DNA of 64,000 bases, from assembly GCA_020633435.1 (NCBI GenBank), contig JACKDP010000001.1, forward strand, positions 1,353,001 through 1,417,000, read 5' to 3'. The DNA comes from Myxococcales bacterium (GTDB taxonomy: Bacteria > Myxococcota_A > Bradymonadia > UBA7976 > UBA1532). Under the pieces are notes generated by a model. That model was given only the letters and a program-made list of their open reading frames with translations, was not told the DNA's origin and did not search any database. Made by a program: the position numbers and the translations under genes. Within the stretch, counting starts at the first letter, position 1; each line of letters starts with the position of its first letter. Below are positions 1-64,000 of the stretch, piece after piece.

Positions 1-2
1 GC

Positions 3-101
3 GGCTTCGACCGCAGCGTCACCCCGGTCTTCCTCGGGCTCGAGGCCCTCGGGGCCGTGCTGGCCGCCGTCGCCTGGTGGCGGCTGGGGCGCGCGGCCCG
101 G
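3..101 (+). CDS. C-terminal end of an upstream membrane protein (partial; starts outside the window)
   Basis: Frame 3 from the window start reads a hydrophobic TM-like tail ...VFLGLEALGAVLAAVAWWRLGRAAR and stops at TAG 99-101. No start codon lies inside the window. Confidence 0.25.
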
Positions 102-162
102 TAGCGGCGCGGGGCGCGGCTTGCTACGGTGAGCCCACCCAGCCGATCCCGAGAAAAGCGCC

Positions 163-996
163 ATGTTCTCGACCCTTCCGGCCCGTCCGCGGGTGGTCCG
201 CCTCGCCCCGCTGCTGCTCCTGGGCTGCGGCGCCCAGCCGCCGGCCGCCTCGGCGCCCACCCCCATCGTCGAGGCGCCCGCCGAGGTCCCGCCCGCCGCG
301 CCGGCCGTGGCCGGTGCCCGGCTGGAGTCGGGCGAGCTCGACTGCGCGCTGACGGCGACGGACGGGCGGCTCACCGCGACCTGCGCCGAGGCCGGGCTCA
401 CCTGCGCCGAGGTCGCGCGGGCCGAGCTGGCCGCCCCGGCAGGCCCCGAGGTGGTCTGGCGCTGCGACGCCGACGAGAGCCCACGCGCGCTCGTCGTGGC
501 CCAGGCCAGCGCCATCCTCTGGGTCGCCGACGTCAGCGGGCAGCTCGGCCCTGGAGGCGCGGACTGCGATCTGCCGCCCGCCATCACCGTCGCGGTGGTC
601 GACGTCGTGCCCGACGCGCCCCAGGAGCTCTACATCCGCCAGACCGGCTGCACCTCGCCGGCCCAGCTCGGCGACGCGGAGGGCGTCTGGCGGTTCGTCG
701 ACGGCCAGGCCACCCCGGTCGCGACGGCGCGCATGGCCTGCGAGTGGGTGGGCGACACGGCCGACCCCGACGCCGAGCCGCCGCCGGAGGACGCCGCCTA
801 CAACTGCGTAGGCGGCTACCTGGCGGTGGAGGCGGCGGGCGGCGCGTGGTCCGTCCAGCAGCTCGAGCCGACGCTCGACGGCTACATCAGCGACGTCCGC
901 GACGCGCAGGGCCGGCTGGGCGGGGGCCACGAGGTGGCCCGGACGCCGCTGCGCTGGGACGCCGCCAGCGCCCGGTTCGTGCCCGCGAGCCCCTGA
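163..996 (+). CDS. hypothetical secreted lipoprotein
   Basis: N-terminus MFSTLPARPRVVRLAPLLLLGCGAQP has a lipobox (LLGC). The composition is non-degenerate, unlike the Arg-rich overlapping frame 129..1085. Confidence 0.5.
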   Translation: MFSTLPARPRVVRLAPLLLLGCGAQPPAASAPTPIVEAPAEVPPAAPAVAGARLESGELDCALTATDGRLTATCAEAGLTCAEVARAELAAPAGPEVVWRCDADESPRALVVAQASAILWVADVSGQLGPGGADCDLPPAITVAVVDVVPDAPQELYIRQTGCTSPAQLGDAEGVWRFVDGQATPVATARMACEWVGDTADPDAEPPPEDAAYNCVGGYLAVEAAGGAWSVQQLEPTLDGYISDVRDAQGRLGGGHEVARTPLRWDAASARFVPASP

Positions 997-1081
997 TCCG
1001 CGGCGCGGCGCGGCGATCGCGTTTGCCACGGTCCGGGCCGTCCGCGTATGAAGCGCCCGCGGAAACCACGACCCGGAGCTT

Positions 1082-2896
1082 GTGATGCGCGCGCTTGTGA
1101 TGACCCTCTGCGCCCTGTCTCTCACCTTGACGGCCTGTGACGACGCAGGCGACGCCCAGCAGGACGACGCCGGCGTGCGCGATGGCGGGGCCGGCGGCCA
1201 GGGCGGCGCGGGCGGCCAGGGCGGCGCGGGCGGCCAGGGCGGCGCCGGTGGCCAGGGTGGTGCCGGCGGTCAGGGTGGCGCCGGTGGCCAGGGCGGTGCC
1301 GGCGGTCAGGGCGGCGCCGGTGGCCAGGGTGGCGCCGGCGGCCAGGGTGGCGCTGGCGGTCAGGGCGGCGCCGGCGGCCAGGGTGGTGCCGGCGGTCAGG
1401 GTGGTGCCGGCGGTGCCGGCGGTGCCGGCGGTGCCGGCGGCATGATGGGCGAGGGCGAGAGCACCAACGCCCAGTGCAGCGACGGCGTCGACAACGACGG
1501 CAACGGCTTCATCGACTGCGACGACCGCGGCTGCACCCGCAACCCCGCGGTGGACGTCTGCGGCCCCGGCGAGAACACCGACGCCCTCTGCAGCGACGGC
1601 ATCGACAACAACGGCAACGGCTTCACCGACTGCGACGACTTCGACTGCTCGCGCAACCCGGCCGTGTCCGTCTGTGGGGCGGCCCCGCAGAACGAGGACA
1701 CGGACGACCTCTGCAGCGACGGCATCGACAACGACGGCAACGGCTTCGCCGACTGCCGCGACTTCTCCTGCTCCCGCAACCCCGCCATCACCGTCTGCGG
1801 CACCGAGGACAACGACGACCTCTGCAGCGACGGCATCGACAACAACGGCAACGGCTTCATCGACTGCGACGACTTCGGCTGCTCCCGCAACCCTGCGGTG
1901 TCGGTCTGCGGCGGCGGGTCGCCCGAGGACACCGACGCCCTGTGCAGCGACGGCATCGACAACGACGGCGACAGCTTCATCGACTGCCAGGACTTCGACT
2001 GCAGCCGCAACCCGGCCGTGAGCGTGTGCGCGCCCGCCCCCGAGGGCGAGAACACCGACGCGCTCTGCAGCGACGGCGTCGACAACGACGGCGACGGCTT
2101 CACCGACTGTGACGACTTCGGCTGCACCCGGACGCCCGGCGTCACGATCTGCGATGGCGAGATCATCATCGACGGCGAGAGCACGGACGCCGAGTGCGGC
2201 GATGGCATCGACAACGACGGCGATGGCTTCATCGACTGCGATGACTTCGGCTGCTCCCGCAACCCCGACGTCATGGTCTGCAACGTCGGCCCCCAGCCCA
2301 ACCCCGAGGGCACCGACGCCCTGTGCAGCGACGGCGTCGACAACGACGGCGACGGCTTCATCGACTGCGAGGACTTCGACTGCACGCGCAACGCCGCGGT
2401 GAGCGTCTGCCGCATGGAGCCCGTGCCCGACGCCGAGAGCACCGACGCCCTGTGCAGCGATGGCATCGACAACGACGGCGATGGCTTCATCGACTGTGAT
2501 GACTTCGGCTGCTCCCGCACGCCCGAGGTGAGCGTCTGCCCGCGCGAGGACACCAACGCCCTGTGCAGCGACGGCATCGACAACGACGAGAACGGCTTCA
2601 TCGACTGCGACGACTTCGGCTGCGCCCGCAACCCCGCCGTGGGCGTCTGCGCCCCGGCCGCCGTGGACTGCCAGGCCTGCGTCGACGCCGCCGTCGACGC
2701 CGGCGGCGCCTGCCGCGAGAGCTTCGCCACCTGCGCCGGCGAGCGCGCGTGCCAGGGCCTGTTGCAGTGCCTCGCGCATTGCGAAGAGCAGGCCTGCGTC
2801 GACCGCTGCGCGGTCCAGTTCGAGGGCGGCGTCCCCGGCTACCTCGCCATCGAAGAGTGCCTGACCGTCGTCTGCGCGGACGCCTGCGCGCAGTAG
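1082..2896 (+). CDS. secreted Cys/Asp-rich tandem-repeat lipoprotein (putative metal/Ca-binding repeat protein)
   Basis: Lipoprotein signal MMRALVMTLCALSLTLTAC. Then ~16 x GGAGGQ, then 13 copies of a ~40-aa unit C-S-D-G-[IV]-D-N-D-G-[ND]-G-F-x-D-C-x-D-F-x-C-[ST]-R-N-P-A-V-x-V-C, then a Cys-rich C-terminal domain. Confidence 0.75.
   Translation: MMRALVMTLCALSLTLTACDDAGDAQQDDAGVRDGGAGGQGGAGGQGGAGGQGGAGGQGGAGGQGGAGGQGGAGGQGGAGGQGGAGGQGGAGGQGGAGGQGGAGGQGGAGGAGGAGGAGGMMGEGESTNAQCSDGVDNDGNGFIDCDDRGCTRNPAVDVCGPGENTDALCSDGIDNNGNGFTDCDDFDCSRNPAVSVCGAAPQNEDTDDLCSDGIDNDGNGFADCRDFSCSRNPAITVCGTEDNDDLCSDGIDNNGNGFIDCDDFGCSRNPAVSVCGGGSPEDTDALCSDGIDNDGDSFIDCQDFDCSRNPAVSVCAPAPEGENTDALCSDGVDNDGDGFTDCDDFGCTRTPGVTICDGEIIIDGESTDAECGDGIDNDGDGFIDCDDFGCSRNPDVMVCNVGPQPNPEGTDALCSDGVDNDGDGFIDCEDFDCTRNAAVSVCRMEPVPDAESTDALCSDGIDNDGDGFIDCDDFGCSRTPEVSVCPREDTNALCSDGIDNDENGFIDCDDFGCARNPAVGVCAPAAVDCQACVDAAVDAGGACRESFATCAGERACQGLLQCLAHCEEQACVDRCAVQFEGGVPGYLAIEECLTVVCADACAQ
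1190..1430. repeat. 18-bp tandem coding repeat (GGAGGQ)n, ~14 units
   Basis: The unit ggccagggcggcgccggt (and close variants) repeats head-to-tail inside the 1082..2896 CDS. Confidence 0.8.
1440..2640. repeat. ~120-bp tandem coding repeats (13 Cys/Asp-rich units)
   Basis: The repeated peptide CSDGIDNDGNGFIDCDDFGCSRNPAVSVC is visible 13 times in the translation. Confidence 0.8.
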
Positions 2897-2989
2897 CCTC
2901 CGCCCGGTTTCCCGAGTCCTCTCCTGGGCTTGCGAGCACGCGAACCGGCGCCCCTTCCCCACCCGGCGGCCCCATGCCAGGGTGGCCGC

Positions 2990-3850
2990 ATGCACGACAC
3001 CCTGCGCGTCACGGCCAACGGCCTCGAGTTCGGCCTCCTCGCCCAGGGCGAGGGCCCCCTCGTCCTCCTGCTGCACGGCTTCCCCGACCGACCGGAGAGC
3101 TGGCTGCCCGTCATGGCCGGGCTGGCCGAGGCTGGCTTCCGCGCCGTCGCGCCCGCCCTGCGCGGCTATCGCCCAACGGCCATCCCCGCGGACGGCGACT
3201 ACCGCGTGGCCACCCTCGGCCGCGACGTCCTCGCCCTCATCAGCGCCCTGGGCGCCGAGACCGCCGTCGTCGTCGGCCACGACTGGGGCGCCTCGGCCGC
3301 CTACGCCGCCGCCAACCTCGGCCCCGGCCAGGTCCGCGCCCTCTGCACCCTCGCCATCCCCCACCCGCGCATCATCAAGCCGAGCCTCGACCTCGCCCGC
3401 CGCGCCCCCCACTTCGCGCTCTTCCAGCTCGGCCCCATCGGCCGCTGGTGGGCCCGCCGCGCCGACCTCGCCTACATCGCCCACCTCTACCGGACGTGGT
3501 CCCCCACCTGGCCCGACCCCACCCCCGCCATCGAAGCCGTCCAGGCCGACCTCCGCGAGCCCGGCCGCCTCGAAGCGGCCCTCGCCTACTACGCCCAGCT
3601 CTCGTCCAGCCTGAAGAAGACCCCCGAGAACCGCCTGCTGCGCGCCCCTACCGCCCAGCCCGCCCTCCTCTTCGTCGGCGACGACGACGGCGCCCTCCGG
3701 TTCGAGAAGGACTTCGCCGGCATCGAAGCCTGCTTCACGGGCCCCATGCAGCTCGTCCGCGTGCCCCACGCCGGCCACTTCATCCCCGCCGAGCAACCCC
3801 AGGCCGTCCTCGACGCCCTCCTCCCCTTCCTCCGCCACCTCCCCACCTGA
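2990..3850 (+). CDS. alpha/beta-fold hydrolase (epoxide-hydrolase / haloalkane-dehalogenase-like)
   Basis: LLLHGFPDRPESW, then VVGHDWGA (nucleophile elbow G-H-D-W-G), and a C-terminal His region (HAGHFIPAEQP). Start placed at ATG 2990 (MHDTLRVTANG). Confidence 0.8.
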   Translation: MHDTLRVTANGLEFGLLAQGEGPLVLLLHGFPDRPESWLPVMAGLAEAGFRAVAPALRGYRPTAIPADGDYRVATLGRDVLALISALGAETAVVVGHDWGASAAYAAANLGPGQVRALCTLAIPHPRIIKPSLDLARRAPHFALFQLGPIGRWWARRADLAYIAHLYRTWSPTWPDPTPAIEAVQADLREPGRLEAALAYYAQLSSSLKKTPENRLLRAPTAQPALLFVGDDDGALRFEKDFAGIEACFTGPMQLVRVPHAGHFIPAEQPQAVLDALLPFLRHLPT

Positions 3851-3863
3851 CCGCCGGCCCTCG

Positions 3864-3996
3864 CGGGCCTCCAGGGCCTACCGGGTACGCCGGCGCCACG
3901 GTGGAATCTTGCGGCAAGGCTGAACCCGGGCCTCCCGGGCCTCCAGGGTCTACCGGGTACACCGACGATACGCTGGAATCTTGCGGCAGGGCTGAA
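3864..3996. repeat. two tandem copies of a ~72-bp imperfect direct repeat (REP-like) adjacent to the Y1 transposase-like gene
   Basis: cgggcctccagggcctaccgggtacgccggcgccacggtggaatcttgcggcaaggctgaa versus cgggcctccagggtctaccgggtacaccgacgatacgctggaatcttgcggcagggctgaa; about 47/54 identity in the core. Confidence 0.6.
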
Positions 3997-4185
3997 GTCG
4001 GAGGGCTCGTGGCGTGCTGCATGGGAGTGTTTCGGGGCGGCTCGGGGCTCAAGAGCGCTGCCACCCGAGGCTTCCTGGCCGCCTCGGCCGCCCCGCCCCC
4101 GCCGGCACCCCAGCACCGGACGCACCTCACCCATGACCCGAACCCGGCCCACCGCGGCAACGACTTCAAGGACGCCGGCGCGCCG

Positions 4186-5121
4186 TCAGGCCGCGCCGGC
4201 CCGCGGTCGCCTTGGTCGGGCAAACGCCGGCGGCAGCGTGTTCGGCGGCCACGGGATCAGCACCTGCGACGGATCGGCCTGCCAGGCGTAGTAGCGCCGC
4301 GTCGAGACCGTGTAGGCCGCCCGCAGCGCGTCGTGCGCCTCCCGCCACTCCTCGTGGTGCTCGGCCGGCCCGTGCACCACCGGCGCCGGGCTCCGATGTC
4401 GCTCCTTCGGCCGCGTCATCGGATCGATGCGCCGCAGCGCCGCCGGGTCGGGAATCCGGACGCCCGCCTTCTTGCGCTTCGGCCGGGCTTCCGCCGCCAG
4501 GCCGTCGGCGAGCGTCCACATCAGCGCCCGGTGGTCCTTCTCCGACAGCGCCTCCAGCCCCGGCAGCCGGTCGATGCGCACGCGCACCTGCAGCGGCGCC
4601 TGGCCCGCGTACTGGAACACCCCCTCCACCGGCTTGCCAAACAGCAGCGACGGCGTCGAGCTGGCGAAGATGTCGTCCGCCGGGTGGCGCACCAGCATCT
4701 GGGCCGTGGCCTGACCCATGATGTACCGCAGCCGCTGCAGCGCGTACTCCAGGGTCGTGACCTGGATGCAGTGGTTCTGCTCCAGCAGGCTCCCCGTCCG
4801 CCCCAGCAACTTGTTGATCCGCTTGGAGATCTCCCGCAGCGTCCACTCCAGGAACGCGCTCTTGTGGGCCAGCGTAGGCGCCCCGATCAGCAGGTGCAGG
4901 TGGTTCGACAGGAAGTGGAAGCCATAGACGTCGATCAGCGGAAAGAGCTGCTGAGCGCGCCCCAGCACACCTTGCAGGATCGCGACGCACGCTTCGGTGG
5001 GGATGAACGCGAAGCGGTCGTCGACGACCTTGCTCGTGACCTCGTAGATCGTCGTGAGCGCGCCGAGCCGCGCCGTCGTCACGGCGTGCCGGGGGAGCTG
5101 GATTCTGAGCTTGTCGGCCAT
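4186..5121 (-). CDS. Y1 (HUH) tyrosine transposase-like protein, IS200/IS605-TnpA / REP-associated (RAYT)-like
   Basis: HUH motif N-H-L-H-L-L-I (YGFHFLSNHLHLLIGAP) and a downstream catalytic-Tyr motif RYIMGQ (compare YIxNQ). Lower local GC. Flanked on its 3' side by tandem 72-bp repeats. Confidence 0.5.
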   Translation of the reverse strand: MADKLRIQLPRHAVTTARLGALTTIYEVTSKVVDDRFAFIPTEACVAILQGVLGRAQQLFPLIDVYGFHFLSNHLHLLIGAPTLAHKSAFLEWTLREISKRINKLLGRTGSLLEQNHCIQVTTLEYALQRLRYIMGQATAQMLVRHPADDIFASSTPSLLFGKPVEGVFQYAGQAPLQVRVRIDRLPGLEALSEKDHRALMWTLADGLAAEARPKRKKAGVRIPDPAALRRIDPMTRPKERHRSPAPVVHGPAEHHEEWREAHDALRAAYTVSTRRYYAWQADPSQVLIPWPPNTLPPAFARPRRPRAGAA

Positions 5122-5225
5122 GGAAGCGAGCCTCCGTCGTGGTTGCTCTCTTCCTTTCGGTCAGTCGCGGCGCGTGTCGCAGGATTTCTCGAGAAAAGTG
5201 ACGCCCGGGCGGCCGCCGACGGCAA

Positions 5226-5933
5226 TCACGGGTCCTCGCGCAGCGCGGGCTCCCCCTCTGGCTCTGCCGCCACCGGCTTCGGGTCGTCCGGTATGCCCAG
5301 CTCGGTGAAGAGCATCGCCCCCGCGACCTGGAACACGAAGAGCGTCGCCACCGCCGCCGTGCCCGCCGTTTGCTTGTCGTCCTCCAGCGCGAAGAGCAGG
5401 CCCGTGGCCGCCCCGCCCCCGACGATGGTGCCGACGCCGCTGCCCAGGAACGCCCACCCCGGGTGCACCGGCTTCTCGAACAGCCGCGCCGCGCCCCAGA
5501 CGCCCATGCTGCTGCCCGCGTAGGCCCCGCCCAGCACGCCGAACGCCCGGCCCGACACGCCGCCGAGCGGATCGGCCGGATCCCCCGCGTCGATGGCCTC
5601 GCCGATGCTGCCGCCCACCAGCCCCACGACGCCCGCGCCGAACGCGCCGGCCGCCGCCTCCGACAGGTAGGCCACCACCGGGTACTTGCGGTACAGCGGG
5701 CGCGCCTCGTCGAACTTCCGCCGACCGCGCTCGATCTCCTCCAGGAAGCCCTCGGCCGCCCGGATGTCACTCCGCAAGAGGTCCTTGTCGACGGGGAGCT
5801 CGGGGGCAGGCGCCTCGGTCACCGGCGCCGCCGCGGGCCGCGGGGCGAGGTCGTCATCGAGCTTCAGGCCGTCCTCCTGGGCGACGGCGACGCCCGCCAC
5901 GAGCAGCCCCAGACCCCAGGAAAGACGGACCAT
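5226..5933 (-). CDS. secreted Gly-zipper membrane-associated protein (hypothetical)
   Basis: Signal peptide MVRLSWGLGLLVAGVAVAQ. Gly/Ala-rich hydrophobic segments (GAFGAGVVGLVGGSIG; GSGVGTIVGGGAATGLLF). The stop of the upstream paralog lies 4 nt away, implying the same operon. Confidence 0.5.
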   Translation of the reverse strand: MVRLSWGLGLLVAGVAVAQEDGLKLDDDLAPRPAAAPVTEAPAPELPVDKDLLRSDIRAAEGFLEEIERGRRKFDEARPLYRKYPVVAYLSEAAAGAFGAGVVGLVGGSIGEAIDAGDPADPLGGVSGRAFGVLGGAYAGSSMGVWGAARLFEKPVHPGWAFLGSGVGTIVGGGAATGLLFALEDDKQTAGTAAVATLFVFQVAGAMLFTELGIPDDPKPVAAEPEGEPALREDP

Positions 5934-5936
5934 GGC

Positions 5937-7826
5937 TCACCCCCCGCAGGGCTGGATCAGGCAGGCGGCCGGCGGCAACGCGGGGGGCGGCACGCGCTCC
6001 TCGCAGCTCGCCGCGACGGCCAGATCCGGCGCCCACGTCCAGTCATTGAACTGCAGCTCGCCCATGTGGCGGGCGAGGCCGCAGAGGTTGTAGCTGACGA
6101 CCTCGGCCCGGCGGACCAGGCGCGTGGTCTGGCGGTAGAAGATGCCGTACTTCCCGCGCGGGATGTAGCCGGTGTAGCTCTGGACGGTCTGGTCGCTGCG
6201 CGAGTCCACCAGCGTCAGGCTCTCGGCGATCTCCTCACCCTCGCTGATGACCTCGCTGTCGGAGACCCCCTCCGACACGTTCCACGTCCGCGTGTTGTCG
6301 AGCGTCTGGCCCTCGCTCACCGAGCGGTTGCGACCCTGGGACAGCGCGTAGGCGCCGCCGATGCTGCGGCTGCGCTCCTCCGTCACCGCGCTGCCGAAGC
6401 TGCGGCTCTCGGACCGGCTCCCGCCCATGCTGAAGCCGCGATCCGTCGACTCCGAGCGGCTCGCGCCGTTGCTCCAGCCCACCGCGCCCCCGGCGCGGAC
6501 GCCCACGGTCGTCGAGGCCGAGCCCGTCACCTTCGCGAACCCGGGGATGGACCCCTCCGCCGAGCCCGAGACGGTCACCGCCCCGCTCACGTCGCCGTAG
6601 ATGCGGTTCGCGCGCTCGTTGTACTCGGTGTTGGACTCGCCCTGGCTCATGTTCCACTCCCAGGTCTCCCCGTCGGTGGTGTTGAAGCCGACCCGGTTCG
6701 ACTCGCTCTCGGCGTAGTCGATGTTGTAGGCCTCGGCGACCTCCTCCTCCTCGCGCTCGCTCTCCGTGAAGCTGCGGCTGCGGCTCTCGCCCTGCGCGAT
6801 GCCCTCCTGCCACGACTGGTTCATGGTCAGGCCCTCGCTCCGGCTCCAGTTCTGGCTGACCGTCACGCTCACCTGGCGCTGGCGCGTCTCGGTCCGCGAC
6901 TCGGCGTACGAGACCTGGCTGTCGAACGACCCCGGGATGCAACCCGACACGGGCACCGGCTCGTAGCGCTCCGCCACCTCCTGCTTCCCGTTGAACCGCA
7001 CCTCGATGGGCCGGTGCACCGAGATGGGCATCGCCGTCTCGACGCTGTGGCCCTCGCTGTCGTAGGCCAGCACCCGGATGCCCGTGACGTAGAACTGCTC
7101 CTCCGCCGGCACCTCGTTGAAGACCACGATCTCGGCCTCGCCCAGGGCGTCGTTGGGCACCACCCGGTCGAACACATGCTCGAACCGCGTCGCGCCGCCC
7201 ACGCCGTTGACGTTGCTCAGCTCGTACTCGAACCGCTCGGCCTTGATGCCGACCGGCCGCACCTGCAGGTAGTACGGGATGCCCGCCATCACGCGCAGCG
7301 CCGGCGCCCCGCACGCCACGGGCTCCACCGTGTCGTCGGGGTTGAGGATGAGCGGCGCGAAGACCTCGACGATGACCGACGGCCCCACGCCCAGGCGCTG
7401 CGTCCGCGGCCGGGCGTCGCGGGTCACGACCCCGTCCAGATCCTCCATCTCGGCGATGATCTGCCCCTCGAACACCCCCGGCCGATCGGACCGCGACAGC
7501 GGGTTGTTGAACGGCCCGAACCGGTTGATGCGCACGGCGTCGTACGTCTCGCCGCCCACGTCGATGGTGCCATCCGGCAGCGCGCCGAACGTCAGGTTCA
7601 CGTCCTCCGCCCGCCCGTCATCCGTCGTGAAGGTGCCGCGGAACGTGACCCGCACGGCCTTCAGCTCCTCCGCGCTCAGGCCCTGGCCATAGAGGCCCAG
7701 CGTCTCGCCGACGACCACCTCGCTCGCCGACAGCCCCAGGACCCGCGGCCCCGTCTCCGGGGTGGCCGGATCGGCGCAGGCCGCCGCACCACCCAGAATC
7801 GCCAAAGAGATCAGCAGCTTGCGCAT
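5937..7826 (-). CDS. lipoprotein, paralog A (N-terminal Ig/IPT-like region plus a Ser/Glu-rich beta-rich C-terminal half); function unknown
   Basis: Start at MRKLLISLAILGGAAAC (lipobox). Similarity to the next gene is clear along the whole length, including the C-terminal RFVRRAEV.SY.LCGLA.H.GELQFN.WTWA..LAV...C...PCGG. Confidence 0.65.
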   Translation of the reverse strand: MRKLLISLAILGGAAACADPATPETGPRVLGLSASEVVVGETLGLYGQGLSAEELKAVRVTFRGTFTTDDGRAEDVNLTFGALPDGTIDVGGETYDAVRINRFGPFNNPLSRSDRPGVFEGQIIAEMEDLDGVVTRDARPRTQRLGVGPSVIVEVFAPLILNPDDTVEPVACGAPALRVMAGIPYYLQVRPVGIKAERFEYELSNVNGVGGATRFEHVFDRVVPNDALGEAEIVVFNEVPAEEQFYVTGIRVLAYDSEGHSVETAMPISVHRPIEVRFNGKQEVAERYEPVPVSGCIPGSFDSQVSYAESRTETRQRQVSVTVSQNWSRSEGLTMNQSWQEGIAQGESRSRSFTESEREEEEVAEAYNIDYAESESNRVGFNTTDGETWEWNMSQGESNTEYNERANRIYGDVSGAVTVSGSAEGSIPGFAKVTGSASTTVGVRAGGAVGWSNGASRSESTDRGFSMGGSRSESRSFGSAVTEERSRSIGGAYALSQGRNRSVSEGQTLDNTRTWNVSEGVSDSEVISEGEEIAESLTLVDSRSDQTVQSYTGYIPRGKYGIFYRQTTRLVRRAEVVSYNLCGLARHMGELQFNDWTWAPDLAVAASCEERVPPPALPPAACLIQPCGG

Positions 7827-7831
7827 CGCGA

Positions 7832-9700
7832 TCACCCCCCACACGGGCTGACGAAGCAGCGGGCCTTGGGCAGGTTCGACGGCGGCGGCAGCGCGTCGCA
7901 CGTCGGGCCGACGGCCAGGCCGGCCGCCCACGTCCACTCGTTGAACTGCAGCTCGCCCGCGTGGCTGGCCAGCCCGCACAGGTCGTAGCTGCGCACCTCG
8001 GCGCGCCGCACGAAGCGGGTCGTCTGCCGATAGAAGACCCCGTAGCGCCCCCGGGGGATGGACCCGGCGAGCCCCTGGGTGGTGGAGACCTCATGGGAAG
8101 TCTGCAGCGCCTCTTCCACGCGCCGCGCGTCGCCCTGGGCCACCACCTCCTCCGTCGAGACCCCCTGGCCGAACGCCCAGGTCCGGGTGTTGGAGATGGT
8201 CTCCTCGGTCTCGGCCGTGCGCTCCCGCGACCGGCTCACCGCGTACGTCCCCTCCACCGACTCCGAGCGGCTCTCGGCCACCGTCGTCCCGAAGCTGCGG
8301 CCCTCGCTCAGGCTCCCGCCCGCCGACCAGCCCTCGCTCACGTTGCGCGCCCGGCGAGATCCCTGCGTGCCCTCGGTGCTCGCCCCGGCCGACACGCCCA
8401 CCGTCGTCTCGACGCCCCCGGAGACCTTCGCGAACCCCGGGATGGACCCCTCGGCCTCGACGCCGACCGTCCCCTCCCAGCTCCCCTCGCCGAAGATCAT
8501 GTTCATCCGGCTCTCGTAGACCTCGTTGCTCTCGCCGTGGGCCAGGTTCCAGGCCCAGCTCTCCCCGTTCTCGGAGGCGAAGTCCACGTCGTTGGAGACA
8601 TCGCGCCGGTAGCTCACGCCCTGGCTCTCGCTGATGTTCTCCCCCTCCCACTCGCTGACGCCCTCGGCCCGGCTGCGGCTCTCGCCCGCCTCGATGCCCT
8701 CGACGGTGTCCCGCGACAGGCTCCGCCCCTCGCTGCGCAGCCACTCGGTGCTCACGGTGACCGCCACGCTCTGCAGCCGCACCTCCGTCACCGACTCCTG
8801 GTACTCCACGCGGCTGTCGATGCTGCCGGGGATGCAGCCCGAGACGGGCTCCGGCTCGTACCGCTCGGCCAGCTCGATGGTCCCGTCGTAGCGGACCTCC
8901 AGCGGCCGGTGCACCGTCACCGGCAGCACCGTCTGGGCGGCGTGGCCCTGGGCGTCGTAGGCCGTGATGGTGATGACGCTGACCGCGTGCTGCACATCCT
9001 CGGCGATGGGGTTGAAGAGCAGCGGGCCGTCCTCGGGATCCTCGCCCACCCGGTCGCCTGGCGGCGGCTGGTTGAAGGCGTGCTCGAACGTCGTGATCCC
9101 GGGCTGCCCGTTGACGTTGCTGATCTCATAGACGTAGCGGACGGCCTTCAGGCCCGTCGCCCGCACCCGCAAGCGGTACGGGATGCCCGCCAGCGCCCGC
9201 GGGGCCGGCGCGCCGCAGTCCGCCTCGAGGGGCTCGAAGACCTCGATGACCACCGACGGCCCCACCTCGAGGTCGACCGTCAGGCCCTGCCCGCGGCTCA
9301 CGACCCCGTCGCTGGACTCCACGACGGCCGCGACCTTGCCGCGGAAGACGCCGGTGCGGGCGTCGCCGGTGAACGGGTTCGCGAAGGGACCGAAGCGCGC
9401 CACGGAGAGGATCTCTCGCTCGTCGCCCCCCAGCTCCCGGCCGCCGAAGATGGGCGAGGCGACGTAGTCCACGTTGGACACCGTCCCATCGCTCGCTTCG
9501 AAGACGCCGGTAAAGGCGAGGCGTGTCGAGCCCTCTTCACCGTGCAGGAAGCCATGGCCCAGAACCTCGAACGTCTCGCCCATCACCACCCGATGCGACG
9601 ACACGTCCACCACGACTGGACCGTTCTCCGTGACCGGCGGCGTGGAGCAGGCACACAGCCCCCCCGCCAGCCAGGCGACCAGCACCCCGCGCTTCCCCAT
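7832..9700 (-). CDS. lipoprotein, paralog B of 5937..7826
   Basis: Start MGKRGVLVAWLAGGLCAC (lipobox), with an RBS-like ggagaggagcg upstream. There is a 5-nt gap to paralog A. The C-terminal motifs are shared with paralog A. Confidence 0.65.
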   Translation of the reverse strand: MGKRGVLVAWLAGGLCACSTPPVTENGPVVVDVSSHRVVMGETFEVLGHGFLHGEEGSTRLAFTGVFEASDGTVSNVDYVASPIFGGRELGGDEREILSVARFGPFANPFTGDARTGVFRGKVAAVVESSDGVVSRGQGLTVDLEVGPSVVIEVFEPLEADCGAPAPRALAGIPYRLRVRATGLKAVRYVYEISNVNGQPGITTFEHAFNQPPPGDRVGEDPEDGPLLFNPIAEDVQHAVSVITITAYDAQGHAAQTVLPVTVHRPLEVRYDGTIELAERYEPEPVSGCIPGSIDSRVEYQESVTEVRLQSVAVTVSTEWLRSEGRSLSRDTVEGIEAGESRSRAEGVSEWEGENISESQGVSYRRDVSNDVDFASENGESWAWNLAHGESNEVYESRMNMIFGEGSWEGTVGVEAEGSIPGFAKVSGGVETTVGVSAGASTEGTQGSRRARNVSEGWSAGGSLSEGRSFGTTVAESRSESVEGTYAVSRSRERTAETEETISNTRTWAFGQGVSTEEVVAQGDARRVEEALQTSHEVSTTQGLAGSIPRGRYGVFYRQTTRFVRRAEVRSYDLCGLASHAGELQFNEWTWAAGLAVGPTCDALPPPSNLPKARCFVSPCGG

Positions 9701-10104
9701 TTTCGCTCCTCTCCAGGCGCCTTCGCGTGCCCGTGGCGAATCCCACTGCGGCACCCTCGGCAATCGCGATCGATAAACCCCCTTTGGCCGGCAGCTCACA
9801 CCCCCGGCCCGAACGCGCCCGGATACTAGCGCAAACCCATGCCGTTGGCACGGCCTGTGCCGATCGGACGACGCTGGAATCGTACATGAACACGGCTTGC
9901 CCGCGCGCGGCGCGCGACCCCATCACGAGGGCCGACGAAAACCACCGTCAGAACAGCGACTTGCGGCCTCCTGCCGTGAAGCCCGGACGCAGGCTTGGCG
10001 ACCCCCCGGGACCGCGCGCCGAGGGCCTGTGGCCCGAGCCGCACGTGGGCACGCTGACCGTGAACCAGATGGGAACGAGGAAGGGGCAGCCCCCGGGCCC
10101 GGGC

Positions 10105-11759
10105 TCAGAACGAGTAGGGCAGCCGGATGCGCATGGGCTCGCCGCTGAACGCCGGGAACTCGAAGCGCCGCACCGCCCGCTCCACGCAGCTGCCGAGCTT
10201 CGTCCCGCTGTGCGGCGGCTGGGCGTCCGCCCGGTACACCCGCCCGGAGCGGTCGAGGATGACCGCCACCTCGACCCGCGCCGCCCCGCCCGAGAACGAC
10301 TTGCACCGCTTCACCCGGGACGCGTTCGCCTTCACCGTCGACGTCACCTGCTTGCGCGAGAGCTGCCGCGGCAGGCGCTTCGCCGGCGCCGGCTTGTCCT
10401 GCGCCGCGGCCCGGGCGGCCGCCGCCTTGTCCGCCGCTGCCTTGTCCGCCGCTGCCTCGTCGGCCGCAGCCTTGTCGGCCGCAGCCTTGTCCGCCGCAGC
10501 CTTGTCCGCCGCAGCCTTGTCCGCGGCTGCCTTGTCCGCGGCTGCCTTGTCCGCGGCTGCCTTGTCCGCGGCTGCCTTGTCCGCGGCTGCCTTGTCCGCC
10601 GCAGCCTTGTCCGCGGCTGCCTTGTCCGCGGCTGCCTTGTCCGCGGCTGCCTTGTCCGCGGCTGCCTTGTCCGCCGCCGCCTGCTCCGCCGCAGCCTTGT
10701 CCGCCGCAGCCTCGTCCGCCGCAGCGCGTCGCGGCACTTGTCGCCGCTGTCCGCCGCAGCCTTGTCCGCAGCCGCCTGCTCCGCCGCAGCCTTGTCCGCC
10801 GCCAGCTTCTCGGCTTCAGCCTTGTCCGCCGCCAGCTTGTCAGCTTCCGCCCTGTCCGCCGCTGCCTTGTCCGCAGCCAGCTTCTCGGCTTCAGCCTTGT
10901 CCGCAGCCGCCTGCTCCACCGCAGCCTTGTCCGCCGCAGCCTTGTCCGCCGCAGCCTTGTCCGCCGCAGCCTTGTCCGCCGCAGCCTTGTCCGCCGCAGC
11001 CTTGTCCGCCGCTGCCTTGTCCGCAGCCGCCTGCTCCGCCGCAGCCTTGTCCGCCGCCAGCTTCTCGGCTTCAGCCTTGTCCGCCGCCGCCTTGTCCGCC
11101 TCGGCCTGCGCGGCCTGCTCCGCTCCACCCGCCGCCGCCAGCATCGCCAGGCTCTCAGGCGCAGCCGGCTCGGCCGGCTCGGCCGAGTCCGGGGCGGCCG
11201 CGCTCTCCACCGCCGCCATGGACGCTGGCGCAGCGCTCTCCGGCGCCGCGCTCTCCGGCGCCGCGCTCGCTGGCGCAGCGCTCTCCACCGCCGCCATCGA
11301 CACCGGCGCCGCGCTTGCTACCGCAGCGCTCTCCACCGCCGCGACCGTCGCCGGCGCCGCGCTCTCCACCGCCACGCTGGCCGGCGCCGCGCTCGCCACC
11401 GCTGCCGTGCTCTGCGGCGCCGCACCGTCTGCCGCCGGATCTGACCGGAAGAACAACCAGGCCAGCACGATGCCCGCCGACGCGGCCATCAGCGTGATCC
11501 CCGCCGCGGCGAGCCAGAACCCGAGGCGCTCCTGCCGGGCCGCCGGCGCGATCCCCGTCAGCTCCGGTGCCGCCTCGAAGGCCGTGGGCGAGGGCAGCTG
11601 CCCCTCCCCCACCAGCCCCGCGCTCTCGAGGGCCTGCAGATCGATCAGCCCCGACCCGCCCCCCTCCGGCCCGGCCGCCTCCAGATCCGCCGGCACCTTG
11701 AACCCCGCCAGCTCGATGAGCCCCGAGTCCTCGCGCTCCTGCGACACGTCATCCCCCAC
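10105..11759 (-). pseudogene. TonB-family protein with a long (AAADK)n Ala/Lys/Asp repeat; reading frame broken inside the repeat (frameshift or assembly error)
   Basis: The 471-aa ORF (11759..10344) has a cytoplasmic N-terminus, a TM segment LGFWLAAAGITLMAASAGIVLAWLFF and (AAADK)n. The 210-aa ORF (10737..10105) in another frame continues (AAADK)n and ends with a TonB C-terminal-like domain (...[19 protein letters not shown]...[27 protein letters not shown]). The 15-bp periodicity is disrupted near 10738-10750. Confidence 0.55.
10400..11110. repeat. 15-bp tandem coding repeat (gccgcagccttgtcc / AAADK), >40 units with an internal disruption
   Basis: Directly visible periodicity. This is a coding repeat, not CRISPR: there are no unique spacers. 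Confidence 0.85.
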
Positions 11760-11856
11760 GCCGGCCGACCGATACAGCCACTCTACACGCGAACCCCGCG
11801 CCCGACACCCTCCGATCGCGCCCGCCCGCCCCCACCTCCCCGCTCGATTTTTTCGC

Positions 11857-11885
11857 TTGACCTCCCCCCCACCACCCGATAAATT
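11857..11885 (+). promoter_or_regulatory. sigma70-like promoter for tRNA-Asn (TTGACC-17 bp-TAAATT)
   Basis: -35 TTGACC (11857-11862), 17-nt C-rich spacer, -10 TAAATT (11880-11885). This lies ~21 nt upstream of the mature tRNA 5' end. Confidence 0.4.
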
Positions 11886-11906
11886 CCGCGCCCACGTGAC
11901 CGCTGG

Positions 11907-11979
11907 TCCGGCATAGCTCAGTTGGTAGAGCAGGCGGCTGTTAACCGCCGGGTCACAGGTTCAAGTCCTGTTGCCGGAG
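11907..11979 (+). tRNA. tRNA-Asn (anticodon GTT)
   Basis: Manual fold: acceptor tccggca/tgccgga, D arm gctc-agttggta-gagc, anticodon arm ggcgg-ctGTTaa-ccgcc (U33, A37), variable gggtc, T arm acagg-ttcaagt-cctgt, discriminator G. The mature length is 73 nt. Confidence 0.9.
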
Positions 11980-11984
11980 CCCAG

Positions 11985-12018
11985 AAAAGCCCCAGACCTC
12001 CCGGTCTGGGGCTTTTTC
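11985..12018 (+). terminator. rho-independent terminator hairpin after tRNA-Asn
   Basis: agccccagacc-tccc-ggtctggggct followed by TTTTT. Confidence 0.75.
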
Positions 12019-12313
12019 ATTTCGGGCACCACGTTCGGCTGGCGGCGACTACCGGTCGGGTGTCGGCAGATCGGAGCGACGCCCGCGAAGGCCGCGGCGC
12101 CAACCCGACCGGCTGAGGCCTGGTGAGGTCGGTGATGGCCGCCGGTATCCGCTGGTGGTGCCCGATGGGCGAAACGTCCTGGTACTGCCTGAGGTTATCG
12201 ATCCCGACCGCCCGGTCGCTCCACCTCCGAGGTCGGGCCCCCCGGTGCACCCGATGATCTCCGCCACGGGTGTCGCGACATCGGTCCACGGCCCGGTCCG
12301 CGTCGATGGCGGG

Positions 12314-13057
12314 TCAGCGTCTGCTCCCAGCCCGGTCCAGCGGGTGGCCTTCTTGCGAGCCGAGTTGATCGTCGCGAAGAAGGTGCCGCAGGTCGAAGCC
12401 GAAGTGGTCACGAAGCACCTCCGAAATCCGGGCACCATTGATTCCGTCGAGGCACTCGAAGCCAGCGTCGTCGTAGATCTCCAGCCGGTCTCCGCGGAGG
12501 AACAGGAAGCGGGTTCCCACGACCAGGGAGAAGCGGAGGGCGTCGCTGAACGGATACACGGCGCCCGAGCTGAATCGCGCCTCGATGTCGGCTCTGATCT
12601 CCGACTCCGGTCTGCCGCGCATGTCGATCTCGAGCTGCAGGCTTTCCCGTCCCCTCTTCTCATGGAACACAGACAGTCGTCCGTCCGCGATCTCGGTGCG
12701 AAAGCCCATCCCAAAGCAGCGAAATGCGATTTCCCTGTCGGCCGGGTACAGCCGGAGCGAAGGCCAGCCGTTGCCGACGTCGGCGAAGAACCGACGGGAC
12801 CCGATGCCCACTCGCGCCAGACGGTGGATCTCGCGCCCGCCAATGAAGCCCGAGTGGAGCGAGATGTCGAACCCGGCCCGCACGCCCGCGGCGACGAAGC
12901 TCAGTGTCTTGTCGGAGCACGTCCCGCCCGGGACGGCAGAGCCGAGCCGGGGCCCGTACAGGAGGTGCAGGTTGTGGAATGGCTCGGCCCGAAAGTGCTG
13001 CAGCATGAGCGCCTCCACGGCCTCCACCGAGGCGCGCGTCCGTCTGGCGCTGGTCAT
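12314..13057 (-). CDS. arylamine N-acetyltransferase (NAT) family protein
   Basis: NAT signature blocks: LQHFRAEPFHNLHLL (compare IRAVPFENL), VPGGTCSDKTLSFVAAGVRAGF (GG-C catalytic Cys block), HRLARVGIGSRRFFADVGNG (His block). The ATG overlaps the TGA of the upstream gene (ATGA coupling). Confidence 0.7.
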   Translation of the reverse strand: MTSARRTRASVEAVEALMLQHFRAEPFHNLHLLYGPRLGSAVPGGTCSDKTLSFVAAGVRAGFDISLHSGFIGGREIHRLARVGIGSRRFFADVGNGWPSLRLYPADREIAFRCFGMGFRTEIADGRLSVFHEKRGRESLQLEIDMRGRPESEIRADIEARFSSGAVYPFSDALRFSLVVGTRFLFLRGDRLEIYDDAGFECLDGINGARISEVLRDHFGFDLRHLLRDDQLGSQEGHPLDRAGSRR

Positions 13058-14490
13058 CGGTGAGCTTCCCCACGGTGATCGATGGCGACATCAAAGACGG
13101 GGTAGGCATGGAAGTAGCGCTCCGTGGGTTCGTGCCGGAAGTACCCTTCCCACAACCGCCGGAGCTCCTCGCGCTCGCTCCTCCCGTTGCGCCGGAGGTA
13201 CCGAACGACTTCGCCCCGAATACCACTCCCCACGTCGAACGAGGTCTTTCGACGACGGAGAATCTGGGGCGGCAGCACGCCCTCGAAACATCGCCTCAGC
13301 GCCACCTTGTTCTCGCCGCCGTCGTACAGGTCGCGAAAGGCCAGGGCATCGCTGACAGAGCGGACCGCCCGGTCGAGGAAGGGACATCGGGGCTCGACGC
13401 TGTGTGCCATGCAACTCATGTCGAGACGCCGAAGCTCCGTGAACTGCATGTCGTCGATGAGCTGGCTCCGGATCTCACGCCACGGATCTCGCTCTGTGAA
13501 CGAGTGATAGCCACCGAAGAGTTCGTCAGCGCCTTCACCCGTGAGAACGACCTTGATGCCGGCGTCACGCGCAGCCTGGGCGAGGAGGCCGGTTGCCAGA
13601 CCGTTGCTGACGATGGACGGGTTGAAGCTCTCCGTCGCGTAGACGACCTCCTGGACGAGTGCAGGGATGCTCCCGGTGTCTGGGAGCGGCACAGCCCGCA
13701 CATCGACCAGCCCGAGGGCGGCGACCACGGCTTGGACTGCCTGGCGGTCGGGCCCCTCCGCGTCGCCCAGGGTGAAGAACGTGATGTCGTCGCGGAGGCG
13801 TGATGCAAAGGCTGCGACGAGTGAGCTATCCAGCCCGCCGCTCAGGAACACACCCACAGGTTGAGCGGGGTTCGGCAGCCGCTTGTGCACGGCACGCTCG
13901 AATGCGGTCGCCAGGTCGTCATCGTGGAGGAACGGGCGGTGGTCCACGACCGGTGTCACCGCTCCCGTGTCGAGGTCGACCTTGGCCACGCCGCGCGGCA
14001 GCAGCTCGAACCACTCGCACCTGTCGATGGCCTTCAGCTCGCTGGCAATGAACACCTCGGTCGAGGACCGGCCGACGAAGAGCGGCTTCTTGCCCATGTG
14101 GTCGCGGAGGCAAAGTGCTTCGCGGGTGCGCGGCTGCAGGACGACGGCTGAGAAGAACCCGTCGAGTTCGTCGATGAGACCCGGACCGAGGTGGGCCAGG
14201 AGCGGAAGGACGATGTCTGTATCGCACGCAGACGACGCCAGGTGGTACCGACGCCTCAGCTCTCGATGGTTGTAGATCTCGCCGTTGATGGCCCCGACCA
14301 GGCCACCGTGGTGTTGCGGCTGGTGCCCCACGGTTCCGGCGCCGTTGATGGCCAGTCGAGCGAACCCGAGCGCCAGATCGACCTCAGACCAGGTTCCCAG
14401 GTCGTCCGGCCCCCGGTGGCGGAGTCGGCTCAGGCACCTGGGCAGCCTGGCGGCCGCGTTGGGGCCGGCGAGCATGACGATTCCACACAC
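13054..14490 (-). CDS. asparagine synthetase B-like glutamine amidotransferase (class II, N-terminal Cys nucleophile)
   Basis: MCGIVMLAG (Ntn Cys2), and a PP-loop SGGLDSS in the synthetase domain. At 478 aa it is shorter than housekeeping AsnB. Confidence 0.85.
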   Translation of the reverse strand: MCGIVMLAGPNAAARLPRCLSRLRHRGPDDLGTWSEVDLALGFARLAINGAGTVGHQPQHHGGLVGAINGEIYNHRELRRRYHLASSACDTDIVLPLLAHLGPGLIDELDGFFSAVVLQPRTREALCLRDHMGKKPLFVGRSSTEVFIASELKAIDRCEWFELLPRGVAKVDLDTGAVTPVVDHRPFLHDDDLATAFERAVHKRLPNPAQPVGVFLSGGLDSSLVAAFASRLRDDITFFTLGDAEGPDRQAVQAVVAALGLVDVRAVPLPDTGSIPALVQEVVYATESFNPSIVSNGLATGLLAQAARDAGIKVVLTGEGADELFGGYHSFTERDPWREIRSQLIDDMQFTELRRLDMSCMAHSVEPRCPFLDRAVRSVSDALAFRDLYDGGENKVALRRCFEGVLPPQILRRRKTSFDVGSGIRGEVVRYLRRNGRSEREELRRLWEGYFRHEPTERYFHAYPVFDVAIDHRGEAHR

Positions 14491-14500
14491 GCCGTGGCCC

Positions 14501-15565
14501 TCAGTTCGAGTCCTGCTCGTCGGTGGCCGTTCGGCGAAGGCCCGCGCGGACCCGCATCAGAAGGTGGCCGAGCCGGTTCTCACCGGATCCGTCGCCGCCG
14601 TCGCCCCAGTAGGCATCGTTGCGCGTGTGCTCCACCAGGAGCCGATCGCCGGACTCGAGCAGCCGCTCGGCCAGATCGGGATGCTGCCCGAACTTCGCCC
14701 GCAGCCCCTCCAGCATCACCGCCTCCTTCGCGCCCGGCCAGTCCTCGCGCCGGTGCTGCTCAGCGAGCGCGGTCGCACGAATCTTGGCCTGCATCGGGGT
14801 CTGGCAACGGCGGATGGTCTCCTCGTGCGGCGTGCCCACGAACTTCTGCGCCTGGTAGAAATGCTCGACGGTCGGCCATACGCGACGGCCGACGAAGATC
14901 GAGTGCCGAGAGAAGTTGGACAGTTCTCCCCAAGGCTGGTCGGAGTGGTAGAAGAAGATCGTGCCAGTGGAGCGGCAGTCTGCCTCGAGCGGCAGTTGGT
15001 GTCCCAGCTTCGCCTTCTTCGCCTTGAGGTACTCGGCGTTCTCTGGCCTGACCGTCGGGTGGGTATTGACCATCGTGACGTGCACACCGTGCTGCTGCAG
15101 ATAGCGCACCTTCCGGGGGTTGTTGGAGATCAGGCGAACGCTCGAGATGCGGAGGTGATGCAGCAGCCGCACCGCCGCGTCATAGCTTCGCGTGTCCTGG
15201 TCCAGGCCGAGGGCATCAAAGGCCTCCACGGTGTCAAGACCATCTTGCTGCATCTTGTGGATCGCCCTGATCTTCTGCGAGAGCCCTTGCCCGCGACCTT
15301 CCTGATGAAGGTGGACGATCAGGCCGCGGCCTTCCGCCGCGATCAGCTTCATCGCCTCGCGAAGCTGGTCTGCGCAGTCGCAGTCGACCGCGCCGAACAC
15401 TTCGGAGGCAAGGCAGGACGAGTGGACCCGGAGGAGCGGCTCGGCCCCCTGGTCTTCGAGTTGCCCAAGACAAACGACGCGGACGTGCTCGTCGCCAGCG
15501 TCATACATGCGGAACTCCCCCATCGGTGTGGGGAGAGCGCACCAGGTACCGGGTGCCATGTTCAT
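14501..15565 (-). CDS. GTP cyclohydrolase II (RibA) fused to a C-terminal NADAR/YbiA (COG3236, DUF1768) N-glycosidase-like domain
   Basis: RibA block VHSSCLASEVFGAVDCDCADQL...HQEGRGQGL. C-terminal FFYHSDQPWGELSNFS...VEHFYQAQKF...DAYWGDGGDGSGENRLGHLLMRVR is typical of the YbiA/NADAR family. The start ATG 15565 overlaps the upstream TGA (ATGA). Confidence 0.8.
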   Translation of the reverse strand: MNMAPGTWCALPTPMGEFRMYDAGDEHVRVVCLGQLEDQGAEPLLRVHSSCLASEVFGAVDCDCADQLREAMKLIAAEGRGLIVHLHQEGRGQGLSQKIRAIHKMQQDGLDTVEAFDALGLDQDTRSYDAAVRLLHHLRISSVRLISNNPRKVRYLQQHGVHVTMVNTHPTVRPENAEYLKAKKAKLGHQLPLEADCRSTGTIFFYHSDQPWGELSNFSRHSIFVGRRVWPTVEHFYQAQKFVGTPHEETIRRCQTPMQAKIRATALAEQHRREDWPGAKEAVMLEGLRAKFGQHPDLAERLLESGDRLLVEHTRNDAYWGDGGDGSGENRLGHLLMRVRAGLRRTATDEQDSN

Positions 15566-16473
15566 CGATTCACCTCGCAAAGGAACAGGCGAGCTTCACG
15601 CAGCAGGCGCTGGCTCATCAGCTTCAACTCTCTGCGTCGAGGGAACAGGACCCGGTCTGGATCGCCGCCCGGCGCGTCGAACGGGAACTCCCGCCGGACG
15701 GCCAGCGCGATGATCTGGGGGACCTTGAACCCATACCCCCAACAGGGGTCGTCGCGGCTCCAGCTCGCTGGCGACTCGTTCCATAGCCTCAGCCGCTCGA
15801 GGTCTCGCTGCACGGCCTCTGCGAAGGCCGTCTCCACCTCCGCAGTCCCGACCGACCGCCACCCCGCAAGCGCGACCTCGTCGAATTGTGCTGGCGCAGA
15901 TCCACCGTCTGCTCCCAGCCCCATCGCGATCAGCAACAGGGGTCGCCTCGATGACCAGCCCGCCCGGAAGCCGTCGACGACGACGCGGTCGAACTCGTCT
16001 TCGCCATGTGTGAGGACGTCGCCGCCGCCGTCTATGCCGATGGCAAAGTCGTAGTACGGAGTCCTCCCCGCCCGCCGCCCGGCGAGGGCAGCCAGCCCTC
16101 GCCCGTGGGCAGCGCACACGTACCGGAAGCCATGCTCCCATTCCAACGACGCCGAGATGCTCAACCCCTTGCCCCGTCGATGGTCGGGGTGGAGCTCAGC
16201 GGGGACGCTCGCGTGGTGCCGCAGGACGGCCTCGGGGTCGAGGTCCGGCTCGGGCCCGAGCGCATGCCGCCTGCCAGCCTCCCCAAGGAGGTCCTTCTGG
16301 GACAGGCCCCGGCAGTTCAGCGGCTGAGCGAGGTCCACATGGGAGCAGCCGTCGCTGATCAGGCGCTCCGCGATTGCCTTCGCGAGGATGAGGTCCGCTG
16401 AGCCGCCGGCGGCGAAGACGAGCCCTCGCCTATTGTCATGTCCGATCTGCTCAAGCACATGCCGGGTGATCAT
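15562..16473 (-). CDS. hypothetical protein (GGGGD-containing, function unknown)
   Basis: Non-degenerate composition; motifs GLVFAAGGSADLILAKAIAERL and AIGIDGGGDVLTHGED. Start and stop overlap the neighbouring genes, indicating translational coupling. Confidence 0.45.
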   Translation of the reverse strand: MITRHVLEQIGHDNRRGLVFAAGGSADLILAKAIAERLISDGCSHVDLAQPLNCRGLSQKDLLGEAGRRHALGPEPDLDPEAVLRHHASVPAELHPDHRRGKGLSISASLEWEHGFRYVCAAHGRGLAALAGRRAGRTPYYDFAIGIDGGGDVLTHGEDEFDRVVVDGFRAGWSSRRPLLLIAMGLGADGGSAPAQFDEVALAGWRSVGTAEVETAFAEAVQRDLERLRLWNESPASWSRDDPCWGYGFKVPQIIALAVRREFPFDAPGGDPDRVLFPRRRELKLMSQRLLREARLFLCEVNR

Positions 16474-19400
16474 GGACGTCCCTCTCCCAGCGCCAGTCCG
16501 CTGTCGACAAGCTGGCCGCGGATGAAGTCGATGTCGACGCTGGCCCGCGCGTAGTCATCGGCGACGGCCCGGAGCGATCCCAGGAATGCCCTGACCTCGC
16601 CGCGCTCGTGGCAAGCGATGCCGGATCGCAGGCGAGCGAAGCTCTCCGGCGTGAACCAATCGGCGAGGAAGCCGAGGAGCTCCGTCAGTTCGCCGGGCCG
16701 CGTCAGACACCGGAGCGCCTCTCGGAGTCCGGCGATGCGGTGAAAGCTCTGTTCGAGCATCTGCCATCGACGAGTCAGGTGACGGTCGGCCAGCCGGCCG
16801 ACCTCGTCCATTTCCTCGCGAGAGAAGTCGAGTCGGTGGTGAGGTCGCGGGCGAAGGAAGTCCGTCAACCCCGCGTAGAGCGTCGAGCCAATGATCTCTC
16901 CCTGCACTTTCTCGACATTGAGGCTGGGGGCCACGTTCACCCTGCCGACGTGGTGAATCGGAAATGCCACCGCCTCAATGCACAGACGACGATGGTGACG
17001 ATTCACGATCGCCCAGACCATGTCAGAGCGCCTCGCTTCACGGCCATGGATGGTCGTGATGGTGTTGGGCGTCTCGCTCAACGCGCGATGGTTCAGGACG
17101 AAGGTACAGCCCCCGCGGTTCACCGACTCCTTCGCGGAGGCCAGCGGATCGGGTTGGGGCGCCGCGATGATCGGGCGCGTGACCGGATCGCCGTTCAGGA
17201 GACCGACCGCACTGGTCAGCAGACGGGCGTAGGCCTCCCTCACGGTCTCGCCCGGAGCAGCAGGCTCCAGCCAATGCGGCATCTCGAGGTGCCCTGTGTG
17301 CTTCCGGGAGAGGTCGTAGTAGTAGTCTGGGAAACGCGCGCGGAGATGCGCGTTCTCGGCCGACCGGTCGGGCAAGACCAGCTCCTCCCGCAGACTCCGC
17401 AGCCAGTGGATGTTGTGGAGCAGATCCACGAGCTGGACCCTCAGCCCGTTAAGGGGCGGGTTGGGAGACGAACCTTCGTAGGCCCCGAGCAGCACGTCGG
17501 TGCCTTGCGACCGAAAAGCAGGCAGCCAGGGCAGGTAGGCGTGAGCGCGGGCATCGACCCGCATGTCATCGTCCAGGACCCACCCGAACGAGCCGGGGTC
17601 GCTGGCAAGCAACGCGCCGAGGTATCGCTGCAGCATCGTCCGAGCCATCGCGATGCCGACCTTCCCCTGGGGCCGACTCAGGATGGCAGCGCCAAACCCA
17701 CCGGCGGCTGCGTCGAGGCGCTGCCGGGCCTCGTCGGCCACCGCGATCGCCAGACCCGCGCTCCGTGCCCACCGGACCACGACGTCGAGCTCGTCAGGCG
17801 GGCTGCAGTTGTCCAGAACGAGGACGGCGAGCCCTTGGAGCGTGTCGCTCGCGCCCAGTGAGGCCAGCCCATCCAGCAGCGCCCGGAGCATGGGGGGGTC
17901 CGAGGTGATCACGCCCACATAGAGTCGAAATCGCCGGTGAGGCGGTGCCTCGCCAAAGGCACCCGCGGCCGCGAGACGGGGTCCAGGGCGTCTCGACGAC
18001 TCCCCCAGCTTCGCTCGAAAGGTGGAGTAGCCGGCCATCTCCGGAAGCTGATCCTCCGTGAGCGCTCTCTGCATCAACGCCTGGAGGCCTGGATGTGCTG
18101 CGTGTCGGCACGCCAGGAACGTCCTGCGTGCCATGTGCTCGAAGCCGAGCGGAGTCCAGGGCCGGACGTCCGAGCCATAGTCGATCAGCTTCACGCCCGC
18201 CCTTGTGACGACTAGGTTCTTTGGATGGACGTTGTTGCAGACCACGCCGACGTCGCGGCACCCGTTGAGGAGGCCGATCAGGTCGGACTCGTAACCCCCT
18301 TCGTAGGGGGTGCTCGCTTCATAGTCGTAGGTGAGGACGGCCCACGGACCGTCCTCAATGACCTCATTGAGGGCGTAGAGCCCCGGCGCGCCCACCCACC
18401 GGCCGACTTGCGCCTGCAGGAAGTCCAGTTGGGACCGAGGCATTCGAGTCTTCCAGTAGTCGATGCACTTGTAGACCGTCTTCCCATCGGTGAAGACGAC
18501 AGCCTCGGAGCCGCAACCCAGCAGCCGAAGCTGCCCGAGCGAGCAACGTCGTCGCACCCGATGCTCGGCGGTCGAGACGCGCTCGCGCAGAGTCCAGCGA
18601 TCAAGTGCGTGGACCGTGGCCTGTTCGACATGCGCTCCGGCGAGCTGGCGGCCGTCGACGCTCGCGGCGCCGAGCCAGCCAAGAACGTCCATCGCTCGAG
18701 CGCCGCGTGGCGTTCGCTCGTTGCGCTCGGAGCCCGCCGCCAGCCACACCTCCGTCCCGGTCCGGGAGCTCGCCACCCAGGCGGAACAGACGCGCAACAA
18801 CTTGAGGTGGCTCTCTGCCGTCGATGGCCCGGCGGGCAGATCAGGCAGCGCAAGCAGCGCTCTGCCCAGCTCGTCGTCCTCGTGGTCAGGCGACACTCGG
18901 AAGCAGCCGGCGCCTGAGTCGCGCAGCAGCGCGGTGGCCTCTTCGATGACCGCTCGCGCGCCGGTTCGGGGGCCCCGCTCGAGCAACACGATGTCGAGCC
19001 CCACGAGGTTGTCGTCCCGCAAATCCGCGATCATGTGCACCGCATCGAGCAGCTCGTCGGGGTGGTCGTTGTTGGCGAACAGGCCCAGCACCAAGGCCTT
19101 CCTGGGCGCCTCGTCAGGCGGCAAGACGACCGGCATGTCGCTCGGCGGACACCAGCCAAAGAGCATCTCGGCCCGGTCCTGGAACGCCTGCCGCTGATCC
19201 GCGGTCATGCGCCCGACGTACTTGCGCCAGAACGCCGTGAGCCCCTCGAGCTTTGCCACGGACCCACGCGTGCTGAGCCGGGCTCGGTCGGCGTCGGCGT
19301 AGTGGTCTACCAGGGCACCCGAGACGGGCCCGTAGCGAACCGTGCCGAGCTCCGCGATACGGATGCACAGGTCCCTGTCCGTCGTGCTGCGAAGACCCTC

Positions 19401-19958
19401 GTCGAACCCGCCAGCGGCAAGCAGCACGGACAGCCGCACGAAGAGGCTGGAGCCCTGGATCCCCGGGTTGCCCGTCAGGAAGTCCTCTGCCCGCAGCGTC
19501 TCGGGTGCTTCACCGACCAGCGGGGCGGTGGTGTCGCTCTCGATGCGGCGGAGGCCAGACGCGACCATGTCGAGGTGATTGTTCTCGGCGAGGTCCAGAC
19601 ATCGCTCGAGGTAGTGAGGCGCCCAGGAATCATCGTCGTCGAGGATGGCGACGAAGGTCGCCTCCGGTGCACCCGACTCTCCGAGTACCACGTCCAGGCC
19701 GGTGTTCCAGCTACCGCTGGCCCCCGCCGACCGGGCGTTCTCCACGTAGGCGATCCTGCATCCCGGCAGCGCCAGGTCATGAAGAAGGTCGCGCACGGCA
19801 TGGCGCTGGCCATCCGTCGAGTCGTCGACCACGACCAGGAAGTCGGGCGTGCGTGTCTGGGCGCGCACCGATTGAAGCGCGCGGTCACGCAGCAGCCCGA
19901 GACGATCGCAGGTTGCGATGACGACGGCGATACGCAGCCGAGACGGCGGTTCACTCAC
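16470..19958 (-). CDS. large multidomain protein: N-terminal GT2 glycosyltransferase + protein-kinase-like domain + C-terminal GT-A-like domain
   Basis: N-terminus RIAVVIATCDR...FLVVVDDSTDG...AILDDDD (GT2 DxD). Middle K in TVYKC, HPKNLVV (catalytic-loop analog) and IDYGSD (DFG analog). C-terminus FRLYVGVITSD...VLVLDNCSPPDE...GWVLDDDMRVD. The stop overlaps the start of the next gene. Confidence 0.7.
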   Translation of the reverse strand: MSEPPSRLRIAVVIATCDRLGLLRDRALQSVRAQTRTPDFLVVVDDSTDGQRHAVRDLLHDLALPGCRIAYVENARSAGASGSWNTGLDVVLGESGAPEATFVAILDDDDSWAPHYLERCLDLAENNHLDMVASGLRRIESDTTAPLVGEAPETLRAEDFLTGNPGIQGSSLFVRLSVLLAAGGFDEGLRSTTDRDLCIRIAELGTVRYGPVSGALVDHYADADRARLSTRGSVAKLEGLTAFWRKYVGRMTADQRQAFQDRAEMLFGWCPPSDMPVVLPPDEAPRKALVLGLFANNDHPDELLDAVHMIADLRDDNLVGLDIVLLERGPRTGARAVIEEATALLRDSGAGCFRVSPDHEDDELGRALLALPDLPAGPSTAESHLKLLRVCSAWVASSRTGTEVWLAAGSERNERTPRGARAMDVLGWLGAASVDGRQLAGAHVEQATVHALDRWTLRERVSTAEHRVRRRCSLGQLRLLGCGSEAVVFTDGKTVYKCIDYWKTRMPRSQLDFLQAQVGRWVGAPGLYALNEVIEDGPWAVLTYDYEASTPYEGGYESDLIGLLNGCRDVGVVCNNVHPKNLVVTRAGVKLIDYGSDVRPWTPLGFEHMARRTFLACRHAAHPGLQALMQRALTEDQLPEMAGYSTFRAKLGESSRRPGPRLAAAGAFGEAPPHRRFRLYVGVITSDPPMLRALLDGLASLGASDTLQGLAVLVLDNCSPPDELDVVVRWARSAGLAIAVADEARQRLDAAAGGFGAAILSRPQGKVGIAMARTMLQRYLGALLASDPGSFGWVLDDDMRVDARAHAYLPWLPAFRSQGTDVLLGAYEGSSPNPPLNGLRVQLVDLLHNIHWLRSLREELVLPDRSAENAHLRARFPDYYYDLSRKHTGHLEMPHWLEPAAPGETVREAYARLLTSAVGLLNGDPVTRPIIAAPQPDPLASAKESVNRGGCTFVLNHRALSETPNTITTIHGREARRSDMVWAIVNRHHRRLCIEAVAFPIHHVGRVNVAPSLNVEKVQGEIIGSTLYAGLTDFLRPRPHHRLDFSREEMDEVGRLADRHLTRRWQMLEQSFHRIAGLREALRCLTRPGELTELLGFLADWFTPESFARLRSGIACHERGEVRAFLGSLRAVADDYARASVDIDFIRGQLVDSGLALGEGRP

Positions 19959-20169
19959 GACAACCTTCCGGACAAGGCGGTTCAGCGCTCCCTCGTAGCC
20001 CGAAGAGGCGATGCACGGGCTCGACGCTACCAGACCGATTGGACACTGGAAAGTGGTGAGAGCAGGGAGTCGACCGTGCCCCGTGCACTCAGCAGGGCGG
20101 CCACGCGTGGCCGTCGAATTCGCCGTGGCTGTATGCGACGCTGGCCTTCCCCCCGCCCCCGGAGGTGCG
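19959..20169. promoter_or_regulatory. divergent intergenic region between the 5-gene minus-strand operon and the P450 gene (promoters expected)
   Basis: A 211-bp non-coding gap between divergently oriented starts. The P450 has the RBS ggaggtg 5 nt before its ATG. Confidence 0.3.
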
Positions 20170-21636
20170 ATGCCCCGTCTCTTCGGCTTTGCCCGCCAGC
20201 CCTTGCCGGGTCCGCGCGCGCTGCCCCTCGTGGGGAAGCCGTGGCGGTTGTACCGCTTCCTCGATGATCCCGTCGGGGCGGTCCTGGCGTTGCATCGCCA
20301 GGGGGGTGAGCTGGCGGCGGTGGTGCGCGATGATCCGGCGCTGGTGGCGGTGTTTGGGCCCGCCGCGGTGCGGGCGGTGCTGAGCGAGCCGGCGCGGTTT
20401 CAGCACGATGAGGCCGTGTTTACCGGGCCGCCAGGGTCCAGGCTCGACCTGCTGCGCAACGCCATCATCGCGGTGAACGGGGAGGTGCATGGTCGGCACC
20501 GCCGGCTGATGCAGCCGGCCTTCGGGCGGGCGGCGATGGCGGGGTACGCCGAGGAGACGGCGGCGGTGGCGGAGGCGTGCCTCGCGAGCTGGCCGGTGGG
20601 GGGCGCGCCGGTGCGGGTGGACGCCCTCACCCGCGAGCTGGCCCTGTGCGTGGCGGTGCGCTGCTTCTATGGGATGGACGTCGTGGGCGGGGCGACCGAG
20701 CTGGGGCACCTGGCGGCGGAGCTGGTGGAGATCCTGACGGATCCGTTCACGATCCTGGCGCCCTTCAACCTGCCGGGCATGCCGTACCGGCGGGCGGTGC
20801 GGGTGGCGGACGCGCTGCTGGGTCGGCTGGCGGAGCTGGTGGAGCGCAAGCGCAGCGCGGGGCCGCCGCCGGCCGATGCCTTCGCGGATGCGCTGTCGCG
20901 GCTCATCCATACGACGGAGGCGGATGGCACCCGGCTGTCGGAGGCCGAGCTGCTGGCCGAGGCGACGACGCTGTTCGTGGCGGGGCATGAGACCATCGCC
21001 ATGACGCTCGCCTGGACGATCTTCCTGCTGGAGCAGCACCCCGACGTGCTCGAGGCCACGCTCGACGAGCTGGCGCCCGCGGGCGATGTCCCCCAGCCGA
21101 CCGGTCCGTGGGATGCCAGCCGCGCGCCGACGCTCGACCGCGTGATCAAGGAGAGCATGCGGGTCATGCCGTCGGTGCCGACGCTCTTCCTCCGGGTGTG
21201 CGGGGCGGGGGCCACGGTGGGCGGCGTCGAGCTGCCGGCGGGGGCCAACCTGCTGGTGAGCCCCCTGGCGGCCCATCGCGATCCGGCCATCTATTCGGAA
21301 CCAGACCGCTTTCTGCCCGACCGCTGGGTCGGCTTCACCCCGCCGGCCTTCAGCTACCTGCCCTTCGGGGCGGGGCCGCGGACCTGCGTCGGGGCCGCCT
21401 TCGCCCAGCAGGCGTTGCGGATTCTGCTGCCCATGATCCTGCGGCGCTTCCGGTTCGAGGTGCCCGACGGGGCCCACGTCTCGCGGCTCACGCGCGCCAA
21501 CATCCTGCTGTTCAAGCGGGGCCTGACGATGCGGGTGCTGCCGTTCGACCGTGTGCAGCGGGCGCCGGGGCGGGTGGTGGGCGATGTGCGCTCGCTGGTG
21601 GCGTTGCCGGGCCGAGGCGCGCTGGTTCCCGCGTGA
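20170..21636 (+). CDS. cytochrome P450 monooxygenase
   Basis: Heme-binding loop FGAGPRTCVGAAFA; I-helix-like ATTLFVAGHETIA; EXXR (ESMRVMP). Confidence 0.85.
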   Translation: MPRLFGFARQPLPGPRALPLVGKPWRLYRFLDDPVGAVLALHRQGGELAAVVRDDPALVAVFGPAAVRAVLSEPARFQHDEAVFTGPPGSRLDLLRNAIIAVNGEVHGRHRRLMQPAFGRAAMAGYAEETAAVAEACLASWPVGGAPVRVDALTRELALCVAVRCFYGMDVVGGATELGHLAAELVEILTDPFTILAPFNLPGMPYRRAVRVADALLGRLAELVERKRSAGPPPADAFADALSRLIHTTEADGTRLSEAELLAEATTLFVAGHETIAMTLAWTIFLLEQHPDVLEATLDELAPAGDVPQPTGPWDASRAPTLDRVIKESMRVMPSVPTLFLRVCGAGATVGGVELPAGANLLVSPLAAHRDPAIYSEPDRFLPDRWVGFTPPAFSYLPFGAGPRTCVGAAFAQQALRILLPMILRRFRFEVPDGAHVSRLTRANILLFKRGLTMRVLPFDRVQRAPGRVVGDVRSLVALPGRGALVPA

Positions 21637-21681
21637 CGCTGGGTGGGGACGGCTGGGCCGACCCGGTCGGGACCCGGTGGG

Positions 21682-22581
21682 TCAGGTGGGGCCGGCGTTG
21701 GAGCCCAGCATCCCAGCCATGCCATTCGCGGCGTAGATGCTCCGCGTCGCCTGGCCCAGGGCTTCGTTGTAGCCCGCGATGGCTTCGCCCATGCCGGTCT
21801 GGTCGGCGATGACGCGGAAGGGCTTCTCGCCGCCCGGGAGGTCGATGACATCGGCGACGATGCGGGCCACCATCTCCGGGGTCTGGGCCGGGTTGGTCTT
21901 CAGCCACTCGACCATGCCGGTCAGGGCGGGGCCGAGGGCGGCGGTCTCCGGGGCGTAGTCATCGCTCCGGTCGGCGGGGGTCAGCATGCCATCGAGGAAC
22001 GCCGTGGGCAGGGCGCCGGGCTCGACGATGACGGAGTCGACGCCGAAGCGGGCGAGCTCGGCGCGGTAGGCCTGGGCCATGGCCTCGAGGGCCCACTTGG
22101 AGGCGCAGTAGGTGCCGTAGAACGGAATGGCGACCCGGCCGATCAGGCTGGAGGTGTAGACGATGGTGCCGCCGCCCTGGCCTCGGAGCTGGGGCAGCGC
22201 CGCGCGCATCACGCGCTGGACGCCGTAGACGTTCACGTCGAACACGCGGTGCATCTCATCGGCGCTGAAGAGCTCCTGGATGCCGTAGGAGCCGACGCCC
22301 GCGTTGTTGAAGACGACGTCGAGGCCGCCCAGGGCCTCCAGCGTCGCGGCGAGGCCCGCGTCGACGCTGGCGTCGTCCGTGACGTCCAGCTCGATGACCG
22401 TGACGCCGCGGGCCTCGAGGGCGGCGGCGATCGCGCTGTTCTTGCCCCCGCGGCGGCGCATCGTCCCGGCGACCCGGTGTCCGCGGGCGGCCAGGAGCTC
22501 GCAGGTGGCGTGGCCGACGGCGCCGCTCGCGCCGGTGACCAGGACTCGCTTGAGGGAGGACGGCGGGGGGACGGCTTGCAT
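21682..22581 (-). CDS. short-chain dehydrogenase/reductase (SDR)
   Basis: VLVTGASGAVGHA (TGxxxGxG) and catalytic Y-x3-K (YCASK). Confidence 0.8.
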   Translation of the reverse strand: MQAVPPPSSLKRVLVTGASGAVGHATCELLAARGHRVAGTMRRRGGKNSAIAAALEARGVTVIELDVTDDASVDAGLAATLEALGGLDVVFNNAGVGSYGIQELFSADEMHRVFDVNVYGVQRVMRAALPQLRGQGGGTIVYTSSLIGRVAIPFYGTYCASKWALEAMAQAYRAELARFGVDSVIVEPGALPTAFLDGMLTPADRSDDYAPETAALGPALTGMVEWLKTNPAQTPEMVARIVADVIDLPGGEKPFRVIADQTGMGEAIAGYNEALGQATRSIYAANGMAGMLGSNAGPT

Positions 22582-22796
22582 GGGGCTCTCCTGGGCTGGG
22601 TACGGGCTGCGTCGAGCTCGCAGGTCGGTGTGCGGTTCAACGTAGGCGCTGGGGTCGCGGGCGTCCTGCCGGATCCTCTCCAATGCGTGCCCGATCCTGG
22701 GAGGCGCGCGTTCTGGTGGCCGGGTGCGTTCCGAGGGGACCGGAGGCGGCGAGGTTCAGGTAAGGTCACGGCACTCACCCCGACCCGGAGGGCCGC

Positions 22797-23150
22797 GTGC
22801 CTCGCTTCGTCGCCGTCTTCACCATGACCCAGGCAGACTTCGCTGCCTTTCGCGCCCTCCCGGCCGCCGAGCAGGCCGCCATCAACGAGGCCGGCCTGGC
22901 GGCGTGGGCCGACTGGCGGCACCGCAACGCGGCGGCGATCACCTCGGCCGACGTGATGGTCGGCAAGACCACGCGGGTGACGCGGTCGGGGATCTCCGCC
23001 GCCCACAACCCGATCGCTGGCTTCCTGATGGTGGAGGCGCCGGACGTGGCCTCGGCGGCGCGCCTCTTCGAGGATCACCCTCACCTCACCGTGTTTCCCG
23101 GCGATGGCATCGATGTCATGCCCGTCGTCTCGGATCCGCCCGAGGGGTGA
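22797..23150 (+). CDS. small YciI-like / stress-responsive alpha-beta-barrel family protein (hypothetical)
   Basis: 117 aa with non-degenerate composition: FVAVFTMTQAD...GFLMVEAPDVASAARLFEDHPHLTVFPGDGIDVMPV. Confidence 0.45.
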   Translation: MPRFVAVFTMTQADFAAFRALPAAEQAAINEAGLAAWADWRHRNAAAITSADVMVGKTTRVTRSGISAAHNPIAGFLMVEAPDVASAARLFEDHPHLTVFPGDGIDVMPVVSDPPEG

Positions 23151-23308
23151 GCCGGGCCGCGCCGGCAGCGTCGATGGCGTCGTCGCCCAGCAGGCACGCC
23201 CGCCCAGCCCCCTGGTTGGCAGGGACGCGCCGGCGACCTACCCTGCCGGCTGCGCTCCGCGAGGGCGACCGGCTTCGAGTGGGACCTCTGACCAGCAGGA
23301 GCTTGCGT

Positions 23309-23686
23309 ATGTCTGGCGTTCGCGTTCTGGGCCTCGTGCTGGCGGCGGTCGGCGTCGTGGCCGCCATCGCGCCGGGGTGGTTCGGCCCCCTCACGCGCTA
23401 CCCTCAGCCCCCCGCCGATGTCTTCGAGGTGGTCGAGAGTCGGGTGCGGGGCGGGATGATCCTCGGGGTGGGGCTCATCTTCCTCGCGGTGCCGGCGCTG
23501 CGGCCGTGGACCGTGAGCATCCCCGCGGCGATCCTCTGGTTCGTGGCGGGCGCCCTGATCGCGCGGCTGCTCGGCATCGCCGTCGACGGTGCGGTGCCGA
23601 AGCAGTGGCTCTGGGTGGCGGTCGAGGCCGGGCTGATGGGCATCCTGGGCGCCTGGCTCTGGCGGGCCGGCGGGCCCGCGGCCTGA
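23309..23686 (+). CDS. small integral membrane protein (3-4 TM helices; DUF4345-like)
   Basis: MSGVRVLGLVLAAVGVVAAIAPGWF...ILGVGLIFLAVPAL...AAILWFVAGALIARLLGIAV... Confidence 0.4.
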   Translation: MSGVRVLGLVLAAVGVVAAIAPGWFGPLTRYPQPPADVFEVVESRVRGGMILGVGLIFLAVPALRPWTVSIPAAILWFVAGALIARLLGIAVDGAVPKQWLWVAVEAGLMGILGAWLWRAGGPAA

Positions 23687-24030
23687 GCTCGCGGCCCCCG
23701 GAGGGGGGGCAGGGCCGGCCGGCGCGGCGGCAGGGTCAGCGCCGTCCTCGCCGTCGCGCGGCGGCTGTGGCCGGCTTCGCGGGCGAGGTGGGCGCGCGGC
23801 CGGGCTGGCGGGCGGCGCGGCCGACTGCTCCTCGGGGTACCGCGGCGCCGGGGGGGAGCCATCGGTGAATGGCCATGAGATTCAAGAGGTTGGACGCCGT
23901 CGGCCCGCCTCCGGCCGGCACAGCAGGAACAAAAAAGATCAACATCGTCAGAATTCCCTGGTCGAGCATATGTCGTCCCGGTACCTACATGTGCGTCGGG
24001 AGGCGTGGGGCCTCCTCCGGGGAGGCTTCC

Positions 24031-25206
24031 ATGCGTCTGATCTCGTCTCTGCTGCTCGCCGCCGCGCCGCTCGCGGCCCACGCTGACGTCCTGCGCTACG
24101 AGGGGATGCCGCTGTCGCGGACGGTCACCCTCAACTACAACGGCCGCAACATGGGCGTGCACGCCGGGCAGATGAACATCTCCCTGGATGGCGAGGCGGG
24201 CGCCGCCTTCTGCGTCGACCTGGATCACAACATCAGCTCGGGCCGCACGTACCTGGCCGACCCGGTCGCGGCCGAGGCGGAGTCGCCCTGGTGCGGCATC
24301 AACTACATCCTGGGCAACTTCTCCGCATCGTCGGCCGACCTCAGCGCGGCCATGCAGGTGGCCATCTGGGAGCTCAAGTACGGGGCCGCGCTGGCGCCCG
24401 TCGGTGGCGTGGTCGGGACGATCGCGGCTGGCATGCTGGACGCGGCGGAGGGCCAGTGCCCGCTCTTCTGCAACGATGAGCCCGTCTGGGATGTCATCGG
24501 CACCTTCAACGCGGACGGCACCCTGACGGTGCAGGTCACCCTTGGGCGCGACGGCGGGCCGGCAGTCGCCGGCGAGCAGCTGCTGGCGACGCCGTCCTCG
24601 GGGACGCTGCTGGCGCCGGCGAGCAGCGTGGCCACGACGGACCTCGACGGCCAGGCGACCTTTGTCGTCGACGTCCGCGACGCCGACCTGCCCCTCACGC
24701 TCGACATCGCGACCGTCGGCCGCGAAGTCGTCCGCCTGGTGGCGGTGCCCGCCAACGCTCAGCAGGAGCTGGTGAGCGTCATCGGCGAGTGCAGCTTCGA
24801 TCCGCAGTTCGCCTTCGACGCCGGCGCCTTCGGCGACCCCCACACCATCGGCTTCTGGAAGCACCAGGTGGAGGTGGCCCTCACCGGCCGCGGCCACGCC
24901 CAGGTGGACGCCGAGACCCTGGCCGGCTACCTGCCCATCAGCCTGTTCGGGGAGACGGTCGACTCCCTGGAGACGCTGCACGAGGTCCTCTGGCTCAAGA
25001 AGGCCTCGATGGAGCAGCGGGCGCTGCAGCAGTGCCTGGCGCTGCACCTGAACGTCGCGGCGGGCGAGGCCGGCTGGGCCACCGACGTGACCATCGGCGG
25101 CGAGACGCAGCGCATGTTCGCCTGGTGGGCCGACGCCCAGGCGGCCCTGGCCGCGGGCGACGCCGAGACGGCCAAGACCATCTGCGACGACTTCAACAAC
25201 CTCTGA
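24031..25206 (+). CDS. secreted protein with thioester-domain (TED)-like Cys/Gln motifs
   Basis: Signal peptide MRLISSLLLAAAPLAAHA. FCVD (compare [YF]C[VI][DE]) and MQVAIWEL (compare TQxA[IV]W). The upstream 150 bp is unusually AT-rich. Confidence 0.5.
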   Translation: MRLISSLLLAAAPLAAHADVLRYEGMPLSRTVTLNYNGRNMGVHAGQMNISLDGEAGAAFCVDLDHNISSGRTYLADPVAAEAESPWCGINYILGNFSASSADLSAAMQVAIWELKYGAALAPVGGVVGTIAAGMLDAAEGQCPLFCNDEPVWDVIGTFNADGTLTVQVTLGRDGGPAVAGEQLLATPSSGTLLAPASSVATTDLDGQATFVVDVRDADLPLTLDIATVGREVVRLVAVPANAQQELVSVIGECSFDPQFAFDAGAFGDPHTIGFWKHQVEVALTGRGHAQVDAETLAGYLPISLFGETVDSLETLHEVLWLKKASMEQRALQQCLALHLNVAAGEAGWATDVTIGGETQRMFAWWADAQAALAAGDAETAKTICDDFNNL

Positions 25207-25909
25207 TCCCGGCCCCGCCCTGCGCCAGCGCCCGGCGGTCCTGCACCGCCGCGAGGCGCATCGGCGCTCGAAACCTCCGCCCGTAGTACACCCGCAGCCC
25301 GAGGGCCATGGCCATCGTGGCGACCTGGAAGCCCGCCTGGGCAGCCGACGTGTCGGGGACGACCTGCAGCCCGCGCGCGACCACGAACAAGACGGTCCCG
25401 TGGACGGCGTTGAAGAGGCCGGCCACCGCGTCGAGGTGCCAGCTCAGCCACCAGCGCGGGTGCACGGGGCCCGGGCGGCGGGCGAACCGGATCATCGCCG
25501 TCCCGTAGACGAGCCCCACCCAGGCCAGCGTGACGGCCGCCGGATCGCCCTTCGCGAGGCCGGCGGCGAGGACGACGAGGCCCAGCCCCAGCAGCACGGG
25601 GCCACCCCGCCGCAGGAGCGGGCCGCGGAAGCGGTCGGGGTCGGCCTTGAAGCGGATGGCGTTGAAGGCCAGCGCGGCTACGGTGGTGACGCACGTCGCC
25701 AGGTAGACCAGCTGGACGACGTAGCCCGGGTCGAACGGCCGCGCGAAGAGGATGGGGGCGACGGAGAGGCTCGTGAGGACGAGCAGGGCCAGGCCAGCCC
25801 GCCCCGCGCGGCGGTGGCGGGCGCCGCCCTTCCGGGCCGTCAGCGCCGTCCAGTAGAGGGCCAGCGCCAGGCCGCCGAGGGCCATGTGGGTGAGGACGGC
25901 GGGTGACAT
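25193..25909 (-). CDS. integral membrane protein (hypothetical, ~7 TM)
   Basis: Multiple hydrophobic helices, e.g. LALALYWTALTA, LALLVLTSLSVAPILFA, VVQLVYLATCVTTVAALAF. Confidence 0.45.
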   Translation of the reverse strand: MSPAVLTHMALGGLALALYWTALTARKGGARHRRAGRAGLALLVLTSLSVAPILFARPFDPGYVVQLVYLATCVTTVAALAFNAIRFKADPDRFRGPLLRRGGPVLLGLGLVVLAAGLAKGDPAAVTLAWVGLVYGTAMIRFARRPGPVHPRWWLSWHLDAVAGLFNAVHGTVLFVVARGLQVVPDTSAAQAGFQVATMAMALGLRVYYGRRFRAPMRLAAVQDRRALAQGGAGIRGC

Positions 25910-25960
25910 GGGCGCACCTCCAGGCTAGGGTTACACGCGTAAAATAGCGGAGCGGTTTAC

Positions 25961-26563
25961 ATGAGTAAACCTCAGAAGACGAAGGCCATCTCGCCGGCCA
26001 CGCAGGCGCAGATCCTGGAGGCGGCGTGGGCCCTGATCGCGGCCGAGGGGCGACCGGACGCGGGCCTCGCGGAGATCGCGGCGCGGGCGGCCGTGAGCCG
26101 CCAGACGGTCTTCTATGCGTTCGGCAGCCGGTCCGGCGTGCTGACGGCCATGGTGCGCCACCAGGACACCCGGACGGCGCACGTCGCGCGCATCCAGGCG
26201 GCCGTCTTCGACCCCGTGCCCACCGCCGCGTCGGTGGTGGCGGCCGTCGAGGCGTGGCTCGACTACCTGCCGGTCATCTACCCGGTGGGCATCCTGCTCG
26301 ACGCGGCCTCGCTGACGGACGAGGCGGCCGCGGCGGCGTGGCGCGACCGGATGGTCGAGGCGCTGCTGGGCGGCTTCAAGGTGCTGCTCGGGCGAGTGCA
26401 CGCCCGATCGCCGCTGGGGGGGGATCCTGGCCCCATCGCCGAGGAGATCTGGGCGGAGGTGCACCCGACCATGTGGCGGCGGCTGGTGGTCGAGTGCGGC
26501 TGGGCGCCGGCCGCGTTTCGCGCCCGGTGCCTGCGGGTCGTGGAGGGCCTGGTGGGGGCGTAG
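25961..26563 (+). CDS. TetR/AcrR family transcriptional regulator
   Basis: N-terminal HTH: AQILEAAWALIAAEGRPDAGLAEIAARAAVSRQTVFYAFGSRSGVL. Confidence 0.8.
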   Translation: MSKPQKTKAISPATQAQILEAAWALIAAEGRPDAGLAEIAARAAVSRQTVFYAFGSRSGVLTAMVRHQDTRTAHVARIQAAVFDPVPTAASVVAAVEAWLDYLPVIYPVGILLDAASLTDEAAAAAWRDRMVEALLGGFKVLLGRVHARSPLGGDPGPIAEEIWAEVHPTMWRRLVVECGWAPAAFRARCLRVVEGLVGA

Positions 26564-26564
26564 G

Positions 26565-27133
26565 TCAGGGTCCCAGCCACGCGACGATCTCGTCGATCAG
26601 GGCGGTGGGGGTCCGCTCGGCCGTGGTGAGGTGCAGCAGCCGCCCCACCACGGGCAGGTGCGTGCGGCGCAGGTGCTCCTGCCGTAGGCGGTGATCGGCC
26701 GCGGAGGGCACGGTCTCCCGATCGGCGAGCGTGGTGGGCCGGCGGTCCAGCCGAGCCTGGCGGACGGCCAGGGGCGGGTCCAGGTACACGGTCGCGCAGG
26801 CGGGCGTGAGGTGGCGGCCGAGGTCATCCAGGTCGAGGCCGGTGCCGCGGAACGCCGCGTAGGCCTGGGTGGAGAGGAAGTAGCGGTCCAGGACGACGGA
26901 TCGGCCGCGGGCGAGGGCCGCCGCCGCCGTCTCCGACGCGGCGAAGACGGTGGCCAGGTAGAAGAGCTGGTGGGCCTCCTGGCCCGAGCCCAGGTGGTGC
27001 AGGAGGTCGTCGCGGTACCGGCGCACGCCGGGGGGCGGGGTGGTGAGGAGGTCGGCCCCGAGCCGCTGGGCGAGCAGCCCCGCGCAGGTGGTCTTGCCCG
27101 CGCCGTCGGGGCCCTCGAACACGATGAAGCGCG
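26565..27133 (-). CDS. thymidylate-kinase-like P-loop nucleoside-monophosphate kinase
   Basis: GTG start at VSPPRFIVFEGPDGAGKTT (Walker A, dTMP-kinase-type FEGxDGxGK). LID/DRY-like VVLDRYFLS. The upstream Arg-rich part of the 370-aa ORF was rejected. Confidence 0.65.
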
Positions 27134-27139
27134 GCGGGC

Positions 27140-28510
27140 TCACGCGGCCACCTCGGCGGGCGCGGGCGCGAAGCGGCCCAGGTCCGGGTCGGCGGCGAGG
27201 CGCCTCAGCGCCGCGAGGTCGCGGGGGTGGCGGCCCTCGGTGAGGCGCAGGGCCTCCGACAGGCGGGCCATGGCGAGCCAGTCTGTGTGCGTGAAGGTGC
27301 TGGAGCGGGTGACCATGGGCATGGGCCCGCCGCTGTCTTCGAGGTGCCACCGGTCCCGGTCCCGCGCCAGGGGCGTGCCGCGCAGGAGCATGAGCGGAAA
27401 GGCTTTGATCACCGGCACTTCGCGCTCCAGGCACCAGGCGACCGAGGCCTCGAACGTGGCGCGGGTCTGCAGGGGCAGGCCGAAGATCAGGGAGACCTCG
27501 TGGTCGATGCCGCGGGCCCGGATGCCGGCGAGGGCGGCGTCGACGCGGCCCAGGTGGTTGCGGCGATCGATGGCGCGGCCCTCGGCCTCGTGGATGGTCT
27601 GGAGGCCCAGCTCGAGGCAGACGTCGAGGGCGGCGGCCGCGTCGAGGAAGTCGGCGTCCAGGCCCTCGGCGCGGCACTGCAGGGAGAGGCGGCCCGTGAA
27701 GCCCCCGGCGGCGAAGCGCTCCAGCACCCCGAGGGCGTGGGGCGCCAGGTTGAAGATGGGATCGAGGACGGCGATCTCGCGGACGCCGGCGGCGCAGAAC
27801 AGATCGATCTCGGCCTCGATCCGGGGGAGGTCGAGGGCCCGTCGGCGGAGGCGCGCGCCGGGCTCACGGTGCTGGCAGAACGCGCACCGAAACGGGCAGC
27901 CGCGCTGCGTCTCCCAGCGGATGAAGGCCTGTCCGGCGAGGGGGATGGTGCCGCTGAGCCAGGGCGAGGGCAGCGCCTCGAGCTGGACCGCGGCCTGACC
28001 TTCGACGTCGGGGGTGCCGGCCCAGTGGACCCCGGGGATGGGGTGGCGATCGGGCGTGGTGGCCAGGCGCGCCAGGGCCTGCTCGCCGTAGCCGCGGATG
28101 AACGCGTCGACGCCGGGGTAGAGGGCCTCGAGGCCCGGGCCGCTGTACGCGATCTGCGGGCCGCCGAGCACGATGCGGCCGCGGAAGCCCGCCTGGCGCA
28201 GGCGGCGCAGGACCTCCTGGAGGAAGGCCTCGCCCCAGACGTAGGCGCCGAAGGCGACGTCGACGTCCGCCGGCGCGCGGTCCCCGACCTCGGCGAGGAT
28301 GGCGTCGGTGAGGCAGCCGGCGTCGGCCCCGGGGCCGTTGACCGCCGCTGCGATCGGCCGGACGTCCAGCGTGGGGTGCTGCCGCAGGACCGTGAGCAGC
28401 GAGGCGTGGCCGAGGGGGACGCGGGGGTCCTTGTCGCGGGTCCAGTAGAGATCGACGAGCACGATGCGCCGGGTCACGATGGCTCCTCCTCGCAGGGTCG
28501 CGGGTGCCAT
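27140..28510 (-). CDS. B12-binding-domain radical SAM protein (class B rSAM)
   Basis: N-terminal Rossmann-like B12-binding region (RIVLVDLYW...), then the radical SAM cluster motif CPFRCAFC. Its stop is 6 nt from the start of the downstream kinase-like gene. Confidence 0.8.
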   Translation of the reverse strand: MAPATLRGGAIVTRRIVLVDLYWTRDKDPRVPLGHASLLTVLRQHPTLDVRPIAAAVNGPGADAGCLTDAILAEVGDRAPADVDVAFGAYVWGEAFLQEVLRRLRQAGFRGRIVLGGPQIAYSGPGLEALYPGVDAFIRGYGEQALARLATTPDRHPIPGVHWAGTPDVEGQAAVQLEALPSPWLSGTIPLAGQAFIRWETQRGCPFRCAFCQHREPGARLRRRALDLPRIEAEIDLFCAAGVREIAVLDPIFNLAPHALGVLERFAAGGFTGRLSLQCRAEGLDADFLDAAAALDVCLELGLQTIHEAEGRAIDRRNHLGRVDAALAGIRARGIDHEVSLIFGLPLQTRATFEASVAWCLEREVPVIKAFPLMLLRGTPLARDRDRWHLEDSGGPMPMVTRSSTFTHTDWLAMARLSEALRLTEGRHPRDLAALRRLAADPDLGRFAPAPAEVAA

Positions 28511-28746
28511 GACGACGGACGTGGGGGCGGGCGGACACGGAGTGGTAACACCGTAGGGGCGGAGGACTCCGGGGCTGCGGCCGCGGCGACGCGGGCCGAA
28601 GCGCGGAGAACAACCCAACAAGATCAAGAGCTTGACTTCGGTAGCCTGGCCTCGCCGCGCCGCGACCGGCGCACATCCTGCTACCCCGGTTGCCCATCCG
28701 CGCGGCCCAGGCGTTCAATGGGCGTTACCCGCGGGGAGGTCTGCAG

Positions 28747-31700
28747 ATGCGTTGGTGGCTGGTGCTGGTGGGCGTCGTCTTGCTCTCGTGCGATGACGGC
28801 GGCGGGGGCGGCGGTGGGGACGCCGGTCGGCTGGATGGCGGCTCCCTCTGCGGCGACGGCCAGCGGAACGGCGCCGAGTCGGATGTGGACTGCGGGGGCG
28901 ACTGTACGCCGTGCGCCGCGGGGCAGGCGTGCCGCGTCGAGGGGGACTGCGGGGCGCTGAGCTGCGTGGACGGCGTCTGCGCGTCGGCGTCGTGCGACGA
29001 CGGGCGGCGCAACGGGGCCGAGACGTGGGTGGACTGCGGGGGCGGCTGCCCGACGTGCCCGGACGGACGGCCGTGCGGGGGGGGAGCCGACTGCACGAGC
29101 GGCGTCTGCGCGCAGGGGGTGTGCGCGTCGCCGGCCTGCGCGGACGGGGTGCAGAACGCCGGCGAGACCGGGACGGACTGCGGCGGGCCGTGCGCGGCGT
29201 GCGCGGACGGCGGGGGCTGCGTGGCGCCGGCGGACTGCGCGAGCGGCATCTGCCGTGGCGGCCAGTGCGCGGCGCCGGCCTGCGACGACGGCGCCCAGAA
29301 CGGCGACGAGACCGACATCGACTGCGGCGGCGGCTGCGGGCCGTGCCCGGAGGGCTTCCGGTGCGCGGCCGCGGGCGACTGCGCGACGGGGCCGTGCACG
29401 GCGGGCCGGTGCGTGTCGCCGCGGTGCGGCGACGGCGCGCAGAACGGCGACGAGACGGACGTGGACTGCGGGGGCCGTGCGCGGCGTGCGCCGACGGGCT
29501 GGCCTGCGGCGGCGACGCGGACTGCCAGGGGCAGCGCTGCGTGGGCGGCCAGTGCGCCGCGCCGACGTGTGACGACGGGCTGCGCAACGGGGCCGAGACG
29601 TGGCTGGACTGCGGCGGCGGCGCGTGCCCGCCCTGCGGGGTGGGCGGCGTGTGCGTGGCCCACACCGACTGCGCGGACGGGGTGTGCTTCGAGGGGCGGT
29701 GCGCCGAGGCGGCCTGCGGCGACGCGACGCGCAACGGCGAGGAGACGGACGTGGACTGCGGCGGGCCCGACTGCGGGCCGTGCGCGGACGCGGCGGCCTG
29801 CGTGGCGCCCGCGGACTGCCGGAGCCTGGTGTGCACCGGCGGGGCCTGCGCGGCGCCGGCCTGCGACGACGGGCGGCGCAACGGGGGCGAGACGGACGTG
29901 GACTGCGGCGGGCCCGACTGTCCGGCGTGCGTGGGCGGCGGCGGCTGCAACGCGCCGGCGGACTGCGGGGGCCTGCCCTGCGTGGCGGGGCGGTGCGCCG
30001 CGCCGGGCTGCGCCGACGGGGTGCAGAACGGGGATGAGACGGACGTGGACTGCGGCGGCGCCTGTGGGCCGTGCCGACCGGGGCTGGCCTGCGTGGCCGA
30101 TCCCGACTGCCAGAGCCGGCTCTGCGTAGACGGCCTGTGCACGGCGGCGACGTGCCGCGATCTGGCCCGCAATGGCGACGAGACGGACGTGGACTGCGGC
30201 GGCCCGTGCTCGCCCTGCCCGGCCGGGCGGGTGTGCGTGGCGCACCGCGACTGCGAGGGCGACGTCTGCGACGGCGGCCGGTGCCAGCTCCCGACCTGCG
30301 AGGACGACCGGCGCAACGCCAGCGAGACCGACATCGACTGCGGCGGCGGCGCCTGCGAGGCCTGCGGGCGGGGGGCCGTCTGCCAGATCGGGAGCGACTG
30401 CGAGAGCGGCGTCTGCCGCGGCGGCGTCTGCCAGGCGGCGACGTGCTTCGACGGCGTCGCCAACGGCGGCGAGAGCGGCGTGGACTGCGGCGGGCCCTGC
30501 GGTCCGTGCCGGTTCGACGAGCAGTGCCGGTCGGACGCCGACTGCGCCGACCGCGTCTGCGCCGGCGTCTGCCTGGCCGCGACCTGCGAGGACGGGCGGC
30601 AGAACGGGCTGGAGACGTGGATCGACTGCGGCGGCGCCGACTGCGCCCCCTGCCCCTCCGGGCGGCCTTGCCGCGATCCCGGGGACTGCGAGGACGGCGT
30701 CTGCCACCTGACACCGGGGCGGGCCAGCGGCGGGCTGTGCGCCGAGGCGAGCTGCGCCGACGGCATCTTCAACGAGGGCGAGAGCGCGGTGGACTGCGGC
30801 GGCGTCTGCCCGCCGTGCGCGCCGGGCATGGGGTGCCTGCGGGGCGAGGACTGCGCGAGCCGGGTCTGCGTCGAGGGCCAGTGCGCGGCGCCCTCGTGCG
30901 CCGATGGGCGGGCCAACGGCTTCGAGACGTGGGTCGACTGCGGCGGGCCGTGCGCGCCGTGCCCCGACGGGCGGCCCTGCGGCATCGACGCCGAGTGCGA
31001 CAGCGGGAGCTGCATCGCGGGCCTCTGCGCCGTGGCGAGCTGCCGGGATCGGCGGATCAACGGCCTGGAGACGGGGATCGACTGCGGGGGCCGGTGCCCG
31101 GCGTGCGGCGAGGCCGAGGTCTGCGCCCTCGACGACGACTGCCTGAGCGAGGCCTGCGTGGACGGGCGCTGCGCGGCGCCGGCCTGCGACGACGGCCGGC
31201 GCAACGGGGCGGAGACCGGGCTCGACTGCGGCGGCGGCTGCCCGCCGTGTGGGGCGGGCGTGCGCTGCGCCGGGGCCGCCGACTGCCTGTCCGGGGTGTG
31301 CGGCGCGGGCGGGCGCTGCGCCGCGGCGGCCTGCGCCGACGGCGTGCAGAACGACGCGGAGTCAGGCGTGGACTGCGGCGGCGACTGCGCCCCCGTGCGT
31401 GGACGGCGGGGCCTGCAACCGGGCGGCGGACTGCCAGAGCGGCGTGTGCGCGGCGGGCGCGTGCGCCGCGCCGGCCTGGCGACGACGGGGTGCGCAACGG
31501 CGACGAGGCCGCGGTGGACTGCGGGGGCACCTGCCCGCCCTGCGGCGACGGCGCGCGCTGCGCCGCGGGGCCCGAGTGCCTGAGCGGGGTGTGCGCGGCC
31601 GGGCGCTGCGCCCCCGCGAGCTGCGCCGATGGGCGCCAGAACGGGGCGGAGCAGGCCGTCGACTGCGGCGGAGGCTGCGGTGGCTGCCCGGTGGGGCGGC

Positions 31701-34700
31701 CCTGCCGGGGCCCGGCGGACTGCACGAGCGCGGTCTGCCTGGACGGGCTCTGCGCCCCGCCCGCCTGCGACGATCGGGTGAGCAACGGCGCCGAGACGGG
31801 CCTGGACTGCGGCGGCGCCTGCCCGGCGTGCGGCGAGGGCGCCGTGTGCAGCCTGGCGGCCGACTGCCTGAGCGGCGTCTGTGCCGGGGGCCGCTGCGCC
31901 GCGCCGGCCTGCGGTGACGGGGTGGCCAACGGCGCCGAGACGGGGCTGGACTGCGGCGGCGGCTGCGGGCCCTGCGCCGACGGCGCGGCCTGTCGCGGGG
32001 CGGCCGACTGCGCGAGCGGGCAGTGCGTGCGGGGCTTCTGCGCGGCGCCGGCCTGCGCCGACGGCGTGCGCAACGGGGGCGAGACGGCCGTCGACTGCGG
32101 CGGGCTCGTGTGTCCGGCCTGCCCCGACGCCGGGGTCTGCGCCGTGGCCACCGACTGCCAGAGCGGCGTGTGCAGCGCGGGTCGCTGCGCGGCGCCCCGG
32201 TGCGACGACGGCGTGCTGAACGGCGACGAGAGCGCCCTGGACTGCGGCGGCGTGTGCCCGCCCTGCGCGGACGCGGCGGACTGCCGCCAGCCGGCCGACT
32301 GCGCGAGCGGCGTCTGCGCGGGCGGCGTCTGCGCCGCGCGCCGGCCTGCGCCGACGGCGTGCGCAACGGGGGCGAGGCGGGCGTCGACTGCGGGGCCCCT
32401 GCCCCGCCTGCCCGGCAGGCTCGACCTGCGGCAGGGCGGCCGACTGCCTGGACGGCGTCTGCGCGGCCGGGCGGTGCGCCCCGGCCGGGTGTGGCGATGG
32501 CGTGCAGAACGGCGGCGAGACCGCGGTGGACTGCGGCGGCCCCTGTGGTCCCTGCGCCGACGCCGCCGCCTGTGGCCTCGGGCGCGACTGCGCGAGCGGG
32601 GTGTGCGCCGGGGGGCGGTGCGCGGCGGCCGCCTGCGCCGACGGCGTGCAGAACGGCCCCGAGACGGCGACGGACTGCGGCGGTGGCTGCCCCGCCTGCG
32701 CCGATGGCGCGACGTGCGGCGCGGCGGCCGACTGCCGCAGCGGCGTCTGCGCCGGCGGCCGGTGTGCGCCGGCGCGGTGCGACGACGGGGTGCAGAACGG
32801 CGCCGAGACGGCCATCGACTGCGGGAGCCGGTGCCCCGCCTGCCCCGACGGCACCGCGTGTGGCGTCGGCGGCGACTGCGCGAGCGGGGTGTGCGCCGCG
32901 GGCCAGTGCGCGGCGCCGGCCTGCGCCGATGGCGTGCACAACGGCCCCGAGACGGCCGTGGACTGCGGCGGCGGCTGCCCCGCCTGCGCGGTGGGGCTGG
33001 CTTGCGGCGCGGGCGGCGACTGCCTGAGCGGCGTCTGCCAGGGCGGCCGGTGCGCGGCCCCCACCTGCGCCGACGGCGTGCAGAACGGCGACGAGGCCGC
33101 GGCGGACTGCGGCGGCCCTTGCGCCCCGTGCGCCGACGGCACGACCTGCGCCCGGGCCCTCGACTGCGCCAGCGGCGTGTGTGATCCGGTCGCGTTCGTC
33201 TGCGCCGCGCCCACCTGCGGCGACGGCGTGCGCAACGGCGCCGAGACGGCGGTGGACTGCGGCGGCCCCTGCCCCGCCTGCCCGGCCGGCGAGCTCTGCG
33301 GCCGGGCGGCGGACTGCCAGAGCGGCGTCTGCCTGAGCGGCCGGTGCGCGGCGCCCGCGTGCGGGGATGGCGTGCAGAACGGCGCCGAGACGGACACCGA
33401 CTGCGGCGGGCTCTGCCGGGCGTGCGGGGATGGCCTGCAGTGCGGCCGCGGCGGCGACTGCCAGAGCGCGGTCTGCACGGCGGGCCGCTGCGTCGCGCCG
33501 ACGTGCGCGGACGGGGCCGCCAACGGCCTGGAGACGGACGTGGACTGCGGCGGCTCGTGCCCGCCCTGCGGCGCCGCGCGGCGCTGCGGCCAGCCCGGGG
33601 ACTGCCAGGCCGGCGTCTGCCAGCGCGGCTTCTGCGCCCTGCCGGCGTGCGACGACCGCGTCCAGAACGGCGCGGAGTCGGACGTGGACTGCGGCGCCGC
33701 GTGCGCCCCTTGCCTCGCCGGCCGCGCCTGCGCGGGCCCGGCCGACTGCCAGAGCGGCGCCTGCGGCGGCGGCGTGTGCACCGTCCCGGCCTGCAACGAC
33801 GGGGTGCTCAATGGCGACGAGACGGACGTGGACTGCGGCGGCGCCTGCGCCGGCTGCGCCCAGGGCGCCCCGTGCCGGATCGACGTCGACTGCGCCCAGG
33901 GCCTCTGCTTCAACGGCCGCTGCGGGGACCACCCCTGCCGCAACGGCGTGCGCGATCTGGCCGAGACCGACGTGGACTGCGGCGGGAGCTGCGCCGCGTG
34001 CGGCGCGGGCAAGGCGTGCCTCTTCAACGGCGACTGCGCCAACAACGACTGCCGCGCGGGGGTCTGCTTCGTCATCCCGCCGCGCATCGATCTCGTCGAG
34101 CCGGCCGTCGTGCCCGTGACCGGCGGCGTCGACGTCGCCCTCACCAGCACCCCGGGCACCTACGGCGCCGCCGACGTCTACGTCGACGGCGTGCTCGTCC
34201 CCACCCGCCGGTTCGGCGACACCCGGCTCCAGTTCACCGCCCCGCCGCGCCGGCAGGGCCCCGGCCCCGTCGCCCTCGAGGTCCGCAACCCCGACGGCGG
34301 CGCCGTCACGGTGCCCGACGCCCTGACCTACGGCCCCGGCGCCATCCACGTCGCCGTCCAGAACGCCCTCGGCCCCTGCGACGCGTTCACCTGCACCGCC
34401 ACGGGGCTGGACGCCTTCAACCCCGCGATTCCATTGAGCTTCCGCTGGACGGTCAACGGCCTGGCGGCCGCCGGGGACGCCCAGCTCGCGGACGCCGTCC
34501 AGGCGGGCGACGAGGTGATCTGCCACGCCCTCGTCGGCGACCCCGGGGCCACCTGGGAGGTCCCGTCGGCCCCCTTCGTGGTCACGGGGGCCGTCGGCCT
34601 CGTGAGCGGCTACGACCTGCAGCCCCGGGCCCCCGCCCTCGGCGAGGCCCTCCGGTGCAGCGGCCAGGCCCTCCCCACGTCCTGCGGCGACCCGACCGAG

Positions 34701-37700
34701 CTGCAGTACACCTGGCGCGTCAACGGCGCGGTCGATCCGGCGGCCGTGGGCCCCGTGTTCCCCACGACGGGCCTGCGCGAGGGCACCACGGTGGCGTGCG
34801 AGCTGGCCGCCGTCTCCGCCGCCGGCGACGTCGGGCCGGTGCTGACCGCCGACCCCGTCACGCTCACCCCCGGCCGCTACGCCATCCAGAGCGCCTTCGT
34901 CGGCGACGCGTTCGGCGTCGCCCTCGGCGTCGTCGGCGACCTGGACGGTGACGGCCTCGCCGACATCGTGGTGGGCGCCCCCAACGACTCCTCGACGGCC
35001 CCCCAGGCCGAGCGTGGGCGCGTCTACCTCCTCCCCGGCCAGGCCACCCTGCAGACGCAGGACGCCCAGGCGAGCGCCCGCTGGATCCTCGACGGGGAGC
35101 AGGGCGGCCGCCGTGTGCCCGCCATCGATCACTCGACGCCCACCTACTTCGAGGCGGCGGATGGCTACATCTACCGGCCCTTCGGCGATGGCTTCGGCTT
35201 CGCCATCGGGCGGGGTCGCCACCTCGTCGACGACGACGAGATCCCGGACGTCGTGGTCGGCGCGCCCTACGCCCTCGGCGCCCTCGGCACCTACGGCAAC
35301 GGCCGCGCCTACGTCCTCTCCGGCGCCCGGGTCCCCGGCCTCCCCGCCCTCGCGGACGCCCCCCGCCTGGGCAGCGGCACCCTGCTGCTGGGCCGCACCC
35401 CGACCCGCATCCAGAACCGGTTCCTCGCCAGCATCGAGTTCCCGCCGTTCAACGGCGACTTGATGGGCTTCGGCGCCCGCTTCGCCGGCGACTTCAACGG
35501 CGACGGCTACGACGACGGCCTGGTGGCCGCCCCCAACGAGGGGAACCGCGACGAAGGCGCCATGTACGTGGTGCCCGGCGGCTCGCTGGGCCGCCGCGTC
35601 GACCTCTCCCTCGCCGGCGCCGAGGCCCAGGCCGGCCTCGTCCGCGTCACCGGCGCCGAGGCGGTGCCGGGCTTCAACCACTTTGGCCGCATCATGGACA
35701 CCGTCGGCGACTTCGATGGCGACGGCTTCGACGACTTCTACGTCCACCCCGGCGCCCTGCTGGGCGGCAACTCCACCTACCTGGTTCACGGCCGCGAGGA
35801 CACCCGCCCCATCGATCTGCGCCAGGAGACCCGGCTGCACACCGGCGGCGGCATCGGCTTCTCCTGCTGCCCGTACCGCGTCGACTACGGGCGCCTCGTC
35901 TACCAGACGCGGGCGGCCGTCGGCGGCGACATCAACGGCGATGGCCTCGACGACTACGCCCTGCGCTCCGTGGTGCCGGCCGGCGGCGAGATGCTGATCA
36001 TCTTCGGCCGCCGCGACCGCGCCATCCCCACGACGGCCCAGCTCCTGGCGGGCCAGGGCGGCTACGCCATCCGTGGCACCCCGACGGCCATCGAGGGGGA
36101 CGCCGCCATCGCCGACATGAACGGCGACGGCTACGACGACATCGTCGCGGTCTACAGCGCCGCGGACTTCATCGAGTTCCCCCGGGCGGGCCGCCTGATC
36201 GTCGTGTACGGCGGGCCGAACGCGCCCCCGGCCACCTTCCCCGAGATGCTGCAGCGGCGGGCGGGCTACCAGGAGCCGGGCCCCGTGGCGGGCGGGTACT
36301 TCGGCGCGTCCGTGGACGTCGGCGACGTGAACGGCGACGGCCTGGCCGACGCCGTCGTGGGCACCCCCGGGGCCAGCCGCGTGATGGTCATCCTCGGCCG
36401 CGACACCGAGGGCCGCATCACCCACCGCGCCGGCGACGCCAACGACACCCTCACCGGCACCCCCGGGGCCGACGTCATGGTGGCGGGCCGGGGCGACGAC
36501 GTCCTCCTCGGCGGCGGCGGCACCGACGCGCTGAGCGGCGGGGCCGGCAACGACGTGCTGGCCGTGGGCGACGCCACCTTCCGCCGCGTGGACGGCGGCG
36601 CGGGCGTGGACACCCTCCGCAGCGCCGGCGGCCTCGCCCTCGATCTCACCGCCCTGCGCGCCCGCGTCCGCGGCATCGAGATCGTCGACCTCACCGCGGC
36701 CGGCGCCGACGTCCTGCGCGTCGACGGCGCCGCCATCCGCCGCAACCACGGCCGGCTCATGACCGTGCTGGGCGCGGCCGACGACCTCGTCGAGGTGGTG
36801 GGCGGTGGCTGGGACGCCGGGGTGCCCGTGCAGGTGGACGGCGTCGCCTTCACCGAGCTGCGCCACGGCCCCCTCACCCTGCGCGTCCTGGCCGGGGTGC
36901 CCGTGCACATCGGCCCCAACATCATCACGCGCGGCCTCAACGCCGTGGAGCTCACGCCCCCGGGCGATCCCGTCGCCCCCATCCAGGCCACGGATCCCGA
37001 CGGCGCCATCGTCCGCTGGACCCTCGACGACCCCTCCGGCACCCTCACCATCGACGCCCAGGGCGTCGTCCGGGTGGCCGCGGGCGGCGTCATCAACTTC
37101 GAGCAGCAGCCCCAGATCCCCATCCGCGTGACCGCCGAGGACGACACCGGCCTGCGCACGTCCCGCGACCTCGTCGTGGACGTCACCAACGTCGACGAGC
37201 CCCCGGTCTTCGCGGCCGGCGCCCCCGTGGCCTTCACGCTCGAGGAGGGCATCGCCACCGGCCGCTTCCTGCACCGCTACCTGGCCACCGATCCCGAGGG
37301 GCTGGACGTCCACTTCGAGCTGGTCGATCCCAGCGGCGCCTTCGCCCTCGGCGCCGACGGCGCCCTCCGCGTGGCCGACGGGACGGCCCTCGACTTCGAG
37401 CGGGCCCCCACCGTCGACCTGACGCTGCGCGCCCTGGACCCCGGCGGAAACTTCAGCGAACTCGCGGTGCGCGTCACCGTCACCGACCAGCCGGAGATGG
37501 TCTGGACGGGCACCTTCACCTTCTCGTCGCGGGGTCAGGGCCTCTTCGGGGGCGTCGGCAACGACACCTTCCCGATGCCCGTGCAGAGCATCGTCATGGT
37601 CGGCGACGGCCAGGACAAGGTGGCGGACCTCGGCGTCCTGAAGATCGGCGGCGCCCTCGGCGGCAGCGTCGGCGTGACCTTCGACGGCACCTACACCTCC

Positions 37701-38735
37701 GGGCACCTCATCATCGACTGGCCGGTCGAGGTCCAGGTGGTCGTCGCCGACAACCTGGTCCCCGGCCAGCCGACGACCCTCGCCGCCCAGTTCCGACCGG
37801 CCCCCGGCGCGCGGATGCTGGCGGTCATGCCCTACTACTCCATCTACGTCCGCATGTTCCTGCAGCAGTTCCTGACCCGGTTCCTGGCGTGCCTGCCGTC
37901 GGGCATCTTCCCCCCCGGCAGCGCCATCGCCAACCTGCCCGTCCCCGGCGTCAACCCGTTCGGCCTGCCCGCGCGGAGCTGCCGGGCCGTCCAGGTGGGC
38001 CCGCGCAACGACCAGCTCTTCCAGCGGCTCTTCGCCTCCCTGCCCGAGCCGGCCCGGACCGGCACCCTCAGCGCCGACGGCCGCCGCCTGAGCGGGGGCC
38101 CCTGGACGCAGACCTACCTCAACGAGAGCATCCCCTGGGATGACTACCTGTCCTACGTCCTCCAGCGGACGGGCCTGCCGATCCCCATCATCTTCAACAT
38201 CCCCACGGCCGGCCCGCGCGCGGGCTTCAACGGCCCGGCGGTGCCCTCGTCGACCGTCGTCGGCAACCGCGCCTCCTTCGCCGTCGGCCCCGCCACCCTC
38301 AACGCGGCCTTCTGGGGGCTCGACCTCATCGGCGGCATCGGCCAGCGCTTCACCGTCGACGCCGACCTGCGCAACCTCAACGGGCACCTCGTCCTGGAGG
38401 ATGGCACCGCCATCGACTTCGCCCTCGGCACCGAGGTGGATCTCGTCCTCCCCCCCGGCGCCGACCGCAACGGCGACGGCCGCGTGGACGCCGAGCTGAC
38501 CGTCTCCATGGACGCGCAGGTCACCAACAACCGCGAGTGGCTCGTCACCATGGGCGCCCGCTGGATCGCCGCCTACGCCGTGCTGCAGCCCCTCCAGGCC
38601 GGCGCCCCGCCCGTCGAGGCGGGCCCCCTCGTCGACCTGCAGGGCTTCCTGGAGCAGCCGTTCCAGGCGCCGCTCAGCTTCCCGCTGCGCACGCAGCCCA
38701 TGCGCCTCAAGATCCCGCTGCAGCTCCAGCCCTGA
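28747..38735 (+). CDS. giant (~3,300-aa) secreted adhesin-like lipoprotein: ~55 x six-Cys 38-aa repeats + IPT/TIG + FG-GAP repeats + RTX-type Ca-binding repeats + cadherin-like domains; frame interrupted by 5 small indels (pseudogene or assembly errors)
   Basis: Start MRWWLVLVGVVLLSC (lipobox), RBS ggggagg. Repeat C-x-DG-x-x-NG-x-E-x-x-x-DCGG-x-C-x-x-C-x-x-G-x-x-C-x4-DC-x-SG-x-C-x-x-G-x-C. Later VGDLDGDGLADIVVGAP (FG-GAP), [35 protein letters not shown] (RTX-like), VTAEDDTGLRTSRDLVVDVTNVDEPP (cadherin-like). The ORF track shows the gene split into four frames: 28690.., 28911.., 30071.. and 32502... Confidence 0.7.
28800..34070. repeat. ~114-bp tandem coding repeats (six-Cys units, ~55 copies)
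   Basis: ...DCGG.C..C... recurs every ~38 aa across >5 kb. Confidence 0.85.
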
Positions 38736-38796
38736 CGCGCGCGCTGCCGACAATCCCGAGGATTATCGAAGACTTCCACCGCCACCGCGGCTGAGA

Positions 38797-39273
38797 TCAG
38801 CGCGACGGGCCGGCCAGCTCGATGCGCACGCGCGTCGCGTCGCGCAGGGCCTCGACGCCGCCGTCGAGCCGGCCGAGCCGGACCAGCCCGCTGGCGCTCG
38901 GGAAGTCCCGGTAGAAGATCGCCAGGTTGCCCCACGGGGCGTACCAGGTCAGGTCGCCGGCCGACGCGGCGTAGCGGTCCGGCGCGCCCTCGGTGTCGAG
39001 CCGCCTCGGCAGGTCCGCGATCTTCTCGGTCCGGGCATGGTCGGCCAGCCGCAGGTCGAGGGGGAGCAGGCGCGCGAAGTCGCGGCCCGCTGCGGTGTCG
39101 TCGAGGGTCGCGGTCAGCGTCTGGCCATCGACGATGAGGACGATGCGGGTCATGGCGGGCACCTCCAAAGGGTTCGTCGGCGACGGGGGCGCCGCCCAGG
39201 CAGCGCAGGGGCCGAGCAGCAACACGGCGACGAGCAGACCCCGCCGCCACCAGGTCGTGGCCATCACGCTCAC
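38797..39273 (-). CDS. secreted cyclophilin-like-fold protein (hypothetical)
   Basis: Signal peptide WRRGLLVAVLLLGPCAAWA. RIVLIVDGQTLTATLDDTAAGRDFARLLPL...WGNLAIFYRDF resembles the cyclophilin-like DUF family. Confidence 0.5.
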   Translation of the reverse strand: MSVMATTWWRRGLLVAVLLLGPCAAWAAPPSPTNPLEVPAMTRIVLIVDGQTLTATLDDTAAGRDFARLLPLDLRLADHARTEKIADLPRRLDTEGAPDRYAASAGDLTWYAPWGNLAIFYRDFPSASGLVRLGRLDGGVEALRDATRVRIELAGPSR

Positions 39274-39289
39274 CTCCAGCCGGTCGGCT

Positions 39290-40447
39290 TCAGAACGTCG
39301 ACGCGTCGATCACGTAGCGGTACCGGGCCTCCTTCTGCTGCACCTTGACCCAGGCGTCGCTCACCTCGGCGGCCGAGATCACCTGGACCTGGGGCCGGAT
39401 GCGGTTGTCGGCGCAGAAGTGGACGACCTCCTGGGTCTCGCGCATCCCGCCGATCAGCGAGGCCTCGAGCTTCACCCGCGAGACCGACAGGGCGAGCAGG
39501 TTGAGGTCCACCGAGAAGCGATCGGGCATGCCCACCTGGGTGAACGTGCCCCGCGGCTTGACGAGCGCCGCGTAGGCGCCGACGTCGTACTTGAACGGGA
39601 TGGTGGAGATCATCCAGTCGAGCTGGCCGCGGTGGGCGGCGAGGCTGGCCGGGCCCTCCACGACCACGGGCTCGGCGCCCCACCCCCGGATGTCCGCCGC
39701 CTTGCTCGGGGAGGTGGTGAAGGCGAAGACCCGGGCGCCCTTCGCGACGGCCAGCTTCACGGCCAGGTGGCCCAGCCCGCCGATGCCCGCGACGCCCACC
39801 TTGTCGCCCACCTCGAAGCCCGCCTGCATGATGGGCGAGTACGTCGTGATGCCCGCGCAGAGCAGCGGCGCCGCCTCGGCCAGGGGGATGTGGGCCGGGA
39901 TGTGGACGGCGAAGTGGTCGCGGACGACGATCTGCGTCGAGTAGCCGCCCTGGGTGATGCCGGTGGGCTCGCGGGCATCGGGGTAGCCGTAGGTGAAGAG
40001 CGTCTGGCCCTTCTCGCAGTAATGCTCCTCGCCGTGGGTGCAGCGCTCGCAGGTCAGGCAGCTGCCGACCATGCAGCCCACGCCGGCGCGATCGCCCACC
40101 TTGAACTGCGTCACCTTGCGCCCGACCGCGCTGACGATGCCCACGATCTCGTGGCCGGGGACCTGCGGGTACCTCTGCGGCCCCCAGTCGCCCTTCTCCT
40201 GGTGGATGTCGGAGTGGCAGATGCTGGCGTACTGGATGTCGATGACGATGTCCTCGTCGCCCATCGGCCGCCGCTCGAACTCGAAGGGCTGCAAGCGGCC
40301 CGAGGGGTCGACGGCCGCGAGGCCGCGGACGAGGCGGGCCCGCGGGCGGGCGAGGGCCCCGGCCGGGGTGGCGAGCAGCACCGCGGCGCCCAGCGCGGCG
40401 GAGCCTTCGATGAAGCGTCGGCGGGTGAGCGGCTCTCTCGGGTCCAT
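39290..40447 (-). CDS. Zn-dependent alcohol dehydrogenase (cinnamyl-alcohol-DH-like, NADP) with a Tat signal peptide
   Basis: Twin-arginine motif TRRRFIEGSAALGAAVLLATPAGALA. CHSDIHQ and GHEIVGIVSAVG (catalytic Zn), and CxxCxxC in CLTCERCTHGEEHYC (structural Zn). GGLGHLAVKLA (NAD(P) binding). Confidence 0.8.
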   Translation of the reverse strand: MDPREPLTRRRFIEGSAALGAAVLLATPAGALARPRARLVRGLAAVDPSGRLQPFEFERRPMGDEDIVIDIQYASICHSDIHQEKGDWGPQRYPQVPGHEIVGIVSAVGRKVTQFKVGDRAGVGCMVGSCLTCERCTHGEEHYCEKGQTLFTYGYPDAREPTGITQGGYSTQIVVRDHFAVHIPAHIPLAEAAPLLCAGITTYSPIMQAGFEVGDKVGVAGIGGLGHLAVKLAVAKGARVFAFTTSPSKAADIRGWGAEPVVVEGPASLAAHRGQLDWMISTIPFKYDVGAYAALVKPRGTFTQVGMPDRFSVDLNLLALSVSRVKLEASLIGGMRETQEVVHFCADNRIRPQVQVISAAEVSDAWVKVQQKEARYRYVIDASTF

Positions 40448-40627
40448 GGCGGCCTCCTTCCTGGCGCCCCGCGGTGCGGGGCCGCGTCCTGGTTGCAGGC
40501 TAGGGGCCCGGCCCCCGGGGCTCTATGGGAGGTCCTGCCGAAGATCTGCCTGATCCTGCCGACCGCGGCAGGACCCGACGCGGGGCACCCCCAGAAGGCT
40601 TGCGTTCCCGGAACGCGATGAGGCGAA

Positions 40628-41596
40628 ATGTTGCATATGATGGAACCCTCCGACCTCACCGCCCTTGCCACCCTCGACGCCCTCCTCCAGGAGGTCAGCG
40701 TGACGCGGGCGGCCCGACGCCTGGGCCTCTCCACCCCGGCCGTCAGCCACGCCCTCGCCCGCCTGCGCGAGCGCCTGGCCGATCCCCTGCTCGTGCGCGC
40801 CGGCCGCGGCATGGTGCTCACGCCGCGCGCCACCGCCCTGCGCCCCGTCGTGCGCGACGCCATGGCGGCGGCCGGCCGCGTCTTCGCCGACGAGGGCGAG
40901 TTCTCCCCGGCCCGCCTCAGGGGCTCGCTCACCATCAGCGTCACCGACTACGTGCTGCTGGTCTTCGGCGTCGCCTTCGACGAGGCCGTGCGCGCCGGCG
41001 CCCCGGGCCTCGACCTGCGCTTCGTGCCCAACGCCGCCGACGACGCCGAGCGCCTCCGCGCCGGCGAGACGGACCTGGCCATCGGCATCTACGGCGACCT
41101 GCCCCCCGAGCTGCGCACGCGGCCCGTCATCAGCGACCGCCTCGTCTGCGTCCTGCGTGCCGATCACCCCACCGTGAAGCGCCGCCTGACCCTCGAGCGC
41201 TACACCCGCCTGGAGCACATCCAGGTCGCGCCGCGGGGCCGCCCCGGCGGCTACGTCGACGAGGTGCTCGCCGCGCAGGGCCTGCGCCGCCGCGTCGCCC
41301 GCGCCGTGCCCTACTTCCAGGCCGCCCTCGAGCTGGCCGCCCACTCCGACCGGGTCCTCACCATCTCCGAGCGCATCGCCCGCCTCCACGCCCCGCGCCT
41401 CGGCCTCGCCCTCTTCGAGCCCCCGGTGCCCCTCGAGCCCTTCGCCCTCTCCATGGTCTGGCACCCCCGCTTCGATGGCGACGCCGGCCACCGCTGGCTG
41501 CGCGAGCGCCTGGTGGCCGTCACCACCGCCATGGACGCCCTGGCCCACCCGACGCCGCGACGCCGCCTGAGCCCCGGCGATCCGACCGCGCGATAG
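40628..41596 (+). CDS. LysR-family transcriptional regulator
   Basis: HTH: LTALATLDALLQEVSVTRAARRLGLSTPAVSHALARLRERL. Divergent from the ADH gene. Confidence 0.8.
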   Translation: MLHMMEPSDLTALATLDALLQEVSVTRAARRLGLSTPAVSHALARLRERLADPLLVRAGRGMVLTPRATALRPVVRDAMAAAGRVFADEGEFSPARLRGSLTISVTDYVLLVFGVAFDEAVRAGAPGLDLRFVPNAADDAERLRAGETDLAIGIYGDLPPELRTRPVISDRLVCVLRADHPTVKRRLTLERYTRLEHIQVAPRGRPGGYVDEVLAAQGLRRRVARAVPYFQAALELAAHSDRVLTISERIARLHAPRLGLALFEPPVPLEPFALSMVWHPRFDGDAGHRWLRERLVAVTTAMDALAHPTPRRRLSPGDPTAR

Positions 41597-41710
41597 TTGC
41601 CCCCTCTGCAAGGACTCCTTCACTGATGTTCCGTTGTCGCAGGTATCGCCGGTGACGACAGTGAGGGCGCCGACGCAGCCCGCGCGGCGATCACTGCAGG
41701 AGCCCGGTGC

Positions 41711-42439
41711 ATGACCACGCAGCCCGCCTCGAAGAAGATCCTCCTCATCGCCGCCAACCCGGCCGTCTCCACCGTCACCGGCTGGCCGGTCGGCTTCTGG
41801 TGGGCCGAGCTCACCCACCCCTGGTGGGCCTTCACCGAGGCCGGCTACGCCGTCGAGATCCGCAGCCCCGCGGGCGGCGCCCTGGTGGCCGACGGCTTCA
41901 GCGACCCCGAGGACGCCAGCGGCTACTCGGCCCATGACCTCCTCAGCCTGGGCTTCAAGAAGTCCCCCACGCACCAGGCCCTCCTCGCCGACACCGCCAG
42001 CATCGAGGGCGTCGACCCCGCCGACTACGACGCCGTCTTCGTCGTGGGAGGCCAGTCGCCCATGTTCACCTTCCGCGGCGACGAGCGCCTGCAGCGCCTG
42101 GTGGTGGCCTTCCATGAGGCCGGCAAGGTCACCGGCCTGGTCTGCCACGCCACCTGCCTGCTGCTCGAGGCCCGGACGCCGAGCGGCGCCCTGCTCGTCC
42201 AGGGCAAGACGTGGACGGGCTTCGCCAACGCCGAGGAGCGGTTCGCCGACGCCTACGTCGGCCAGCGCATCCAGCCCTTCTGGATCGAGGACGAGGCGCG
42301 CAAGCTGCCCGAGACGCACTTCGTCGTCGAGCAGCTCTTCCGGCCGTTCGCCGTGCGCGACGGCCTGCTGGTGACGGGCCAGCAGCAGTACTCGGGCGCC
42401 GCGGCCGCGCGGCTGGTCATCGAAGCCCTCGGGCGCTGA
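41711..42439 (+). CDS. DJ-1/PfpI (class I glutamine amidotransferase-like) family protein
   Basis: KKILLIAANP..., and a nucleophile elbow with Cys in LVCHATCLL. Confidence 0.75.
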   Translation: MTTQPASKKILLIAANPAVSTVTGWPVGFWWAELTHPWWAFTEAGYAVEIRSPAGGALVADGFSDPEDASGYSAHDLLSLGFKKSPTHQALLADTASIEGVDPADYDAVFVVGGQSPMFTFRGDERLQRLVVAFHEAGKVTGLVCHATCLLLEARTPSGALLVQGKTWTGFANAEERFADAYVGQRIQPFWIEDEARKLPETHFVVEQLFRPFAVRDGLLVTGQQQYSGAAAARLVIEALGR

Positions 42440-42448
42440 GAGGTCCCC

Positions 42449-43081
42449 ATGCAGATCGCGTTCATCGGCGCCGGCAACGTCGGCGCCCCCCTGGCCGCCC
42501 ACCTGGCCGAGGCGGGCCACGCCGTCACCCTCGCCGAGAGCCGCGCCGCCAGCGACACCGTCGCCCGGGCCCTCGGCCGCTCCCCCCGCTTGCGGGCGCT
42601 GCCGCTCGCCGAGGCGGTGGAGGCCGCCGACGTCGTCGTCCTCGCTACCCCGTTCTCGACCCTCGCCACCCTGCTGCCCCCGCTGGCCGACCGCCTCGCG
42701 GGCAAGGTCGTCGTCGACTGCACCAACCCCGTCGGCCCCGGCCTGCGCCATGGCCTGCACAGCGAGCGGTCGGGCAGCGCGTTCGTCCAGGACCTCCTGC
42801 CCGCCGCCCGCGTCGTCAAGGCGTTCAGCATCTATGGCTTTGAAAACCTTGAGGATTCGACGTGGGCCGGCGCCCCGCCGGCCATGCTCTTCTGCGGGGA
42901 CGACGCCCCCGCGAAGGCGGCCACCGCCGACCTCATCCGGGCGTGCGGCTTCGAGCCGGTGGACGTCGGCGGCCTCGCCCAGGCCCTGCACCTGGAGCAC
43001 ATGACGCTGCTCTGGATCCGCATGGTCCGGGCGGGGGGCCACTCCCCCCACCTGGCCTGGGCCGTCCTCCGCGCGGCGTAG
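42449..43081 (+). CDS. NADP-dependent oxidoreductase, F420-dependent-NADP-reductase / ProC-like Rossmann family
   Basis: MQIAFIGAGNVGAPLAAHLAEAGH (GxGxxG dinucleotide fold); ~210 aa. Confidence 0.65.
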   Translation: MQIAFIGAGNVGAPLAAHLAEAGHAVTLAESRAASDTVARALGRSPRLRALPLAEAVEAADVVVLATPFSTLATLLPPLADRLAGKVVVDCTNPVGPGLRHGLHSERSGSAFVQDLLPAARVVKAFSIYGFENLEDSTWAGAPPAMLFCGDDAPAKAATADLIRACGFEPVDVGGLAQALHLEHMTLLWIRMVRAGGHSPHLAWAVLRAA

Positions 43082-43184
43082 CGCCCCGCCCGCGCCCGCG
43101 CTGGAATCGGCCTCGGCGGCGCGACCTTTCCTCGCTCCCGGGAAACCGTGTAGACCCCGGGTTCACCTGGTCGAGAGGAGCGAG

Positions 43185-43853
43185 ATGAAGGCGGTCTTGT
43201 GCATGGGGCTCGCGGCGCTGGCGGCGGGCTGTGATCCAGCGAAGGAGGCGCCCCCCGCGGCGGCGCCGAAGAGCGCGGCGGCGCCCGCGAGCGCGGCCCC
43301 GGCGGAGAAGGGCGGCGCCATCATGAGCGAGATCGTCTTCGATCCCGCCAACCCGCCGCCCGGCTACCGCAACTGCCATCGCAACCACTGCCACCACGAG
43401 AGCGGCGCCGTGGCGTCCTACGCCCAGGTGATGCAGGAGATGGGGGCCACCCGCATCGTCGGGGCCGAGGCGCCGCCGAAGCTGCCCGACCCGCCGCCCG
43501 ACGTGGCCGCCCCGCCCGCGGACGCCGAGCGCACCTCCACGGGCCTGGCCTCCAAGGTCCTCACCCCCGGCAAGGGCGACCGCAAGCCCACGGCCACCAG
43601 CGTGGTGACGGTGCACTACTCGGGCTGGACGACGGACGGCAAGGGCTTCGACAGCTCGGTGGCCCGCGGCCAGCCGGCCCGCTTCCCCCTCAACCGCGTC
43701 ATCCGCGGCTGGACGGAGGGCCTGCAGCTTATGGTCGAGGGCGAGGAGCGCCGCTTCTGGATCCCCGTCGATCTCGCCTACCAGGGCCGCCCGGGCAAGC
43801 CGGCGGGCATGCTGGTCTTCGACATCGAGCTGCTGAGCATCTCGAACCCCTGA
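43185..43853 (+). CDS. FKBP-type peptidyl-prolyl cis-trans isomerase, lipoprotein
   Basis: Lipobox LAAGC. FKBP domain VTVHYSGWTTDGKGFDSS...RVIRGWTEGLQLMVEGEERRFWIPVDLAYQ...LVFDIELLSI. Confidence 0.8.
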   Translation: MKAVLCMGLAALAAGCDPAKEAPPAAAPKSAAAPASAAPAEKGGAIMSEIVFDPANPPPGYRNCHRNHCHHESGAVASYAQVMQEMGATRIVGAEAPPKLPDPPPDVAAPPADAERTSTGLASKVLTPGKGDRKPTATSVVTVHYSGWTTDGKGFDSSVARGQPARFPLNRVIRGWTEGLQLMVEGEERRFWIPVDLAYQGRPGKPAGMLVFDIELLSISNP

Positions 43854-43872
43854 TCCCCCGAACGCGGGCCGC

Positions 43873-45246
43873 TCAGGCGAGCCGGCCCACCCGCCGCAGG
43901 CCCGGGGCGCTCATGAGCAGGAGCGCCAGCGCCGGCAGCAGCAGCCCCAGGACGCCCAGCCCCACCCGCGCCGCCTGGTCCCCCAGCGGCTCGGGCACGA
44001 AGGCGAACGTCGGCAGGCCATCCAGATCAGCGGGGGTCAGCCGCTGGCCCGCCCGCGCCCGCTCGGCGAAGAACGCCCGCCACTGGCCGTGGAAGGCGTC
44101 CACCTGGCCGTCGAAGCGCCGGGCGGCGTCGCCCCCCGTGCCCGCCAGATCCACCACGGCCTCGTTGAGCACGAGCGCGGGCGAGAGGAAGCGCAGGCGG
44201 TTGACCAGCCGCTGCTGCTGGGCGAGCTGGTCGCGGAAGCGCGCCACGACGGGCTGGATGCGGGCGTCGAGGGCCTCCTGCACCGCCAGCAGGCGCAGGC
44301 CCGCGGGGGCGGCGGCCCCGTGGTCGCCCTGCAGCGCCGTGAGCTCCTCCTCGATCTCGCTGGCCGCGTCCCGCACCAGGTTCGCCAGCTCGACGCGCGA
44401 AGGCGGCGGGTAGGCGACCTCGACGGCCATCCGCACGAGCCCCGGCACGGCCACCACCAGCACCAGCCACACGCCGACGAGGGCGAGGGCGTTGCCGGCC
44501 GCCGTCCGCCCGCGGGCGTTGACGGCGACGGCGGCCGCGAACCAGAAGAGGGCGTAGGCCAGCAGGGCGCCCAGGTAGAGCGCCGTGTGGGCCAGGCCCC
44601 CGGGCGTCGCCAGGCCATCGGCCGAGAGCGCCAGCGCCGCGGCGGCGAGGCCGAGCGTCACCCCCACCACCACCGCCGCCCGCAGGCACGCCTTGCCCAG
44701 GACGAACGTCCGCAGGGACACCGGCTGGGCCAGCACGAGCGCCAGGGTGCCGCGCTCCCGCTCCCCCGCCAGCAGGTCATAGGTGAGCCCGATGATGAGG
44801 AGGGGCAGCAGGTACACGAAGACGAAGGCCAGATCGAAGGCCCCGGTGGCCTGGACCGTGGGGCCGGCGATGGCCGCCTCCGCGCCTCGCGCGCTCAGCC
44901 GGCTGTCGGTCGTCACCCGGGCGGAGTCCGCGTCCCCCTGGCCCCGGGCGAGGGCCGCCAGCGGGGCCGGGGGCAGCACGGCCAGGTGGGCGATGAGGCG
45001 GCCCGCAATGACGGGATCCCCCGGATCGTCTCGCCCGATGCCCGCCACCAGCCGGGCGCGCACCTCGGCCAGCCGCCGCTCCTCGGCCTCCACGGCCCCC
45101 TCGACGGTCGCCTGGCGCGCGCGCGCCGACGCCGCCCCGCTCCACGCTGCCCCCGCCACCAGCGCGGCCAGCAAGGCCAGCAGCCCCCAAAGGGCCCGCT
45201 CCGCCCGCAGGTTGCGGGCCTCCACGCGCACCACCGTCCAGAACAT
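43873..45246 (-). CDS. ABC-2-type transporter permease (DUF3526-like)
   Basis: Start MFWTVVRVEARNL; multiple TM helices in the central and C-terminal portions. The Arg-rich N-terminal extension of the 744-aa ORF was rejected. Confidence 0.6.
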   Translation of the reverse strand: MFWTVVRVEARNLRAERALWGLLALLAALVAGAAWSGAASARARQATVEGAVEAEERRLAEVRARLVAGIGRDDPGDPVIAGRLIAHLAVLPPAPLAALARGQGDADSARVTTDSRLSARGAEAAIAGPTVQATGAFDLAFVFVYLLPLLIIGLTYDLLAGERERGTLALVLAQPVSLRTFVLGKACLRAAVVVGVTLGLAAAALALSADGLATPGGLAHTALYLGALLAYALFWFAAAVAVNARGRTAAGNALALVGVWLVLVVAVPGLVRMAVEVAYPPPSRVELANLVRDAASEIEEELTALQGDHGAAAPAGLRLLAVQEALDARIQPVVARFRDQLAQQQRLVNRLRFLSPALVLNEAVVDLAGTGGDAARRFDGQVDAFHGQWRAFFAERARAGQRLTPADLDGLPTFAFVPEPLGDQAARVGLGVLGLLLPALALLLMSAPGLRRVGRLA

Positions 45247-45275
45247 CACCCCTCGCTGCCTCTGGGATTCATTCA

Positions 45276-46700
45276 TCAAAACAACGGGATACGCCGCAGC
45301 GACCGCCAGGCCGCGGCCCACGCCAGGGCCAGCCAGCCCACCAGCACCGCCAGGGCCACGCCCAGGTGGTCGAGGGCCCAGCCCAGGCCCGGGGCCACGT
45401 AGGCGAACACCGGCGCGCGCTCCCACAGCGCCCGGCCGGCCTGGTAGCGCCAGACGTCGTCGCCGGCGTTGCGAGCGAGGTCGTCGTTGAGCGCCTGCAC
45501 CAGCGCCCGGCGGTAGGCCTCCGCCTGCACCTGGAAGGCCCGGTGGTGGGCGTGATCGGTGCCCGCCAGCCCCGACGACACCGCCCGGATGGCCAGGAAC
45601 GGCGAGGCCACCGCCGCCCACTGCGCCACCCGCTCCTGGCGCGCCAGCGCAGTGGCCAGCCCCGCCACATGGTGGTCGAGCACCTCGTCCTCGAAGGCCG
45701 CCTCCGCTTGCAGCTCGATGCCCTGCAGCATGGCCTCGTCCATGAAGGCCTCGGCCCCCTCGAACCCATGCCGCTTCAGCAGGGCCGCCGACAGGGCGCT
45801 GACGCGCTCCTCCCGTGGCGCGCCGCCGGGCAGGCCGTTCTCCATGCTGTGGCGGACGGCCGCCGCGAACTCCGCCGGCGCCGGCAGGGACACCACCCGC
45901 GCGGCCACGTCGCTCGCCACCCGCGGCACGACGAGCGACGTCACGCTCCAGAAGCCCACCAGCACGACGAGGGCGTGCCGCGACGACGGCGCCCGGGCCG
46001 ACACGAAGAACACCAGCCCGGCCATCGCCCCGAAGTACAGCCCATAGGCGCCGACCATGAGCGCCAGCCGGCCGAGCCAGCCCGGATCGGCGCCGCCCCC
46101 GAGCCACGCCGCCATCGCCACCGCCACCGCCACGGCGGGCAGCAGCACCCCGGCCAGGGCCCCGGCGAGGCCCAGCGCCTTGCCCAGCAGCAGGTGCCTC
46201 ATCGACACGCCGGTGCTCGCGAGCTGGCGCAGGGTCCCGCGCTCCCGCTCACCCGTCCACGCGGCGAAGCCGAGGGCGATGAGCAGCAGGGGCACGAAGA
46301 GCTGCAGCACGCTGGCGGCCGAGAGCTGGCCGAACCGGTGGATGGCGGTGGCGTCCTGGGCCGGCGCGTCGTGGGCGAGGTTCTGCTTGTGGGCCTCGAG
46401 CTTGAGCGTCACGCCCAGGAACGGATCGACGCCCGGATCCAGAAAAGCCAGTGTTCCCAATGGCTTGAAGACGTACTTCCCGTAGTGGGCCGCCACATGG
46501 GGGTTCTTGTCCCCCTGGCCCTGCCAGCTCTCCTCGGCCGCCTGCTGGGCCGCCGATCGCTCCTCGGCCACGCTGGCGGCCAGGCGCCAGCCGAAGCCCA
46601 GGGTGGTCACCAGCAGCACCAGCACGACGGCGCCGGCCAGGCGGAACCGGCCGTCGCGCGCCAGCTCGCGCAGCTCCTTCGTGGCAATGAGGCGGATCAT
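45276..46700 (-). CDS. ABC-2-type transporter permease (paralogous partner)
   Basis: MIRLIATKELRELARDGRFRLAGAVVLVLLV... with TM helices. Sits directly downstream of the ATPase gene. Confidence 0.65.
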   Translation of the reverse strand: MIRLIATKELRELARDGRFRLAGAVVLVLLVTTLGFGWRLAASVAEERSAAQQAAEESWQGQGDKNPHVAAHYGKYVFKPLGTLAFLDPGVDPFLGVTLKLEAHKQNLAHDAPAQDATAIHRFGQLSAASVLQLFVPLLLIALGFAAWTGERERGTLRQLASTGVSMRHLLLGKALGLAGALAGVLLPAVAVAVAMAAWLGGGADPGWLGRLALMVGAYGLYFGAMAGLVFFVSARAPSSRHALVVLVGFWSVTSLVVPRVASDVAARVVSLPAPAEFAAAVRHSMENGLPGGAPREERVSALSAALLKRHGFEGAEAFMDEAMLQGIELQAEAAFEDEVLDHHVAGLATALARQERVAQWAAVASPFLAIRAVSSGLAGTDHAHHRAFQVQAEAYRRALVQALNDDLARNAGDDVWRYQAGRALWERAPVFAYVAPGLGWALDHLGVALAVLVGWLALAWAAAWRSLRRIPLF

Positions 46701-46707
46701 CGCGCCC

Positions 46708-47487
46708 TCAGTCGTGCATGTGCTCGAGGTAGATGCGCTCGAGGTCGGCGTGGGACAGCTCGTCGGTGGCCAGGCTGGCCACCAGGCGGCCGTGCTTCAT
46801 GATGCCCACCCGCGTCCCCACCTCCTTGGCGCGGAACAGGTCGTGGGTCGCCATCAGGATGGCCACGCCGCGGTCGCGCAGCGTCACCAGCAGCCGCGAG
46901 AACTCGTTGGATCCCTTGGGATCCAGCCCGGACGTCGGCTCGTCCAGCAGGAGCGCCGAGGCCCCCTTGGCGATGGCCATGGCCACCCCCACCTTCTGGC
47001 GCATGCCCTTGGAGTAGGTGCGGACCGGGCGGTCGATGGCCTCGGCCTGCAGGCCCGCCTCGGCGAGCACGGCCCGCAGCGCCGCGCGATCCACGCGGCC
47101 CTTCCCGGCGAGCTGGTTGAAGAACTCCAGGTTCTCCAGGCCGCTGAGGCCCGGGTAGAGCATGACGTTCTCGGGGATGTAGGCGATGTGGCGCTTCGTC
47201 TCGAGGCCATGCTGCGCGACGTCGAGGCCCTGGATGCGCACCGTGCCGCCCGTGGGCTCGATGAAGCCCAGGAAGAGCTGGATGGTGGTGGTCTTGCCGG
47301 CGCCGTTGGCGCCCAGCAGGCAGAAGACCTCCCCGGCTTCGATCACCAGATCCAGGCCATGCAACGCCACGAACCCGTCGTACGCCTTGCGCAGCCCCAC
47401 CGCTTCGAGCACCGCCACGATCCTTCGCCCTCCACCCGGCGCCGCGCCGGCCGCGCGAAGGTACGTGGGCGGGCGCGGCGGGGGCAA
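46708..47487 (-). CDS. ABC transporter ATP-binding protein
   Basis: Walker A GANGAGKTT, signature LSGLDPKGSNEF (degenerate LSGGQ), Walker B LLLDEPTSGLD, H-loop ATHDL. The true start may be a few codons downstream of 47487. Confidence 0.8.
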   Translation of the reverse strand: MPPPRPPTYLRAAGAAPGGGRRIVAVLEAVGLRKAYDGFVALHGLDLVIEAGEVFCLLGANGAGKTTTIQLFLGFIEPTGGTVRIQGLDVAQHGLETKRHIAYIPENVMLYPGLSGLENLEFFNQLAGKGRVDRAALRAVLAEAGLQAEAIDRPVRTYSKGMRQKVGVAMAIAKGASALLLDEPTSGLDPKGSNEFSRLLVTLRDRGVAILMATHDLFRAKEVGTRVGIMKHGRLVASLATDELSHADLERIYLEHMHD

Positions 47488-47506
47488 GCCGGCCCCCGCG
47501 CAGCGG

Positions 47507-47944
47507 TCAGGGCGCGGCCCCGGGGGTCAGGGTGACGTGCGTGTACGCCAGCTCGACCTGGTCGATGATCAGGCCCTGGTCTGCGCGAGCGTGCGAGTAC
47601 GCCGACCACCTCACCGGCACGGCCCCGACGAACCGCCACGTCAGCACCACCTGCCCCGCCGGGCCGACCAGCATCACCTGCACGTCCGCGGGCCGAGGCG
47701 CCTCGGACGCGTCCAGCCAGGCGATGAGGGCCGCGTCCATCACCATGCCGCGCTTGAGCGTCAGGGACCCCCCCACCCGCGTCGGGAGGCGGTGCTTGAA
47801 GCGGTTCTCCCTCCCGGCGCTCACCTCCTCGGGCTCGTCGTGGCTCAGCCCTTCGACCTCCTCGAAGGGCAGGGTGCACGCCGGGAGGCCGGGCACGTCG
47901 AAGACGACATGGAAGACGAACTCGGGGGGCGTGAAGGACGGCAT
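47507..47944 (-). CDS. stand-alone phage-tail-tube-like protein (T4 gp19 / 'conserved hypothetical phage tail region protein' family)
   Basis: 145 aa. MPSF..EFVFHVVFD...F.EVEGLS.D.E......EN.....LP.R......LTLKRG...D..L..W...W.F....PV.W........LI.DQVELAYTHVTL matches the family pattern. RBS ggaggg. Confidence 0.6.
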   Translation of the reverse strand: MPSFTPPEFVFHVVFDVPGLPACTLPFEEVEGLSHDEPEEVSAGRENRFKHRLPTRVGGSLTLKRGMVMDAALIAWLDASEAPRPADVQVMLVGPAGQVVLTWRFVGAVPVRWSAYSHARADQGLIIDQVELAYTHVTLTPGAAP

Positions 47945-48003
47945 GGGATCCCTCCAGTGGTTCGCTGGAGCGTACCGCGCTGGCGACGCGTGGGGGAGCC
48001 CGC

Positions 48004-48867
48004 TCAGCCCTCGCGGGCCGGCACCCGGTGCACCACCGTGAGGTTGGCCCCGCCGAAGCCCCGGGCGGCGGCGTCCTCGAAGCGGGCCCGCGCCGCGTCC
48101 ACGACGGGCTGGGGGCCGAGCGCGCTGGCGTAGCGCAGGTCCTTCACCACCAGGTCGACCGGAAAGCGCGGGGCGTGGTCGCCAGCGAGCATGAGGCCCG
48201 CCGCGGCCGCCGCGGCCGGCGACGTGACCGGCATCCGGGTGAGGAGCGCGACCACATGGGCCGGCGCCAGGCCCGCCGTGGCGGCGGCCCGCAGCAGGTC
48301 GGCCATCACCGCGACCTGGCTGGCGAAGAGGCCGTTGACCAGCAGCTTGAAGACGGCCGCGTGCGCGGGCTCGGGGCCGGCGACGAGCACCGCGCTCCCC
48401 AGCACGTCGAGGAGGGGGCGCGCGCGGGCGAGGGCCGCCTCGCTGCCACCGGCCAGGACCGCCAGCTGTCCCGCCTCGGCCTGGGGCGTCGAGCCCGCGA
48501 CCGGCGCCCCGAGCAGCAGCGCGCCCTTCGCCTCGACGGCCTGGGCCAGGCGCGCCATGAAGGCGGGCGTCACCGTGCTGCACTCGATGGCGAGGGCCCC
48601 GGGCGGCAGGCCGAGCAGCGCGCCCTGGGTCGGATCCAGCCAGACCGCCGCGGCCGCCTCGTCGTCCGTGACCATGGAGATCACGACGTCCGCGTCGGCC
48701 GCCGCCGCCCGGGGCGTCGCCGCCCAGGTGGCCCCGGCCGCGACGAGGGGCTGAGCGCGCGCCCGGGTGCGGTTGTAGACGGTGACGCGGCCCTGGGCGA
48801 GCAGGCGCGCTGCCATCCGGGCGCCCATGGCGCCGAGGCCGAGGAAGGCGATGTGCAGGTCGGTCAT
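48004..48867 (-). CDS. NAD(P)-dependent 3-hydroxyisobutyrate / 6-phosphogluconate-dehydrogenase-like oxidoreductase
   Basis: Start MTDLHIAFLGLGAMGARMAARLL (GxGxxG); HIBADH-type core. Confidence 0.75.
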   Translation of the reverse strand: MTDLHIAFLGLGAMGARMAARLLAQGRVTVYNRTRARAQPLVAAGATWAATPRAAAADADVVISMVTDDEAAAAVWLDPTQGALLGLPPGALAIECSTVTPAFMARLAQAVEAKGALLLGAPVAGSTPQAEAGQLAVLAGGSEAALARARPLLDVLGSAVLVAGPEPAHAAVFKLLVNGLFASQVAVMADLLRAAATAGLAPAHVVALLTRMPVTSPAAAAAAGLMLAGDHAPRFPVDLVVKDLRYASALGPQPVVDAARARFEDAAARGFGGANLTVVHRVPAREG

Positions 48868-48963
48868 GGGGTCGCTCCCGTCTGGTGCCACTCAGGGTGA
48901 TTGATTTCAGTCGGGGATGTCCACGCCCCGATCATGCTATCACTCATTCCAAAGGGGGTGGTG

Positions 48964-49863
48964 ATGGACCGCATCGAGGCCCTGCGTCTCTTCGCTCGCC
49001 TGGCCGAGGTCGAGAGCTTCACGGCCGCGGCGCAGGCGCAAGGGATCAAGCAGTCGACGGCGAGCAAGTGGATCGCCGCCCTCGAGGCCGAGCTCGGCGT
49101 GGCGCTGGTCGCCCGCACCACCCGGGCCGTGCAGCTCACCGAGGCGGGCCGCCTGCTGCGGGATCGGACGCAGGCGATCGTGGCGGCCTACGACGCCGTC
49201 CGGGCCGAGCTCGGCGACCGCGGGCCCACGCCGCGGGGCCATCTGCGGCTCAGCGTCCCCGTCGTCTTCGGCCGCCTCTTCGTGCTGCCCGCCCTGGCGA
49301 CGTTCCTCGCGCGCCACCCGCAGGTCAGCGTCCAGCTCGTCATGAGCGACCGCTACGTGCGCCTCGTCGAGGAGGGCTTCGACCTGGCCATCCGGGTGGG
49401 CACGGCCACGGACGCGAGCGTCATCGGGCGCAAGCTCGGCGAGAGCCGGCGGGTGCTCGTGGCCGCGCCGGCCTACCTGCTGGCCCACGGCGCGCCGCGG
49501 GTGCCCGGCGACCTGCGCCGCCACGCCTGCCTCGTGCACGGCGATGGCAGCGCCCCGGGCATGTGGCGGTTCGGCCGCGGCGCCGCCCCCGATCTGCCCG
49601 TGCCCGTCCGCGGCCGCTTCTCGGCCAACAACAGCGAGGCCGTCCTGGCCCTCGCCCGCCAGGGGCTGGGCATCGCGCTGCTGGCCGACTGGCTGGTGGG
49701 CGAGGACGTCGCCCAGGGCGACCTGGTGCCCCTGCTCGAAGACTTCTCGGCGCCCCCCGCGCCCATCTACGCCCTGCGCCCGCCCGGGGGCGTCCCCTCC
49801 ACCGCGGCGGTGGCCCTCGTGGATCACCTGGCGGCGGCGCTCGGGACGCGCCCGCCGAGCTGA
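48964..49863 (+). CDS. LysR-family transcriptional regulator
   Basis: MDRIEALRLFARLAEVESFTAAAQAQGIKQSTASKWIAALEAELGVALVAR. Divergent from the dehydrogenase gene. Confidence 0.8.
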   Translation: MDRIEALRLFARLAEVESFTAAAQAQGIKQSTASKWIAALEAELGVALVARTTRAVQLTEAGRLLRDRTQAIVAAYDAVRAELGDRGPTPRGHLRLSVPVVFGRLFVLPALATFLARHPQVSVQLVMSDRYVRLVEEGFDLAIRVGTATDASVIGRKLGESRRVLVAAPAYLLAHGAPRVPGDLRRHACLVHGDGSAPGMWRFGRGAAPDLPVPVRGRFSANNSEAVLALARQGLGIALLADWLVGEDVAQGDLVPLLEDFSAPPAPIYALRPPGGVPSTAAVALVDHLAAALGTRPPS

Positions 49864-49887
49864 GGTAGACTGCCCCGCGGGAGGTCC

Positions 49888-50257
49888 CATGTCCGACATC
49901 GACGCCTACATCGCCTCCGCCCCCGAGGCGGCCCGGCCTCGCCTGGCCGCGCTGCGCGATGCCATCCGCGCCGAGGCGCCCGCCGCGACCGAGCGCATCG
50001 CCTACGGCATCCCCACCTGGCACCAGGGCGAGCACCTCATCCACATCGGCGGCTTCGCCCGGCACGTCGGCGTCTACCCCGGGCCCGTGGCGCTCCAGGC
50101 CTTCGCGGACGAGCTGGCGCCGTTCCCGACGTCGAAGGGGGCGTTCCAGATCCCCCACGACGCCGCCCTGCCCCTGGACCTGGTGCGGCGCATCACCCGC
50201 TGGCGCGTCGAGCAGGCCGCCACGAAGGCGGCGGCGAAGCGTTCGCTGAAGCGCTGA
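49888..50257 (+). CDS. DUF1801 (YdhG-like) domain protein
   Basis: MSDIDAYIASAPEAARPRLAALRDAIRAEAPAATERIAYGIPTW... is typical of the family. Confidence 0.5.
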
Positions 50258-50304
50258 CGCCCGCAACCTGCTGATCACCCTCGGGTTTTCAACCCTGGGC
50301 GGCG

Positions 50305-51522
50305 CTACGGGAAGGCGATCTTGTGCGTGCCCTTCAGGGCCTTCATCGCCGCGTCCATGTCCTTTCCCTGGACGATCTTGATGGTCAGCTCGCCCGTGTC
50401 GGCGAGGCTGAGATCGAGGCTCGACGCCTTCTTCCAGAAGTCATGCTCGCCCTGCGCCCCCTCGGCGGGCTCGTCCAGGCCGAGGCTCTCCCGGGTCGCC
50501 TCGACGCGGGTGCTCAGGGGGCCGATGCAGCTCGGGCGGCCGCTCGGGCCCGTGCTGCACAGGAGCGCGGTCTGGATGGTCCAGTCCTCGACCTCGTTGA
50601 GGCCCATGTCCGAGTCGTGGCGGTTGACGGTGACGCCGAGGTGCCAGACGACGCGGCCGTCCCGCAGCGTCTGGGCCCTGGCGCCGTCGAAGCTGATGTC
50701 TTCGCTGATGCCGAAGGCGCCCGGGTTGTAGCGCGACGCGACGTCGGTGAGCAGCCACGTGCCGGCGGGGGTGGCCACCGTCAGGTGGTAAGTCGCCTCG
50801 CCCGGGGTGTCATCGACGCCGCCCTCGATGTAGGCGGCGCCGGGGCCGGGCCGGGGGGTGTCCTCCTCGGCCACGGGCTCCATGGCGGCGACGAGCCGCG
50901 CCTGCCCGCCAAAGGCCTGGTCGATCGGGCTGGTCACGGCCTCGCGGACGCAGCGCTGGCGGGCGCCCATGGCGCCGCTCGCCCGGATGGCGGCGCAGAC
51001 CGCGTCGGCGTCGGCGAACGGGCCGAGGAACGGGCGCGCCGCGAGCGGCCCCAGGGCGGCGAGCTGGCCGAGGCGGGCGCGGACGGCCTCGCTGGGGCGC
51101 TGGGCCAGCGACTGCTGCCAGGCGTCGCGAGCCGCGTCCGTCTTGCCCTGGGCCTCGTGGATGCGGCCCAGGTTGTACAGGGTGGCCCCTCGCAGCCGGC
51201 GGTCGCTGGTGCGGGCGAGGGCGCGGCGCGCGTCGGCCTCGGCGCCCGCCAGGTCGCCGGCCTGGAACCGCGCCCAGGCCCGCTCGGCGAGCGCGCGGGG
51301 GTCGTCCGGGAAGGCCGCGAGCGCCCGGTCGAAGCCCTCGATGGCGCGGGCGAAGTCCTTGGCGTGGTGGGCCTTGCGGCCGTCGCGCAGGCCGTCGCGC
51401 CAGGCCTGCCGGGCGGCGACGGTCATGGGCACGTCGGCGGTGGCCGGCTTCGCAGGCGGGGCCGCCTGGGCAGACACCGCCACGCAGAGCGCGGCCAGCC
51501 AGCGGCGGGCGGGGATCGTCAT
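50305..51522 (-). CDS. secreted TPR-repeat protein
   Basis: Signal MTIPARRWLAALCVAVSAQAA. TPR-like helices (AIEGFDRALAAFPDDPRALAERAWARFQAGDLAGAEADARRALA...). Confidence 0.6.
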   Translation of the reverse strand: MTIPARRWLAALCVAVSAQAAPPAKPATADVPMTVAARQAWRDGLRDGRKAHHAKDFARAIEGFDRALAAFPDDPRALAERAWARFQAGDLAGAEADARRALARTSDRRLRGATLYNLGRIHEAQGKTDAARDAWQQSLAQRPSEAVRARLGQLAALGPLAARPFLGPFADADAVCAAIRASGAMGARQRCVREAVTSPIDQAFGGQARLVAAMEPVAEEDTPRPGPGAAYIEGGVDDTPGEATYHLTVATPAGTWLLTDVASRYNPGAFGISEDISFDGARAQTLRDGRVVWHLGVTVNRHDSDMGLNEVEDWTIQTALLCSTGPSGRPSCIGPLSTRVEATRESLGLDEPAEGAQGEHDFWKKASSLDLSLADTGELTIKIVQGKDMDAAMKALKGTHKIAFP

Positions 51523-51586
51523 GGGGCGTCCTCGTAGGTGAGCGTCCGCGAGCAGCGTGCGCCCGTTCCGGCCCGGGATCGAGGGG

Positions 51587-52099
51587 TCAGGCGTCCCCGC
51601 CGGCCGCGGGCGCGTCGAGCAGGGCGTCGAGCTGGCCGAACGCCTCGTCGAAGGTGCAGGTGGCGCCCGACTCCATCGCCTCGTCGAGGGCCTCGCGCGT
51701 CGGATAGAGGTCATGCATCACCACCACCGTCTGGCCGCCACGCGCCTCGAACGTCACCGTGGTGACCTGGCCCGCCTCGCCGGCCTCCTCGTTCGTCCAG
51801 ACGAGGCGCGTCGGCCGCACGACCTCCAGGTACCGCCCATGGAAGGCCATGGGCTCGGGCGCGGCGGGGTGGCTGAAGACGAAGCGGTAGGTGCCGCCCG
51901 TCCGCACGTCCATCTCGCAGCGCTCGAACGAGAGCCCGATGGACTGCGGCGCCCACCAGCGCTGCATGAGCTCGGCCCGGGTCCAGGCCTCGAAGACCCG
52001 GTCGATGGGGTAGTCGAAGGTCCGGGTCACCACCAGCTCGCGATCGGACGCGCGCACCACCTCGGTCGGGTTCGGCTCACTCGCCGGATCTCGGCCCAT
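51587..52099 (-). CDS. SRPBCC-superfamily protein (Aha1/AHSA1-like, activator of Hsp90 ATPase homolog domain)
   Basis: ELVVTRTFDYPIDRVFEAWTRAELMQRWWAP...; overlaps the upstream ArsR gene (a typical pair). Confidence 0.7.
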   Translation of the reverse strand: MGRDPASEPNPTEVVRASDRELVVTRTFDYPIDRVFEAWTRAELMQRWWAPQSIGLSFERCEMDVRTGGTYRFVFSHPAAPEPMAFHGRYLEVVRPTRLVWTNEEAGEAGQVTTVTFEARGGQTVVVMHDLYPTREALDEAMESGATCTFDEAFGQLDALLDAPAAGGDA

Positions 52100-52439
52100 C
52101 CTGTCTCTCCTCGTTGGTCAGCTCGCCGAGTACTTCGTCCAGCGCCTGGAAGCGAGCAGCCCAGCGCTGGCGGTGGCGCTCCAGCCAGCGGGCCTCCTCC
52201 TCGAGGCGCCGCGGGCCGAGCCGGCAGGTCCGCACCCGCCCGACCTTCCGGGTGACCACCAGGCCGGCGGTCTCCAGGACGGTGAGGTGCTTCTTCATCC
52301 CCGTGAGCGTCATCTCGAACGCCTGGGCCAGCTCCGTGACCGACGCCTCGGTCACGGCGAGGTGATCCAGGACGCCGCGGCGCGTCGCGTCGGCGAGGGC
52401 CGCGAAGGCGTGGTCGAAGTCGGGGGATGAAAACTGAAC
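52077..52439 (-). CDS. ArsR/SmtB-family transcriptional regulator
   Basis: FAALADATRRGVLDHLAVTEASVTELAQAFEMTLTGMKKHLTVLETAGLVVTRKVGRVRTCRL (winged HTH). Confidence 0.75.
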   Translation of the reverse strand, partial: VQFSSPDFDHAFAALADATRRGVLDHLAVTEASVTELAQAFEMTLTGMKKHLTVLETAGLVVTRKVGRVRTCRLGPRRLEEEARWLERHRQRWAARFQALDEVLGELTNEERQDGPRSGE

Positions 52440-52487
52440 CATCTGGTTCAGTATCGTCGACGCGGTCGCCCGACGCAAGCGCCGCGA

Positions 52488-53483
52488 TCAGGCTCGGGCG
52501 CCCTCGGGCAGGTGGATGAGCGGGCGGGGCCCCGCCACGGCCGGGATGGCGGGGTTGAGGGCCAGGTAGTGGGCCTGCAGGACGTCGCCGATCTGGCGGA
52601 ACCAGGCAGCGCCGGGGGAGGTCACCCGCCACTGGAGCGTGAGCGTCCGGCCGGGCTGGTGGCCCTCGAAGCTCCGCACGACGAGCCCCTGCCCGGCGCG
52701 GACCTCGGCGCTCAGCGCGCTGGCCGGCAGCAGCGTGGCCCCCAGGCCGCTCTCCACCATGCGCACCAGCGTGGTGACGCTGGCGGCGGTGACGGACGTG
52801 GGCGGCGGCCGGCCGGCGAGGGCGCAGACGTCGATGGCCTGGTCGCGCAGGCAGTGCCCGTCGGCCATCAGGATGAGGCTGGCCCCCTCGATCTCGCCGC
52901 GGCCCATGGCCCGGGGGACGCCGAGGGGGTGCCCCTCGGGCGCCACGAGGACGAACGGCTCCACCACCAGGTCGGGCCCGGTCAGGCCGGTGTCGTCGAA
53001 GGGCCGGGCCAGCAGCCCCAGGTCCACGCCGCCGGTGCGGAGCTGCTCGATGAGCACGGGCGTCTGCAGTTCGTGGATGGCGAAGGCGACCTCGGGGAAG
53101 AGGTCGCGCAGCCGCGCCAGCAGGCCGGGGAGGCCGTACGGGGCGATGGTCGGGATGACGCCCAGGCGGATGGTGCCCCGGGGCGTGCCGGCGAAGGTGC
53201 TGGCGGCGTCGACGAGCTCATGGGCCTCGGTGAGCAGCCGCCGGGCCCGCCGGACGATCTCTTCGCCGGCGGGCGTGAGCAGCACCCGGGGGCGGACGCG
53301 CTCGAAGAGGGCGATGCCGAGCTGCTCCTCGACCTCGCGCACCTGCTTGCTCAGGGCGGGCTGGCTGACGGCGCACTGGCGGGCGGCCTCGACGAACTGG
53401 CCCGTTTCGGCCAGGGCGATCAGGTACTCGAGCTGGCGGAGCGTGGGGAGCGCCACGGCATAACCTCCGGTTATAGACAGCAT
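52488..53483 (-). CDS. LysR-family regulator, OxyR-like (divergent from katG)
   Basis: [45 protein letters not shown]; a redox-sensor-like Cys in MADGHCLRD. The exact start is uncertain (ATG 53483 or a downstream GTG). Confidence 0.7.
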
Positions 53484-55750
<2,267 letters not shown>

Positions 55751-55780
55751 GCCCGCCGCTTGACACCGCGCCCGCCTCCG

Positions 55781-55800
55781 ATACCCTCCCCCAGGTATCT
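55781..55800. promoter_or_regulatory. candidate CsoR/RcnR-type operator: GATACC-CTCCCCCA-GGTATC inverted repeat, near TTGACA (55761-55766)
   Basis: Perfect 6-bp inverted half-sites separated by a C-tract, ~35 nt upstream of the csoR-like GTG start. Confidence 0.45.
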
Positions 55801-55833
55801 GCCGGCGCCCACGGGGCGCCCAGGAGGCCCCCC

Positions 55834-56112
55834 GTGGTGAGCCCCGCCATCAAGGACGACGTCGACGCCCGCCTCAAGCGCGTGGCCGGCCAGGTGGCCG
55901 GCATCCAGCGCATGGTGGACGACGGCCGCTACTGCGTGGACGTCCTCGTCCAGATCGCCGCCGCCCGCGCCGCCCTGGCCAAGGTGGGCAAGGTGCTGCT
56001 GGAGTCCCACATCCAGACGTGCGTTGCAGACGCTTTCACCAGTGATGACGAGGAGATACGGGCCGAGCGCATCGCCGAGCTGGTGCGCATCTTCGAGAAG
56101 AACAGCGCCTGA
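55834..56112 (+). CDS. CsoR/RcnR/FrmR-family metal-sensing transcriptional repressor (DUF156)
   Basis: LKRVAGQVAGIQRMVDDGRYCVDVLVQIAAARAALAKVGKVLLESHIQTC has the conserved Cys/His/Cys ligand positions. GTG start with RBS caggagg at 6-nt spacing. Confidence 0.65.
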   Translation: MVSPAIKDDVDARLKRVAGQVAGIQRMVDDGRYCVDVLVQIAAARAALAKVGKVLLESHIQTCVADAFTSDDEEIRAERIAELVRIFEKNSA

Positions 56113-56116
56113 ACGC

Positions 56117-57388
56117 TCAGGCCGCCTGCCGGCGCATCACCGCCCGGACCCCCAGCCCCACGACCACCAGCCCCAGGCCGGCCAGCCCGACCGGCAGCTC
56201 GACGAAGGCGGCCAGGCCGAAGCAGGCGACGAGCCCCGCCGCGGCGATGGCGCGCGGAAAGCGCCGGTCGACCGCCGGCAGCCGGAGCGCGGCGACGTGG
56301 GTGAGCCCGTAGTAGACCAGCACCGTGAAGGCGCTGAACGACCACGTCGTGCGGATGTCCCCGAGCAGGACGAGCCCGGCGATGACCGCCCCGATGGCCC
56401 AGACCGCCCGGCGCGGGCTGCCGGCCTCGACGTGGGCCAGGGGCGCGGGCATCTCGCGGCGCTGGGCCATGGCGAAGAGCACCCGGCTGAGGCCCAGCAG
56501 CAGGTTGAGCAGCACGCCGGCCATGGCGGTGACGGCGCCGGCCGCCACCAGCCACGCCACCTGGGGGTGCCGGAAGGCGCGGGCGACGAGCTCCAGCGGG
56601 GCGGCGGCCTGCCGCGTCGCCGCGGCGAAGGCGTCGGGGCCCACGACCGCGACGGCCGTGGCCGCCACCGCGACGTACAGCACCATGGACAGGGCGAGCG
56701 TCGCGAGGATGGCCCGCGGGATGGTGCGCGCCGGCGCGCGGACCTCCTCCCCCAGCGTCGCGATGCGCCCGTAGCCGGTGTAGGCCACGAACATCAGGGC
56801 GGTGGCCTGCAGCAGGGCCGGGGTCGAGGCCGCCTCGCCGGCGAGCACCCGGGCCACCGCGTCGCCGGCGTCCACGCTCAGCCACCCCCCGACGACGAAC
56901 GCGCCCAGCGCCGCGAGGGTGAGCGAGACGATGGCCACGTTCACCCGGTTGGAGCGCCGCAGGCCGCCCGCCACGAGGGCCGTCAGCGCGACGACGAGGG
57001 CGAGCGCCACCCCGATCCGCGCCGCGCGCCCATCCGGCAGGCCGAGGCCGTGCAGCAGGTAGCCCGCGCAGCCCAGGGCCGCCGTGGCCGCCGACGCGCT
57101 CTTCGCCGCCAGGAACATCCAGCCCGCCGTGAAGCCGGCCAGGGGGTGCACGTAGCGGTGGCCGTAGGCGTAGGTGCCGCCGCTGACCGGGTGCGCGGCG
57201 GCGAGCTGGGCGCTGGAGAGGCCGTTGGCGGTGGCCACGAGGGCCGCCAGCGCCACCGCCCAGACGATGCCCCCGCCCGCCACGCCCGTGGCCAGGCCCA
57301 GGCTGACGAACACCCCCGTGCCCAGGATGGAGCCGAGGCCCATCCACACGGCGCCCCACAGGCCGACGACCCGGGCGAGGCCCGTCAT
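56117..57388 (-). CDS. APC-family amino acid permease
   Basis: 12-TM profile; N-terminus GLWGAVWMGLGSILGTGVFVSLG. Confidence 0.8.
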   Translation of the reverse strand: MTGLARVVGLWGAVWMGLGSILGTGVFVSLGLATGVAGGGIVWAVALAALVATANGLSSAQLAAAHPVSGGTYAYGHRYVHPLAGFTAGWMFLAAKSASAATAALGCAGYLLHGLGLPDGRAARIGVALALVVALTALVAGGLRRSNRVNVAIVSLTLAALGAFVVGGWLSVDAGDAVARVLAGEAASTPALLQATALMFVAYTGYGRIATLGEEVRAPARTIPRAILATLALSMVLYVAVAATAVAVVGPDAFAAATRQAAAPLELVARAFRHPQVAWLVAAGAVTAMAGVLLNLLLGLSRVLFAMAQRREMPAPLAHVEAGSPRRAVWAIGAVIAGLVLLGDIRTTWSFSAFTVLVYYGLTHVAALRLPAVDRRFPRAIAAAGLVACFGLAAFVELPVGLAGLGLVVVGLGVRAVMRRQAA

Positions 57389-57443
57389 GGCGTCCCCCCT
57401 GCCCTCGCAACCACCTGGAATGAAAGCAAGATCCGGCCGGTCG

Positions 57444-58634
57444 TCAGGCCGCCGGGATGAGGAGCCGGAACGTCGTCCCCGCCCCTACCGCCGACTCCAC
57501 CTCGACGCGGCCGCGCAGCCCGTTCGTGATCAGGTTGCGCACGATGGCCAGCCCCAGCCCCGTCCCCCCGCGCTCCCGGGCCGTCGTGAAGAACGGCCGG
57601 AAGATCTCGCGCAGGTGCTCGGCGGGGATGCCGCGGCCCTGGTCGGTGACGGTGATCGAGAAGTCGTCGCCGGCGCGAGCCAGCCCCACCTCCACCCCGC
57701 CCACGCCCTCGGGGTAGGCGTGGCGCTCGGCGTTGAAGAGCAGGTTGGTGAGCACCTGGGTGAGCTGCCCCGGATCCCCGCGCCACCGCCGCTCGCCGGG
57801 GGCCAGCCGATCGTCGACGGCGACCACCAGCCGCGACTGGCGCGAGTGCAGGCGGAAGACCTCGAGCACGCCCGCGATCACCTCGGGCAGGTCCAGATCC
57901 TCGACCTGCTCGGCGAAGTGATCCACCGAGGTGCGCTTCAGCGTCTCCACCAGGTGGTGCGCGCGGGCGAGGCTGCGCTGGATGAGCTGGGAGGCCTCGA
58001 CCATGTCGTCGACGGCCTCGCTGGCCTCCAGGTGGCCCGCCACGGCCGCGCGCACCTCGGGCTCCTCCAGCCGCGCCTCCAGGATGGACGCCCCGGTGCG
58101 GGCCACGCCGAGGGGCGTGTTGATCTCGTGGGCGAGGCCCGCCAGCATCTCGGCGGCCACGCGGTGGCGCTCGGCCAGCATCTCGGCCTCGGCGGTGCGC
58201 CGGCGGATCTCCTCGTCCAGCACCCGGTCGCTGGTGCGGCGCACGCGCTCGACGAGCACGGCCAGCACCGCCTGGAAGACGGCCCCCGAGTGGGCCGAGG
58301 CCAGCAGCTCCAGGAAGGCGTCGCGCTCCAGCACGAACACATCCGCGTCCGTGTCGGTGTGCACGCTGGCCGAGCGCGGCAGGCCGTCGAAGAGCGCGAA
58401 CTCGCCGAAGATCTCCCCGGGACCGAGGCTGGCCACCTCGACGTCGGCCCCCTTCGTCACGCGCAGGGTGCCCGCGAGGACGACGAACATGCTCGTCGCC
58501 GTGGCCCCCTCGGCGCAGACCAGGGCGCCGGCGGTGTAGGCGCGCCGCTCCCCGGCGTCGGCGAGGGATCGGCGCAGATCGTCGGGCAGGGCGGCGAAGA
58601 GGGGGACGGCCCCGAGGGCGTCGGCGAGCAGCAT
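57444..58634 (-). CDS. sensor histidine kinase with an N-terminal cyclic-nucleotide-binding (cNMP) domain
   Basis: cNMP domain: LFAALPDDLRRSLADAGERRAYTAGALVCAEGATATSMFVVLAGTLRV...GPGEIFGEFAL. HisKA H-box LAGLAHEINTPL; HATPase N/G boxes (LLFNAERHA; GGTGLGLAIV). Confidence 0.75.
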   Translation of the reverse strand: MLLADALGAVPLFAALPDDLRRSLADAGERRAYTAGALVCAEGATATSMFVVLAGTLRVTKGADVEVASLGPGEIFGEFALFDGLPRSASVHTDTDADVFVLERDAFLELLASAHSGAVFQAVLAVLVERVRRTSDRVLDEEIRRRTAEAEMLAERHRVAAEMLAGLAHEINTPLGVARTGASILEARLEEPEVRAAVAGHLEASEAVDDMVEASQLIQRSLARAHHLVETLKRTSVDHFAEQVEDLDLPEVIAGVLEVFRLHSRQSRLVVAVDDRLAPGERRWRGDPGQLTQVLTNLLFNAERHAYPEGVGGVEVGLARAGDDFSITVTDQGRGIPAEHLREIFRPFFTTARERGGTGLGLAIVRNLITNGLRGRVEVESAVGAGTTFRLLIPAA

Positions 58635-58790
58635 GGTGTCCTCCCGGTCGAGGGGCCCGAATGCCACGGCCGCAGGGCGCAAGCAATACTTCTGTCGGCG
58701 ACGCGCGGTCGACCCTTGAGAAGCCCGCCCAAGTCCCCTAGCGTCGGGGTCGACACAGCCCCCACCGGCCCTGGCTCGCGGAGCACGCGT

Positions 58791-61253
58791 ATGTCCCGAC
58801 CCGCCCGACCGTCCACCATCGACATCCTCGACCAGATGGCCGTGGACTTCATCCGCCGGGATCTGGCGGCGCACTACACCGATGACACCGCGCTCGATGG
58901 CCGCATCATCTCGCTGCACGGCCGGGAGCTGGTGAACTTCGGCTCGTGCAGCTACATGGGCTTCGAGGCCCACCCGGCCCTGGCGCGCGGCGCGGCGGAG
59001 GCGGCCGCGAAGTACGGCACCCAGTTCTCCTCGTCGCGGGCCTTCGTGTCGCTGGGTCTGTACGCCCCCCTCGAAGAGATGCTGGGGCAGATCTTCCACA
59101 AGCCGCTGCTGGTGTCGGCGTCGACGACGCTCGGGCACATGGCGGCGCTGCCCGTGCTGGTGCGCGACGAGGACGCCGTCATCCTCGATCTGCAGGTGCA
59201 CCACAGCGTGCAGACCGCCGCGCAGCTCCTCAAGGCGCGGGGCGTGCCGCTGCACATCATCCGCCACAACGACATGGATCAGCTCGAGGCGAAGATCCGC
59301 CACCTGCAGAACCGGCACCGCCGCATCTGGTACATGGCCGACGGGGTCTACTCCATGTTCGGCGACGTGGCCCCGATGGACCGCCTCACCGATTTGATGA
59401 ATCGTTACGAGGGGTTCTACACCTACATCGATGACGCCCATGGCATGAGCTGGGCGGGCGAGAAGGGCTGCGGGGTCGTGCGCAGCAGCGGCCCGCACCA
59501 CGACAAGCTCGTGCTCATCGTCTCGCTGAACAAGGCCTTCGCGTCGGCCGGCGGCTGCATCGTCTTCCCCAACGAAGAGATGCGGAACCTCGTGCGCAAC
59601 ACGGGCGGCACGATGATCTTCTGCGGCCCCATCCAGCCGCCCATGCTCGGGGCGGCGCTGGCCTCGGCGCAGCTGCACCTCAGCCCCGAGATGCCGGCCA
59701 TGCAGGCCCAGCTCCTCGATCTGGTGGATCACTGCAACCAGCGCCTCGACGAGCTCGGCCTGCCCCAGTACCAGGTGACCCGCAGCCCGCTCTTCTTCAT
59801 CCCGACGGGCCTGCCGCGCATCGTCGGCAACCTGGTGCACCGCATCCTCGATGACGGCTTCTACGTGAACATGGCGACGTTCCCGGCCACCCCCATGCGC
59901 CAGGGGGGCCTGCGCTTCATGATCAACCGCAACGTCACCAAGGACGACATCGACGCCCTGCTCGACCGGGTGGCCCACCACTACCCGCTGGCCCTGGCCG
60001 AGGAGGGCAGCTCGCCGCGGGCGGTGGCGCAGGCCTTCAAGCTCGACGACGCCGAGGTGCACACCCTCGTCCTCACCGAGGAGGACCGCGGCGACGTCCC
60101 GGCGGCGCCGACGCTGCAGGTGGAGCGCTTCGGCAGCATCGACGACATCGACGCGGCGCTCTGGGACTCGCTCTTCGCGGGCCGCGGCAACTTCAGCCAC
60201 GCCGGGCTGCAGCTCCTGGAGCAGGTCTTCACCCAGGGCGAGCTGCCCGAGGATCAGTGGGCGTTCGACTATGTGTTCGTGCGCGACGCCGCCGGCGCCC
60301 TCGTCCTGGCCACGTTCTTCACCACCGCGCTCGTGAAGGACGACATGGCCTCCGAGGGGCGAATCTCCATGCAGATCGAGAAGATGCGGGAGAGCGACCC
60401 CTACCTGCTGACGTCAAAGGCGGTGATGCTGGGCTGCCTCATCTCGAAGGGCGAGCACCTGTACCTCGACCGGGATCACGGCGAGTGGAAGTCGGCCGTC
60501 GACGCGCTGCTGGTCGAGATGGGCAAGGTGCGCGAGGCCGCCGGGGCCAACCAGCTCATCCTGCGCGAGTTCTACGCCGACGCCGACGAGCCGCTGCGCC
60601 AGCACATGCTCGACCAGGGCTTCGTGGAGCTGCCGCTGGGCAACAGCCTGCAAGTGCGCGACCTCACCTGGCCCGACCACGAGACGTGGCTGGCGAGCCT
60701 GGGCAGCAAGTACCGCCACAACGTCCGCAAGGAGATCCTGGCGTTCGAGGATCAGTTCGAGATCAGCTTCGACGACCCCTGGACGGACCAGGAGATCGCC
60801 GACTGCTATGCGCTGTATGAGCAGGTCTTCGAGCGCAGCTTCGATCTCAACGTGTTCAAGCTGCCCCTGAGCTTCTTCGCGGCCATGTGCGCCCACCCCG
60901 ACTACGAGGTGATGCGGCTGTACCTGCTCGATGATCCGCGGCCACCGTTCGAGCGCACCCCCGTGGCGGTGATGTTCAGCTTCGTGGGCAACGGCATCTA
61001 CTCGGCGCTCATCATCGGGCTCGACTCGACGTTCCAGCGCAGCCACAACACCTACAAGCAGGCCCTCTACCAGACGGTGCAGCGCGCCCGGCAGGTGGGG
61101 GCGAACGTCCTGGATCTGGCCTACACGGCCGAGCTCGAGAAGAAGAAGGTGGGCGCCCGGCCCTACCCCACGTCGGCCTTCGTGCAGACCGAGGACTTCT
61201 ACAACCACACGATCATCGAGTCCATGACGCTCGAGGGGAGCTACCCGTCGTGA
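58791..61253 (+). CDS. alpha-oxoamine synthase (class II PLP aminotransferase, BioF/SPT-like) fused to a C-terminal FemAB/GNAT-like acyltransferase domain
   Basis: N-terminal ~400 aa: GSCSYMGFEAHPAL...SLNKAFASAGG (PLP-Lys in the SLNKA region). C-terminal ~400 aa has no PLP motifs, consistent with a BioF2-like acyltransferase fold. Confidence 0.7.
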   Translation: MSRPARPSTIDILDQMAVDFIRRDLAAHYTDDTALDGRIISLHGRELVNFGSCSYMGFEAHPALARGAAEAAAKYGTQFSSSRAFVSLGLYAPLEEMLGQIFHKPLLVSASTTLGHMAALPVLVRDEDAVILDLQVHHSVQTAAQLLKARGVPLHIIRHNDMDQLEAKIRHLQNRHRRIWYMADGVYSMFGDVAPMDRLTDLMNRYEGFYTYIDDAHGMSWAGEKGCGVVRSSGPHHDKLVLIVSLNKAFASAGGCIVFPNEEMRNLVRNTGGTMIFCGPIQPPMLGAALASAQLHLSPEMPAMQAQLLDLVDHCNQRLDELGLPQYQVTRSPLFFIPTGLPRIVGNLVHRILDDGFYVNMATFPATPMRQGGLRFMINRNVTKDDIDALLDRVAHHYPLALAEEGSSPRAVAQAFKLDDAEVHTLVLTEEDRGDVPAAPTLQVERFGSIDDIDAALWDSLFAGRGNFSHAGLQLLEQVFTQGELPEDQWAFDYVFVRDAAGALVLATFFTTALVKDDMASEGRISMQIEKMRESDPYLLTSKAVMLGCLISKGEHLYLDRDHGEWKSAVDALLVEMGKVREAAGANQLILREFYADADEPLRQHMLDQGFVELPLGNSLQVRDLTWPDHETWLASLGSKYRHNVRKEILAFEDQFEISFDDPWTDQEIADCYALYEQVFERSFDLNVFKLPLSFFAAMCAHPDYEVMRLYLLDDPRPPFERTPVAVMFSFVGNGIYSALIIGLDSTFQRSHNTYKQALYQTVQRARQVGANVLDLAYTAELEKKKVGARPYPTSAFVQTEDFYNHTIIESMTLEGSYPS

Positions 61254-64000
61254 ACGCCCCGCAGAACCTCGTGGACGCCGTGCGCGCCGCGGCCCGGCAC
61301 CGCCCCGACAAGCGCGCCCTGACCTACCTCGAAGACGGGGAGCGCGAGACGGGCAGCCTGACCTATGGCGAGCTGGATCGCGCGGCCCGGGCGCTGGGCG
61401 CCCGCCTGCAGGCCGAGGGCCTCGCCGGCCAGCGCGTGCTGCTCATCTTCGAGCCGGGGCTCGACTTCGCCCAGGCGTTCCTGGGGAGCCTCTACGCGGG
61501 CGCCGTCCCCATCCCCGCCTACCCCCCCGAGCCCCATCGGCTGACCCACACGATGGCGCGGCTCGAGGCCATCATCGCCGACGCCCAGGCGACCGCCGTC
61601 ATCACGTCGAAGCTCGTCCAGGGCTTCGCCGGCGCCATCGTGGGCCAGCGGGCCGACAGCGCCCTGGCGCGCCTGAAGTGGCTGTCGATGGCGGACGCCA
61701 CCGCCTTCGGCCCCGACGACTGGGCCGCCCGCAGCCCCGCGCCGACGGATCTGGCCTTCCTGCAGTACACCTCGGGCTCCACCTCATCGCCCAAGGGGGT
61801 GATGATCACCCACGGCAGCCTCTGGGCGAACATCGCCATGTTCCAGGACGCCTACGGCTCGTCGCCGGACTCGGTGCTGGTGAGCTGGCTGCCGCTCTAC
61901 CACGACATGGGCCTCATCGGGACGCTGCTGCACCCCCTCGCCCTGGGGGCCGAGGGCTGGCTCATGCCGCCCTACACGTTCCTCAAGAAGCCCGGCCGCT
62001 GGCTGCAGCTCATGGCGCGGGTGAGGGGCACCATCTCGGCGGCCCCCAACTTCGCCTTCGAGCTGGCGGCCCGGAAGATGACCGACGAGGAGCGCGCCGC
62101 CCTCGATCTGAGCGCCGTCCGGGCCCTCGCCAACGGGGCCGAGCCCGTCCGCCACGAGACCATCGAACGCTTCCTGCGCGCCTTCGCGCCCGCGGGCCTG
62201 CGCCCCGACGCCGTCGCCCCCTCCTACGGCATGGCCGAGGTGGGCCTGATCATCTCGAGCCCCACCGTCGAGCGGCGCACGGCGTCGACGCCCATCTCTC
62301 GCGCGGCCCTCGCCCGCCACCGCATCGAGGCCCCGACGGATCCCGATGACACCCTCCACAGCGTGAGCTGCGGTGTGCCCTGGGGCGGCAGCACCATCGA
62401 GATCGTGCACCCCGAGAGCCACCGCCGCGCCGGCCCCGGCGAGGTGGGCGAGATCTGGGTGACCGGCGGGCACGTGGCCGCTGGCTACTGGGGCCGCGAC
62501 GCCCAGACGGCCGAGGCCTTCCAGGCCCGCATCGCGGGCGATGAGGCGGCCGGCCCGTTCCTGCGCACCGGCGATCTGGGCTTCGTCGTCGACGGCGAGG
62601 TGCACGTCACCGGCCGCCGCAAGGACCTGCTCATCATCCGCGGCCGCAACCTGTACCCGCAGGATCTCGAGCTGACGATGGATGGCGTGCGCGCCGACCA
62701 CCCCGAAATCCGCCCCGGCTGCGCGGCGGCCATCTCCGTCGACCAGGACGGGGAGGAACGCCTCGTTCTCATTCAGGAAATCGACCCGAAGCAGAACCCG
62801 GCCCACGACGCCGCGGCGGTCATGTCGGCCCTGCGGGACGCCGTCCTGCGCGACCACGAGGTGCGCGCAGAGAGCGTGGTGCTGCTGGCCAAGGGCACGC
62901 TCCCGAAGACGTCGAGCGGCAAGGTGATGCGCTTCGCGTGCAAGCGCGCCTTCCTCAGCGGCTTCGAGTCGGGGGGGCTGAAGGTCCTGGCCCGGGACGA
63001 CCGCGCCGAGGAGCGCCCGGCCGTGGATCGGGCGGCCAGCGCGGCCGCCGCCGAGGCCGCCCTGGCCTGGCTGCGCGGCTACGCGGCGCGCCACCAGGAG
63101 GCCGCCGACGGGAGCCTGCCCGCCCACGTCGTGCTCGCCCTGGGCAACCAGGGCCTCCTGGGGCTGCAGGTCCCGCGCGATCAGGGCGGGCTGGGCCTGA
63201 CCCACGCCGACGCCGCCCGGGTGCTGCAGCAGGCCGGCGCCATCGACCTGGGGCTGGCCCGCCTGCTCCAGGCCCAGAACGGCCTGGGCATCGCGCCCCT
63301 GCTGCGCCACGGCAGCGAGGCCCAGCGCGACGCGCTGCTGCCGGCCCTCGCCCGCGGCCGCGCCCTGGCCACCCTCGCCCTGGGCGAGGCCGGGGGGACG
63401 CACGACGCCGCCCTGCAGGCGCGCCTCGCCGATGGCCAGCTCCAGGGCGAGAAGGTCGGGGTGCCCCTCGCCCCGGCGGCGACCTGGATCCACGCCATCG
63501 TGCGCGACGGCCAGGGCTTCTCGGCCGTGATCGTGCCCACCGAGGCCGCCCGCGTGACGGCGGGCACGGCCTCCCTGGGGGCCCGCAGCGTGGCCACCGG
63601 CACCGTCCACCTGGACGGGGTGGCCAGCGGGGCCGATGACGTGCTCGGCGCGCCCGGCGCGGGCCAGGCCGTGGCCGCCGACGCGCTGGGCGTCGCCCGG
63701 CTCTTCCTGGCGGCGGCGTCCCTGGGCGCCAGCCAGCGCGCCCTGCAGCTCATGCTGCGGTTCGCCGGCCGCCGCGCCATCGACGGGGGCTGGCTGCTCG
63801 ATCACCCCGTCACCCTGGAGGGCATGCACCAGTCGGTGCACGACGCCACCGCCCTCGAGGCCCTGGTGGGCGTCGTCGCCGCGCGGCTCGACGCGGGCGA
63901 GCCGGTGCCGGCCGAGGTGCTGGCGGCGGTGAAGGTGGCGGGGGCGGAGGCCGCGTGGCAGGCCGCCGACCGCCTGGTGCAGATCCTGGGCGGCCGCGGG
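61249..64000 (+). CDS. fatty acyl-AMP ligase (FAAL) fused to an acyl-CoA-dehydrogenase-like domain (partial; continues beyond the window)
   Basis: GTG start overlaps the upstream TGA (GTGA). Adenylation core LQYTSGSTSSPKGVMITHGSL, YGMAEVG, GDLGFVVDGEVHVTGRRKDLLIIRGRNLYPQDLE. From ~62.95 kb an ACAD-like domain (...LGNQGLLGLQVPRDQGGLGL...). Confidence 0.75.

Follow-up and report, generated by a model that had tools for sequence, protein, structure and literature searches.

The locus

The window, i.e. the whole 64,000-nt stretch of DNA analysed here, contains a gene of about 10 kb (28747-38735, plus strand) from an uncultured myxobacterium, which we confirm as a real coding region. Its product is a giant adhesin-like lipoprotein in which IPT-like, FG-GAP, RTX and cadherin modules come after a tandem Cys-rich array (Table 1), and in this respect our results uphold the overall reading of an earlier note made from the sequence alone. 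That note described a single region of ~3,300 codons after stitching of the frames. Indeed, the region runs from an ATG at 28747 to a stop codon at 38733-38735 and comprises 3,328 codons, but these are stop-free only after five minimal edits at indels (29476, 31393, 31479, 32339 and 32393), and the gene as assembled is not one open reading frame. On the minus strand, long ORFs at 28715-34159 and 31362-38753 were rejected as by-products of a GC content of ~80%; third-position GC favours the plus strand.

Table 1. Positions in the window of the features of the lipoprotein gene
Feature	Position	Strand	Evidence
Ribosome-binding site region (GGGGAGG, 7-nt spacer to ATG)	28731..28746	+	direct sequence reading
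Lipoprotein signal peptide MRWWLVLVGVVLLSC, lipobox LLSC, Cys15 the predicted lipidated residue	28747..28791	+	fit to PS51257-type pattern
Gly-rich linker DDGGGGGGGDAGRLDGGSL	28792..28848	+	translation
Array of 36 tandem units of ~48 aa, 8 Cys each	28849..34079	+	TRF, unit table, Cys counts, alignment
Frame break 1 (29476): one C missing after the G5CC run, between GGGGGCC and G; expected GGC CCG TGC	29475..29477	+	
Frame break 2a (31393): one surplus C, C5 run against the expected C4	31391..31395	+	
Frame break 2b (31479): one surplus G, TGGC against the expected TGC	31477..31480	+	
Frame break 3a (32339): surplus GC dinucleotide in a GCGCGC stretch	32335..32341	+	
Frame break 3b (32393): G run of 4 against the expected 5	32389..32393	+	
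GenBank ORF MCB9545282.1, 'FG-GAP repeat protein', 2,077 aa	32502..38735	+	exact look-up
Tract of 2.39 kb, 99.6% identical (9 mismatches, no indels) to the P0001 gene, contig L002	33962..36350	+	sequence comparison
IPT/TIG-like Ig-fold domain	34080..34322	+	Pfam TIG, 13.6 bits, below cutoff
Two ~90-aa beta domains with conserved Cys pairs (C..FTC.A.GL ... RW.VNG)	34323..34895	+	conserved alignment columns
Seven FG-GAP repeats, predicted integrin-alpha-like beta-propeller with DxNGDGxxD calcium loops	34896..36383	+	Pfam
RTX (GGxGxD) nonapeptide repeats	36450..36620	+	Pfam HemolysinCabind
Two cadherin-like repeats	36930..37490	+	Pfam Cadherin, 2 stretches
All-beta C-terminal domain of 414 aa, GADxNGDGRVD loop, end PLQLQP	37491..38732	+	AF2; no family match

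Users of the public record should be aware that it holds only the truncated 2,077-aa call, which begins at a GTG within unit 26 of the array and has no signal peptide, probably because indels of the long-read assembly split the gene. Eight candidate ORF fragments from further upstream were looked up as exact matches, and none was in the collection. If the deposited annotation were correct, this ORF would be an independent FG-GAP protein, as its GenBank entry has it, and the upstream repeats would belong to other genes or be non-coding. We regard this as extremely improbable, since such a protein would start midway through a repeat unit and hold more than 80 disulfide-type cysteines in the absence of a signal peptide, while the repeat register, third-position GC and unit pattern continue upstream to a Shine-Dalgarno sequence, an ATG and a lipobox, and the orthologues are single ORFs. 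The neighbouring genes (P450, SDR, TetR, radical SAM, cyclophilin-like, ADH, LysR, DJ-1, F420 reductase and FKBP) include no export or partner genes.

Origin of the frame breaks

All five frame breaks lie within 29.4-32.4 kb, and three or four of them coincide with homopolymers of G or C or with a run of GC dinucleotides. They are likely to be indel errors left over in a metagenome assembly from long reads; the source contig measures 1.74 Mb and is part of a MAG, which points to long-read data. Short-read contigs (L083, L085, L086 and L002) match ~8.7 kb of the window with zero indels and stop short of 29.3-33.9 kb, the segment that holds every break, and two Logan contigs reached via the upstream radical-SAM gene end at 29291-29304, ~170 nt before break 1. 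A sister assembly (L084) is without the surplus 2 nt at break 3a and has an extra G at break 3b, i.e. at the two sites that can be compared it has exactly the in-frame sequence that was predicted. In the same gene, the sister assembly carries 66 further indel events, with garbled stretches in the protein P0267, so that long-read assemblies evidently struggle with this gene. Pattern scans of JGI metagenomes for sites 2a and 1, in frame or out of frame, gave no hits. In the stitched frame, the repeat regions of the window and the sister assembly differ by 88 synonymous and 34 nonsynonymous changes, and this frame is under purifying selection.

Alternatively, the frameshifts could be real and the gene a recently inactivated pseudogene, from which only an N-terminal lipoprotein stub with ~243 correct residues would be exported. 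The assembly appears generally accurate, as the window is indel-free against short-read contigs wherever the two can be compared, and a paralogue with one stalk unit, present in the same sample, could take over the function. Moreover, there are no obvious broken genes in the rest of the window, so that assembly errors would have to be limited to the lipoprotein gene. Such a pseudogene would, however, have acquired five independent indels without the loss of any of its 288 Cys codons and without an in-frame stop, and with a strong synonymous excess relative to the sister strain. It would also have acquired them solely in the one segment without short-read contig cover, mostly at homopolymers or dinucleotide repeats, where long-read errors typically occur, and both sites that can be read in the sister genome are in frame there. 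We therefore consider inactivation rather unlikely, while granting it some weight, and retain assembly error as the preferred explanation. Programmed frameshifting or phase variation was likewise rejected: the five sites would need shifts of -1, +1, +1, +2 and -1 in runs of 4-5 nt.

Lipoprotein signal and the eight-Cys repeat array

A lipoprotein was recognised by a signal peptide that ends in a lipobox of the form [LVI][ASTVI][GAS]C (PS51257-type). The N-terminus MRWWLVLVGVVLLSC, whose LLSC had already been taken for a lipoprotein signal, matches this SPase II pattern, from which lipidation is predicted, and lipoboxes also occur in the orthologues P0001 (LLLSAC) and P0002 (LLWAC). In E. coli, lipoproteins whose lipidated Cys is followed by Asp at +2 are retained at the inner membrane; myxobacterial rules differ. 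The present protein has an Asp at this position, which counts against the proposed surface exposure.

The array is both shorter and more diverse than first described. It occupies ~1,743 aa (aa 35-1777) instead of ~2,100 aa, and the TRF period of 144 nt and the unit table resolve it into 36 units of ~48 aa (47-56 aa, exactly 48 in 27 of the 36) instead of ~55 units of 38 aa. Exactly eight cysteines, and not six invariant ones, are found in every unit of the stitched frame, with the consensus CxDGVxNGxETxVDCGGxCxPCxxGxxCxxxxDCxSGVCxxGxCAAPx. The units had been called near-identical; their mean pairwise identity is 54.5% (range 38-77%), with nucleotide matches of 66-72%.

An AF2 model of three units is confident (pLDDT 89.7), yet no Pfam or NCBIfam model exists for this widespread repeat: a 371-aa stretch of the array matched no family in either collection at E<=1, and the 36 single units reached a best E of 0.13 against Pfam. 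Neither a sequence search of the PDB nor a Foldseek search of the model against it gave a match (a credible one in the latter case), and searches of the literature turned up no description of an eight-Cys repeat of this kind. The suggested kinship with myxobacterial TIGR02232-type repeats was not borne out, as there were no Pfam or NCBIfam hits at E<=1-10, and the TIGR04201 repeat of TraA gave no match either. Membership in a well-characterised family, which the earlier note had named as a refutation, was thus not found, although the repeat occurs in more than 3,600 proteins, mostly from Myxococcota among the matches listed. Arrays of 20-31 units are common in these other proteins. Elsewhere, the repeat is joined to fibrinogen-like, CBM3, PA14, TSP-C, Kelch, PKD and C-type lectin end domains; this variety of ligand-binding domains fits a generic spacer role.

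Modules of the head

The first domain after the array, previously described as an IPT/TIG-like fold, scores 13.6 bits (E 0.069) against PF01833, below the cutoff of 20.9, but the match spans positions 1-81 of the 84 in the model and PF01833 hits are recorded for the orthologues P0002 and P0003; the domain is best called IPT-like. For the two ~90-aa beta domains that follow, a Pfam search gave no hit. The ~7 FG-GAP repeats noted before are well supported, with seven stretches and 97.7 bits against PF01839 (cutoff 22.1, E 2.9e-28), and the region matches integrin alpha-V in the PDB. Similarly, the hemolysin-type GGxGxD repeats score 52.1 bits with HemolysinCabind (PF00353, cutoff 23) and hit CyaA in the PDB (E 2e-17). 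The pair of cadherin-like repeats proposed earlier reaches 31.0 bits with PF00028 (cutoff 28.8) on a 366-aa sub-fragment and only 25.5 bits in a context of 1,604 aa; with a hit to Cadherin-23 (E 1e-5), this assignment is marginal but consistent.

The C-terminal domain

The 414-aa domain at the C-terminus, which the earlier note had missed, is rare and new. Sequence searches of Pfam and the PDB gave no hits for it, and only 19 relatives were found among 1.84e9 representative sequences; with the profile of alignment A4, the sole PDB hits came from cadherin columns contributed by full-length relatives. Its AF2 model (pLDDT 84, pTM 0.73) is all-beta with strands of 19-37 residues, and Foldseek found nothing credible for it in the PDB (TM-scores 0.05-0.14, E>=7e-3). 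The weak top hits of that search are pore-state MACPF, CDC and gasdermin proteins.

An autotransporter or outer-membrane beta-barrel anchor was rejected for this domain. The protein ends in PLQLQP without a terminal aromatic beta-signal, its relatives end in PLQ[LF]xP or [SA][IF]DLxx, and TM-scores with BamA, TamA and porins are below 0.1 (Foldseek). The long strands and the identity of the weak hits could instead point to a contact-dependent effector, whose C-terminal long-hairpin beta domain would insert into a target membrane after delivery by stalk and head. The host lineage and Bradymonadia include predators, and the distal half of the gene diverges strongly between paralogues (55-80% nucleotide identity) directly beside the 99.6% identical tract. 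Nevertheless, we rate an effector as very unlikely: the structural matches are not credible, Pfam finds no toxin, neither a toxin nor an immunity gene lies nearby, and the conserved GADxNGDGRVD loop suggests a structural or lectin-like domain that binds calcium.

Relatives and variation in the length of the proposed stalk

The modular order had been thought unusual, but it is common to two Bradymonadia proteins and one Myxococcales paralogue that differ in stalk length. Architecture and lipobox are intact in P0001 (1 unit), P0002 (~10 units) and P0003 (~23 units), and the head occurs without any stalk in P0010, P0013, P0014, P0020 and P0034. A scan of genome contigs with the head alignment found no close relative, as generic FG-GAP patterns swamped the results. 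P0001 derives from a paralogue or strain-variant gene with a single Cys unit, and it is this gene that shares the 2.39-kb tract with the window. Both edges of the tract are sharp; the Logan contig L083 stops 30 nt within it, at what looks like a k=31 graph branch. The near-identity of the tract might reflect gene conversion between paralogues, or else strain variation.

The protein is very long, putative calcium sites are numerous (in the FG-GAP loops, the RTX block, the cadherin linkers and the acidic cluster of each unit), and its repeat is widespread in secreted Myxococcota proteins. On these grounds it could also be a calcium-binding structural element of the extracellular matrix or the envelope, for instance a fibril or an S-layer-like tether, without specific ligand recognition. 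A purely structural role seems unlikely to us: recognition is the typical task of FG-GAP propellers, cadherin repeats and IPT domains, and relatives vary the stalk and keep the head, which suggests that the head is the functional end.

Comparison with known systems

The closest precedent for a myxobacterial Cys-rich stalk is TraA of Myxococcus xanthus, in which tandem Cys-rich repeats have been proposed as a rigid stalk that presents a recognition domain (PMC3325183). Polymorphic or mosaic recognition parts are found in both proteins. However, TraA possesses a handful of units of the family TIGR04201, a PA14 head and a MYXO-CTERM anchor, whereas the present protein has 36 units of a repeat without NCBIfam or Pfam hit, a head of FG-GAP propeller, RTX and cadherin modules, and a reversed polarity, with the lipobox anchor at the N-terminus and the head at the C-terminus.

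Giant type I-secreted RTX adhesins (LapA, MpIBP, SiiE and FrhA) combine a proximal anchor, a long repeat extender and distal calcium-dependent modules including RTX, and thus share the overall logic of anchor, extender and head as well as the size class. By contrast, the lipoprotein carries a Sec lipoprotein signal in place of a C-terminal T1SS signal, its extender consists of disulfide-rich 48-aa units and not of Ig-like BIg domains, and its RTX block is short and internal, with ~700 aa downstream. With an N-terminal Sec/lipobox signal, an internal RTX block and no T1SS genes nearby, a type I-secreted adhesin was rejected.

Bacterial 'integrin-like' proteins of the FG-GAP/VCBS/cadherin type, hundreds of which were matched, likewise place RTX and cadherin modules after an FG-GAP propeller of seven blades; they differ in that the full head including the 414-aa domain occurs in only a handful, and the Cys-repeat stalk ahead of it in only four. 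TIGR02232/DUF4215 (IPR011936) is another Cys-rich tandem repeat that is enriched in myxobacteria and present in some eukaryotes, but the unit described here has 48 aa, eight Cys and the motif CxDGxxNGxETDVDCGG..., and no HMM match. Finally, the second half of the unit (C..G..C....DC.SG.C..G.C) superposes locally on inhibitor-cystine-knot toxins (knottins) with an rmsd of 0.5-1.1 A over 22-25 residues; matches to knottins and to Dickkopf/colipase are not significant (E ~0.2-2), concern half a unit only and are not evidence for homology or a common function.

Proposed function

We propose a single giant secreted lipoprotein as the product of this locus: an adhesin held at its N-terminus by a lipid anchor, with a stalk of variable length. 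The frame breaks in its gene would most likely be assembly errors, and we give this composite reading about an even chance. The Sec/SPase-II signal would lead to lipidation of Cys15 and tether the N-terminus to the cell envelope. Following the Gly-rich linker, the 36 modules, each with eight cysteines that presumably form four disulfides and with a conserved D/N/E/D acidic cluster that may bind calcium, would build a long, protease-resistant and semi-rigid stalk, probably of the order of 100 nm. This stalk would hold a calcium-dependent binding head away from the cell, composed of the IPT-like domain, two small beta domains, a seven-bladed FG-GAP propeller, an RTX beta-roll, two cadherin repeats and the new 414-aa beta domain. 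Exposed at the surface, the head may bind a putative ligand on other cells, prey or matrix, and its reach would be set by the number of stalk units (1, ~10, ~23 or 36 among relatives).

A broader and more speculative reading, which we hold only tentatively and consider on the whole improbable, would join these observations further. The eight-Cys unit would then be a stalk family of its own, structurally distinct and undescribed, that serves secreted proteins in the thousands across Myxococcota and Bradymonadota and would also have passed into bdelloid rotifers and a green alga. The number of copies (1 to 36 ahead of one and the same head) would serve as a molecular ruler for the reach of the head, the C-terminal domain would have a new fold for engaging the target surface or inserting into it, and gene conversion would reshuffle heads between paralogues, in line with the near-identical 2.39-kb tract. 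Independently of that reading, 1, ~10, ~23 and 36 units on one conserved head form a natural stalk-length series, which makes the idea of the stalk as a spacer testable for predatory and social bacteria.

Reading frame and start of the giant gene

The GC content of the window is ~75% and reaches 78-81% across 28-34 kb. No single ORF covers the whole of 28747-38735 on the forward strand; the coding signal is carried by four successive reading-frame segments, and a side-by-side comparison of the three frames revealed five small indels, one minimal edit at each of which opens a frame of 3,328 codons uninterrupted by stops. The start of this giant gene is well supported by sequence features at ATG 28747, with GGAGG located 7 nt 5' of it and a predicted N-terminus, MRWWLVLVGVVLLSC, that matches the lipoprotein lipobox pattern. 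For this gene GenBank holds only ORF 32502-38735 (MCB9545282.1, 'FG-GAP repeat protein', 2,077 aa; exact look-up), which starts inside a repeat unit and is without a signal peptide.

Frame breaks of the giant gene and further features of the window
Feature	Position	Strand	Observation
Break 1	~29476	+	one C absent after G5CC run
Break 2a	31391-31395	+	one surplus C in C5 run
Break 2b	~31479	+	surplus G (TGGC, TGC expected)
Break 3a	~32339	+	surplus GC in GCGCGC
Break 3b	~32393	+	one G absent from G run
Skewed region	9727-11913	+	strong GC and AT skew, each ~-0.2; 729-aa ORF with only sub-threshold decapeptide/pentapeptide-repeat matches; several long ORFs overlap
Lower-GC island	~12000-20000	-	GC 0.66-0.68 (0.72-0.78 around); 1,162-aa family-2 glycosyltransferase, GTP cyclohydrolase II-NADAR fusion, asparagine synthase, two further ORFs with no Pfam match
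MCB9545276.1	23869-25206	+	secreted 391-445-aa protein, no Pfam match; conserved at >=90% identity in several independent assemblies
~1.9-kb indel polymorphism	38737-40621		cyclophilin-like and TAT-signal alcohol dehydrogenase genes, absent from sister contig L084
1,359-aa ORF	57174-61250	+	class I/II aminotransferase and C-terminal GNAT-like (Acetyltransf_6) domain; no domain assigned to N-terminal ~580 aa

An eight-cysteine repeat

The giant protein proposed in the earlier note is real, but its repeats had been inaccurately described. The array occupies aa 35-1777 rather than ~2,100 aa, with a period of 144 nt over 28978-33850 (TRF, 66-72% matches). Cutting the stitched protein at the conserved motif gave 36 units of 47-56 aa (27 of exactly 48 aa) where 55 units of 38 aa had been counted, and every unit carries exactly eight Cys instead of six, all 288 repeat cysteines being intact. 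The consensus of the aligned units reads CxDGVxNGxETxVDCGGxCxPCxxGxxCxxxxDCxSGVCxxGxCAAPx. Pairwise identity between units averages 54.5% (range 38-77%) without any drop with distance along the array, which is thus old and diverged, and not composed of near-identical units as had been thought.

A 371-aa stretch of the array matched no Pfam or NCBIfam model at E<=1, and the 36 units searched separately reached at best E 0.13. The repeat therefore belongs neither to TIGR02232/DUF4215, the kinship suggested in the earlier note, nor to TIGR04201, the stalk repeat of TraA (PMC3325183). Similarly, a profile search of PDB sequences returned only E>=0.2, for the second half-unit against knottin toxins and Dickkopf, and in a Foldseek search of the PDB a three-unit AlphaFold2 model (51-row alignment, pLDDT 89.7) found nothing significant, the best matches being knottins over 22-25 residues at E ~2.

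The repeat is common all the same: at least 3,694 proteins match aa 1-1300 at E<=1e-3, those listed being at most 58% identical. Among the matches listed, most come from Myxococcota, Polyangia and Bradymonadia, including the cultured Microvenator marinus; other carriers are a Xanthomonadales MAG, a Woesearchaeota MAG, bdelloid rotifers (Adineta) and the green alga Chromochloris. Many of these proteins have arrays of 15-31 units at periods of 48-52 aa, often preceded by lipoprotein signals; the arrays are combined with fibrinogen-like, CBM3, PA14, TSP-C, Kelch, SBBP, DUF1566, PKD, RCC1 or C-type lectin domains. The source databases name the proteins after such other domains, which fits with the repeat having no model of its own. 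The eukaryotic arrays (P0149 and P0154 from Adineta, P0186 from Chromochloris zofingiensis) comprise 21-31 units and could reflect horizontal transfer from bacteria or contamination.

Head modules and stalk length

Downstream of the array, FG-GAP (7 stretches, E 2.9e-28), HemolysinCabind (52 bits) and Cadherin (2 stretches; 31.0 bits on a sub-fragment, 25.5 bits in long context) were recognised, together with a TIG match that spans the whole model at 13.6 bits, under the cutoff. PDB sequence searches were concordant (CyaA RTX, integrin alpha-V blades, cadherin-23). The last 414 aa (37491-38732) have no Pfam or PDB match, and a search of 1.84 billion representatives yielded just 19 relatives at E<=1e-3. 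An AlphaFold2 model of this domain from an 18-row alignment (pLDDT 84, pTM 0.73) is all-beta with strands of up to 37 residues. The domain has PLQLQP at its C-terminus and a GADxNGDGRVD loop that is conserved; likeness to pore-state MACPF, CDC and gasdermin proteins or to outer-membrane barrels is not credible (Foldseek TM-scores <0.15).

Full-length relatives are few: P0001 (Myxococcales MAG, 1,652 aa) has a single Cys unit besides its lipobox, P0002 (Bradymonadia MAG, 2,067 aa) likewise a lipobox but ~10 units, and P0003, from the same contig as P0002, ~23 units in 2,632 aa. A stalkless head occurs in P0010 and P0013, both lipoproteins, and in P0014, P0020 and P0034. Judged from these sequences, it is the head that is conserved, whereas the stalk is an addition whose length varies. 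In the Bradymonadia MAG GCA_046290225.1 (contig L001, 3949-26204) the two Bradymonadia homologues lie ~6 kb apart, in a cluster with an AraC regulator and other large, surface-type proteins (Big_5 + RCC1-repeat, 1,593 aa; TSP3_bac + Laminin_G_3, 905 aa).

Origin of the frame breaks

Three independent short-read contigs (L083, 36321-39931; L085, 26623-29304; L086, 26623-29291) align to the window without indels and, together with the tract shared with L002 (see below), cover ~8.7 kb indel-free. None of them covers 29.3-33.9 kb, which holds all five breaks; L085 and L086 end ~170 nt before break 1. The contig of the sister assembly GCA_041390005.1 (L084) begins within the array, at window position 31640. 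The first two places where its length departs from that of the window are breaks 3a and 3b, and at both it shows exactly the predicted correction. The sister assembly contains 66 further indel events in the giant gene, and the protein called on it (P0267) has garbled out-of-frame stretches; evidently the gene is hard for long-read assemblies. Across the repeat region, read in the stitched frame, the two assemblies differ by 88 synonymous and 34 nonsynonymous substitutions, with 90 of the 122 at codon position 3.

We consider assembly error the likely source of the breaks: no other sign of decay accompanies the five independent inactivating indels, which lie mostly in homopolymer or dinucleotide contexts and are all confined to a single segment without short-read cover. 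Less probably, the frameshifts are real and the gene is a very recent pseudogene.

A tract shared with a second gene version

Window 33962-36350 is 99.6% identical, without indels, to positions 1114-3502 of L002 (GCA_020430725.1, contig JAGQJI010000662), which carries the P0001 gene. These 2,389 nt comprise the last Cys unit, the IPT-like domain and the FG-GAP propeller and have two sharp borders; the flanks, including the distal half of the P0001 gene, are only 55-80% identical, and that gene has just one Cys unit in all. The Logan contig L083 stops 30 nt inside the tract, where a k=31 graph would be expected to branch, and both gene versions therefore coexist in the sample. The pattern suggests that paralogues have undergone gene conversion or that the tract marks a recombinant strain variant.

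Genomic neighbourhood

In GenBank the window is part of a 1,738,311-nt contig, and its genes bear locus tags H6706_052xx (proteins MCB9545273-287). The neighbours of the giant gene encode P450, SDR, TetR, B12-radical SAM, cyclophilin-like, TAT-ADH, LysR, DJ-1, F420 reductase and FKBP proteins; they include neither a secretion system nor a gene that is an obvious partner. In the sister MAG (L084 7044-7071) the end of the giant gene runs almost straight into the LysR gene. The lower-GC island may have been acquired horizontally.

Proposed function

The best-supported model is that of an N-terminally lipid-anchored, giant adhesin-like protein, in which the disulfide-locked stalk of 36 units would present a calcium-dependent head of integrin/cadherin type. 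We infer that the protein is surface-exposed, that its head has a ligand and that the Cys units bind calcium. Like TraA it combines a Cys-rich stalk with a recognition head, but its polarity is reversed and its repeat different; with T1SS RTX adhesins it shares the succession of anchor, extender and distal binding region. Membership tests placed it in neither family. The frameshifts are probably artefactual. The protein is a variant of the giant modular surface adhesins, a type already known, and includes two domain families for which there are no models.
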